Assembly: GCA_030704615.1 (NCBI GenBank)
Contig: CM060731.1
Coordinates: 61,070,001 to 61,134,000, forward strand
DNA length: 64,000 bases
DNA from: Takakia lepidozioides
Lineage: Eukaryota > Plantae > Bryophyta
Direction: 5' to 3'
Shown here: positions 1-64,000 of the stretch, piece by piece
Position numbering within the stretch: the stretch's first letter is position 1
Layout of the letters: every line of letters begins with the position of its first letter
The notes under the pieces: model-generated
Seen by the model: only the letters and a program-made list of their open reading frames with translations
The model's database searches: none
Told to the model about the DNA's origin: nothing
Made by a program: the position numbers and the translations under genes

Positions 1-92
1 TTGTGCAGACATATGTGCATTCTCATATATGCATTTTCAAACTTCAGACTCAAAGACCTTATGCTCAATAATGTGACGATAAATTCTGGCAG

Positions 93-2316
93 GCCGGAGC
101 GAAAAGCCAGACTTCGTTTTCCTGGCCCATGAAATTGGTTTGGATTCTGTGCTACACCTGCAAATGAGTGTTATCTCATTTCATACAGTGCCTTTCACAT
201 CGGACCGGTGGTTTGTTTGGCTTCTATGGCCCATCACCGTGCCTATCATGATCTTGATGTGGATCTTTGGGTCTGCATGCGTGGGATGCCAGTACCGACT
301 AAACCAATTTCAAGGCCAAACCTGGGTTATGCCTCGATTCGGTTTTCAGGTCAGTAACAATTTAAATTATGCATATGTCAAGTGCTTGGAAATGTAGATA
401 CTGTCTAGACATATGTTGTACATGGATACATGAACTCGTACCTCTGGTAATGTCGATTCAAGTTGAGTGCACATAAGCTGCTTCCTCTGTAGCAGATGAC
501 ACCATGGTCCTTTGAATCGTCGTGAACTTATTATGACATATAGCAGCAATCAATTTGAGAAATTTGTCAAAAGTTGCCCGGCTTGCCAACATGCATGATT
601 AGTCATCTGCAAACAAGTCTTGTGCAACAAGATCTGAATTTGTTGCCTCTCCTTGCCTTGAAAATGTGCAGTATTTTCTTCCCTCTGAGAAGCCACGCAT
701 CAACAAGATCATAGAACAAACAATGTTGGAAGCTGACGAAATGGGAGTCAAAGTTCTCACCCTTGGAGCACTCAATAAGGTTCGAACAACTTCTCCATCT
801 GCATGTCTTTCATGCCTCACACTAGGTCCCAAGGTGTCAAATGTAGAGCTTAAAGCGTAAACTCGGCATAGACTGTGATCCATTGTCTTGTATTATCTCA
901 GATCATAGTACATCATGTACAGCTACTTACAAACCAGTTTCTCTGCATGTACCCAGAACGAGGCGCTGAATGATGGAGGAACAAGGTTCATCAAGCGCCT
1001 TCCAAATCTAAGAGTTCGGATTTGCCACGGGAACACGCTGACAGCAGCCGTCATCCTCAATGGGCTACCCAAAGATGTGACCGAAATTTTTCTAACAGGA
1101 GCCACATCCAAGTTGGGCAGGGCCATTTCCCTCTATCTCTCCAGACGCAACGTGCGAGTTCTGGTATGTTCTCCAGTCTGATCATGCAGCTCACAGAGTG
1201 TTAGACAACGTCGCGGACATGGCCGCAACTTGAGGGATAACATTCTAAATCGTGACTGATTGTTTTGTGCATTCGAAACAGATTCCGAGTCCTGACCACA
1301 ATCCTACAATTGAATACTAAAACCGCTGATCCACTGTGACTCTGTATTCCCATTGACCAGATGTTGACAACATCGCACGAACGATTTAAGGCTGTTCTGG
1401 ACGAATGTCCACAAGAGTACAAACACAATCTTGTCCAGGTTACCTCGTATAAAGATGCCTGCAACTGCAAGGTAAGCCAGTAGTATTATGCTCACCAAAG
1501 TCTACAAAATTATACAGTTGAAAACTGCGCATGCAGGAAACTTCCATAACTTTCAGTTTCACACTCTATTTTGGACATTATGTCCATGTTGCATGGTTCC
1601 CATCATCTTGCCCGGCCTGCCTCACTGTTCATGGCTGGCCAGGCATAGATGTCGTGGAAGCAGCATTCCTTTGTTTACTAGCTGTTTCAACTCTTCGAGC
1701 TGGCTGCTACAAATCTCGGTAGAAGGATCAGATGTTTTCATGTAGTTCTTGATGCATAACCTTTCCGGACACTGATGGAAGTGTCGTGGTTCCTGTGCAG
1801 ACATGGGTAGTTGGAAAGTGGGCATCACCTAAAGATCAAAGCTGGGCTCCAGCAGGGACGAGATTCAACCAGTTTGTGGTACCCATCATACAGGAATCCC
1901 GTCAGGATTGCACCTATGGAGCTCTGGCGGCCATGAATCTTCCAAAGCATGTTAAGGAGCTTGACACCTGCGAGGTGAGTCTTGGATTTATCTTTTAGTT
2001 TGCACTGTTCTGAAAACAAGAAACTCACAAAAATATGAAAGTGCTCATATTGTTCTGGTGGTGAATGCAGATCAACCTGCCCAGAGGAGTAGTGCATGCA
2101 TGCCATGCAGGAGGCCTCGTGCATCTTCTGGAAGGGTGGACACACCATGAACTGGGTCCAATTCCTATCGACCGCATCGACATCGTCTGGAAAGCCGCCA
2201 TGAAACATGGGTTCTCTCCTCTGGAGAAAGTAGGCCTCCTTCAAGAATTCATCCAAGGCAATGTTCTGGACTCTGAGAAAAGTGAGCATCTATTATCACC
2301 TGCACCACTACTTTAG
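93..2316 (+). CDS. CER3: ECERIFERUM3/WAX2-like (CER1/CER3 family) wax biosynthesis protein, 3' six exons; the 5' part lies upstream of the window
   Basis: Exons 93-349, 672-779, 957-1163, 1361-1471, 1801-1974 and 2071-2316 are all GT-AG bounded and in frame. Spliced peptide includes PDFVFLAH...[11 protein letters not shown]|YFLP...[16 protein letters not shown]|NEALNDGG...[11 protein letters not shown]...[17 protein letters not shown]...|TWVVGKW...|[25 protein letters not shown], matching the CER3 C-terminal (WAX2_C) region from memory. Confidence 0.93.
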
Positions 2317-3475
2317 TAAGTGCATGGACAGCCAGGAAAGCAACACCTTCTGAAATGGTCAATTGATCAGAGTACAGTGACATTGAAGAACAGTCATTAC
2401 AGTGACCCTAATTCTTTCATGCGCGAGCTCTCAGTTTTGGGGGTCCCATCTTCCAGCCCTGCCATTACTGTACATAAGCTTGAGATGGGAGGAACCTACA
2501 TCACAGGGAGCATTTGCAGCCTAGGGTATGATATTCGTGGTGATTCAGCTATTTGCAAGTATTAAAGACCACGTGAAATCACTACAAACTCTAGTTGTAC
2601 CTTTGCTGGGACCTTAAGCATCCCAAAATAAAGGATTGCTCATCTCTACTTGCATTCAAACATGTTATCCTCGTCTCTCTACAAGTGGGTGCGAGTAGAA
2701 CTTGATGATGATGGAGCAACAGGGCATGGGATAGACTCAGTCAGGTTGGGTCTGTGGAGCCATAAGCACATGCACCACACCTCCAGTGGTGGTTATACAA
2801 CATACCGTGGTGGTGGTCTTTCGCCCATAAGCAATCCAGCATAAAATTGGAGCATAATGAACAGTTGCACAAGCCTCAAACTGACAACCTAAAGCCATGG
2901 AATTCTATCGATATGTTCAAGGTACAAACCGGCTGGAAATCAATGGGTTCCAATTGCTGAAGCCTGATTGTGTACGCTGGACTTATCTTATCCCTCAGTC
3001 CTTCCCAACCATGTCAGAACCCCGTTTGTGTCAATGGCGCAATTGTCGCATATGAAAACACTTGTACACGTACTGATCAAATAACAGATATTATTGATCT
3101 TGAAATGAAGATATACAGTAAGAATGACAGTCTAATACATGGTACACTCTCATGGACATCACCAGCATTTTCCTCTCTGCTGAAAGACATGTAGCCCTTT
3201 CCCTTCTTTGAAAGGGTGCAGGCTTGTGGCCACAATGCAATGAATCCCACCTCCGTTCTCCTTTCTTTCTCTTCTCAGCAAATTTCATAATCTATGTTCC
3301 AAAACTTGCTGACATTTCCAGCTGTCACTGCTGGGTGTAAAACCAACGAACAGCACTCTTTAAGCAACCCCAAGGACTGTCGTAATGGTGATGGCAGGGA
3401 ACCACAAGTATATCCCTCCATCTCTCTCTCACAGGCAGGCTTGGGTGACATCTCATAATCAGACAAACTGAACAT

Positions 3476-6400
3476 TCAGACGTTCTCAGCACTTCCCTCC
3501 ACAGGGTGGGTATCCCAGTTTTGATAAAGCAATGCAGCAGCAGCACGCGCAGAAAGAGAGGAGCTGTACTTCTTTCGTAGTGACACTAAAAGTGCATCAT
3601 GGGATTCCTGCACCACCAACAGCAGGTGACTGTCTTATTGAAGTAGTTCTGCTATAAGTATTGAGAAGCAAGAAGAAAGACCAGTACAAATATCTCTCAT
3701 AGTGGCCTCTCTTGAGTCTCCATGGCCACGCATCCTGATAAGGAGATGGGAAACGTTAAGAGAAACCAGCAGTCAACCCAAGGTCTCTTGCGGTCACCAG
3801 TCATTATTAGTAGCTCATGGGTTCTTCCATATGCAATGAAGACCACATACTATACCACCCTGTGGGAAGCAGGTAAGAAAAGCTACTGCCCTCAGGTGAT
3901 AACTGATAACTGAAACTCCAACATCTCCTTGTTTGCAGATACCATGTTCATTTACCTCTGTTGGCATTTCCATTTTACCCCTAGGCAGGAGATGGGTACT
4001 CTAAAGGTAGGAATCCCTCAGTTCTGAGTATGCCATTCTGTGTGAATCAGACTTTGTTGTGGGCTCCAGAAAGAAGGTTTCAAGAGCAGGATTGGGCTAG
4101 CGCGCCAGAGCCACCTCCCAGAGAAGATTGAAGCATGTGTGGCAGGAAGTCTCCATATTTTAGGAAGAACAAATAGAGAGTCTGAACGTTCAATTAAGGG
4201 AAATTATTAAGCATACAGGTCATGGACGCTTATCACCTTCAACACCCGAACCTCTTCCTCCAATGCAACTGCTGCTTCTTTCTGAAAGAGCCACACACCA
4301 CAAATCCAAATGAGTTGTCTAAATACTGGACCATCTTTCTTCTCAGGAATACTCAAACGGCTCTCTCTCTCTCTGTCTCTCTCTCGCTCTAGCCTCATCG
4401 TGATGGTGGCTACATTCTTGGTAACACTCAAGAATTGCCTAATCCCGTTATTCTGTTCGGAATTTTTTGCCTAGAATAGAACAGGAAACGGGTTACCGTT
4501 TCCCTAAACCGACAGCAGTCACCCTATATGGTCAGAAGAGAGGCTGCCCTATGTCTCTAGAGGCCTGGCTCTTCTCTTTCCATTTGGAAGAGAAGTGGGC
4601 AAGAGCTGAAGGAGCAGTCACCCTAGTGCTGAATTAAGGCTGCAAGAAAGGTACTCACCCAGGCTAGATGTGCCCTTGATTTCATTAGTTGGCTCTAGCA
4701 ACACTTCCCTTTGGGAATGGGTTCTCACTGTTGCTAACCTTGTGATAACTACCACCCTCCCATGTGCTAGTATGCTGTCTTTTCCTTATGTTTTGCAATC
4801 CATGAATGTCCCCTAACTTAAGTCTATCCAGAATTTTCACCTAGAACAGAACAAAAGAACTGAAAAACGGGGTGCATGCTGCCGAAACCCTTTCCCTGCT
4901 TGCAGATACCTGCGGTCCGTCGTAAAACGTACAAAGATCAACAACTGCTGCACCAAAGCTCTAATTACCCGAGCCAAATGCTCCATGTACCGCTCATCAG
5001 TCAGGCTAACGAGATGCCGAGTAGGTGTCAGCGGCTCAATCACTAGATGCATATATGAGGGCCGACAATCTCAATCAAAACAATTGGGCAGCAGACTGGC
5101 CCACTGCGCACGTCGTATCATGTACTCTGCAAAGTACATGTGGGTTTCCCAAAGTTTTAACCGACAGCAGCTGCCCTATACAGTTAAAAACCCTGGCTGC
5201 TCTTCTCACGTGGAAGAGGAGCAGGTGAGAGCTGAAGGAGCAGTCATCTTGCTGCTGAACTACGGCTACAAGCAAGGTACTCGAACAGGCTGTTCAGTAT
5301 GGCAACACAAAGAGAGTGGACACTATGTACTTACTTGACCAGCTCTACTTTGAATCTATGAATACTTTTGTAAACCAAGGGCCTCTACACCTTTGGGGAA
5401 TGGGTGCTTACTGTCATGAGACCACCACCCCCTCCCGCTGGATATCTGAGATGGCTGAACGGACCCTCCCTTACTTCTCCTCTCTTTGCTAGTATGACCT
5501 GCTGCAGGGATGGTATTGATAACAATTTAAGCCTGGGGCTCTGTAGGCATCAATAACCAGTTGGTTGTTGATTGGCTGTGATGGATCCAGTCCTCTTTGT
5601 TGCAGGAAATGCTACTAAGGGGAAAAGCCTAAGGGAGTGAGGCTTTGAGCTCTCTCAAACCTCAAATCTGTTTGTATGTGTTAGGTTTGAACACATACAC
5701 TCTCTGTTCTTCTCTGAATGGATTGAAGGAAATCTGTTTGTGAGAAGGGCTTACCTAGTGTGCATTTGATTGCCACTAAGAACACTAAAAACTGGTTTTC
5801 CAGCAAAGATATGTGAAGGGAGATATGGAGGCAGATCTGGGAAGAGGCAGTTTGATGGTGCATAAATAAGGCTGTCTGATGTCATTAAAAACAGGAATTG
5901 TATACATTTGACATGCTATGACATAGTGGAATTAGGCTTTGTTTCTTCCACTATCTGCTGTTTGCATAGATGGTCTGTGGAGACAGCGAGGACATACAGC
6001 TGCCGCTTTCCAAACAGGCTTGGTTTTCAATTCTGGCAAGTGAGCTGCTGCCTTTGCACTAGATGAACAAGGGAGAAATAGAAGAAGAATGGCTACTGTC
6101 AGATCTTCTACCAAGAAGGGACTGTCAGGTATCTTCCACTGTCATCCTGAGGTAACGGTGATGGTGGCTTCAGACATGTTGAAAAGTTCGCAGCCCCTTC
6201 CTACACAGACACTTCAGGTGTTTTCTCACAGCCATCCGATCCGAACATCCATCATCACCAACAAGCAACAACTAGAAAATAATCGACCCTCAAGCTAGCA
6301 CCTTATAACACACACCCACCAAGAAAGTCTATATGGCCCACCCCCAAAAGGGGTCAGTAGCCGCAAGATGAAGTGACTCTTCAGTAACGCCGGCTTTGGC

Positions 6401-9400
6401 CGGAGTCTTTTCTCTCTCTTGTTGTCTAATTTTTCATCTAGTCTGGAATAGACAGATCCTTTCTTGTCAGGATAAGCACAAACTCTTAGAGACTCCCAAC
6501 TTTACCTATAGCCTTCAGATTTGAGAACCAGAAGTTGTTTGGGTCCCGTTGAGATCCTTTTGATTTGAGTTTAGGTTGTTTTACTTTGTCCCATGGGCAC
6601 TAAAGACGCCCTCTATTTGTTTAAACGTTTCTTATTTTCTATCTGCTACGTTTGCCCTTGACATGGCCCAAGACTATGGCAACCAGGTTTTTATGAGATA
6701 CTCTCTGTTCTATCTCTCTCACCCCACCCTGTCAAAACAAGTGCACTAGATAAACCTCCTAAACGCAGCTGAAAGCAATGGAAGAAGGGCAGGGCAGTTG
6801 CCTGGCGACTCATTTTGACTCGCAACTCCAGGCTGCGCTGACGCTCCTCAGCAAGAGCGTGCATGGCTGCCTGCCTGTTCAGTTCTGCAGCCTGCACTGC
6901 CTTGCGTAACTCCTCCACCTGCTCTCTCAAATCAACCTGCTCTCCCAACAACCACCAGTGCACATGTTAACTATGCCTGTACCTGCAGCAGTGACAAAGC
7001 AGGTTGACTTAACTACCCAGATCAAGTCAGTCTACATAATGTACTAACCAACCATTTGCTATTAATTCTCTGCTGACCTCATCCTTGCCTTGCCAATCAC
7101 CTCCAACAATCCTGGAGCTTCTGTCTGGCAACGAAGCTTTAGACTCTGGCCATCCCTGTCTGAGACCTCCCCTGCCAAGACCCTTGGCCTCTGCTTGTTT
7201 TGAGATCCCTGGCATAGCCTTACGAACAGCGGGCTTTTGTTGGAGTGAAGGTTGTTTGAGCTCCCTGGGAGTACCTAGACCTGAAAAAGGATTACCCATC
7301 TGAGCTGGGATTTCATCTCGCACAGACTTATCATGACCAGCTGGAGGCAGCGCAGTTCTATTGCCTGCCAGCTGAGATAAATCCAAATTGTCAACTGTTC
7401 CAACTTCTGATGGATATTGCACCTCTTCTTGAGGGCCAGCAACATGCAATTTCCTTGGGTCAGAACCCTGCTCTGCTAGGACAGGAATGAAGGGCTCTTT
7501 TGCCTTGAAAGGCTCATGGGAAGTAGACTGAATTGCAACACGTTGACCAAGAGGACCATTCCTGAAGGGTGATCTTTTCTTTCGAGGAGAATTGCCAAGA
7601 ATCACCTCCCCTTCATGGATGACCAAGCGGTCTGTCCGACCAAAAGCATCACTTGGAGTGGGTATTGACATTGCATTAAACCGGTAACCACCTGGGAATA
7701 TGAGCTCCTCTTCTCTGGCAAGAGGGTGATCTAGACCTGGGAAGTTATCCAGATGTTTTCTAGTCCTCGTACGGGCTCCTCCTTTCAAATCATCACGCCA
7801 GTGCGCCTTCAACATTCGCCTTCTCACAGCTTCTCCATGTTGTCCTTGAACCATCCCAACAACAGAATAACCAAGCCTGAAAAGAACAAAGAGCACCGCA
7901 AATACTAGGCCCACCAGGCCAGCAGTTTGTGGGACATGCTTCCAGTAAGGTGCAGAGGATACAGATGAGAGAAGTTCTGCAACAACCAGCCAAACAAGTA
8001 GCAATACCCATTATGGACTGTCACCTCATTTTCTTTCACTACCAAACAAGTGGCCAGAGGTTACCATCAAATCATACAATGGATGGGTGGGGTAAGAGAG
8101 GAAGAAAGGAATGTCAGATGTGCCATAAATGAGGCAAGATGCAGATATTACAGAAGATACCAGGTCAACTTCCACTGCACACTCCAAGTAAACTAGATGG
8201 CCACAGATCCTGACTGTGGACCTTATCCATTCTGTTGTCAGGTAGCTGTGTGAAATACAAGAGACATGCAGCTCTTGGATTTTTTATATCTCATGCTCAA
8301 AACTCTATACCTGTTGCTGACAGAAAGATGTCCAATAGTGTTGTTGGCTTGACAAGAATGCTAAGTATATGGTGTTCTTGCTGTCTTTGGTATGCATAAC
8401 ACATCAAAGTGATATTTTTCCAATTCAGGCTAACACAGATATGGTGCACTCATGTTGTTGGGCTTAATACGAATGCTAGTATGTGGTCCATACAAGCCTC
8501 TGCAAATTGATTTTGTCCTATCCTTTTGCAATATTTCAGAATGTACTCATAAGAAGTTGTTTCCATAGGCAATATTTCAGAGAAAGAAAAGAACCATGGA
8601 CACCCGTGAGATTAAAGGAGTCAGGTACATCCACTCGAGCACGTATGTCCCTAACTGCATTTTTGCCTCGAAACAGCAAACTGTTCACTGAAGAGACCAT
8701 GTTTTGTCCGTTTCTTTGCACTCTTGTTCCACTTTCCTGTGCAGCAAGTAAAGACAAGTTAGAACCTGCCTTCCTGCCATTGTCTCCTGATGACAATGAC
8801 AATCCACCACACATAAGAACAAAATGACACTGGACACCAACAGATAAGGTCACGTAGGCAAGTTCATGGGAGGATAGGTGGAAGAGCATTGCACCGTTAA
8901 CCCTTTCTATATTCTAACAGAGTGGCCCACAAAGCAGTCTACTCACTGAGAGATCACAAGTGTCTGCACAAAGATGCTTCCATAATGCTTGTCGAGAAAG
9001 GGCGCCCCAGACACCATCGTCAGGTACTCCATGTGCAATCTGAAACTGCTGTAAGGCCTTCTTCGTCTCTGGTCCAAAAGATCTGCCAAAAAGACCAACA
9101 ATCTTGAACTCTCAAAACATCTCTGCAAAATAATTCCTACAATACAATCAGCTTCTCACATTGCTTCATCAGCTTGCACTTCCAGTTTTAACAGGGCCTG
9201 ATTGACTTCCCTTCCAGATTTCACAGGTTTCATAACCGTGCATTTCCAGTTTTAACAGGGCTTGATTGAGTTCCATTCCACATGGCTTCTGATCAGTTTT
9301 CAGTGTTGATCAACTTTCATTTCCTATTTTACAGTTTGAAGTGTGCTTGATTAGCACTAATCTCGGGTCTTAGCAGGTCCAGTTTGAACAGAGCTAGGTC

Positions 9401-11345
9401 AGCTTCCATTTCAGATTTTACACTTTTTAGAGCACTTGATTAGCTATAATCTCGAGCCTTCCCAGGTCTTGACCAAACATTCACTTCAGGTTTTCACAGG
9501 GCTTGTGACCAGCTTGCATGTCCAGCATGGACAGGACATTATCAACTTCCAGTTCAGATTCTCACAGGGCTTGTGATCAGCTTCTGTTCCTGTTGTAGCA
9601 GGTCTTAATGTCAGATATCACAGGGCTTCGCTCCAAGAGACTTAGAGAACACTTTATATCTTTTGAATGCATCAAACCTCACAATAAACTGAGTCCAGCC
9701 GCTTACGCTGTTAAAGAGGTGTGCTCAGGAAGATGGCCAAACCAGTAGAGAGCTCTCTGTATCACATAAGAGAAAATATCAAATTGAATCAAACTGCAAT
9801 GTATATCAAGTTGAATCAGTGATGTCAAAAGATACATTGCTAGTCTACAAAGAGTACCTCCTGTCAGCTCAACAGAACAATTCGCAGCCTCCTGGTGCAC
9901 AATATAATAATAGGAGAACAAACCAAGGCAACTTTACAAGTTTATGCATATAGTGCTGTATTACTTCCTTACAGTCAATGCTACTGCTGGTGAGGACATT
10001 GAGGTAGAAAGTGAAAAGACTAGTCATCTTTGTCCTTCAATGTGCTCACGACTTCCCCTAATGTACTGTTGCATGTGTCATCAGGCTGATTCAAATCTCC
10101 ACCTAATTAGTTTGAGTTTCTTCAAAAACAGCCTCCCACCTCTTCCGTGGTCTGGCATACCTTGAGTTAAACATTAGCGCCTCAGTATATAAGGACAAGA
10201 TTTGACCTGCAAAAAGTAAGATGATCTATGGATGATTGGAGTGCCCCCCTAATCTTTTCTCCTGTAGTTGATACAAAGTTTTTCTCCTTTCAAGACCATT
10301 CAAAACATTGCTGGCATGCATTACTACATGTTCTGTGAGGACATTCTTTGTATAAATCCATGGTACTAAATTGAAGACCAAGGGTAGCGCCAGTTTTAAT
10401 TGGATAAACTCCACTATCAACTTTTCTATATTCGCTCAGTAGCACACTTCATTTCCCATTGGAACACTTTTGGCTGTAAGGCAGGCTCAGGCATCTACAT
10501 CATGACAGAGCAATATTGGTTATAGATATATTGGAGTGCAGTAAAAGTTCGCAACCAACCTGCAGATTTAAAACTTGAGGTCCAGAGTCGCCCTCCCATA
10601 AGTCTCCAGAAAATCTCAATTCATGTATCTTTATGAGCTCAGACCTTGGGATTTGATCCTGAAACTGCCTGTCGTCTTGTAGCTTCCTCTCAGACCATAT
10701 CACCTCATCAGTTTCTCCGCATAGGGGTTCTCCAGTAACCTTGGAATGTGGCGAAGGATGTCTTGACATCTCCATACGACAACTCTGCGTTTCCTCCCTG
10801 TTATCATTTCTTCTCCCAAACTTTCTCTTTGCTGCACGGTCAGTGAGTGAACCTGCACTGCCTCTCTGTCCTTCCCTTGACAACTGAGATTCTCCAGCTT
10901 TGCCTTCGCCAAGATTCCGAATCCGAATCCAGTCCTCTTGCCTGTACGGTCGTGCTTCACCCCTCTTTTCCGCTTTCCTTCCCAAGCTTGCCAGAGCAAT
11001 CCTTGTGGCCAGGGGGGGCCATGGCTGTTCTTTTTCCAAGCTGAACACCTTGTCATAAGCACAGATTGCGCTTCCTCGAAACCCTCTCCTCGATGATCTC
11101 CGTAACGCGTTTGGAAAGCTTCCCCTACTTGCAAATCTAGAGATCTGAGCTCCCTTCTCCTCTTGCGAAATATGCCTCCAGCCAGACGTTCTATTCAGAG
11201 TTCCGTAAGGAGACCAATCCAGCTCTCTGTAGCGCCTCTTAACAGGCAACTCTGAAAACCAAGCATCATCATGGAAAGAGGTGTACTGGGGTGGGACGTG
11301 ACTGTCAGTTTTAAGGAACTTAAAGCAGCTTCCCTCAGTTAACAT
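3476..11345 (-). CDS. 771-aa protein: basic N-terminus, PG_binding_1-like peptidoglycan-binding domain, single TM helix, low-complexity linker, C-terminal coiled coil
   Basis: Eight exons: 11345-10560, 9756-9707, 9082-8947, 8736-8604, 7976-7078, 6936-6802 (GC donor), 4281-4237, 3607-3476. Total 2316 nt, phases consistent, ATG to TGA. Exons 1-3 join to GDLWEGDSGPQVLNLQ|RALYWFGHLPEHTSLTA|SFGPETKKALQQFQIAHGVPDDGVWGALSRQAL. TM segment AGLVGLVFAVLFVLFRLGYSVVGMV. Exons 6-8 join to VDLREQVEELRKAVQAAELNRQAAMHALAEERQRSLELRVKMSRQ|KEAAVALEEEVRVLK|ESHDALLVSLRKKY. Confidence 0.85.
4361..4850. repeat. Dispersed intronic repeat starting at a (CT)n tract; related copies at ~5140-5500 and ~41473-42205
   Basis: Shared blocks gatggtggcta..ttggtaacac..caagaattgcctaatccc, gctgaaggagcagtc, ctaccaccctccca..ctagtatgctgtctt and ttgcaatccatgaatgtc. 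Confidence 0.75.
9170..9630. repeat. Degenerate minisatellite (about 30-nt unit) in intron 2 of the PG-binding gene
   Basis: Recurrent ttccagttttaacagggc(c/t)tga and cagatt(t/c)tcacagggcttgtga units. Confidence 0.6.
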
Positions 11346-12815
11346 TATGAATTACTCGTTCATAAAATGTGACCATTGTCGTCGTGATTGCGCTATCCCA
11401 AGGGAAAAGAATGCATGACAAAGAAGTAGGCCACAGGTAGCGATGAGTGATGGAGGTATGACATGGCAGCACGATGATGCATGGGTAAGAGAATCCTTGG
11501 AGACCTGAACTACTTGACCTGATGATCACTCAACGTGATGCCCTAGCTAACATCACAATGCACAATCACTCAAAATCCAAAATGAACCAGATAATCAAGT
11601 TGACAGGCCAAACATCTGCAGTCGAAGAAGACAATTCATTCTTATAAAGAGCTTGCCGCCTCGATTTTGGTGAGACTCGTCCATGGCACGACAGGATTCC
11701 GACACATGATAATAAAAGAAAGAGCAATGCATGTAATGTACACGCATAGAAGCTCGGACAGCTTCCGAGGCTGCAGGAACTGCTCTCTCTATCCCTGCCA
11801 AGTAAATCCTTTTACACTACATATGCGAAGCTCGCTGCCGCGCATGTAGCGCTGCCATCGCTGCAGCTTCAGACACGTGCTTCTTTCAGCTGTCCACCCA
11901 GCCTAGCGCTGCCTTTTCCTGGCGTGCTTTGTATGGACGATTGTAGAGCGTGCGCAATTTCAGATAGCTTGGATTTCTCAGCGCTCAAGGTCTTGACTTG
12001 CATGCTTTCATGCATTCAATACACTGTGTAATCTCTTCTTTCCCTGTTAACATCCTCAATCTTCAGATGAAGCAGAGCGAAAGGCTAATGCATGTCCTTT
12101 GATCATCATCTCCATCTTTGCTTGCTTGTGTACGGGGTTTGTTTGTTTCCAAAGAGCCGATTGAGGGGAAATACTTGAATGGGTTTAGTATGCGCACATA
12201 CAAGACTGAAGGCCAGGTCATAAGCAAGGTCATCAGCAGTGAAGTTGTTAGAGTAATTCAACACCAATCTCATATATCTAAAACTTACCTGTATAACAAA
12301 TCTGTATGGTCATTGCTCCAACATTGCTCGTTAATCTATCAAGCGATTTTCTAAGTAAAAAATCAGGCGCTGACCAGTCAGGCTGTGTCAACCACTTTAC
12401 AGTCGGAGGAACGGGGTCACTGACATCTTCGTTGAAGAGACTTGCCAGGGAAAATTATGCTGAAAGCCTTCTGAAGACCACTTGCATCTAGTCTACCTTT
12501 CTGCAATGGGAGTCAATAATATACTACAATTACAAAACTGGTCTAAACTGTTGTACACATGGTCTGATGCTCTTATCCAGCTGGTATGTGATTGGAGAGA
12601 AGGGTGCAAAAAGCATGAGACACCTCTAGAAGCCATTAATCTGGCTCCGCAATTAATGAGATTTCTATCTCCATCTCCCTTGCTAAACTTGCATAGGAGA
12701 CTATGATAGCGCCCTGCTGCACACTTGAGAGACCGCACGCAGACCTTAGCATTCCGCAAACCTCGCAAGAAGCACCCACGAGCTCTTGTGCTGCCTCCTT
12801 TTTTTAGAAGAGGGA

Positions 12816-15800
12816 TTATGTTGAATGTGCATTCACCATCTCCCGATAGACCATATCAATGAAATGATCATTCTGCACACACATTTCCAGCTGTCAACTA
12901 CATCCTCAACTGTAACTCTATACCACAGCTACCTAAAACAGCACTGCTTTCCACCTCCAAACCGTTAGCCTCCTACACCTCCACAGCCTGTAGCCTCCCC
13001 ACCCTTCCGAAGAATTGTGTGGGATGTATTTCCACCTTAAGGGCTATCCGTGTGCCTGGTGGTGGGGAACTTTTATCAGTGGGCATATGTTGTAGACACC
13101 CAGTTGCATTTTCTCCATCACCCCCCACCTGACTCCATTTACAGTGAAGCTCAATGTTGCAGGCGGAACATCAATGTGTGAGACAAAAACCCTTTCTCAG
13201 ATTGATACCCGACCTGGAGCGGTAATATCCCAAGGGGAACTAGTCGCGGGGGTTCAGTATCTCGCAAATAGCAGCACATGAAGTAGTTTGTTTTAGGGGA
13301 ACCTATCTATAACATCTACAAGCCGGAGCTGTCACAGGTTCTCCCTTGTTGTACACATGGTGAATGGGCTTAATAAGATAGCCAAGGCCACTGTTTTACA
13401 ATATGTGTCTCTTCTACATGTGCCTGTAGATTATATAACAAGCCATTCTTGCAACAACGCACTCACCAGAGATACTCGCATCAAACACCTGTTAAAAGCC
13501 TGCCACAAACTTTACTGCTAGTTATTTTATGGATCTCCAATCACCTATTGCACCCAGAAAGTTTACAACGGTTCATTTTAAGCTTGCAAATGGGGGAGAT
13601 TACCTTTAATAAGCGGAAGAGAGCATCCCGAACGCCATCCCTTGTAATAGACCCACTGTGGGACATCGAAGAAGATGGAGCCAGTGAAGGGGGGGGATTG
13701 GGAGGTGGGAATGGTTGAAGGAAGGGAGCACCATGTGATGGTTGCAATGGAGCTGTTGAAGTGGGCAATGATGTGGTGGCAGGGGCTGAAGAGAGAGGGG
13801 GAGGAACAAAAAAGGAGGGCTTTATGAGAGTTGTGCGCGCTGTGCTGCCGACGTCAGGAGTATCATGAGATAGAGGAAGTGCCAATGGAGTGAGTGGCAG
13901 TGGTGTTGAGGTGCGAGAGATGATTGAGGGGACTGGCATAGGGGACAGGGTTGGGGAAGGAACTAAGGCTGGATGAGTTGCTAGGCCATGGGTGCTTGCT
14001 GAGGCTCGCGGGGGTGTTGACGGTGATGATTCAGGGGTGCTTATATGCGCTACACTCTGCTTCCACATACAGAAAGATAATGGCATTACTCACGACAACC
14101 CAAAAAGGAGATACAAGCCAGACAGACCACCACAATAGGTCTAAAGATATGCAAGAGCTGGCTAGTGGAGTGAGAGTGAGGGAGAGAAGGAGAATGGGAG
14201 AGGATTGGGGAGTCTGCACATGCCTGGTTCTTGACACACACACACAGATTTGAAAGAGAAAAACTTTATGATGTCCTCACCCCTGAGGGCCCACGGCAGA
14301 AAGAGCCTTACACTGAAGAAGCGCTCCAGAGGCTCATCGGGTAGCTCAGGCGTCGCTACAGGCTCTAGTGGACCCTCTACAATGGCTGCTGTTGGCACCG
14401 CCTCCAGTTCCTGGAATTCCGTGCTGCATCCATACATGCACATCTCTGAAATGTACAAAGGTCATCTTGCTAACACATTGCATGCAAGATGATATGCATT
14501 ATGCTTTCAGATACCCCTTGGATGGGGATCTTAGAGGGACACACTGATTTCTTCTATCATGTTGACTCATTTTAGCCTTCCATTTTAAGGGATACCTCAG
14601 CTGCTGACTGCTAAGATGCTCAGGGACATTTGAAGATTAACTTGCTTTGTTCCTCACCCTGCTGGATAGGAATGGACTTTGGATGAACCATTGGACCAAA
14701 ATGTTCTCCGCAAGTCCACATGTCAGATTCAGCAGGTTTTCACAGACGTGCTAACACTTCCCTAAATGAGGAACACAGGACCGGATACAGAGACAGAGTT
14801 CCAACAGACCTTGGGGCAAACAACTTCGGCTTCAGAGGAATCTTGGAGAAGGCATTCAAAATCCTGCAACAGCACAGTTAGCAGCTGAAGATCAGTACAG
14901 AACATTGCACAGCCAACAAGTTAACCACCACAGAACCTCAATGGCCACGATTGTACTGTCAGAATAAGGAACCAGCTAGACCATCCTGAGTAAAATTCTT
15001 ACAGGCCCAAGTCCCTTTTCATTTTCTGCTCCAACTGGCTATTGGTCACCAAGCTTGATGCAGTTGTGATGGTAATAAATACTGTTGTGGTCTCCAGTTT
15101 TGCAGAGGAAAGAGAAGAACAAACCTCGAGAAAAGCTTGGCCACATCTTCACATTCACGGGGGTTGTAGAACCAGATGCCATTAACTTCTTGCGCGGCAT
15201 TCCGATAGAGCAAATATGGCACTTGCACTTCATACTCAAAATCATCTAGTAAATCCTCCACCAGATTATCTGGTCCCCACCCCAATAACTCCCTGTATCA
15301 CAACCTTTTGTTTGACTTCATTCAGGTAAAAAGCAGCATGGCAGCCAACCCCAACCGCACGTAAAGAAACTACCCTTGCACTACACAGAATACAAAGCTT
15401 GCATACAAAATCCTTCCTTCCTGTTAGACACTATTCCCTTCCTTGTCATTTGTATCACAATACCTTTGCATGCTGCTTCACGCGTGTTTTAGCCTGTGCG
15501 AAAAAAGAGGACAAACTTGAACTCACTGAACAATTCCAGCATAACTCTCACAGGTGGTTGGATGTGGAGTACAGTCCTGTCAGACATGTCTTTCCTGGTT
15601 CAATTTTAAGACCTTCATGAATAGCCTAAAGTAAAAACAAGACTTTCCAAACCACGTACCTGTGCTACGTCGATTCATCACAACAAACTGGAAGCGAGGC
15701 TGTGTCCGCCTGCAAGAAGGCAGTCCACCTTGCCAATTACACTTCCAGACATCTACCACTGCACCCCGTGAGATACCATGCCACCAAGGATGATTGTGAA

Positions 15801-18364
15801 TAGAGACAGCTCAAAGAGATGATCTCTTACCGTTTCACGACGAAAAGTGATCCCTCCACATCCTTGCGACTCTGCAATCACAATTTGAGCCTGCTTTGTC
15901 AGCCATCAGTTGAGTATTCAGTCTTCCTCCTCTAATTTGCCGTTAGTCCACAGCAACTTCACTGTACAAGAAGGAGACATGCCCTTCCTCTGTCTCTCTA
16001 TTTACAACTGGCAAGGGCAAAGCGCTGAGTCTCACTAAATTTTTTCACTGCAGAGGGATTAACTCTGAGGTCAAGAAAACCTTGCTTTGCCGCGTTATTA
16101 GACCCACCTTGGAGTGCGGATCTGCTATATGGGTTGATAACTCCAACCAGGCTAAGTCTCTAGAATCCATTCAAGTGGGGGTGCTTAAGGAGCGCATGTC
16201 AGCATGCTCCAAAACAGCCAATGTGGCTGTTCGGGGTGAGTTTGGCATCCCTTCCTTAAGCTCCCGACGAGATGAATTCAAGGTCAGATGGTGGGGTCAG
16301 TTGCAACACATGTCCAACACCAGATACCCTAAGTTAATCGACTCTATATCTTGGAAACAGGACCGCCCTGTCAAACAGGCTAAGTCCTGGCAGAAGAGAG
16401 TAGAAGAGATTCTCAGGGATCTGAATCTGGACCCGCAAGTCTTGACCTTGCTGGATAAATCTGACTTAGAGACTGTAGTGTCCAAAGCCATGTCTGTTAC
16501 CAGCAAATTGTCTGATGCAAATGAAGTTAGGCAGAAAACTTCCCTGAACCTGTTTCCAGTCTGTGACATGGGGGAGGATATCATGGATGACCTCAAGGGT
16601 CTACCCACTCTCGGCACCAGACTGAAATTTAAACTCAGGGCAGGAAGCCTACCTTTGAACAGTAAACAGAAGCAGAGAGGAAAGGGAGAGTGCAATTGCC
16701 GGTTGTGTGGGCAACCCGAAGACCATATTCATTTTCTGATTCACTGTCCGGGGTGCTCTCACCAGAGAGAAGCTCTCCTCCAATCTATCAAGAGAATTGT
16801 GCCTGTACCTCTTTACCAACTTTGAAAGTCTCGAGGCTGAGCCAAAAGCCCAGGCCCTTCTGAGGCCTAGTTTTTGGGCAAATCACACACAGCAGATTGA
16901 TACTTGTGTGAAGGGATTTCTAGAGGATATCTGGAAAACCCGAATTAATTCTATTTATAAAGGTAAGTCTTACTACCAATGTCAGCCCCTGACAGAGGTA
17001 GGTTCTGTCCCTTTGGTTTCTGCTCAAACTGGGGCGCGAGGTCAATGGCCACAAGGCTACGACAAACAACGTCTTATGAGTACATTCTATTTACAACTGG
17101 AGCACAGACCCCCCAGTTTCCAGGTAAGTTGCTGTCCATAGTTCCTTTCCCATCCTTTCAAAGAAACACAAGCATGCATATGCAACAGAAAATAAAGTAG
17201 GAATAAGACGTTGTTTGCCGTAGCCTTGTGGCCATGGACCCCGCACCCAGTTTGAGCGGAACACAAAGGGACAGAAACTGCCTTTGTCAGGGGCTGACGC
17301 AGGTAGTACGACTTACCTTGGACTACGACTTACACACAATGGATCGAAGTTTTCCAGATATCCTCTAGAAATCCCTTCACACAAGCATCAATCTGCTGAT
17401 TTGCCCAATAACTAGACCCCAAAAGGGCCTGGGCTTTTGGCTCATGCACACATATGCAACAGAGAAAGATTAAATAGTAAAAATTTCCACTAACGAGTAC
17501 TGAATTGTTGTGTTGTACTTGTCATCATGGACCAGCCTTTATGACAAAATTTCGATTTGCCACGGACATAGTGACGAGAAAGGAAGACAGAGAGAGTGCC
17601 CAATCTTGTAAAACAGGCCTGACAGTAGAACCCCAAATACAACAACTAATTAGGTCAAATTGTTGCAGGCACCTTCCTCTCTCTCTCTCTCTCTCCATTC
17701 CTTGTTCACTGACAGACTGGGAGAGCAGGCCCTTGCACATAGTGCAAAGGCTGATTGCTCATTCCCTGCTATGCTGGTTCACCACAGTCTGGCTTCCAGC
17801 GGACCATCTATGCGCATCCCCTCCAAAACCCTTGCAAGGACGTTCAGAAAAAACTAGTAGGCTTCGACGCGCCATACAGCACACTCGTGGCCATACCACC
17901 CGACCGTCCTCCCAATCTGTTGCCTCCATACCCTACCCCTTCCGCTGCATCTCCCTAATATAACCAGTTCCCATACTGAATCGGCAACCACGATCCCCTG
18001 TTGCAAATCGCAAACTTGCCGTCTCACCATGAGACCGAAGGTTTCCTCCCCCAATTTTGACTCCTTTAATCACTACAAATTACAACATGCATGCGCTTCA
18101 TCCCTCACCCATGTGGGTAAATAGTAGATACATGCGCCTCCACCGCAAGCACCCACTCTACAAACCTAATCCTCCAGCCCCTCTCAAAAAGCACGGCACA
18201 CATACCCATTGACTGGCATCAACACTGAACTGGTAGAAGGTGACATGCGCAGCTGTGGAAAGGATATCTTCCACATGCCGATCCATTCTCTGCAACACAG
18301 TCAGGTTGAGCTCCTTGGTACTATTCTGATCAAGCTGCGGCATGGGCTTCCCATTCTGGGCCAT
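12816..18364 (-). CDS. DCP1: mRNA decapping activator DCP1 (EVH1 domain, Pro-rich linker, C-terminal trimerization region), 356 aa
   Basis: Exons 18364-18206, 15871-15831, 15709-15660, 15269-15125, 14863-14810, 14423-14312, 14056-13604, 12872-12816; total 1071 nt, all GT-AG. Peptide MAQNGKPMPQLDQNSTKELNLTVLQRMD...|SRKDVEGSLFVVKR|RTQPRFQFVVMNRRST|DNLVEDLL...NGIWFYNPRECE...EFQELEAVPT...ITRDGVRDALFRLLK|NDHFIDMVYREMVNAHST*. Confidence 0.95.
16012..17085 (+). mobile_element. 5'-truncated non-LTR retrotransposon (RT C-terminus plus CCHC finger; RTEX/L2-like) in DCP1 intron 1
   Basis: ORF 16082-16825 reads IRPTLECGSAIW...AVRGEFGIPSLSSRR...CRLCGQPEDHIHFLIHCP. Perfect 15-bp TSD tctatttacaactgg at 15997-16011 and 17086-17100. 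The 3' end reads ...caaacaacgtcttatgagtacat(tct) with no poly(A). Confidence 0.85.
17204..17444 (-). mobile_element. Second, inverted 3'-end copy of the same LINE family
   Basis: Reverse complement of 16838-17076 (gagccaaaagcccaggccc...ggctacg(a/g)caaacaacgtctta). Flanked by similar catatgcaacaga direct repeats. Confidence 0.85.
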
Positions 18365-18986
18365 ACTCTCTCCACCGATGCCTCTCTCCCGCCCTTCTCT
18401 CATCAACTCCAGATCGCACACGCTTCCTCCTTTCAATCTCTGCACACCATCACCCGCATCACCCCCTCCAATTTCCCGCTCCAGATCAGCCTGCATCACA
18501 GCCATTCCCCGAAGGAGTCAACATCTCGGCCCCGGCCGCGGCTCCTTCTCGGAACCCGGCCCTTGCCTGCTCACTCAGACCCCCGTATCTCACTTCCATT
18601 CTTTTTTAATTTGGAAGATTGCTCTCGTGCCACATGTTCCACTGGATTTGCTTAGTCTTTTTGCTTAAAGTTAAGAATCATTGGTCGAAATTTAAGCTCC
18701 ACAGCCCGAGGATCTTGAGTTCGACCCCTTGGGTTCTTCCCTCTACCGACAATTCTCACCTCCGGGAACCAGTTGAGAACTGGAATCTTAATAAGTGGGC
18801 TGGATGTCAGAGAAGTCTGGGAGGAGAAGTCTGGGAGAAGACCGGATCTACCAAACTTATGCTTCTCTAGGGAAGATCTGTGACCGTATCATGCCTGTGG
18901 GAGTTCATAGGTTGATCTGGGACCTGGAGTGCAAGTTGGCATCAACGATTTGTAACGACTGAAAATGGTTGATGACGGCTCCATAC

Positions 18987-19144
18987 GGGCGCCCTCGGAT
19001 GGAAATTAGGCGGTGTTTTTCCATCCGGGGCATGATCTCTGGCAGCCACGTGTTGGACTCTCCCCCCGAGACGACTTCATCCGAGCGCCCTCGGATGGAA
19101 ATTCGGCGCCGTTTTTCCATCCGGGGCATGATCTCTGGCAGCCA
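18987..19144. repeat. Two tandem ~62-bp copies (96-bp period), each a stem-loop
   Basis: gcgccctcggatggaaa-tt(a/c)ggcg..gt-ttttccatccggggcatgatctctggcagcca at 18987-19048 and 19083-19144. Confidence 0.85.
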
Positions 19145-19524
19145 GGTGGGGCTATCACCCTCTAATTGGACTTCATGTCGAAGTAAATGTTGCGCCTCAT
19201 TCCCGGGTACGGGCATATTAAATGTTGCGCTTTTTCTTTGCCACTTGCCCCACCTTCGCTCGTGACCCACGCGTTTCAAACCGAGACAGCAACAGCACTT
19301 CCTCGCTCCGAGCTCCTCTCACTTCATCTCCTCCCACACTCCCACTTCCCTGCGCACCCTCTCTGCTTCGTGGCAACCCTTTCAATAGTCGGCGATGGCG
19401 TGCCGAGATCCCAGCAACTGCCCAAACAAGCATCTCGCCCCGTGGGACTTCTCGCCCAAGTCAGGGGATATTTTCATATTCCTACAGGATTGGATAGACC
19501 ACTCTCAGCAGAGGAGGGTCCACT

Positions 19525-19930
19525 TGTCCAGGGTGAGACGTTTACGCTCCCTGGGCATTCTCAACGGAGGATGCACTTCTAGATACCCACCTTGTAAGAT
19601 TTCGAACCGGGAGACCATGGAAATCAGGTCTGGTCGTGCCTTGGTCCTCCAGCACATCTGCAAAGGAAGATGCGAGCTGGTCTTCGACAACATCACTGTG
19701 TTTTTTATGATTTACTGTGTGATGGAAGTATCGAAAGCATGGATGCAAATATGTAGGTGCTCTTCGCAGATATCCTAAGAGCAAGTTTAGACTTTAGACT
19801 TGGGCCCACTGCTCTAGCAAGCCTCCATGACTCTTTTGAAAAAGGGGGCAAGCCCCTGAACTTTCTCGAAGAGTGGAACAAAATGAAAACCTTCAAGGCC
19901 ACATGGCTCCATACTACAGACAGTGCGAGG
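19525..19930. repeat. ~400-bp sequence duplicated in direct orientation at ~32858-33240; probably a degenerate LINE remnant
   Basis: Shared gtccagggtgagacgtttacgctccct...aaatcaggtctggtcgtgcc...gatggaagtatcgaaagcatggatgca...gggcccactgctctagcaagcc. The second copy abuts an L1 C-terminal fragment. Confidence 0.7.
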
Positions 19931-20371
19931 GGCAGAGAGCCACCTCACTCCATCCAAAAAGGGAGGAGCTGAGACACAAAGGCGAAGGAAGGCAAGGGCC
20001 CAGAAGATAGAGACACAAATAGATCTGTGCTAAAAATGTATTAGATAATGTCAATGTGGAGGAGCATTATCGAGAATAATCCCAACGAGGATTATTTGAG
20101 ATTGCTTCGACGGATGGACATTATCTTACTTAATATGTCGGTATGGCTATTTGTCATCCAATGTTTCATCCAAAATGAGTTTTCATCCAACGTATATGGA
20201 GACAATTATCGCTAATAATTTCATACCTGATTCAGGGGAAAAAAAACAGCCATACAACTATTAAGAAGTCAGGAATGCAAGGATCCCCCAAGACCCTTCC
20301 ACTTGATCTCCCGTTCGAAATCTAGGTAGGGAGGAGTTAGCAATGAAGCATGGTGCGTCGGTGCTACATCT

Positions 20372-21504
20372 AGGGAATTCCAAAAAGGCCTTGATGTGAA
20401 ATGCATCGCAATTCACTTGATCACCCCCTAAAAGTGCGCTACTCAATTGAATTGCCCTTGCAATTCAATTGAACTGCTAAAACTAGCTTGAAAACAACCC
20501 TAATTTACAATTCAATTGAATTGTCAACTCACAATTCAATTGAATTGTAATCTATAATTTTTATTTTATTTCTGTATACAATGTATATATATGTATATAT
20601 TCAAATTATACATATGTGCATACAAAAATATAAGCGGAAAATACATGTTGCTCGTCTATTCTTGTTGCCCGTCTGTCTATCCTTTGCCCGTGGTAAGGCC
20701 TGAGCACGAGATAAGCCTAAGGGAGAGCCAAAGAGGGAGAGAGAGAGAGGAAGTCACAAAGCGCTTTGCCCTGAAAGCGGGATTGTCCCTCTTTGTGGAT
20801 GTTGGTGCCAATATATGGCTATGTACATATACCAAACATGATACCAATGTAAAGAGTATCAACGTATAAGAGTTTGATATATTAAATGTATGGAACACAC
20901 ATCCCAACTTCAACATAATACCTTTGTAAGGGTATTGAAACAATATTATTTTTGATAATTCTCAGGATGAACAGGGGTTGTGTCATGGGGGCCAGATACT
21001 AGTGCCAGGGGACTACATGATGATGCAAGGGAAGCCTTTCATCAATTGTCAGGTTTGATTTTGTCTGTTTCTTTCAGAGCCGGCAATGTTTCTTTTGCTA
21101 GTGAATCACATGAAGCTGCTGATTTCTCTCCCTCTCTAGCTCCCTCTCTCGCTGAGGCTGGCTTCACGACTCCACGATTTTCTCAGGGGCACAAGATAGA
21201 GGGACAGCAAGAATAGACGGGCAACATGTATTTTTAGCTTATACTCTTTTATGTGTATAAGTATCACTTGATATATATATATATATACATTATATATACT
21301 ATATACAGAAATAAGAATTATAGATTACAATTCAATTGCATGCGAGTTGACAATTCAATTGAATTGAAAAGTACGGTTGTTTTCAAGCTAGTTTTCGCAG
21401 TTCAATTGACTTGCACGGGCAATTCAATTGAATTGCACACTTTTAGGGGGTTGATCGACTGAATTGCAATGCATTTCACATCAAGGCCTTTTTGGAATTC
21501 CCCT
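20372..21504. mobile_element. Non-autonomous foldback/MULE-like element with ~400-bp terminal inverted repeats
   Basis: agggaattccaaaaaggccttgatgtgaaatgcat... (20372) is the reverse complement of ...atgcatttcacatcaaggcctttttggaattcccct (21504). Similarity extends through atacatgttgc.cgtctattcttg and a GA tract. Internal caattcaattgaattg palindromes. Degenerate 8-bp TSD ctacatct/ctacgtcc. Confidence 0.85.
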
Positions 21505-22030
21505 CTACGTCCGTCTTCTTGAAATCCCTTTGCACTCAAGGCGCCATCCCAAAATGTTTGTGATTGCAAGCAGGTGTCCGATCATAAATTTCAAATTACC
21601 CTCGCGTCGCTTTCTCCAAGTACATCAGGACCCTTTGTCCTCCATTTGTCCCGGATCTCCACCTCGTCGAGATATGCCTCACGTCCCTTCGTAATTGGGA
21701 TGATATTTGTAACAACTGGCCCAAAGTGATGTCCACCTTGCCATTCATCACTTTCGTAGCAAGTTGTTTTGGTTCCGTTGTAGTTGTGGGGGTTTTCTGT
21801 CCAACTCGTCAACCCATCCATTCCGTACTCGTCTTTGGTACATCCGTCTCATCGTCTTCCATTACTGTGGTAAATGGTTCCAGTCTGGCCTGTTCTGACC
21901 GGACCAACTCCACCATCTCTTTTCGTAACTTCTCCTCCTCCTCCCAGTAGTACTTGACTCTTTGCCCCGTGGTTTGGAGGCCCATCTAAGCCCAAATTCA
22001 ATTTCATATTATCCATGGATAATATGTTGG
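21505..22030 (-). pseudogene. Degenerate retroelement coding remnant interrupted by the foldback element
   Basis: A minus frame with stops reads KVMNGKVDITLGQLLQISSQLRRDV (Gypsy gag-pol-like) and appears to continue across the insertion (KKTDV/APTHHASLL at ~20370). Confidence 0.4.
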
Positions 22031-22130
22031 CCAACTGCGTCTCCCATGTAGACGCCCAAGTGCGACCTCGAGTGTCCTCCCAACACTTAATTTTGTACTT
22101 TAGTTGAATTTCTAGAGACGAAAATTTGTG

Positions 22131-22657
22131 AAACCAAGTTGATGCACTCGAGCGTACTCATCGAGGGTTTTCCAATGGTTCCAAAATCGTGGCTAGAGGC
22201 CCCGCGGTTTGGGAGATCTCAGCGACGCTACAAAACTTATTGTGAACGCCAATATTCTAAAATGACCACATTTACATTTATATCCATGTGCACAAAAGAG
22301 AAATGAAGGGCCTATCATTAATGCAGGAAAACCCACTTTGCCATTTTTCACAAATTTCCAGCGACCAAAAGCACTTGAAATTCGTTTTAGGCATATCTAA
22401 TCATTTTTCTTTTATAAAACCAAGTTGATGCACTCGGGCCTACTCATCGAGGGCTTTCCGACGGTACCAAAATTGTGGCCAGAGGCCCCGCAGTTTGGGA
22501 GATCTCAACGACGCTACAGAACATATTGTGAACGTCATTATTCTAAAATGACCCAATTTACATTTATATCCACGTGCACAAAAGATAAATGAAGGGCCAA
22601 TCATTGTTGCAGGAAAGCCCACTTTGCCATTTTTCACGAATTTCGAGCAACCCAAAG
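22131..22657. repeat. Tandem repeat, 286-bp period; the second copy is cut by an LTR
   Basis: aaaccaagttgatgcactcg...gggagatctca.cgacgctaca...cccactttgccatttttcac starts at 22131 and at 22417. Confidence 0.85.
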
Positions 22658-24869
22658 TGTCGCGGCCCTTTGCCTTGAGGGCGGGGGGTCGGGACACAAG
22701 AGGGGCTGCCCTTGTGGTGGGGGCAGTGGCAGCAAATAGGAAAGGGGGCTGAAGCACCTTTGAGTGCCGAAGGCACTCAAGAAGGCTGTGGCGCTCACTA
22801 GGTGGAGCCCCGCAAACCGGGTGGCGGTGGTGGGGGCTCTATGAGGGATGGTACCACGTAGGGAGTCGTAGTGGGGGTGACATAGGACTCACCATGAGGC
22901 TGAGGCCTTGTGGTGGGAGTCGTGGGGAGTCTTGGGACTCACCACAGTCCATTGGTGGTGGGTGGGCCAAGACTCACCGCGGCTCACCACAGGGATGATC
23001 GAGGGTCTAAGTGGTGGTGCACCAGATTTGGACTTGGCTACTTGTGGAACCCCCGCGGACAGCTACAGAAGTATATATAGGGAGTAGTAACCCCGAGAAC
23101 GGTGCAAGCCCGTTGGTGACCAAAAACTAGTGAGTAAGCGTACGAACCGGAAAACGACCAAGGTGTGGGGAGTTGTTCCGGACTGCCATGTACCAAAGGG
23201 AATTTTCACTGAGCCCAATAAGTCGAGGGTCGAGTGGGAGTGTGAGGGGGACCGTTATGCCCCGGTGAGCAGCCAAAGCTCCGAGTTGGCCTGGCGGCCA
23301 GTTTGGGAGTTAGGCGCGCGCATCAAAGCGAGTAACTATGACTTGAATGGGAGCTTACTGAAGTGAGGTGCGCGACACTTGGTATCACAGCTTAGAGTTC
23401 AGTACGCGATCGTCTTTGAGATCGGCCTCACCATGGGGTCGGGCAAGACAAAACGAAAGCGGAACCGCCCGAAAGACGATGATCCTAGTGAGCCCGGTGA
23501 GGGCAACGTATCACCGAAGCGGCAAATGGAAGAGGCGATTTATGCTTCTGAAAGCGAGGCCACTCAAGAACGGGAGGAATTTGGGGAGTCGGAGCCCAAG
23601 GACTTTCCAGAGGCTTCGCCAGACCAACAAATGTCTCTCATGCCAGCAGCCTTTCTGGAAGGGTTGTTGGCGCAGTTTGGCGGGACGTTGAAAGACGTGA
23701 TGAGGGCGGCTAATGCCACTTCCACTAAGGCAAAGTTTAAAGGTGAAGCCTAAGGAACCCGGCACCTTCGAGGGCGTCTAAAATCGGAAGGCACTCAATA
23801 CATGGCTCTTGGAGCTGGAGTAGTACTTCCGGGCGACCAAGTTGAGTGACGAGAATCGGGTGGAAGTGGCTCCCACCTACTTGAGGGGCTATGCTCAACA
23901 ATGGTGGCAGAAACACCTTCATATAAGGGCCAAACCCAAAAACCTTGAGCTAGAGTGGGTTCAAGGAATTTATGAAAAGACAGTTTGTGCCCCTCAACGC
24001 GTCTTGGCTCGTCCGGGACAAGATGAGGAACTTGAAGCAAATGGATGACATTCGGGGATATGTTCAGGCTTTCAATGTGTTGTTGCTCGAAGTCACAGAT
24101 ATGGCGGAACCAGAAATGGTCTTCAACTTTGTGGCGGGACTGGCTTCATGGGCCAGGCGGAAGTTAGAGGAAAGCAAAGACTTTGAACGAAGCAATTGAA
24201 AGGGCCGAATGTTTCTCGGATGTCCCTAGGGCCAAAAGACAAGGTCGTACGGAGCTGAACCAACTCCATCGATCTCGCAAATGGTGAAGTTCTCACGTCC
24301 CTCCCAACTCCCCAGCTGAAAGAGGAACATCGAACGTCACCCTCGTCGCCAGTTGTGGTTCTCCTTTGGTAGAACGCACTTCAATAGAGGCCCCCACATC
24401 ACTTGTCGGGAGCCCTAGCTTCCGTGCCATTGCCGGTGTCATGAAGGAGTGCGACGCTTTTGTGTCCACCAACAACGACACGTTAGTTCTGGAAATTATC
24501 CCGCTCACGAACATTAACTGACTCTCTTTACGCAAGGCTCACGTCTCCTGATACAACTCACAAGAGTAGTTGCCTACCTTGCCAGTCTTGGCGACCACCG
24601 CCTCCACCAAGTAGCTGATGGAGTCTTCAGACAGCTCCGTGGTCGCCCGAGTCATGTTCAATTGTCAGGGTTTTGCGCACTTCTTGTCACGTGCTCGGGC
24701 TCCCTGCAATTAAAGCACACCCCATCAAAGGTCGTGTTCTGTCCGCCATAAGCCGCTGCACCTGATTTTTCTTTCGGAGCACCGGGCGCCGCCTTGACGT
24801 GCGAATGCCCTCCCTTCAATTTCCAAGTGCCATTGTCACAGCGTGGCCTATCCCACTCTTTTCCGGTCG
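22658..24869 (+). mobile_element. Older, rearranged copy of the chromovirus family: LTR 22658-23377, PBS, gag to ~24262, then inverted gag-end/protease segment 24263-24869
   Basis: LTR tgtcgc...gcgaca followed by PBS tggtatcacagc; gag has stops. 24263-24869 is the reverse complement of ~26520-27129 of the young copy (LLVDTKASHSF). Confidence 0.85.
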
Positions 24870-24874
24870 GAATG

Positions 24875-27800
24875 TGTCGCGGCCCTTTGCCTTGAGGGCA
24901 GGGGGTCGGGACACATCAGGGGCTGCCCCTGTGGTGGGGGCAGCGGCAGCGATAGGTATGGGGGGCTGAGGCACCCTTGAGTGCCCAAGGCACTCAGGGA
25001 AGCGGAGGCGCTCACTAGGTGGAGCCCCGCACACCGGGTTGCGGTGGGGGTGGCTCCACAAGGGGTGGTGGTAGCTTAGTGGGACTTAGTGGGGGTGGCA
25101 TAGGACTCACCATGGGGGCGGAGACCTCGTGGTGGGAGTCGTGGGGAGTCTTGGGACTCATCACGGTCCATAGGGGCCGTGGTGAGCGGGCCAAGACTCA
25201 CCGCGACTCACCACCGGGAGTCGAGGGTTTTCGTGGTGGTTCGCCATAAAATGGCATGGCTGGTTGTGGAACCCCCGCGGACAGCTACAGAAGTATGTAT
25301 AGGGAGTAGTAACCCCGAGAACGGTGCAAGCCCGTTGGTGACCAAAAACTAGTGAGTAAGCGAGCGAGCCGGAAAGCGACCAAAGAGTGGGGAGCTGTTC
25401 CGGACTGCCATCTACCAAAGGGAATTCTCCTAGTCCCAAATAGGTGGAGGGTTTAGAGGGAAGCGGAAGGGGACCGTTATGTCCCGGTGAGCAGCCGAAA
25501 CTCCAAGTTGGCCCGGCGGCCAGGTTGGGAGTCAGGCGCGCGCATCAAAGCGAGTAACTATGACTTGAAGGGGAGTTTACCGAAGTGAGGTGTGCGACAT
25601 TTGGTATCAGAGCTTAGAGTTCAGTACGCGATCGTCCTTGGGATTGGCCTCATCATGGGGTCGGGCAAGCCGAAGCGAAAGCGGAACGGCCCAAAAGATG
25701 ATGATCCCGGTGAGCCCGATGGGGGCGACGTGTCACCGAGGCGGCCGTTTGAGGAAGCGATGAATTTTTCCGAAAACGAGGCCGCTCAGGAGCGGGAGGA
25801 ATCCGAGGAGTCGGAGCCCGAGGAATCCTTGAGAGCTCCGACAAACCAAGAGATGCCTCCCATGCCGGCAGCCTTTTGGGAAGGGTTGTTGGCGCAGTTT
25901 GGCGGGACGTTGAAAGACGTGTTGAAGGCGGCTAATGCCACTTCCACTAAGGCAAAGTTTAAGGTGAAGCCTAAGGAACCCGGCACCTTCGAGGGCGTTC
26001 GAAACCGGAAGGCACTCAACACCTGGCTCCTGGAGCTAGAGCAGTACTTCCGGGCGGCCAAGTTGAGTGACGAGGATCGGGTGGAAGTGGCTCCCACCTA
26101 TTTGAGGGGCTATGCTCAACAATGGTGGCAGAAACGCCTTCACGACCGAGGCCCAAGCCCGGAAACCTTGAACTGGAGTGGGTTCAAGGAATTGATGAAG
26201 AGACAGTTTGTGCCCTCAACGCATCCTGGCTTGCCCGGGACAAGATGAGGAATTTGAAGCAAACAGATGACATTCGGGGGTATGTCCAGGCTTTCAATGT
26301 GCTGTTGCTCGAAGTCGCGGACATGGACAGAACCAGAAATGGTCTTCAACTTTGTGGCAGGACTGGCCCCATGGGCTAGGCGGAAGTTGGAGGAGAAGCC
26401 ACCCAAGACTTTGAACGAGGCAATTGAGAGAGCTGAATGTTTCTCGGATGTCCTTAGGGGTGAGAGACAAGGCCGTACGGAGCTGAACCACAAGAAGACC
26501 CGGCGGGAAGTGACTCCTCCCGACCGGAAAAGAAGTGGGATAGGCCACGCGGCGAAAATGGCACGTGGAAATCGAAGGGAGGTCCTTCACACGTCAAGGC
26601 GGCACCCGGTGCTTCGAAAGGAAAAGCGGGTGGAGCGGCTTATGGCGGACAGAAGGCGACCTTTGATGGAGTGTGTTTCAATTGCGGGGAGCCCGGGCAC
26701 ATGGCCAAGAAGTGCACGAAGCCCCGGCAATTGAACATGACTCGGGCGACCACGGAGCTGTCAGAAGATACCATCAGTCGCTTGGTGGAAGCGGTAGTCG
26801 CCAGGACTTGCAAGGTAGGCAACTATTCTTGTGAGTTGTATCAGGAAACTAGCGCCCTGCGAAAAGGGAGTCAATTATTGTTCGTGGATGGGATAATATC
26901 CGGAACTAACGTGTCGTTGTTGGTGGACACAGGAGCGTCGCACTCCTTCATGACGCCGGTGGCGGCGCGAAAGTTGGGACTCCCGACAAGTGACGTGGGG
27001 GCCTCTATTGAGGTGCGCTCTGCCAAAGGAGAACCTCAGTTGGCGACAAGGTTGGCGTTTGATGTTCCTCTTCAACTGGGGAGTTGGGAGGGACGTGAGA
27101 ACTTCACTATCTGCGAGATCGATGGAGTGGATCTCATTTTAGGGATGACCTTTTTGAGCAAATCCGGAGCGGTCATAGATGGCCGCAAGAGAGTAGTCAC
27201 GCTCCCATGTGGGAATGGTGGCGAGGTTTTACGAGTGTCGGAAACGCCCAAATCCGTGGGAGGGCGAATAAACCTTCTGTCAGCAAAGGAGTGGGCCGTG
27301 GAGGAGGCACACGAGTCCCAGTTTTTGCTTTACATTAGAGAAGTGAAAGGAGAAGGCGATGGGGAGCCGAGCCCAGATTGCATCAAGGGGATTTTGGAGA
27401 AATACCAGGATGTGATGCCGGAGGATTTACCAAGCGGCTTGCCACCGCGAAGAGGAGTTGACCACAAGATTGAGGTGATACCGGGATCGGGACCGCCTGC
27501 CAAGGCGCCCTACCGGTTGAGCCACAGAGAGTTGGTCGAGCTGAAGACTCAGCTCAAGGATCTAATGTCAAAGGGGTACATCCGGCCGAGTAAGTCACCT
27601 TACGGAGCCCCGGTGCTATTTGCAGACAAGAAGGATGGGACGCTGCGGATGTGTGTCGATTACAGGGCTCTGAATAAGGTGACTATCAAAAACCGGTACC
27701 CTTTGCCAAGGATCGACGACCTCTTCGATCGGTTGGCAGGAGCGAAGTATTTCAGCCGGATCGACTTGCGCTCCGGCTATCACCAAATTCGGGTGGCAGA

Positions 27801-30800
27801 AGGAGATGAGGAGAAGACCGCGTGCAGGACAAGGTATGGTTCATATGAGTTTTTGGTGATGCCTTTTGGGCTCACCAATGCACCAGCGACATTTAGCACG
27901 CTGATGAACAGCCTTTTCCAGAGTGGTTGGATGACTTCGTGATCGTGTACATCGACGACATCTTGGTGTACTCGAAAACAAAGGAGGAGCACCTGGAGCA
28001 CCTCAAAAGGGTGTTCCAGAAATTGCGAGAAGGGAAGCTGTATGCCAAAGCTTCAAAGTGCGAATTCGGGGTCACAAAAGTGGAGTTCTGGGGCATGTGA
28101 TTACACAGGATGGGATCAAAATGGATGACAGAAAGGTGAGGGCGATCTTGGACTGGGAGCCTCCGACTTCGGTCCCGGGAGTGCGATCCTTCCTAGGACT
28201 CGCCTCCTATTACCGGAAGTATGTGAGAAATTTCGCCAAGATCGCGGGGCCGCTGTCGGACCTTCTGTGTAAATCCAAAGTCTGGGTATGGAACACATTT
28301 TGTGGCCAAGCTTTTGCTGAATTGAAGCAGCGGATGACGGAAGCTCCAGTCTTGAAAATCCCGGAGTTCGATCGTCCGTTTGAGATTCATACAGATGCAT
28401 CGGACTTCGCAATTGGGGGTGTACTTATGCAAGATGGACGTCCAGTGGCTTACGAAAGTAAGAAACTGAATGAAGTGGAGCGACGGTGGCCGACGCACGA
28501 AAAAGAGATGAAGGCGGTGGTGCATTGCTTGAACTCTGGCGCCACTATGTTGGTTCCAACCCAGTGAAGGTGTTCACGGACAATGTCACGGTGAAGTATT
28601 TTGCCACGCAGCCCAAGTTGTCCCCAAAACAACTTAGGTGGCAAGATACTTTGGCAGTGTTTGACGTGGATATCCAGTACAAACCGGGACGGGACAATGT
28701 GGTGGCCGATGCTTTAAGTAGAAAGCAGCAGCTCTTGTTGGTGTACAAGGGCGAGACGGCGCTCCAAAGGAAGATCCGGAAGGCTTGCCGGAAGGATGAG
28801 CTGGCAAAGTGCGTGATGCAGGACTTGAGAATGGGGGTTAGATCGCAGTTCCACTTGCAAAACGGACTGCTCCGGTATAAGCAAAAACGTCTCTATGTGC
28901 CAAAGGGAGGGATCAGGGATAGTCTCTTGAGAGAATGCCATGATAGCCCGCTTGCGGGCCACGGTGGAGCCAAGCGCACTGCGGCACTCTTGAAGAAAGA
29001 GTATTTCTGGCCCAAACTGAGGGAGGAGGCAGAGGAGTATGTCAAGACATGCACCACATGCCAACAAAACCGGAGCGAGTACAAAAAGCAAGCGGGCTGT
29101 TACAACCCTTGCCGATTCCAGAGGGGACTTGGGAAAGCGTCTCGATGGATTTCATGACTGCTATGCCGCTGTCAAAAGGATTCGATGCAATCATGGTGGT
29201 GGTAGATAGGTTCAGTAAAATGGCCCATTTCATCCCCACCAAGGAGACGGCAACGGCGCAGGAGACAGGGAACTTTACTTCGCCCACGTCTTAAAGCATC
29301 ATGGAGTCCCGAAGGATATTGTCTCGGACCGCGATCCAAAGTTTACGAGTAAATTCTGGAGAGCACTTTGGAAGAAGATGGGGACGAGGCTGAAGATGAG
29401 CACCGCCTTCCGACCTACGACGGACGGCCAAACGGAAAGAGTGAATTCCGTAGTGAAGCAATTCTTGCGGAATTACGTGTCGGCAGACCAATCAGACTGG
29501 ATGGAACACTTAGACGCGGCAGAGTTCTGTTATAATAACACAGAACACTCCGCGACGGGAGTTTCCCCTTTTGTGTTGGTCTATGGAAAAGCACCTCTGG
29601 TGCCGACAAGTTGGGCCGCCCAGGACGTTGAGGAACCGGCAGTAGCGGCGGTACTGGAAGAACGCGAGCGTTTGTTGAAGCTCGCAAAGTACAACATTGC
29701 CAAGCTAGGAAACGGTATGAAGGCAGGCGAATCGGAAGCGGAGGGAAGTGAAGTTTGAGGCAGGCACAGAGGTCTGGTTGAACATCAAGAATTTTCGACT
29801 ACCTCCGGAAGTGAGTCCGAAGTTCGTACCTCCGTATGCGGTCCCCTTTCGCATTCGAGGGTTATGAATGAGGATGTGTATGAATTGGAGCTGCCGGCAA
29901 ACAGCAAGGTGCACCCAGTATTCCATGTCTCCCTTTTGAAGCCTTACTTCAAAGATGAAGCACGTCCGAATCGGCAGCAAGTGTTGCCGCCCGCACCTAT
30001 GCTGTTGGATCATGAAAATGAACCTGAGTACGAGGTGGAGGCAATACTTAAGTCAGGAGGTTCAAGAACCGAGAAACGGAGTATCTCGTCAAATGGAAGG
30101 GCTATCATCTTGTGGAGGCATCTTGGTGCGTGCCTCAGAAATGGGAAACGCATCCGAGGCAGTTGCAAGCGTTCGAAGGGCGACCTCAAAAGCGGAAGAA
30201 ACGTTGATGGGGACATCAACCTTGGAGCGTGGGGGAGGAATGCATACTTAGCCCGGTTTAAGCTAGCTCAGGAATCCGATTGCAAAACTTGTATTGTACA
30301 AAATTTGTTATAAAGAAATGGGTCCCAAATATTGTGCGTCCTATTGTGTTTGGAATGTTGATGCTTGGTGTGGTTGGCTAGTGTGTAGAATGCATGCTAG
30401 CTTACAAAGTGGGAGAGGTAAATTGGGTTAATCTTGTGTTTGCGCAGTGCCGAAATCGGGTGACTCCCATCCAGGGGCAGAAAACTTGCGCCTTATTTGG
30501 AGTTCACGTGCTAGTGCGCACCTGGCGCGTGCGCGTACTATAACTGCGCTACCGAGGGGGTTGCCTTGTAGTGCGGGCTAACGCGGAAGCTACGTGCTTC
30601 CGTTCACGTACTATAATCGTGTAGCCTCGGGACAAAGTCGTAGTGCGGCTTCGGCGTGTTCCCGTACCTCAGGCCAGCATTCCAAGGCGGACCCAATTGT
30701 AGTGATTGGGGCGCACAGTTGGTTCAAGATTATCTTCCTAGTCAAAGAGGGTTCCAGGTGAACCCTTGCTCAAGGTGATGCCAAAAGCGGCATCATGAGC

Positions 30801-31827
30801 GATCGCAAGCAATGTTTGTTGCAGTAAGGCGATTCGATCCTCGGGGAGGATCGTTCCTTGGCCTTGAAGTAGGCCAAGAAGAGTGCACTGGGAGGAGCTG
30901 GAGAGGCTCCACCCTTGGCCGGGACTTGGAGGAAGTCGGCCGAACTAGCTAGTGGAGAGTAGAGTCAAGTGTGGGTTTGGTTCTTTGCCTTGGGACGCCA
31001 TGGTGCGGAAACAAACTCCTTGATGTGGGACGCCACAGCTTGGATGTTCGTTTCTACAAAATGGACAAGTCGATGAGGACATCGACTCCCTATTGGTAGG
31101 GGTGTGTGTCCGCCCTTTGCCTTGAGGGCAGGGGTCGGGACACATCAGGGGCTGCCCCTGTGGTGGGGGGCAGCGGCAGCGATAGGTATGGGGGGCTGGC
31201 ACCCTTGAGTGCCCAAGGCACTCAGGGAAGCGGAGGCGCTCACTAGGTGGAGCCCCGCACACCGGGTTGCGGTGGGGGTGGCTCCACAAGGGGTGGAGGT
31301 AGCTTAGTGGGACTTAGTGGGGGGTGGCATAGGACTCACCATGGGGGCGGAGACCTCGTGGTGGGAGTCGTGGGAGTCTTGGGACTCATCACGGTCCATA
31401 GGGGCCGTGGTGAGCGGGCCAAGACTCACCGCGACTCACCACCGGGAGTCGAGGGTTTTCGTGGTGGTTCGCCATAAAATGGCATGGCTGGTTGTGGAAC
31501 CCCCGCGGACAGCTACAGAAGTATGTATAGGGAGTAGTAACCCCGAGAACGGTGCAAGCCCGTTGGTGACCAAAAACTAGTGAGTAAGCGGGCGAGCCGG
31601 AAAGCGACCAAAGAGTGGGGAGCTGTTCCGGACTGCCATCTACCAAAGGGAATTCTCCTAGTCCCAAATAGGTGGAGGGTTTAGAGGGAAGCGGAAGGGG
31701 ACCGTTATGTCCCGGTGAGCAGCCGAAACTCCAAGTTGGCCCGGCGGCCAGGTTGGGAGTCAGGCGCGCGCATCAAAGCGAGTAACTATGACTAGAAGGG
31801 GAGTTTACCGAAGTGAGGTGTGCGACA
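24875..31827 (+). mobile_element. Full-length young Ty3/Gypsy chromovirus LTR retrotransposon
   Basis: LTRs 24875-25599 and 31107-31827 (TG...CA, near identical). 5-bp TSD GAATG at 24870-24874 and 31828-31832. PBS tggtatcagagc (iMet-type). Domain order gag, CCHC knuckle, PR, RT, RH, INT, chromodomain. Confidence 0.96.
25655..30207 (+). CDS. gag-pol polyprotein of the chromovirus, broken by many 1-nt frameshifts
   Basis: [14 protein letters not shown]; LLVDTGAS; [12 protein letters not shown]...YPLPRIDDL...MPFGLTNAP...YIDDIL; [14 protein letters not shown]; [10 protein letters not shown]...CTTCQ; SMDF...DRD...DGQTERVN; chromodomain EYEVEAIL...EYLVKWKGY...EASW at ~30025-30130. Confidence 0.9.
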
Positions 31828-31832
31828 GAATG

Positions 31833-32552
31833 AGTCACCCTTCCGCCGGAATAATTTGTTTTGGGGACAACTTAGGCTGTGTGGCAAAATACTTCACCGT
31901 AACATTGTCCGTGAACACCTTCACCGGGTTGGAACCAATATAGTGGCACCAAATCTTAAGGCAATGCACCACCACCTTCATTTATTTCTCGTGTGTAGGC
32001 CACCGTCGCTCTACTTTATTCAGTTTCTTACTTTCGTAAGCCACTGGTCGTCTATCCTGCATGAGCACACCCCCGATTGCGAAGTCCGACGATCTGTTTG
32101 AATCTCAAATGGACGGTCGAACTCTGGGATTTTCAAGACTAGAGCTTCCACCATCCGCTCCTTCAACCCGGCAAAAGCTTGGCCACAAAAGGTGTTTTAC
32201 ACCCATACCTTGGACTTACACAGAAGGTCTGACAGCGACCCCGCAATCTTGGCGAAATTTCTCACATACTTTCGGTAATAGGAGGCGAGTCCTAGAAAAG
32301 ATCGCACTCCCGGGACCGAAGTCGGAGGTTCCCAGTCCAAGATCATCCTCACCTTTCTGTCATCCATTTTGATCCCATCCTGTGTAATCACATGCCCTAG
32401 GAACTCCACTTTTGTGACCCCGAATTCGCACTTTGAAGCTTTGGCATACAGTTTCCATTCCCACTGCAATTTCTGGAACACCCTTTTGAGGTGCTCCAGG
32501 TGCTCTTCCTTGGTTTTCGAGTACACCAAAATGTCGTCGATGTACACGATCA
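31833..32552 (-). mobile_element. Remainder of the older rearranged chromovirus copy (short gag piece, then inverted RT/RNase H segment)
   Basis: Minus [24 protein letters not shown]...[14 protein letters not shown] matches ~27940-28630. 31833-31850 continues the gag sequence across the GAATG target site. Confidence 0.85.
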
Positions 32553-32830
32553 TAAGTTTCGTTATTGAATGCCTTAGCACATCGCGCACGCCACAGGTGC
32601 CATAAAGTAAATGCTCAAAGGGTTTCAAAGACTTGGCATGTGATTGATCTTGTTTTGGAGTTCCGATTGTAGTTTAAGAGCAGGTCGACAGGGGAGAGAG
32701 CAGAGAGGCTCCAGTGTCTGTAAAACACCTTGACCAGGGGCCATATCTTTGCCGGGGCAATGCAGGTGAGTAGGCAGTGTTCATGTGTTTCTATGATGCC
32801 TAAGGAGCAACAAGAACATAACAAAGCCTC
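32553..32830 (-). mobile_element. L1 LINE ORF2 C-terminal remnant (zf-RVT region)
   Basis: CSCCSLGIIETHEHCLLTC...IWPLV...TLWHLWRARCAKAFN. Confidence 0.65.
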
Positions 32831-33582
32831 AAATGCAAGCTGGCATCAACGATTTGGTCCAGGGTGAGACGTTTACGCTCCCTAGGCCGTCGTCAACGGA
32901 GGATGCGCTTCTAGATACCCACCTTCTAAAATTTTCCAATGGGAGACCATGAAAATCAGGTCTGGTCGTGCCATGGTCCTCTTTGAAAGGAAGATGCGAG
33001 CTGGTCTTCGACGAGATCATTGCTTTTTTATGATTTTAGTGTGTGATGGAAGTATCGAAAGCATGGATGCATGGATACATGACCTAAGAGCAGGTTGAGA
33101 CTTGAGACTTTAGACCTTGGGCCCACTGCTCTAGCAAGCCGAGCCATGAGTGTCTTTTGAAAAAGAAGGCAAGCCCCTGAGGAGGGAAAAAATGAAAACC
33201 CTCAAGGCCACATGGCTACACACTAAAGACAGTGGGAGGGCTAATTGGTGAAAGGTTGCTGCAAAGTGTTTCCTTTTAAGAAAATAATCATAGTTATATA
33301 TACATATATGCAGGAATTGAGTTAGATGGAACAGGGAAGCTACCATAGACTTCCTAAGAATGAAAACATAGCAAAAGAAGGAAGAAGTCTGTTGTATAGA
33401 ATGTGATCAGAGAATGTCAACAAGTAGCCCATGAGATCACAACCATGCGCAATCATTCCAATCCACATCCGAAAATGTTGTAAAATGCACAAACCAAAAC
33501 TGAAAAGAGAAACTCCGAGAGATATTGTCGTTGGGTAAGCCTTGGCTACCTGATTGTCATGCATGTCATGCATGGGATATAC

Positions 33583-34088
33583 CAGTGTTGGGCGGACATA
33601 TGGATCAGGCTGTACCCGGATTGGGCTTTGAGATATTCTTTACGTCTTGATGTCTATCGGGGTCCGGATATAGACCTTTATTAGAAACCGGTCGAGTATC
33701 AATCCTCGGGTATTGAAAGTGTAATACTCGGTATAACTCCGATATTGCACAACAACATAAAAAAAACAGTCCAGCATTCACGCAAGTTAACTATGGCGGC
33801 AAGGACACATGTAGGATAAAGAAGTAGAGACAAATTACCTGTAGTTGTCCCATGACATTTGGATGAATAGATTGAGCTAGGTCAATGACTAGGTGAAGAA
33901 CCCTAACACCATCCCAACCGGAGATATAGCCGTAGCTAAACCCGCCTATGCAGGGCTTTGGGCCTGGCATTGGAAAAGCAATAACCACCTCTGCCGGTCT
34001 TTGCAAGATATCATAATTTTAAAGCCGGTCGAGCAGGTCCTTTATACTTGGGTTGATGCCCGCCCCGCCCATGTACCCGCCAACATTG
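33583..34088. mobile_element. hAT-like MITE about 165 bp downstream of the USP stop codon
   Basis: TIRs cagtgttgggcgg / ccgccaacattg; 8-bp TSD ggatatac / gtatatac. Confidence 0.75.
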
Positions 34089-34251
34089 GTATATACCCAT
34101 ATCGCCAGTCAAATCTTCTACAATGAGACACTAGCAAATCTCTCTGATGGACTGACAGACGGTTCTCTTTCCTAGCACCGAGATATGAAACACCACCTCC
34201 TCAGGCAAGCGCGAGATGTTCATGTGACAATGGCATGAAGTTAGCCATAAC

Positions 34252-37200
34252 CTACAATAAGACATTGTCAATAGAGCAAGGGCCACCCCTGTTGAAGGTC
34301 AAAACACTTTGCTCCACTCGCTCAGTCTGAAAACCCCGAATTCTAGTCTCTTCAGGCAAAGATGTGTCCTTGTATTCAACGGGTACAAACCTCCCGCCCT
34401 TGTTTTGCACACGCAAATTAGTTATCTTTGCCTGCAGCCACAATACATATGTTTTAGAGAACCGAGTAGAATGTCCTCAAAAGCCTTCCAAAGATAAAAC
34501 GCTGTCAAGAAATGTGCTCATAAGAGAAATGATTTTACCATCGAGCAGCTGCGATAACCTCTCAGCAATTGGCACTAACTGATAAGTAGTCAAAACCATG
34601 GGTGACAATCTTACACCAACGCAAAAAATCGTCACCCACTTTTCATAGCTACATGAACAGCAAATCCATAAATCCAGGAGTCATGGAAGGCATTACTCTC
34701 TAAGAGCCAATGGCATCAAATGTGTGGGATTGAACTTTCCCTTCCCTGGGGTGGTCTCAACCAACCAACCAGACTTATCCGGCTGGTAAATCAGGATAAA
34801 AGTAAATGATTTAGCTGAATGTACCATATTCATTTACCCTTCCTCTCACCATGTATATGAGTAAATATTTTGATTCATCCTTATCCGTAAGAAAGGTAAA
34901 TCATTTGTTTAACCTGCAGGTCAATACATATTAATAGAGGATAAATAAAAGAGGGTATATGTGGAGTTCTCTTCTTCTGCAGCTAGACCTATATACCTCC
35001 TATAATCAGCCCTACTATTGCACCCAAAATGATTACCTTACACAAAAAACATTGAGCATAACAAACATAAAAACCTATTTATCCTTCAATATATCCTTTG
35101 ATTTGTCCTTTGATATATAGAGGATAAATAAACTATTTACTTATCTATTTGTTTCAAGAAAGGGGATGGAGGCTTCTTACTAAGTTATAGTGAGAGGAGA
35201 AAAAGAACTACCTTTGTCTTTTCTTCACCCTTACGATTATATTGGTCTATACCCTTTATCAAGATGATAAATATATATATATATATGATAAATAAATCAT
35301 CAAATTTTAATTTACCCTTACCCTTAGGATAAATAAGTGGACCTATAAAAACATTACCCTTATCAGGAGGATAAATAATCTTCTAATTTTGCACTTACCC
35401 AGAGGAGAAGCAAAACCTACTTACCCGCACACTACTGGTCTCCACCCAAATGTGGAAGTGAGTGGCTGACAGTAGTTAAAAAATGTCAGAGGTTCCAAAC
35501 CAAAACTTCAGCTGATGTACTTGATAAGTTCCTTCCTAACAATCACGGAGACATCTACCTTGTACAGGTCTGGTGTAGTGAGAGCAAGCATGCGAGAGCT
35601 ATCTCTCACTGCTTGCCATGAAGAAGTGATCATCTATAGACTACTGTAAATAGAGTAATCTACCCTTAATAAGCCAAAAAGAAAAACTACTGGCATGGTC
35701 CTTGGGTATTGTAGTCTCGCCTGGCAAACCTCTAGATGTGATAATTTGTGCAGTATTGAAGGTAACTTGTTATTCAAGTGTAGAATCTGGAGCAACTTGA
35801 GTGAGTAGTGGAGATGGAAGATGAAACACTGTAACCCCAGATGATTATCACCAAGTTAATCATGGTTGAGCTCAGCCAAATGCAATTACTAGGCTTCAAA
35901 TGCACCCCATCTGCTGCAATGCACATGTCCGCTTGGCATCACTCTGATATTTCTGAAGTACTGTCCAATTGGTCAGAATGAAAGAGTGGCCTCTGGTTTG
36001 ACCAGCTCACCTGGGCATCAGGTACGGAGCGAAGGATAAGTGTGCCATCCAATTCAAGGTTGTCGATAGTGATATGGTTACCATCAAGCACAAGAGCTGA
36101 GCGCTGAGAGATGTGGACGAGCCCAGTCAGCTTCATCCGTACATCAGCAAAGGTGACAGCCCAGCGTGGACTCCACACAATGCGCGGCCACACCTCCATT
36201 GTCTGGCCATTGTACACCTCCTGTATTGGCCCTTCAATCTCTGCACCCACCTGCTCTTCCTTCATTAACAACAAGGACACACAAAAAAGGAAAGAGCAAT
36301 AATGTACCTTAGACTGTGCTTGCCGCTGAGCGATAGATGCAGCACCCTCACCAATGTAGGCCTTGTATCCAGAGACAGTATCAATAAGGTTCAATTCAGT
36401 TATCTACCTCCCCTACCTGGCAGGAATGAAAGTACAAAAGTACCCAACCAATATCCATAACAAGCGGGTCTTGAAGAAGATATTACCTGCTCAATTTCCC
36501 TGAACCTGCGGGTAGACTTTCAATACCCGCTTGAGCTGTCTATTTGGAGAAAATTTTGAAGATCTCTTAAAATAACTTAACATGTCTTCTGATTTTTTGA
36601 ACGTTTTTAGTCAACTGTCACTAAAACACATCCCTGATACATATCCAAAATTGATGGGAGGAACCCTCCCCTCCCTCAACCTCAGATGCTGGAGGATGAC
36701 TTAAATTGGCGGTCTGGATGTTATCTTCCATTTTGTCCCATAAGCTCTATGAGCTTTCCGCGGACCTTATAAAGTACCATTTCATTTCATTTCTCCCTCT
36801 CACTGCATGAGGCATTCCACCTTCCTGCCACCCTTGAGTGGTTGTTCAGTACTCCGCTGGCCCATTGGACCACGCATGCAGGCACTCTGTCTCTCTTCTT
36901 CTGTGCAACACCTCAGCACAACTAAGAAGCAAGACTTTTGAACTTCCTTTCCGGATCCACGCCTCTGGAATACAACCCTTTGAGATTTTGTGCAGGGTTC
37001 CAGCCCACCAGTCTCTCTATGGAGGAGGTGCCCTCTTTATATGTATATAATAGCTAAAGACTGTCACTGCACCTGGTTTTTCCTCAGTTTGGGGAGTGCA
37101 AGACTATTTCATCTTGTACCTCTCCGCTTCCCTTCTTTAATGCCATGTAGGCTGTCAAAATCAGTGTCGGGTGGGTCTTAATCTTTGTAAATACTTTCCG

Positions 37201-40200
37201 GTTTCAGGTATATTTTTATTCTGAAAGTCTAATGCCAGGCGGTTCTGGGTAATTTTGTGTTTGGGTTCTTTGATACCCGCCTGTCTGGATATGGGTAGGT
37301 AATTACAGGGTTATTTTTCTGGAAAAACTTATAGGGCTGAGGAGCTCGAGTGATTGTCTAAGGGTGAAGGCCTCGTGCAGGTAAGCTGCCAAGCAGAGAG
37401 AGAAAGAAATAGAGATGCAGTAGTTATTGCAAAAAGAAAGAGAGAGACCTGCAGTGAATTACCTGTTTGAGAATAAGACAGTGGGCCTTGTAGATGGCCA
37501 TTTCACCGGAAGTTGGACTGTGCTTGGGGTTCCCTTCTGGTATCTGCACCCAACCCTCGCTCTGTCAAGCAATTTCCAAAACCTATGAGGATCTCTTTTT
37601 TCTGAGAGTAGAGGTACAAGAACTAAACTAGTCCAGACACTTTTCAAACAGACATTGTTGCTGCTGCTCTTTCTTAAGAAACTAATAACACATAACTATG
37701 TATTTGTCCCTTCTCTTTGATTGTATTTTTCCTGAATTTTTGTCCACTTGCGTATCCCCGTCTTCCAGCATATCAAGAACCACAATCTTTCTAGAAGCAT
37801 CAACACCCAGTGCCAATATACTTCTTCCAGCAAAAAGTTCCAGACCACAAATTCTTCAAATCCTTTGAAAACTTTGAAGGGAGCCTTGCAGCCTCAGGCA
37901 TCATGAGATCTGGAAGAAATGGGTAACCAGAGTGACTAGACCTTATCTACGGTGAGCTTAAGGCATACATTTGGGCATGCCGATTAACTTCACTGTGGTC
38001 AGAGAATGACCCAGAAAAGTATCCCCATTCCGGTAACCCTTGTCCCTTGTTATGATCTTTCAAACTAGCAAAGGTGGAAACAAAATGCCCAAAAATGTGG
38101 ATGGTGAACTTGCCTTCGCAGCGTCCTCAGGATTGTTTTTTACTGGGGCATAAGCGAGCCAAGTGTCCAGCACCTGCAGATCAAAGCACTGGTCACTCTC
38201 TGAACTTCATTATATCTAGCTTCACTCAATGGTAATACCACGCTGTCCAATGCACCCAGGAAAGGCCAAAGGAAACAAAAATGATTTCGTTTCAGCTGTG
38301 GGGCTCTGCCAGAGCAGGTTGTTATTACAAGAGCAGGTTGTTATTACAAGAGCAGATGCCGTTCCATTTATCAATTCAATGACTGTTCCCGGTGCCCTAG
38401 TGCAATGACCCACTAATCATGCGACGTGAATTCCTAGCTAGATCTCCCAAGATCATACTGTACTGTACTTTCATGTACAGAGATTAAGACTGCAAGCAAA
38501 TGTCCACAGATGTTTCACTGGCCATACCAAGAATGCAAAAGTTTGACAAGAGAAATTGGAAGGCCACCGGCAGTCTGGGAGATGAGATTCTTAATGTGCC
38601 TGGAAATTTAAAAAATGCAAGTATTGGTAGACATGGACATCATCAACGCTGATACAACAAAATATAATGTTTAGCTTTGACTGTTAAGAGATGAGAAATG
38701 CCAAGTTAGTCCTATTCTTTGAGCACACTTGTCCTGCTCAGTAAAATATTCTGCACACATGGTCAAGACTTTAAACGAATTCACTGCAAGCAGCTAAGTC
38801 AGTTCCACAAAGTATGAGCTTAAAACACTTACTGTGAACCCCACTTTGGCTGAAGGAGGAAGAGTCCTTGGGAAATCTTGCATCATGCATTCAAGCCTTG
38901 TAGGTGACTTGAACTCAGTCTTGCTTGAATCTTTATACCTGTCAGGTTTTTCCGTTAGAAGCCCCCAGATGTGCCCCATGCCGTAATAACCTCCCCCTTA
39001 TACAGCCCTTCATCTTCCAGAGTCAATCCTTCCTTATCCCTGAAGACATGGACCACTCCCTGAAGGTGCGGCAATGAAGGTGGATGCAGGAACAAGGAGT
39101 CTTCATAATGCCAGGAATAGACTTACTTTGGATTCACAAACTCAGCTATAGCTCCTTTAGTTCTTGAAAGCTCGTCCAGATAAGGGCCCAGCTTCAGCAC
39201 CAGCTGCATGAGCACTTCCCACAGCCATTATTGTCAGATGGCTGAGAAATATCCCGATTTGATGTGAGAAGAGTGCACTTTGACTGTTTCCTGTGCACAT
39301 CGACCACACTGTACCCTTCAAGGAATAAACCATACTAGCCCTCCCCTAAATGGACATGGGTTTCTCCTACAAGCATGCAAAGCCATCACGATTGGCATCA
39401 TACTACAATTGAAAGTACCCAAATGCGGTTTTCTCCTTCAAAACGATATAAAGCTCACCCCAAATTCGCCCTTGCGATCGTGCAAACCCAACTGGAACTA
39501 GCATCATATTACAAAAGAAGAATATCCGGAATGACTCGAGAATGTAGGCCTCTAAAACATCTATAAGATGCGGCTGTGGTTGCACATTGACATGTGCTTG
39601 GAAAGAGAGGAAAGCCAGGCTGTCAGACACTGACATGACAAGGTACTCATAAGACTTCGTTTGCTGTAAGAGACGAGAGAGAGAGTTCTTAAGTTGTGTA
39701 AGACTAGTTACGTCCTAGATAATTTAGATCTAGTGAAAATTTACACATCATACTTCTGAACCATGTTCAGCTATTTCAACATGGATCTTTATATGTCATT
39801 CCCTAAATAGCAGGACATGAAAACCAGATTTTGAAGCATTACTTAGTCCAAGATCAAGTCACATCATACGATGGCATTCAGGTTTAAGAATGTACAAACC
39901 CTCCGGCAAACCCTTTGAATGCCCATAACTGTTGACCTCTTTTTGCTGCCTTTGTGACTTTTCTCTTTTCCCTCGGATCTTATAAATTTTGATATGGGTC
40001 CCCACCATTTTTTTCTTTTAGAAAAAAAAAAGAAACAAGACAATAGAACGAAGAAGGAGAGCCATGCGACCTGATTAATATTGCCAGGGAATGGGGAGTA
40101 CCCCGTCTCATCATTCACATCTCCATCAGCATGGCCAGTCGCACGCAGGAGCGGGTCGAGCTGATTGTACTCGACATTTATCACCATCTGTGACCCTGGC

Positions 40201-43200
40201 CCACCATTGCCTCTTACAATGAAGCACTATCATACAGATCAAATAAGAGAAACAGTCCAATGAGTCATGTCTACCCCAACTGAATTACTCGAACCTATAC
40301 CATACAAGATCAATTCCTAATCGTTACTGTGTGCCAAGTAGGTAGGGCACTTCCTGGGTTCAAATACGCATAGGCCTATGTTGGAGGCCACCATATGTAG
40401 TCACTGGCACCTACTAAATAGGCCTGCATATGCTCAGCCCTCCATCATGAGAAGACTGCACAAAGACCATGCGCTGGTAGTTGGCATCTGGGAATCAGGA
40501 GTACTCAGCAAAGATCTAACAACGTGAAGGTGCCTTAAGTCCCCAAATGGATGTGTACTCGCAATGTGGGGTAAGGGTTCCCAAATCAGACATTGGGTAC
40601 CAGCCGAACTCCTCATATCTCATACCAACAGCAATCCAGTTACAGGGTTGATTTTGAGAGCTTGAACTACTACAGTGCAATAAAGTTCATCATATTTAAC
40701 CGTCTACATTATAGAGGAACTGACCATTTTCATGAGAGAGGCGTGCAATTCCTCCAATGGCCTCCTTCGCCTTCCGGGGAACAGCAAGTGAATTGACATC
40801 CAAATTTCGTAGTACACTCACGCCCAATGCTGACGGTATTGCCTGCCCTCAGGAAACAGCCATTTCAACTGGACAGCCACATATTGTAAACACAATATTC
40901 ACGTCCAAGGGACTTCTCTGGAAATTCCTCACAATTGATATTTTTGCGATACAAAATGTGCACATAAAGGGAAAGAAGAGGGAGCTCTGCAGACCTTAAA
41001 AAGCAAGCCATTTGTGTCTTGAAAGAAAAGCACCCATTTCCGACCTTCCTTCTGCCTGCGTAGAACAACTGCTCCACATCAGCATCTTTCCCCCTCCCTC
41101 TCTCCCTCCCAATTGGTAAGTCCCTTGAATATGACTCACTCCACTCCTGGATTACTTAATCATGTCATGGTGTTTGAAAATTGCTTTTTGAGTTGCTCGT
41201 ACATTTCTATTGGTAAGGCAAGGGGTCAATGGCCACAAGGCTACACCAAACAACATGTTTGAGTACATTCTATTGGTAAGGCAATGAGAATGGCATGTCT
41301 ATGGAAGTTCCTTGCAAATGAAAATGACAATTGATGGGGAACTAATCCCTGATACTTTGTGCTAGGCCCTGTAGCAGCACATGTGTACACCTTCCACATG
41401 ATCCGGTCAATGTACATTGCTCTCTTGGCTGTATCAGAATTAGGAAACCTGAAAATGAGAGGCTTGAGAATTCTCTCTCTCTCTTGCTTTTGTCTTGATG
41501 GTGGCTAAAGTTTTTGGTAACACCATCCAAGAATTGCCTAATCCCATCATTCTGATAGGAAATTTTTTGGCTAGGGCAGAACGGGATGATGGGAAATGGA
41601 TTAGGGTTTCCCCAAGGTCCTAACCTAAAGCAGCCGGCCTACAGGGTAAGAAAAGAGCCTGCCCTATAAAGGATAGAAGCTCTGGTTGCTCCTCTTATTT
41701 GGAAGAGCGGGCAGGAGCTGAAGGAGCAGTCATCTCAGAGCTGAAGTACCATGGCATCAACTAAGGTACTCACTTAGGCTCTTCACTTTGAATTCTTGCT
41801 CAGTGTGGCAACACAGGGCTGTGCGCTGCAGTAACAGCATAAGCAATGCTTTGCTTTGCTGAGGTACTGTTCCAAAGCCATGAAGTTGGAAGCCATGTCT
41901 GCTCTTCTCATTGGAGGAGCAAGTAGCAGCTGAAGGAGCAGTCGCCTCAGTGCTGAACTTGGGCTTCAAGCTAGTTACTTACTTAGGATCTCTACTTTGA
42001 AGTACTGCTCAGTATGGCAACACAGGGCTGAATGATGCTGTAACAGCATAAGCAATGCTTTGCTTTGCTGATATACTGTTGTAAGAGTAACTACCACCCT
42101 CCCACCCACTAGTATGCTGTCTTCTCTGTCTATCTTGCAATCCATGAATGTCTCCTAGCTAAAGTGGACATCGCTCTCTCTACATCTAGGATATTCTCAC
42201 CCGAGAATGCCCCTCTTCAGGACCATCAAGGACATTGTCCCTGCACCTTTGTTCACCGACTTTCAAAATCTTGGCTGAGCCTAAAGCCCTGGCCCTGTTG
42301 GGGTCTATTTGCTGAGCAGTTCACACACAGCAAGTTGATGCTGGTAGTATCTGTTCTCTTCTGTTCCGCCGTCTGGGCAGCTCACACAGCAGATTGATGC
42401 TTGTTTGCAGGGCATTCTAAAAAGCATCTGGAAAGCCCCAACTAATTGTGTATACCAAGGTAAGTCCCACCACCAGTGAGCCCCTCACAAAGGTAGTGTC
42501 TGTTACCTTTTGTTCTGCCCAAAACTTGGCAGGGCCTATGCCCACAAGGCTACGGCAAACAATGTATCTGAGTACATTCTCTCTCTGTTTCTTATAAGTT
42601 TATACTCACCACTGTAGTAAGACCCTCACAAAGGTCCCTCTTGTTCTGCACCCAACCTGAGCAGGGGATCTATGGCCACAAGGCTCCGGCAAACAATTCT
42701 CATGAGTACATTCTCGTCTTGTGTTATGAGTGCTTTCTCTTCTTTCTTCTTCTGTCTCTTCTCTTCTCTGCTTTTCTTGTTGTTCTACTGTGTCCAGAGG
42801 TCCATTTGGCCTCCCATGGATGTAATAGATTTCCTTATTTGAATTCTATCGCCCCTCTTTGGAGTCTTTGTGGTTTCTCTTGTTCATCTGCCCCGTTCCA
42901 AGCCCCCATGGACGTTATGAAATTCTCTTCTATCTTCTTTCCTCTCCTTACACCAAATCCATAGTGCCTTATCACCTGGCTATGTGATAGAAAGCTGATC
43001 AGACATAAAAATAGTGTTGGGCTAGATCGTCACACTAGCGCCCCATCCGCCAAACCATTCAGCACCTACTTGAGATTCTATGCTTCAGGAGTGGGCGAGA
43101 GTGTTACCACTGTGAGAGGAGTCCACTGGAATAGAGCAGAGCATGCACATCCCCATGGCCATGTGGCTTTGTCTGTAAAGAAAGGGAGATATTAGCTGCT

Positions 43201-46200
43201 TTCTGACTCATCAAATTTGGGAAGCTTTTCCGATTGACTCCATGCCATTGGTCAACATTTAAGTATACAGCCCTGATCTGTCTCTCTTCCCCTCGTGTGG
43301 AACTTTCTCTAGTCCCACCGATCCTTTCGGCTTCCAGTGCAAGGGGGAAGTTTTCTTTCTTCCTTCGATTTTCTCATTTCTCTCTCCCCCCTGTCCCAGA
43401 AAAGGTCTCTACTGAGGCTTCAATGCAAAGTCCAGTGTTTTGAGATACACAAGAAACATTTTTCCCTGTTTTCTATCTGGTTATCAACAACAGGACATTT
43501 TAAAGACACCTATTACTCCTGCCATGAAAACCTCATGTGCACTAGCTCACCTTGTTTCTTGAACCCTACTAGCTCCATTACCTGAATAACAAACGGGTTA
43601 GAAGGATCAAGGGCAATTCTCGCGTTGTTATCTGCCAAGCACGCCACCTTCTCCTGCCAAATACCATGAAAAAACTGTTTTATAATACTGTGGTACTTTT
43701 GAAGAATATGAAACCACAACAGAACACTAGTTTACGCAGATGTGTTTATATGAGAAAGAAAAACTGATGCCTGCAGTCACAACGGATGTCATTGCCTTGC
43801 CAGCACATACCCCACACGACATACACCGTCCCCATTCAGCAACATAATAATCCTGCTACAAGCACAAGAGTGAGAAAGAGCTAGAGAGACCTGCTTCAAG
43901 AGGTGAATCTGGTCTCGGTGCATGCCAAAGAATTTGTTGGCTTGCAGTAGCTCTTCTGTTTTCTGTTGTGTGTCGTCAGAGGTCATAATGACAAAAGGGA
44001 TAAAATCACCGGAGGAGCCCCCTGAGACACTGTGAATTTCATTAAGCTGATTCACCTGGAGTATTTCATCAGGGTCCAATGAGCCTGCGGCTTAGCCAGT
44101 TTAGCTTCCAAACAGGTGTTCAAGAGCTTCTGAAGTACATAAATGACGAGTAAGACACTGTATGCCTCAAACTTAAGATAAAAAGACAAAGAGAAAGTTA
44201 CCGCTGCTTGCTTCTTGGAGGGCCAAGATGCTCTGAATGTATAACTCCAAGAAACAAATCCCAGTTGTTGTTTGGGAGGGCAGCGCAACCTGAGGACATT
44301 AACATATCACTCAGTTTGGTCATATGCACTGGGCCAAACCATATATGAGCATGTGAAGACATCCATGATATGAGGCCCCATGATTGGAAATTCCAACTCA
44401 TTTCTGTTGTCCTATCGATCCAGCAATTCGATGTCATTCCTTCAAACCACCAGATTCAGAGAGAAATCCAAGACCCCATCCTCACTCCATCATGTTCAGA
44501 AGGACCAACTAAGGAGTGGTTGAACTGTACTTTGATGCCACCATAGCCAAGGCGCTCTCCAAGGCCACCTGCCACCAACACAAATGCAGCATGGCGAGCT
44601 TGCTTCAAGCCTGCCTCTTCAAACTCTACAAACTGTTCATCTCCAAAGGTCAACCGCTCACCTTTTGGAACCTGCAAACCATGAGGCAACAGTCTCAAGA
44701 CTTCTACGTCTTCATACGTTGGGTGTGAGTATACTATGACTGTTTGAGCACTTGGTAATGAGTTAAAGTGTTTTATACATATCCAACATTTGCTTAATAT
44801 ATGTGCATGCACTTAAGACACAGAAGGATTCTCTCATTTCTTCCTATCCTCTCACCTGTAGAAATTTATAAAGATCTTCCCTGTGTCATGCACCTCCTCT
44901 TCGATCTCCACTTCAACATTCTCAGCATTGTCACTCTTTACAACCCTAATCTCCACAAGAAATTAGAGTATATTTAATATGAGGATCTGTACCAGACATA
45001 CCAAAAAGGGTAACATGCAAGCTTACGCTAGGGTTCTGAGTGTTTGATTTGAGAACCGCTATAAGTATTTCATATAACTTTGGTTGCAAGGCACCCCACA
45101 AGCTGCCACTTACAGAGACTGTAACAATGATTACAACGGCATCCTCTATGGAAGCATGGAACCTGAAGGGCTTCCGAAAAAAGAGCCCCCCCCAACCAGT
45201 TGATGCACTATCTTGAGTTGTAGAAGGATTGAGGCACGTTTTTGCAAGCTGTGATAGTTTTGCTATTCAAGCACTGAATGGAACGATTCAATTCAAAAGA
45301 TGTAGAACCACCTTCTACAGTTATGAGTAACATGTTTGTGTCTAAGTCTGGTAAAACTATATGCCACTCCTTAACAGCTACAGCAGTTCGGTTTGACAGT
45401 GCTTCCAAAATGTCCTAAAGGCAACTTTCAAGGTAGAGAGGAGAACAAAGTATGTAGTCCCCAAGAGACTACCGACTTACCGAGGGTGTATAACCATCAA
45501 AAGGGTTTTTCCCTGTTTTTGAATCCGCCAGCAATTTCCCTGCATTTTGAATGTAGGTCACCAAGCCACCAGGATAGTTCTCATCCAACCTTTTCACCTG
45601 CTCATGCAGACAGAGCCAGCTGGTTTGGATAAAACTTAGTACAGCTTGCAGGAAAGATATGAAGAACTCAACCCCCTCTTGTCCTCTCTCCCTGCCAAAA
45701 GCTCCTCTTCATTTGATTTTCAAAGTTAAGCCTTTCTTGATATTTGTCAAAGCCCCTCCTTTCCTAAAAACACCAAAAGACAAGCTGTGTACATACGAAG
45801 ACAGGATAGGACATGACAAAGACTCCACAGCCTCTCCTGCGCCCTGAGCCCAGGCACTGAGAGCAAAATCAAACTTCATGTAATGATTTAAAAAGCCCCA
45901 AAAACTATGTAGACAAACCCCCTCTGGCACAATTTCTGTAGGAAAAACCTGGTCCAGGAGTTGAAGCTTTTCGTCGTCCTTTTCACCAGGTTGGGGCCAT
46001 GCATCAAACAGGTGCTGCTGCCCTTCCTGCAGAAGCATTTGTGCCAACTTTCGCTGGCACCCAACCATCCTAGGTTAGTGGTCCCCTTATGAGATTACTT
46101 CCTTAAGCATGTACTAGCTCTCACAGGGTAGATGAACAGTTCGTAGGGCCTATATTGAGCTGGAATGCTGCTCTAACTCTATCTATCTCCACACCTCCCC

Positions 46201-46799
46201 CCGCCGGAATGGGTGGGCGTCAGCAATCCCGAGCCAATAAAAAGGCCGATTCTCGACCACTGCCTGCCTCTTGCTGGAACCAAATATGTTGCTTCTTGCT
46301 GTGTTGTCAAGGGTGGTTCAGGAGTCAGTCGATTCAGCCGACAGGATGTCAGCCAGAAACGCCCAGAGCGATTCAATTGCACATAGGCAACGATAATGCA
46401 ATTTTAGAGTCATAGAGCTTTGCAATGCTCTCGTGGAGGATGAGGAAGGGGAAAAAACTCATGCAGAACAACCTCTACGTCATCGAATTCAATGAGGGCC
46501 ACGGTGACACAGAATCCTGAAGGCATTTCTCAAGCTAGATTTTCTCTGAAGCCATGCATTACTATCGTCCAAGAGGTCAAGGCACACTTGTGTTGATTAT
46601 GCCACGAGCTCCTCCCCTCGATCAAGCTGCCCAAGCATCCATTGGCCAAAAATGCATCCATTCCCTTAAATTCTCTTTATTCCTGAACGCAAGATAGTAC
46701 CTGACTAGCAGAAAGGAGAGGCAGATTGGGGCCCAAGACAGGTCCCGCCCACTCATCTTCAACCACGGCTTTTCTCCGTTCAACTGCTGCCGCAACCAT
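34252..46799 (-). CDS. USP: UDP-sugar pyrophosphorylase, 17 exons, 621 aa
   Basis: Exons 46799-46701, 46053-45949, 45597-45481, 44671-44531, 44289-44202, 44021-43891, 43653-43582, 43172-43108, 41055-40995, 40842-40725, 40195-40071, 39203-39127, 38938-38833, 38173-38114 (GC donor), 37543-37463, 36250-36011, 34431-34252; total 1866 nt in frame. Motifs [68 protein letters not shown]. Confidence 0.95.
36400..37330. mobile_element. Degenerate TIR element in USP intron 15
   Basis: 36440-36525 (acccaaccaatatcca..caagcgggt...gaacc...agactttca) is an imperfect inverted copy of 37222-37300. Confidence 0.5.
41222..41268 (+). mobile_element. Extremely 5'-truncated (~47 bp) copy of the RTEX/L2-like LINE 3' end
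   Basis: ggggtcaatggccacaaggctacaccaaacaacatgtttgagtacat, flanked by the direct repeat ttctattggtaaggcaa. Confidence 0.8.
41473..42205. repeat. Copy of the (CT)n-anchored dispersed repeat, with an internal ~210-bp duplication
   Basis: Similar to 4361-4850. The block gctcagt.tggcaacacagggctg...taacagcataagcaatgctttgctttgctga is duplicated at ~41800 and ~42010. Confidence 0.75.
42210..42715 (+). mobile_element. Two further 3' fragments of the RTEX/L2-like LINE (42210-42580 and ~42615-42715)
   Basis: They match 16780-17085, and both end cacaaggct.cggcaaacaat...gagtacattct. Confidence 0.8.
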
Positions 46800-46887
46800 G
46801 ATGAGCTGCGAGGTGGGATCCTTTCCTTCTCCTTCACAACCTGCCGAGAGAGACGATGAAAGCTGCACACCCAACTCACCTGCGCTG

Positions 46888-46893
46888 TATATA
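46888..46893 (-). promoter_or_regulatory. Candidate TATA box of USP
   Basis: cctatatacag on the minus strand, about 90 nt upstream of the ATG at 46799. Confidence 0.45.
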
Positions 46894-46982
46894 GGCCCCA
46901 ACACCACAAGTTGCCTAAAAACAATATGTAATGTATTTATATCTGTTTATATGTATTTATACTCCGTTTACTACCCTGTTTT

Positions 46983-49900
46983 TTTTTAATTTATTTATTT
47001 ATTTATGAACAGGGGAGCCTGATAAATTTTATTAATAAAACTGAGGAAAAAATAACCTCAGGAAAACAACCATAAGGATGATAAAGGAGACAATGCCCCG
47101 TGGCCAAATCTGAGAGAGGCTGCAGGAGACTAAGGATGAGTAGGTCCATAGCAGCAAGACAAGACTACAGAGGCTCATTGATTCTGCGTCCAGAGGATTC
47201 AAACGAGAGGTGGGCTTTGGATTTGCCCTTTCTAGAGGTTCTCTTATGCCTCCAATTCCTATCTGATTCTTCCTGCTCCATAGATAGTTGGGCGCTAGTG
47301 GAGCTGCCAACATGGCGGGATGCTGTCGTTCCAGACAATCGATGAGTCTGATGTCCTTGTGCAGATGATGTTCCCTTTCCCCCAGGCGTTATCAAAGCCA
47401 GTGAAAAGCTGTTGTCTCCTTCGTTGTGCACATCGAGAAGTAGCTGCACAGAGAGCATTCCAGGCCTTTCTCGCTTCAGTCATTAAATCTGAGTGGATCA
47501 TGAAGAAAACCTTCTGAGCACAGGGCTGAGACCCCCCCAACACCAAAGAACATCTGCTTTTCCATACATTCCAGAGCGAGTGCGCTTGAAGACAGGCCCA
47601 TACCGGGCAATTAGACCAGATAGATCCTTCGTGAAGGTTGAGCAAGATTAAGGAAGACTGCAAGGGAATGGACGGGACCCAGGCCAAGTAAAACAATCTA
47701 ATACGGCTCCAGATGAAACCAGCGAAGGGGCATTCAACCAAACAGTGATCCAGTGATTCCGAGAAACCCAGGTTGCACACTTGACATTGGTCAAGAGCAT
47801 CTGGAATGACTTGAAGGACCGGCAAAATTCTGTTTACTAGCTTCCATAGAAATCCCGAGATTTTGGCCTGTCTGTCTTTTCTCCAAACATCCTTCCAGAT
47901 GTGTTGCCAATTAAGGGGGAGAGTGGGTAGATGTCTCCACTTGGCATTCCATTTGGCCACAAAAGTAACCGGAGGTTTTAATAGAGAATAGCCCAGCTTG
48001 ACCCTGTATCCCAGGAAAGGATCATGCTTATTAGACATCCAGTTCCATTATGCCGGGTCCAATTGCAGCAATTGCAAAAGGGCAGTAAGAAACCAGTTGA
48101 AAGATCCGAAATAATGTTGCATATTCAAAGGAGGAATTGGATCACATTTCCTAGAGTCTTTGCAATAAACTCTAATGGCGTACATATCCGATTCTAGCAA
48201 GTGAGACCACACTGGGGAAGTCAGGGTACCATCAGATTGAACATGAAATTGCCAACCAGAGATCTGATTCCCTATTTTGTGGATTGCATAGAGTGCATAC
48301 TTAGAAGCAGTGCCACTGTCCCCCCCCCCCGCCAAACTGGCAGAGCCCTGATGTTGGAAGAAAAAGAACAAAGCGAAATCCACAATTGAGGAATGTTACT
48401 GATAACCTGATCCCAGCATGCAGCCTTCCTAGGTGAAAGATTGCTGGTGGCTGTGGCTCTGGGAAGAATGGACCCTGATTCCCAGATGTGGAGGAAGCTG
48501 ACAATCCCTGTCTTCTCCCAAGAAGCCCATTTTTTAGAGCAGGTAATTAAGAAGTCAGAGTCAGCATTGAGATTTCCAAAAAGAGGCTGCCTCATGGCTT
48601 CTTCCCTTGTCTTAGGGGTGGACTGGAAAAGATTGGGCCTCATTTTAATCCAGGCAACCCAGATGGACTGCCACGCCTTTGAACCGAAGGAGAAGGCACG
48701 GGAGGAACGATTACCCTGGGTTATCCATCTCAAAGACTCTGGCCAGTAAGCCGCTTGAGGCCCCGAGTCCAGAATATGACATCTTATAACAAGGCTCCAC
48801 GGAGATGAAAGATGAGTCAAAACCATAGGCACCCATTTAGCCAATAAAGCAAGGATTTGAGATTGAGGGTCCAGAACCCCCAAGCCCCCGTTTTTTTTCT
48901 TTTGAGAGATCTGGGCCCAGCTCACTAAGCTTCTTCTGTTTGGCATAGCTGGGGTAGCCCCCCATATGAAGTTGCGAGTCATGGATTTAATCTGTGAGAT
49001 AATCTTTGAGCCAGGGGACCAGACAACCGAGGAAAACCATGAGGAGGATTGGATTACCTGGTTAGCCACCAAAGCCCGCCCAGCTATAGACAAATGAATG
49101 GAGCACCAATGGCCCATTTTCTTCTTGATTTTGGCCAGAACCGCCTCGCATCTCTGCAGATCTGTGGGATCATGACCCACTAGGTGCCCCAAGAGATTAT
49201 GGGCTTCTCCATTTTGAAGCCAACGAAGACCCAGATCCTCCCCCCAAGGCGCGATATGCGATGCCCCCGCTTGGATGGAAAGCTTGGAGAGAATAGCTAT
49301 TGTCTTGGACCAATTTATCCGTAACCCTGATGCAAGGCATAACGTCTTTAGAGCCAGAAGGATGACTGAGACGTTCGCTTGCGTAGAGTTGTCAATAAAT
49401 AAGATAATGTCGTCATCGTATAAGGAATTCTTGACAGAGGCAGGAGAGGGTAAAGATCGTGGGATTTTTAACCCTTGCAAGGAGGTATTGGCAGCAAGCA
49501 AGTGACCGAGGGCATCCGCTGTGATGAGAAAGAGGAAGGGGGATAGAGGGCACCCCTGCCTTACTGACCTGTATAATTGAAAGGATTTGGATAGAACTCC
49601 ATTGACTTGAACTTTACTAGAGGCCGAGAAGAGAAGGATTTTTATCCAGGCCACGAAATTCCTGAATGACCCCTAGGAGAAGAGCCCAATCAATATTGTC
49701 GAAGGCCTTTTCAAAATCCAACATTAGCACTGCTAGAGGCTGGTCCGAAAGATGGGCCAAATGAAGAGCTTCAATCGCAGAAGAACATTGTCTAGGATCA
49801 TTCTATTTTGCATAAACCCAGTCTGCTCTGGACGCACCAGCCTAGGCAAAAAGGGCTGAAGCCTCATGGCGAGAGCCTTGGCTATGATCTTGTAAGAAGA

Positions 49901-52540
49901 ATTAAGCAACGTAATGGGCCTGTAGTTGGTAATCAAGTCACGATCCCCTTTTTTGAAAATCAAAGCTATTACCCCATGAGATAGCTGGGAAGGCATAATG
50001 CCCTTGGCCAGCACGTCATTGGCCATAAGAAGGAAATCTTCCGAGACTGTAGACCAGAGGTGTTTGAAGAATTCAACCGAAAGGCCGTCCAATCCTGGGG
50101 ATTTGAGAGAAGCCAGATTTTCTAAGGCCAGCATGAGCTCCATTTCTGAGAAGGGACCATTAAGCTTGGCATTGTCCTGGTGAGTGAGGATTGAGGGGAC
50201 AGAGGCCAGAACTGCACTTCTACTGAGAGGGAGTTCTCAGAGGCTGGAGGACGAGCAAAGAGATTTGAGAAATACTGTGCTGCCACCCCAGCCATTGCCT
50301 TTGGATTAACATGAAGCTCGTTGGATTGATCTCGTAATGAGGTTTCTGGTTGCCACCAGAAAGGGCCTGCCTGATGCACTTCCGAGCTCCGGAGGAACCG
50401 AGCTTCCATATAACGACTTTTGTGCCACCTCTCCTGGCTGCAAGTTGGACACATCAGAGAACCTTAGAAGAGGAAAAACTTGCACGAAAAACAGTTTCTT
50501 ATTGGAATCTGATTGGTGGATCCTTGAGCCAAAATAAACAGCAGAGTCAGATGAAAGATCAAACAGTGGAAGAGAGGAAGCAAATATCTCGCGAATTAGC
50601 TCAAGCTCCATCCCCGGGGTCACTGAGAGAGCATCCTTCTTCGTGATCCATGTTGAGGCAATTTTGTTTACTCCAGAGAGCAGAATGGATGGGGATCCAT
50701 CAGGGAACCCAAAAATGATTTGGGGAGATTTTAATGGCCACCAACTGTCCTCCCAGAAGGTGTGAAGCGTCTTGTAATTCCACGCCCACGAAAGACCTGA
50801 GCTAGAGGCAGAAGGCGGCCAGACTCTGACTTCCACCCGGCGAGGAGATGGGGAACAAAGCTGGAATGTCGTCCGAGAGGATTTGCGCACCCTGTGAGGG
50901 AGAAGACAACAGATAGACCCTTGGGCTTATCGAAGCCGGGGAGAGATCCAGACGAGTTCTCTTTGTCGTTGGAGGCGCCGGGGGAGTCACCTCTGGTCTC
51001 TTGAGTGAATTTCCCACTACGGGGCCCTGGAAGTGCCCACCCTCGCATTATCCAGAGAGGAGACCACATTCGCTTTTGATCTCAGAAGGACCGGGCATTC
51101 TGCCTTGACATGGCCTTCTGCATTACAGTGGAAACATAAGACGTTAATAATCACCTCTTGAACAGATACAGAGACAAACGAATTGTCTAGAGTGGGGAGC
51201 TTTAAAGAATAGACTATAGCTGCTGATTCCGGCATTAACACCACCAGATGAGGCACACCCCCGTCTCTGTGGGCCTCGTAAGATGCCAAGTCGTTGTCGA
51301 TGCTTTGGGCATCTATCTCAACCTACTCAAATACATTCATGACTCCTATGAAGGCGCCAAAGTGCGCCCCAATCTCCGGGAGAGAGCGAAGATAATTCCC
51401 TGGAAGAAAGGGCAAAGCCAACACTCTGGGCTTGCATGTTACCCCTCCTTTATGGCCCCATTCAGGCAACCAAGGGAATATATAAACCCTGCATTTGGAG
51501 AGGGGGACGTTAAAATTCAAGGCTTTCTCCACCTGATCGTGAGAGCTCAACATTAGAGAGAAGAACCCTCTACCCAGGGCCGCACAAAAATGCGAGGTAA
51601 GGCCTCATCCCGCTCCCAGGTTTTCATAAGCCCATTTCCTTTACAAAGGCTCTGTCTCGAACTCTACCAGGGAAGTAGAGAAGAATCCCTTGCTCAGACA
51701 TCATCTGCGATTGTTCTTTTATGATGCCCATGTTCAACTGCAGAATGGGTTGAGATTCATCGACGAGGGCCGCCGCCTCACTCCATTGGGTTGGTGGTCT
51801 AGGCGGGGGAAAATGAGTCCTTGGGCCCACTCCGAGCAGGCCTGGCCCGGGCGCAGGTCTTCTCCCCGGGTGCCTACCCCTTTCCTGTCTCCTGTTATCC
51901 CTCCTAGGGTCAAATCCATGGGCAGCAGCCTAAACATAGGCCATAGATACTTGGGTTCGGAGAGGATGGCACCACAGAAGAAGGAGCAGCAGCACTATTG
52001 GAACCCTTCCAAGCTGCGAAAACGCCGAAACAGCCAGGAGAGCAAAGAGGAGAGAAAAGATAGAGAAGCAATGCAGGTAACGTGCCAGACAGTTACATCC
52101 GAGGGCCCGTCCAGAGACAGTGGCGCGAAACTCCGTCGTAGGCATTAATCTTAGTTGCAGAGACGAATGAATAGCGCCGCAAGTGCATCAAATGTCGAAC
52201 GCTTGAGATGAGAACACCCTGCTGAGCGCGCCTGCATCAAGAGGTGGCAGAGGTAGGAACGAATGGCTAGCGAGAGAAGGAACAGCATTGCTGAGCATGC
52301 AATCATCCGGAAGCAGGCCTAGCCATGGCCTCACTTTTCTATTTTAGGAGGTCGATGAAGAAAGCCCGATGAGACTGTCCAGAAGGCGGAGGGCGACGGA
52401 GAAGTGTAGGAAGAACCTTAGAGGGGATGAAGGGAAGGACCGCAGTCTGAGAGAAGATAGAAGAAGGCCTAGCCTAGAAACGGCTAAGTCCTTGTTCCTC
52501 TCACCGCAAAATGCGGAGCCCAACTTCCTGCATCTCGATC
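46983..52540 (-). mobile_element. L1-clade LINE, TSD-bounded and degenerate (ORF1 with zinc knuckle; ORF2 RT plus zf-RVT; endonuclease apparently deleted)
   Basis: 3' (TAAA)n-poly(A) tail at ~46979-47006. TSD ccctgtttt at 46974-46982 and 52541-52549. ORF1 CFHCNAEGHVKAEC. ORF2 KSPGLDG, YRPITLLN..YKIIAK, RQGCPLSPFLF, LYDDD, GGLGV, CQVC...ESLDHCLVEC, WNVWKSRC. Confidence 0.9.
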
Positions 52541-52579
52541 CCCTGTTTTATTTTTATTAAAAAAAATAAAAATCTGGTA

Positions 52580-53300
52580 TTTTTTTTTTTTTTTTATTTA
52601 GAGAAGAGGGACGGAGGCCTCAAAACTTTATATATAAGGACATGAAGCCCAGAAAATACAGAGGAAAAAACAACCTCTGAACATAGACGCTTCATAACCA
52701 GAAGAGGAACGCACTTTAAGTTCTAGGGTGAAGCCATTGATCTGCAAAACGAGCTGAAGCTCCCAACGTAGGCAGAGAAACGACTGAAGCTCCAAGGTGA
52801 GTTCAAAGCCCAGCTAACAAACTAAAGTCCACAGCGAGGGCAGAGCCCAGATGACAGAAGGGTAACACAAAACGGAGCTGAGGGAGGCAGCCCAAAGCGC
52901 CTGAATCCAGGAAAGAGAACTCAACATACTCGGAGACAGAGCATGCCAATCAGATGCATGAAGGGAGAATCTCTAAGGGAGAAGAACAGCCTGCAAGAAG
53001 ACAAAAAACAGCCGAGGGTAGGGGATACCACAACAGCTCATCTGAGGCATGACTAAGCAAAAGAAAAAGTAATTGAGAAGCCAGTGAGAGGAGGAAAAGA
53101 CCCTGCAGGTCAGACATAGCATGGCGAAGAGCAGGGGCTACTATTCCAAGGCATCAAAAGAGAGAGCCTTGGCTTTTCCTTTTCTAAAAGATTTAAGGTG
53201 TCTCCAGTTGACCTCTGGTTCATCGCCAGCCAAGGGGGAGCGCCTGGAGCTAAGGGAGCTGCCAGTTTGCCGGGATTGAGTCGTTCCATGGTATTCATTT
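52580..53300 (-). mobile_element. Second, 5'-truncated LINE 3' fragment
   Basis: Poly(T) run at 52580-52596 on +, followed by a 3'UTR-like tttatttagagaagaggg..gaggcc..aaaaaacaacctc resembling the end of the adjacent L1. Confidence 0.55.
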
Positions 53301-53670
53301 TTGATCTGCCTCATAAATACCCCCGTGTTCCCCCATCAACTTTGCGGCAAGGTTCATCATAGTGTTCGTTGTCATACATCCTAGCTGCGGCGGCGCTTCT
53401 TCAATGTTGAGTGTCATGGCGACTAATGTGACTTATTCCATCTAACACTGAATCAAGTTTTGCAATCACTTTATTGTTTCATAGACACTCCCAGGTGTTT
53501 CCTTTTCCATAAAAAAAACAATTAAAAAAACAATTTTTAATTTTTGTTATTACAAAAAGACTTCTTTGATTTGAAGTATCTTATAGAGGCTATGGTTTCT
53601 ATTAATTAATAGATTCATGTTTGTTGTTTTGTTTTGGGCCTCTGCAGAGCCCACTACTTACTAATTTAGT

Positions 53671-56600
53671 AAGTAGTAAGTTAGTAGGTAGTAAGGGGGG
53701 GCCTCCCTTATATACCCTCTAAGGGTGGTGGGACCCTTCTGGAGCCCGCCCCTAGACACATGTCAGCCCTACAAGACCCCCTATCTAAATTTGGCCAATT
53801 TAATACATCTCACATTCCTCCCTTCTTTTTTTGGACCCCTTGATCTCATTCCTTAATACACATGGCCTTACTACATAAGCCCCCCACTCTAATTCCTGGG
53901 CCACAATAATTCCTGGACCACTCTAGAATGAACAGGGCCCGAATGAAACTATGACGATGAAACCCTGCAAAGCTTTTATTTATAAACTGACATGAGGTAA
54001 CTGTACAAAGTATGGAAAGTTCCCATAGCAAGGGAAGAGTTAACATAAAGAAATGAAAAAGAAAACATATCAAGCTAATCAAACCAAATGATTATCCCAT
54101 CCAACTGCCTGAATGACATCAGGCAAAGAAATGGGTGTGACATCGGAAGGAGCAGAAAGATGAGACGAGGCCATGTCAGCTACAGTAGCCCAATGCAAGA
54201 TGGACATAACTTGGGCTCTCCGTAGTGCTACGAAAACCCGTTGTTTATAGAGAGCTACGAAGACAGAAGCATGGGGAATGCCATTGATCTTGTTCTTAGC
54301 AGCATGATGAGCACAAATACAAAGAAAGTTGTCGAACTGACGATGAAGACATCCAAAGATCTCCACAGCTAGTGGAATGAACGCATCTGTGGGATGACGC
54401 TTTTGATAGTTTCGTTGCTTGTTCTATGCAGCAATCAAAGCGGCAGTGCCTTGGGAAGAGGCCAAGCGAGAAAGTAAGTAGGATCGAGTGGGATCGGCAA
54501 TGACAACATCTGCAAGAGTGCACAAACCATCTCGAGATAGGACGATGTCGACTCGCCGACGAGTGGACTGAGGCGTACGAGAGGGAAGCATGTGAGTTTG
54601 CTCCCGCAATACATGGAATCCAACCTTTCGAGCAACAGAGGCGACGGCGTCCCACACCACATCATGAGTCGTTGTACAATCTCCTCCACATGGACAACGA
54701 AAGAGATGAACAACAAGTGGATCCATGGGTTGGTAACAAACACAACGTTGTAAGCACAGAAGGATGTGGTAAGCCAAGACGAATGCGGAGAGCCGTGACA
54801 AAGATTGGAGACGACAAACGAAACGGTGTGATAGTGGGTCTTGCTATAAGCCATGCACCCGCCCCTGGTCCCGCGCAAGATAAGAGCTTGGCACGATGCA
54901 CATCAGAAGATGCATCAGAAAGCATGCTAGAAAAGGTTTGTTGGTGCATGCGATCCACGATGGTCTCCTGGAGATGGTCCAAGCCCTGAGTAACCAACTG
55001 CTCAAATGACGGAAGGCAAGCCCGCACTGATGGATGAAGAAGGTCCTGTGCAGATCGGAGATGTTGTTGGAATGAGAGTGGATCATTATCCACGTGAGCA
55101 ATGCTATCCATGAGTAGAGGTCGCTGGTCACATAGAAATCGAGACGCAAGGGCTGGAGCAACCAGAACCCAACTGCTAAGGAAAGCACAAGGAGCAGTGG
55201 TGGCAGTGGAGAGTAGACCCACTCCGCCAGCGGACACAGGTAAGGTGGCTTATTGCCGAGGTAGATCCCCTTGGAAACCAGCCAGAGCACCGGGTCCCAG
55301 TAAACAACCAAAAACCCCCATGATGTGAGCATCAAACTGCGACAGGGACTGCAGGAATTCAGCGGTAGGTGGAAAAGACCGTAAAAGGTAGGATGGTCGT
55401 TGAATGAAACACCTTGTGAGAATACCATAGGCGACCTGTAGATCCCCAAGCCTAGGAAGGAGCTCAGAATGAGAGATGTCCTCTTGAAGTGCGTTTTCCA
55501 GGAAAGTTGGAGTGAATGAGGTGGTGCCAAAATGAACGCCCAAGATCCGGATGTCGTCAGCTGGTGTGAGAAAATGGGCAGGTGGCGAAAAGCTAGATAG
55601 TAAACCGGATGGAGACCACACGACACACTTATGAGGTTGAACGGAGCCCCACAGAATGCAACTGGGTGATGAAATGACTGTAAGCCGGGAGGACCTCGGA
55701 TGCAGGACTAACGATGTGGGTGTCATTTGCAACAAAAGGGAATAGACAAGAAGGACATGCTTGTGCAGACGACGTAAGAGTGCGCACATGCGCCATGGCA
55801 AAAAGAGGACCTCCTAATGGATCACCTTGACGAGTGCCCACCTCCGACTGTATGATAATGTAGACGCATGTGCGAGAATGGTGACTGTAAAAGAGGGGAG
55901 CACCAGACACGTAGAACAGTCTGACAAAAGGGATAAGCTGATGAAAATCACCTCCAGCAGAACAGAGCTCCTGAAAGATGGTAGCGCGTGAAACGGTGGT
56001 GAAGGCGTTGCTGACGTCAACTTTAAGGACAACCCAGTCAGGATGAAGGTCAAGTGTGGCACGGATCCCGTGTCCAACAGCTTCACAGCCTCGACCTGGA
56101 GTGGCAACGCCGAACTGATGTGGAAATAACGGCTAACCAGACGGTAGATGACCTCCCCCACGACAATAGGACGTATGCCAGGACCGGTCTGTTTGGACAT
56201 AACCAAGAGTCATGATGCCCCAAGGAGGCGTGCCACTGAAGCAAGTATGCGACCACTGGCAATATGAGAGCAAACCTGAAAGAGTTGGGAGAAGCCACTA
56301 GCAGAGTCCTGGGGATTGAAGCAGTCACGCAGATGTTCATACAACAAACCAAACGGGCTAGCTGCAAAGAGATGTGGACTGCGTGTAAAAGCCTTGGTGA
56401 AGATGTCACGATCTAGTTGGAGATCTTGATCCGGCTCAAAATCATCGGCAAAAACTGGAAGAATGTGATCAGATGGGGGATGAAGGGCCACCAAAGCGGC
56501 AACAGTGTCTGAAGAAGGTGGTGCAGGAATGAAAGGTGTCAGCGCACGCACTGCACGTGAGTACTCACCGACACGACCCAACAATAAACTGTGTCGAAGC

Positions 56601-57895
56601 CGTTTGTGGGTAGAGAGGGCCGGTTGTGGCAAGATATCCGGAGGGGTTTGTGCAGCAAGAGCGTGTGCACGGAGATAGTGCTCTTCTTGCAGACACTCCC
56701 AATCCCCAGATAGAAAACGGCGGAGACAGATGTGTGTTTCTCTATGACCAGCATCACCGCCGCATGGGGGCAAGACCAAACACCACTGAGCAAAAGAGCA
56801 AAAGAAGATGCCAAGCCAGGATATCAGCAGGATCACGGGCCAGACAGTCCAAAAGCATGCGAAGAGCATGTTGAACCTCTTGTCTTAGCGCCAAGGGGAT
56901 CTGTGTATAGAGGCGAGGCCGAGGCAGTCCCAGATGAAAAACGCCGAGGACAACTAGAGTGGAGAGCCAAACCCATGTAGAGGCAGGAGGAGGAGTGGGT
57001 GACGCATGTATAGCCCGATGGATAGAGACGAACCGTCAGGTGTGCTGATGGCAGGCAAGGCCTCTGATCCGAGCAAATGGTCGTCCACAAGCAGGACAAG
57101 GAATGCGGTCATCAGCTGGAGAAGCTTGATTGGATGTCAATGGCGGCACTGATGGAGTAGGTGGAATCACTGGGGGAGCTGGCAAATTGGATCTCCCAGA
57201 AGAAGAAGGGGGAAGATCATGAACTTTCTGTTGAACGCGGGGTGGAGAGCCAGGCGGGGAGGTGAATAGCATTGGGTGTCCATGCACTTCGGTGGAAGGT
57301 CTATGGAGCACAACGACTCTGGGTTGGTTTTGAGTTCGAGTGTACTAGTCACTGGTGCTGACTGGAGTTGCGATGTTGTTGTCAGGTCGTACATGTGCTG
57401 ATCATTGCAAGAGGCCTAAGGGAGGGGGAGGACTGGCCGCTCCTCAGGTTGTTTGGGGATATCAGAACTTGGGTCATGTGGAAGTGGTGTTGGTGCAGGT
57501 GATGGCGGTGTCGAGGTGGATGATGGTGTTGGGAGACGGGATCCCGACAATTGCCGTGGCGGGGATGCTGGTGGGGATGCTGTGGACGATGGGGCTGGTG
57601 TTGGAGTAGTACGGGGCCTTTGCGCAAGTGTGGGGCCCACCCCTGGACCCTGGTCACTGACGCCTCTACTATGAGGACATTTGCAGCTGCGTGGACCTGT
57701 TGCTCGGCGGCTGCCCGATGCCGTGATTGCCATCCAACTCGCAATCTTCAGAACTCAAAATCTTCACTTTCCGCTCACTGCTCACCCGCCTTCGCTTCCG
57801 CGCTTCCGTGCTCTCCTCTCTCCTCTCTTTTCCCCTACTTTCTTTGATCACTCACTCTATCTCGCTCACTCGTTCACTCACTCTTAGCTAGTTAG
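53671..57895 (-). mobile_element. CRE-clade non-LTR retrotransposon (C2H2 finger, RT, CCHC, restriction-like endonuclease), frameshifted
   Basis: Fragmented ORF 57733-54079: CPACGRPFARIRGLACHQH; GIRPIVVGEVIYRLVS; VDVSNAF..VSR; GTRQGDPLGGPLFA; FVANDTHI; GGVGL; AGAWLIARP; ALRIRLGL; CVC...HLFRC...HD; RRVDIV...ADVVIADP; FIPLAVEIFG. An 11-bp direct repeat actaatttagt sits at 53660-53670 and 57896-57906. Confidence 0.85.
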
Positions 57896-58604
57896 ACTAA
57901 TTTAGTCGTTCCTCATTCTCGGTTCTCTGACTGACTCTAAATCCCACAAGGACAGTGGGACGTCACCCTCTCCCTGAATTCCAAGCATCTGCATGTGTGT
58001 ATGGAGCTCCTTTAAGAAGGTTGACAGGAAGAAAACAATGTGTTGGGTACCTCCTGTTTCGCTTTCATCATCAGTTCTGGAGCCTCCTTACTAACCCACC
58101 GCACTTGTCTTTGTAGCAAAGGAGCGTTGTGGTTTGTTTCTCTTACCACGCAAGGCTGCCACAATGTCCCTTCTCTCTTGTCCTCAACCAGTTCTCTCTC
58201 TCTGTGGGTTTCCCCACTGTGGGTTCCTCTTTCCCACATCAAGTCCAACATAGATACGCCATCGAATCCTTCCCAAACCAAAGACTTTGCTCTCGGATCT
58301 TTGCAATCTCTGTTTCTGTTTTCTCGCAATGTGGATTGTTTGACAATGCCTCGTCGTTTAATAAAATCTGTGGGTCTAAGACCTTCAGTGGAGTTGAGAG
58401 AAGGGCCCGTGAAGGAGGAGATATAATTAGAGTGTATGCGCAGGTGCAAGGCGGCTTTGACAGTGATGGACTGGCGGTGACTGATTTGCGGAACCTACTT
58501 GAAGCCACATGAAAGCTCTACATATTTAGAACAATGCTCTTATTACCTTAAGGTTTGCTTGTGTCTTATCTATTACCAGACCAGTACACACAAGATAAGA
58601 CGGA

Positions 58605-58710
58605 TTTTTATTTTTATTTATTTATCCCAACAGGGGACAGAGGCCCTAAGAATTTATTGAAGGGGCAAACAGTACAAAGAGGAGGAAAAAATAACCTCCC
58701 ATGGGGCCGT
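58605..58710 (-). mobile_element. Short L1 3'-end stub
   Basis: ttttatttatttat..aacagggg..aatttatt..gaggaaaaaataacctc, similar to 46990-47060. Confidence 0.55.
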
Positions 58711-59229
58711 AAAGGCATATCACAAGGGGAGACGGATATATGTACCACTTGTATCATCCAAACATCTACTCATATATTTATACCAGATCAAAAAAAATTC
58801 TCACTTCCTATCATTTATACCTGTCCATAAAATTGTGAAATTAATGTACTACCAGGACCTGCCATGTCTCAAATTTAGCCCATATTTCTACTTCAATACT
58901 AGTTCCATTATCGTATGTCAAAATCTCGATATTGGTACAACACTAGACTGAACCCACAACCACTTTTGAGGTGGTATGTGCCCATTAGCAATTGGCTACA
59001 ACTTGATTGTCATAGCGGGACACATTTAGAGGTCATCGTTGGAGATGATTTTAACAGGTACCTTGAGCCTTCCTTCATTTTTTTTAATTTTAATTTTATT
59101 AACTTTTGGACTCTAGGTGTTATAGAAAACAGCCTAACCATCATGTTTGTATTAATCATAACATTTGTTTTTAAAAAGAAAAACACCTATGGGAGCAATG
59201 GCAGCTCCAGTGACAAATCAAGTTCCTTA

Positions 59230-59810
59230 ATTCTAGCGACGACTGAAGGTCGGAGACTACTGTCCCTGGACAATCGTTTAGGCGATAATTAATTCAAAAT
59301 GAAAGTGCCTAATCAATTCTGTGAATTTTTCAGATTTTGGCCCGATTGTTGGTAAATCATGGGACCAAAGTGCCTAATGCCCAAAAAAAAACTTGCAAGC
59401 CTCTTCTCATGTTGTTTGTAATAAGATCAACATTTCTTTGAACAAAAATCAATACAAATATATTTACCACAACTCAAGAGTACGTTTCACCATGCACCAG
59501 CATACCAATTTGAAAACGAGTATACCCAATGACCAGAAAATAAATGATTTCTCTTCTAAGTTCCCAAGTGCCTAATTCTGAAAAATTATAGGATGAAGAT
59601 GCCTAATTTGAGAAATTGTTTTCAAAACATGCCTAATTTTCTGATTGATTGATTCTAGCAACTGCGGAAGCTAGCTTAGTGTAGAGCAGGTATAAGGTGC
59701 CATAGTGCCACATCATCGTCGCGACGTGTCCACGTGTCGTAGCCACCTGTCATCGCCACGTCATCGCCGTCAAAGTTTTTGGATACTGCCCGAAATGCCC
59801 AAAGACAATG
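59230..59810. repeat. Transposon-terminus-like block related to 62730-62910 (Helitron/Helentron- or MULE-like)
   Basis: Direct similarity gtaga.c.gg.ata.ggtgccata.tgccac.tcat.gtcgc...tttttgga...tgccc. Repeated tgcctaat motifs. ctagcgacgact is inverted relative to agtcgtcgctag at 62735. Confidence 0.55.
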
Positions 59811-61618
59811 GAATGTCTTTGGGAAGGGATGATGTCCCTGCATCCTTGAGCGCGGTTGCAGATGGAGACTTTGCAGATTATGAGTACACCACAGAAGCTG
59901 TCGCAGCTGGAATTTGCACGATGGTGGAACAACCGCAATCGCATGGTGTGGGTTTTCCTTAATGTACGATGTGAAAAAGTTTGTCCATCCTGCAAATGCG
60001 GGCTCTTGGCTCCTGTTAGTACCACGATTACCGTGGTGGTTCTCACAGACCAGTCTGGCATTACCTGACTACAGACACAAGCAGTACACACAAGAGGTCC
60101 TTCTGGGTTGATGGTCGGTCAAATCCTCCATGGGTCATGACACAAGGTCAAGGACAATGTGGTGAGGATCGATTTTGATAAGAGGGAAAAACATAGTGAA
60201 AATGTATCGAAGAAGGTGCCTTCATTAGCTTAGATAAAGCTTCTCCTCTTTGCAAGAGCAGAGTTCGGTTAATAGACCCGTAGACACTTTGAAAAAAGGA
60301 GTAAGCTTTGCCATTTACCTATGTCACCCTCTTTCAAGGCAGATTAATAGTTCCAGATTTCTGTCCGTTCTTCTTTCTTTCCCGGGATCACAGGGAAGAC
60401 TATATCTTTTGAGGATATTACTGGGTACCCTCCTGTAGACAGAGTTGTGAAGCCTTCTCAAGCGATACATGGTAACATAAATCAAAACTATCATTCGGAA
60501 GTTAAACTGGTGCCTCAACTGTGGTATATATGACACTATTAGGTTGTGTCCGCAAGTACGAAGGTGTCAGGCTTTATAGAATTAGTCATGCCATTTACAT
60601 AAACCCTGAGCTTATCTGCAGGAAACCAGCCCTCTTGACACAAATTGCCGAACCGTATGGAAATTTTTGGTCATAATTGGTCATAAGTTTTCTACCTCTT
60701 TTATCAGCTTATATTCTCAACTATCACACCCCTTGATCAATCTTTGGCACAAGTTTGTCAAGCTTTTGTAGATCTTCAATCAGCGTTCCACCTTCCTTGT
60801 TCGCATTTCCAGCTTAATCATAAACACCAGTCATGTATTCACACCAAACATACCTCTCCTCTACCTTAAAGAACTGTGAACTACCCGGTGCTTGTACAGA
60901 AATCTCCTCGCTGATAGTCACTTCAGATTCTCTCTCCAGATCTACGAAAATAACTTTGAGAGAGCAACGATATGACCTGTGCAATGCTAGACTCTGCTTG
61001 ATCTAATCATGGTTAATAAGGCTAACCAGCCTAGTCCCCTAGTCAGCTGTTGGAAGCTCATGAGCAAATAAGAGAATTTCTTTCAGAGAAATCATAGAAC
61101 AAACTACCTTAAACTTTGAAGACAATATCAACATCAATAATATTGTTTACCAAGACAATATTTTTATTTAGACAACTATTTTTTGTCAAGAATGTATCTT
61201 CGATATGGTTTTATCAATTATATCGAAATGCTAATGTCCACTGTAAAATAAAATAAAATTGGGCATGTGTATAGCTTACAATAATGTGGAAAAACAAATG
61301 TTAATGTGGAGATATTGATAAAATATGCTTTAAATAAAGATAATAAATGTTGAACAGTGGAACAAATATGCATTAAGTAAAAGACAATAAAACATTTTTC
61401 ATGAAACCGTTCTTTGATTCAGCGACCTAACCCCTGGAGGTTATCAAGAAGGTTATATGGATATATAACCGCGGTTCTCAAAAAAACAAAGAACCGGCAA
61501 AGCCTCATATCCGCCGCTTATGTAGTTTTGAAATAACCAGCTGGCACAGGTCTTAGAATCTAGCAACTGAAAGCAGAAAACACTAACATATAATATCTTG
61601 TATATAACTGATGGCCAG

Positions 61619-62277
61619 ACAAGAAATTCGACAGCACAGGCGATGGGAGGGACAGGATCTACTACGGGAGGACTACAAGGTTGCAACTGCACACAACTAT
61701 GGGATGGTGGAAAGGGTTGTCAAGAAGCTTGGAAATATTCCAGAGGTGGACCTTCCACTTTGAACTTTCTGCTTAACTTACCTTCTGCTGTTAGTGGGTT
61801 GGGACTACAGCTGATCTTGAATTTAAACTCAGCTCCGGCTTGCAACTGTCAGTGAGTGCGCATTAAATCAGTGTTTTCGGTGAAGCTGGACCAGACCTAA
61901 CCTCAAAGTGGGTACTCCATGGCCTTTGCAACTGGCAGACTGAGATTCTATTACATACATTCACATTGTGCTATGCCCCATCAATACTCACATTCATTGC
62001 TCAACTATGTTTGTCCTTTTTATCTGTTATGCATACATCCTCAGGTGTATTGAAGTAGAGTAAAACTGCATATTTATACAAGTCTGTCCTTAACTCTCAG
62101 AAACATGCAGCCATTCACACAATACAGTCACCTGCATCATGAGTTGTGTCTTAAAAATGTTCCAATTTACAGGTTCTCCAGCTGAGTGACTTGGTGGATG
62201 GTGACCCATGCACCAATGAGCGCAATGTCATCATTTATGTTGCGTACATCTGCTCAGAGCTGTTTGGCAGCTCACAG
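61619..62277 (+). pseudogene. Orphan two-exon fragment of an abnormal-spindle/ASPM-like gene (end of the second calponin-homology domain)
   Basis: Exons 61619-61745 and 62173-62277 (AG...GT, phase-0 join) give EDYKVATAHNYGMVERVVKKLGNIPE|VLQLSDLVDGDPCTNERNVIIYVAYICSELF, matching the recalled ASPM motif NF.LV...V..LGGIP.MI..SD....PDEKVVI.YLSFLC..L. No other ASPM exon was found in the window. Confidence 0.75.
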
Positions 62278-62509
62278 GTAAATATTTAACCCCTTACCCT
62301 TTCCTTCTCTCTCTCCCCTTCGGTATGGTTACAAATAGGAGATAGTTCATTAGATGTAGCTTGCTTAATAGCACTCATATGTGGGACTAGTTTGGACTGG
62401 GGAAAGATGAAGAGACAGGAGAATTTTTTGTGAGAAGAAATGCCAATGGAAACCAAGAGGGGGCCTCGGCGACACAGTACACAACTGAAAACCGTCAAAG
62501 ATCTGCCAA

Positions 62510-62651
62510 AGACCCGCCGATTATTTGATGAAAACCGCCGGTTCTTTGAGGTTCTTACAATTAACCGGAACCGATGGTTCTTTCCATAAAAAAGATTTGA
62601 AAAAACCGGAACCGGAGGTTATAAAAGAAATCAAATAACCGCCTAACAGTG
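62510..62651. mobile_element. hAT-like terminal/subterminal sequence; related motifs at 61400-61550
   Basis: aaccggaaccgg repeats, gaggttat, and end aaataaccgcctaacagtg resembling the TIR of the 33583-34088 MITE. Confidence 0.5.
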
Positions 62652-63049
62652 GTCTAATGAATATGAAATGAAATAAATGTTCATCTTCTTGTAAAACTTG
62701 AATATACCCCATTTATTTGGACGTTGTTCTCAGAAGTCGTCGCTAGTAGTGCGGAGCAACGCGAAGCCCTAGTTTTATTATTAGGCGCAAAAATGCCTAA
62801 ACAGGGACGGTAGTTTAGCGTAGAACGGGAATAGGGTGCCATAATGCCACGTCATTGTCGCCACGTCATTGTCTTCATGTTTTTTGGAGCGTGCCCGGAT
62901 TGCCCGAAAAAAACCAAAAATAACTTCTTGAGCTTCTGAAGCTCAAAACTCAGCGATGTTTCATGGACAGAGCAGGGGTAAGGAGCACCTCCACCATCAC
63001 TACTACTGCCTTTGAAACAAGACCAAGAGAGCTAGGAACTCTTCCAGTG

Positions 63050-63656
63050 CCTGTGAGGATGTGAGGGCACTCTATAAGGAAGGACGACTGAAGAGGCGGT
63101 GCGCGTTGTGAACCAAGGAGGCGATTGGGCACACCAAGGGCTCACCCCAAACAAGGTGACATTCGTCTGCGTTCTTCGTGCGTGTGGGAGCCTCCAAGCT
63201 CTTGAAAAGGGCACAGAGGTACATGCTGACATCATCAAAGCTGGAATTGGGTCAGATATCATTCTGGAGACAGCCCTTACTGTCATGTATGTTAAATGTA
63301 GAAGCGTTAAGGAAGCGCGGAAATTGTTTGACAATATGACTCAACAAGATGTGGTCTCTTGGAACGCCATGATCACGGGATATGCTCAGCATGGGTATGG
63401 TAGGGAGGCTCTGGAGATCTATGAGCAAATGATACTGGAAGGGGTGATACCCGACAGGGTCACGTTTACGTGTGTGCTCAATGCGTGTGGTAGGCTAGGG
63501 GCCCTGGAAAAGGGCGAAGAGGCCCATGCTCACATCATCAAAACTGGATTTTTGCAAGACATCTTTCTGGAGACTGCCCTTGTCGAAATGTATGTCAAAT
63601 GTGGGAGCATGAAGGATGCACTGAAAGTATTTGACAAAATGGCTGAACGGGATGTG
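63050..63656 (+). pseudogene. Truncated PLS-class pentatricopeptide-repeat fragment
   Basis: N-terminal-type motif CEDVRALYKEGRLK/AVRVV with a 1-nt frameshift and an upstream in-frame TGA. Then L-S-P-L-S repeats (PNKVTFVCVLRACG...DVVSWNAMITGYAQHG...PDRVTFTCVLNACG...VFDKMAERDV) that stop abruptly at 63656. No E/DYW domain. Confidence 0.85.
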
Positions 63657-64000
63657 CAATTTTGTGTATTCACATCCCAGTTCCAACTGGAGGAAATTTC
63701 AACAAGATATGCAGGGAGCACAAGGATCTCTTCACTGCCCCATGTCTTTTGAAATCTCAGAAGAACTAATTGGTGTGTCCCTTTTGTGATGTACTCTAGT
63801 TCAGAGAGAATGTACTGACAAAAATTGTTTTCATAGCCTCTTCCCTTCCATTCAGGATATTTGGTATGTTCATGTTGGCTGTTTGCAATGTAAATTATCA
63901 TGGGTTGTCATCGGCAGCTGCTGGCAGCCATGGAGGATCTGTGGATTGGGAAGTTAAAGGGATGTGGTTGCATATCCAGTGTAGAGGACCAAGTTTCAAG

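Follow-up and report, generated by a model that had tools for sequence, protein, structure and literature searches.

As to what keeps plastid peptidoglycan in place between the two envelope membranes of land plants, and what lets it communicate with the division machinery, reviews name nothing beyond the enzymes of its synthesis and the contact of PBP with PDV2. In moss, the polymer sits in the intermembrane space, where PpPBP binds PDV2 (PMC12681378). The stretch of Takakia lepidozioides DNA analysed here (the window, 64,000 nucleotides) contains, according to an initial annotation, a gene for a membrane protein with a peptidoglycan-binding (PG-binding) domain and a coiled coil, a candidate anchor for this wall.

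All eight exons of the proposed gene were found in place on the minus strand (11345-3476; all features below are on this strand); every acceptor is AG, the phases agree, and the exon lengths (786+50+136+133+899+135+45+132 = 2316 nt) correspond to 771 codons and a stop. Exon 1 (10560..11345; 786 nt, 262 aa) starts with an ATG at 11345, in a context kept in the relative L001, and encodes a disordered Ser/Arg-rich N-terminus followed by the first part of the PG-binding domain. Exon 2 (9707..9756), which supplies the rest of helix 1 and the loop of the domain, and exon 3 (8947..9082), which supplies helices 2 and 3, have the annotated sizes of 50 and 136 nt, and both sizes recur in Physcomitrium and Sphagnum. 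Exon 4 (8595..8736) encodes a variable spacer, and its donor is uncertain. A donor after 8604 (133 nt) yields 771 aa and the same length as the 133-nt Physcomitrium exon but removes a Gly that is invariant in six orthologues, whereas a donor after 8595 (142 nt) retains this Gly and yields 774 aa, the product that homology favours; the annotated 771-aa product thus agrees with the exon sum and is doubtful at this junction. Exon 5 (7078..7976; 899 nt, as in Sphagnum, at 43% identity) encodes the transmembrane helix, a basic patch, a conserved hairpin motif, and the disordered linker. The coiled coil is divided among exon 6 (6802..6936; 135 nt, first part, 72-82% identical to moss orthologues), exon 7 (4237..4281; 45 nt, middle part, its protein 100% identical to L001), and exon 8 (3476..3607; 132 nt), which adds the end of the coiled coil, a terminal helix, and the stop codon TGA (3478-3476). 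At the donor of intron 6 (6801), the window gene must use GC, whereas GT stands there in orthologues.

The window gene was analysed exon by exon, and whole-protein work (model, tree, searches) used database orthologues; as a search query, exon 5 retrieved a single relative, owing to the length window of the search. A transcript of the source species was looked for and none was found, so the junctions of the window gene itself rest on homology. In a Physcomitrium transcript, all seven equivalent junctions occur with identical phases. The seven introns are common to the window gene and the family (phases 0,2,0,1,0,0,0), and exon limits are conserved across four moss genera and Marchantia. Decay of this gene copy, or an exon model strung together by chance, would be in keeping with the GC donor, the weak exon-4 donor, and the missing transcript, but no exon contains a stop or frameshift and pN/pS is 0.18-0.20, indicating purifying selection, domain exons included. 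Because of this value and the conserved exon limits the gene is not a chance find, and we consider decay or chance assembly extremely improbable. As judged from these comparisons, the eight-exon moss gene is real.

It was hidden only from the open-reading-frame track, as orthologues are already annotated in databases: three in Physcomitrium (LOC112281904 (XP_024374688), LOC112279473, and LOC112289409) and others in Marchantia (Mp1g16870 / MARPO_0001s0027, single-copy in the searches made), Sphagnum (CAK9272688, the nearest to the window gene among named sequences), Ceratopteris (KP509_29G052100), and Ginkgo (Gb_17239). The named orthologues have the same domain order, intron positions, and phases as the window gene, which differs in its longer introns and its GC donor; its flanking genes showed no synteny to other species. 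The orthologues bear automatic names only, as uncharacterised 'peptidoglycan binding-like domain' proteins, and literature searches for the architecture and for the gene identifiers, largely outside subscription journals, found no paper naming or describing the loci. Its exons place the window gene, as the copy of a moss, in an unstudied land-plant family that combines a PG-binding domain, a transmembrane helix, and a coiled coil.

The assignment to PF01471 was confirmed exon-wise, as exon 3 alone scores 28.9 bits (E 1.3e-6, profile 26-57) against a Pfam gathering cut-off of 23. The domain is split as annotated: scored separately, exons 1, 2, and 3 tile the family profile end to end (1-32, 33-48, and 51-86), residues 231-262 of exon 1 aligning to the first segment. 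Homologues score 35-50 bits against PF01471, and all full-length named homologues tested pass the cut-off, Selaginella excepted. Just ahead of the PF01471 core lies a family-specific helix (10602..10652; aa 232-248), which is conserved in all domain-bearing homologues and equals helix 204-215 of the Sphagnum model (pLDDT about 90). This model, of the orthologue rather than of the window's own joined protein, has pLDDT 89-97 over residues 201-290 and contains the expected three-helix bundle with a peptidoglycan-binding fold and no other folded domain. The fold closest to its domain is 6TCI, from the N-terminus of SleB (69 columns, rmsd 1.3 A), followed by CtpB, SleC, and phage endolysin wall-binding domains, and the best sequence match is 1LBU. 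No catalytic domain of the kinds in SleB, endolysins, or plant matrix metalloproteinases was detected, SleB being matched only in its wall-binding part. Against GTDB, the entire domain gave no matches, while a 30-residue piece of it gave 19 loci, mainly in Patescibacteria and Clostridia and none in cyanobacteria, and plasmid matches were weak. Inheritance within land plants is vertical.

The domain alone does not prove binding, because pTAC5 of Arabidopsis carries the same domain type in nucleoids. In AP3gp15, acidic surface residues were proposed for binding (given as Arg6, Asp31, and Asp54; PMC5674055); the family mostly has Trp/Arg, Thr, and Thr at these sites, with Thr at both Asp sites in Sphagnum and Asp at the third site in the window protein. 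These altered residues bear on a doubtful though serious alternative, that the protein is a plastid membrane scaffold in which the coiled coil does the work and PF01471 acts as a protein-interaction module that binds no peptidoglycan, as presumed for pTAC5, which provides the precedent. Thr-Gly variants at the same sites, however, are present in bacterial tandem wall-binding domains too, and land plants share 51-81% identity in the domain, both of which argue against such a scaffold.

Whether the protein reaches the plastid at all bears on a different alternative. An R/S-rich stretch (11058..11102; aa 82-96) is the putative end of a transit peptide, and acidic residues make up 10% of the first 100 aa in the window protein and 9-15% in ferns, so that by composition the N-termini resemble transit peptides only loosely. 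R/S-rich leaders can also target mitochondria. The protein could accordingly be a mitochondrial membrane protein, or could sense bacterial peptidoglycan at the plasma membrane or an endomembrane, as the N-termini, those of ferns above all, are not textbook transit peptides and Dowson et al. expect a defence role for many moss peptidoglycan-binding proteins (PMC9434261). However, hydropathy reveals no signal peptide in the family N-termini and about 385 residues precede the only helix, making secretory export of the domain unlikely; there is no kinase or other signalling domain, and immune receptors differ in copy number and pace of evolution from this low-copy, slowly evolving family. We regard a non-plastid location as quite unlikely. 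Supplements of published studies yielded no localisation data for the family, and the peptidoglycan-binding entries Pp1s287_31V6 and Pp1s355_33V6 of the moss chloroplast proteome could not be matched, via neighbours, to the three paralogues.

The single transmembrane helix of the initial annotation (7855..7923; aa 387-409, by hydropathy) corresponds to the only hydrophobic 19-mer, which is encoded by exon 5 (mean Kyte-Doolittle 2.27); in exon 1 the maximum is 0.02 and no such segment occurs. Exactly one helix is present in 26/26 homologues, equivalent to helix 358-380 in the Sphagnum model. A conserved basic patch (7789..7827; aa 419-431) lies C-terminal of it, and K+R exceeds D+E in the 25 residues after the helix in all 26 homologues; by the positive-inside rule, this patch marks the C-terminal side as probably cytosolic or stromal. 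For a scaffold, the ordinary, ARC6-like stop-transfer route into the inner envelope would give the reverse topology, with a stromal domain and a coiled coil that faces the intermembrane space, but the position of the patch is opposite to that predicted for a stromal N-terminus. The linker, described earlier as about 270 aa and of low complexity, is indeed predicted to be disordered but comprises about 255 aa, and its distal 174 aa, at 3.94 bits, are not of low complexity; its first 90 aa carry conserved motifs, among them a short one (7594..7632; aa 484-496) predicted with low confidence to form a beta-hairpin.

The C-terminal helix, of 83 residues in the Sphagnum model, is the most conserved part of the family and holds most of its invariant columns. 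Exon 8 encodes a conserved terminal helix (3515-3544), and outside ferns, exons 6-8 are 62-100% identical to bryophyte, lycophyte, and Ginkgo members. This region gave no PDB sequence match, and no family of Pfam or NCBIfam reached the cut-off. In Selaginella moellendorffii, which encodes all ten Mur genes, the orthologue is without the PG-binding domain, and six-frame translation of 13.5 kb of its genomic DNA did not reveal the domain either; transcripts P0029 and P0030 likewise have none. The domain was thus lost in three lineages that stand apart on the tree, a quick version in which domain-less rows lie on long branches and are unsurely placed, with helix, basic patch, and coiled coil retained. 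By this conservation, the indispensable part is the coiled coil and not the PG-binding domain. These losses and the invariant columns speak for a scaffold; against it, the searches made found nothing of the gene in angiosperms.

Family members occur in mosses, liverworts, lycophytes, ferns, and Ginkgo; no database search returned an angiosperm member, and conifers, whose proteomes are thinly sampled, and algae gave no named match. A complete Mur set with a class A PBP is not known from any angiosperm (PMC12681378). The proposed tie to Mur genes agrees with the absence from angiosperms but not with the domain loss in Selaginella, nor with conifers and streptophyte algae, which have Mur genes and gave no named match. 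Flagellated sperm occur in mosses, liverworts, lycophytes, ferns, and Ginkgo and are missing from conifers and angiosperms, and the distribution of the family suits this trait equally well as it suits wall anchoring. The protein might therefore position plastids in cells with flagellated sperm or plastid-based microtubule organisation, as an outer-envelope anchor whose cytosolic coiled coil reaches the cytoskeleton and for which a peptidoglycan foothold is optional. All named members come from plants with such sperm, the missing conifers fit better than under the Mur profile, Selaginella is explained, and the role is compatible with the topology of the explanation we prefer. Yet the published supplement searched gave no link to gamete expression, the conifer absence is weak given the sampling, and no cytoskeleton-binding motif was recognised; this positioning role is unlikely.

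The explanation we prefer, giving it about an even chance, is that of a nuclear-encoded single-pass plastid-envelope protein whose domain grips the peptidoglycan of the intermembrane space and whose coiled coil faces the cytosol or stroma. The protein may thus tie the plastid wall remnant to the chloroplast membranes, with location and binding both putative. The N-terminus would enter via TOC, the domain would come to lie at the peptidoglycan and bind it, and the coiled coil would dimerise or bind a partner across the membrane. Basic patches after the helix are typical of outer-envelope anchored proteins. For this reason, and because N-first import with a stop at the helix would give the topology directly, the outer membrane is slightly favoured, with the coiled coil in the cytosol and a role like that of bacterial outer-membrane tethers; an inner-membrane location with a stromal coiled coil would require re-export. 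The likely output would be an intact envelope, or a link from the wall to the division or positioning machinery. More tentatively, the protein could be a host-built tether spanning the outer envelope that holds the peptidoglycan inherited from the endosymbiont by means of a bacterial domain and offers its coiled coil to the division machinery or cytoskeleton of the cytosol. It would then be the first known structural anchor for plastid peptidoglycan, and one that disappeared together with the wall toward angiosperms. The anchor idea of the initial annotation thus agrees with the architecture, the fold, the sidedness signal of the basic patch, and the absence from angiosperms, but the match to Mur genes is imperfect and the coiled coil is the indispensable part.

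For a wall anchor, the family offers a specific candidate that is not an enzyme, whose parts are suitable and whose distribution is approximately as required. The proposal is directly testable in the easily edited Marchantia (single-copy) and Physcomitrium (three-copy), for which the natural domain-less versions, as in Selaginella, are a ready-made control; if the domain binds, it would provide a plant-native probe for plastid peptidoglycan.

Among known systems, Lpp, Pal, and OmpA hold a membrane to peptidoglycan as lipoprotein or beta-barrel anchors; only the proposed job is alike, as the folds are unrelated and they have no trans-membrane coiled-coil output. PDV2 is without a PF01471 domain and is retained in angiosperms. 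Its link with PBP in Physcomitrium is like the proposed role in that an envelope protein joins the peptidoglycan machinery of the intermembrane space to the division apparatus, PDV2 binding the synthase PBP rather than the polymer (PMC12681378). The plastid protein pTAC5 (At4g13670) has a peptidoglycan-binding-type domain (PMC4080259) but belongs to nucleoids, carries a C-terminal DnaJ-type zinc finger, acts as a disulfide isomerase, and is retained in angiosperms; the land-plant family, in contrast, has a membrane helix and no angiosperm member, and no DnaJ-type zinc finger was matched by Pfam in the window exons or homologues. SjcF1 (All1861) of Anabaena PCC 7120 is non-enzymatic, with one membrane segment and peptidoglycan-binding PF01471 domains (PMC4488944). 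It has two PG domains and an SH3 domain (SH3_3), both drawn in the periplasm, with no coiled coil reported, whereas the family has one PF01471 domain and no SH3, and beyond PF01471 no homology between them was seen. SjcF1 is nonetheless the closest functional analogue, as it likewise combines a non-enzymatic nature, one membrane segment, and PF01471 with a protein-interaction module.

The gene encoding the protein with a peptidoglycan (PG)-binding domain was analyzed exon by exon, with searches, scans, fold, and tree run without the spliced product. Splice signals read from the sequence delimit eight exons on the minus strand, at 11345–10560, 9756–9707, 9082–8947, 8736–8604, 7976–7078, 6936–6802, 4281–4237, and 3607–3476. 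No exon contains a stop, the total is 771 codons plus a stop, and the intron phases are 0,2,0,1,0,0,0. Intron 6 has a GC donor where the orthologues have GT. The exon-4 donor may instead lie at 8595, resulting in a product of 774 amino acids, because the donor at 8604 cuts away a glycine that is invariant in six orthologues. No Takakia lepidozioides transcript was found. Related genes support the exon model. In the genomic DNA of another moss, contig L001 carries seven of these exons in the same order, at 33–100% identity; their limits match, and the context of the start codon is conserved. When a Physcomitrium RNA contig is aligned to the genome, each of the seven junctions has its equivalent there in unchanged phase; exons measure 50, 136, 133, 135, and 45 nt, and there is one additional intron. 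The same eight exons are present in Sphagnum and Marchantia. Equal-length exons compared with those of three mosses gave a pN/pS of 0.18–0.20, and it is extremely improbable that this gene is decaying. The eight-exon, 771-amino acid gene proposed in the initial annotation was confirmed by the exon sum, the phases, and the matching exon limits of relatives, with small corrections.

The window is plant nuclear DNA. A CER1-like wax biosynthesis gene, of which the window contains the 3′ part (1–2565, plus strand), is convergent with the PG-domain gene, with about 900 nt between their stops, and an exon of a DCP1 decapping gene lies upstream (15046–15285, minus strand). A PPR protein gene (63099–63752, plus strand) and an ORF resembling an exon of another gene but lacking a Pfam match (35939–36394, minus strand) were also identified. 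Several ORF pieces derive from a Ty3/gypsy-type retrotransposon (gag, protease, and reverse transcriptase; 25592–30300, plus strand), with a second such fragment on the opposite strand (32197–32628, minus), and LINE-like reverse transcriptase pieces and retroelement-like ORFs without a Pfam match are located at 47295–50890 and 54400–56870 (minus strand) and 16082–16825 (plus strand). Within the PG-domain gene, intron 2 contains a degenerate array of 32–64-nt repeats (9165–9583), and intron 6 contains a stretch of about 650 nt duplicated in tandem and since diverged (4507–4731 and 5159–5414, 77–84% identity), surrounding an exon-like open stretch without a Pfam match (4891–5028).

Exon 3 alone matched PF01471 with 28.9 bits (cut-off 23), and exons 1, 2, and 3, scored singly against an 86-position domain profile built from database homologues, tile positions 1–32, 33–48, and 51–86, bearing out a domain split over these exons. 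The AlphaFold model of the Sphagnum orthologue has three confident parts and is disordered elsewhere: a four-helix unit (201–295, pLDDT 86–97), a membrane helix (358–380), and an 83-residue helix (633–715), after which comes a short terminal helix. In the fold comparison, the closest structures were wall-binding domains of bacteria and phages (6TCI, rmsd 1.3 Å over 69 columns). The single transmembrane helix and coiled coil of the initial annotation were likewise recovered, as 26/26 homologues and exon 5 each have one strongly hydrophobic segment and 64% of heptad a/d positions in the long helix are hydrophobic; this coiled coil holds most of the invariant columns of the homologue alignment. 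The 25 residues following the hydrophobic segment include 4–8 basic and 0–4 acidic residues in the homologues and exon 5. Composition and hydropathy of the homologues and exons revealed no signal peptide, and domain scans revealed no catalytic domain. The N-termini are rich in Ser/Thr and Lys/Arg in bryophytes and Ginkgo and acidic in ferns and the window gene, a mixed composition that makes a putative transit peptide plausible. A non-plastid protein is quite unlikely.

A single helix would place a membrane between the PG domain and the coiled coil. By the positive-inside rule, a basic patch marks the cytosolic or stromal side, where the coiled coil would thus be located. The only peptidoglycan of a moss cell's own is in the plastid intermembrane space (PMC12681378). 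We infer that the PG domain would bind the plastid wall, the helix would reside in an envelope membrane, and the coiled coil would engage partners. Such a tether of the wall to the envelope is the simplest reading, with about an even chance of being correct, and the outer membrane is slightly favored as its site. The residues proposed for peptidoglycan binding in AP3gp15 (PMC5674055) are mostly replaced in the family domains, with identical replacements in bacterial tandem domains. A scaffold whose PG domain has lost wall binding, as presumed for pTAC5, is possible but doubtful.

Judged by sequence, the window gene belongs to the PF01471 domain family and the unnamed orthogroup of Marchantia Mp1g16870. 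Searching 1.84 billion representatives with exon 6 resulted in 33 proteins, 10 of them 410–761 amino acids long, and the C-terminal region of the Physcomitrium orthologue retrieved 27. Named members are from Physcomitrium (three genes), Ceratodon, Sphagnum, Marchantia, Riccia, Calypogeia, Diphasiastrum, Selaginella, Psilotum (a fragment), Pteridium, Ceratopteris, Adiantum, and Ginkgo. A quick tree of 26 homologues, with the window gene left out, branches in line with plant relationships, as a single family passed on vertically should. Exon comparison makes the window gene a moss member, with Sphagnum nearest among named sequences but at only 43% identity in exon 5, which points to a moss lineage other than that of Sphagnum. 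All 14 contigs recovered from JGI with exon 8 are moss-like. In most fern members (P0019, P0024, P0026, and P0062–P0067), the PG domain is kept, the terminal helix has diverged, and the N-terminus is acidic. Five Sphagnum-associated contigs (L033, L035, L037, L040, and L041) contain isolated exon 8 copies with stops (about 5000 or 2090–2430), and a second intact Sphagnum paralogue is found in L038/L039. In Physcomitrium, a kinesin gene lies immediately upstream of each of two paralogues (L002, 1–6970; L042, 1–4271), probably a retained duplicated block; neither Sphagnum, Marchantia, nor the window showed this neighborhood.

Three protein searches, two with a word index and length window and a third scoring only 8000 candidates, returned no named protein from an angiosperm, conifer, hornwort, or alga. 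The apparent absence from angiosperms is persuasive, as even divergent fern members scored 1e-19 or better, and that from conifers, hornworts, and algae is weak, given thin sampling, these search settings, and several matches that carry no species name. The absence from angiosperms agrees with the proposed match to Mur/PBP genes, but Selaginella moellendorffii encodes the ten Mur genes (PMC12681378) and its six-exon orthologue shows no trace of the PG domain across 13.5 kb of genomic sequence. Transcript P0029 retains only the start of the domain and P0030 an unrecognizable, unfolded remnant. Some lineages thus manage without an intact domain. A plastid-positioning factor tied to flagellated sperm is unlikely, but would account for the distribution of named members no less well than the Mur genes. 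An annotated Physcomitrium isoform (P0035, XP_073389664) ends shortly ahead of the coiled coil, and the corresponding intron of L001 contains a stretch resembling an exon (5407–5515); mosses may produce a tail-less isoform. Overall, the anchor interpretation is partly supported; the localization and binding are putative, and the phylogenetic match has clear exceptions.

The family is not newly discovered in the strict sense, as its gene models are already in databases, most with the UniRef name 'Peptidoglycan binding-like domain-containing protein'. The claim that no named gene has this architecture holds insofar as a literature search covering few subscription journals found no paper on these loci or the architecture, which, with its link to plastid peptidoglycan, appears undescribed; orthologue gene models are nonetheless annotated. 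Reviews regard the function and organization of land-plant plastid peptidoglycan as open (PMC10784329). As to the origin of the domain, GTDB scans gave no cyanobacterial match. Unlike pTAC5, the family has no zinc finger, a distinction already drawn initially, and it is not a hydrolase. SjcF1, which binds the wall from a membrane anchor and is not an enzyme (PMC4488944), has two PG domains and an SH3 domain, whereas this family has one PG domain and no SH3. By analogy, members of this family may work like SjcF1 or like bacterial wall tethers.
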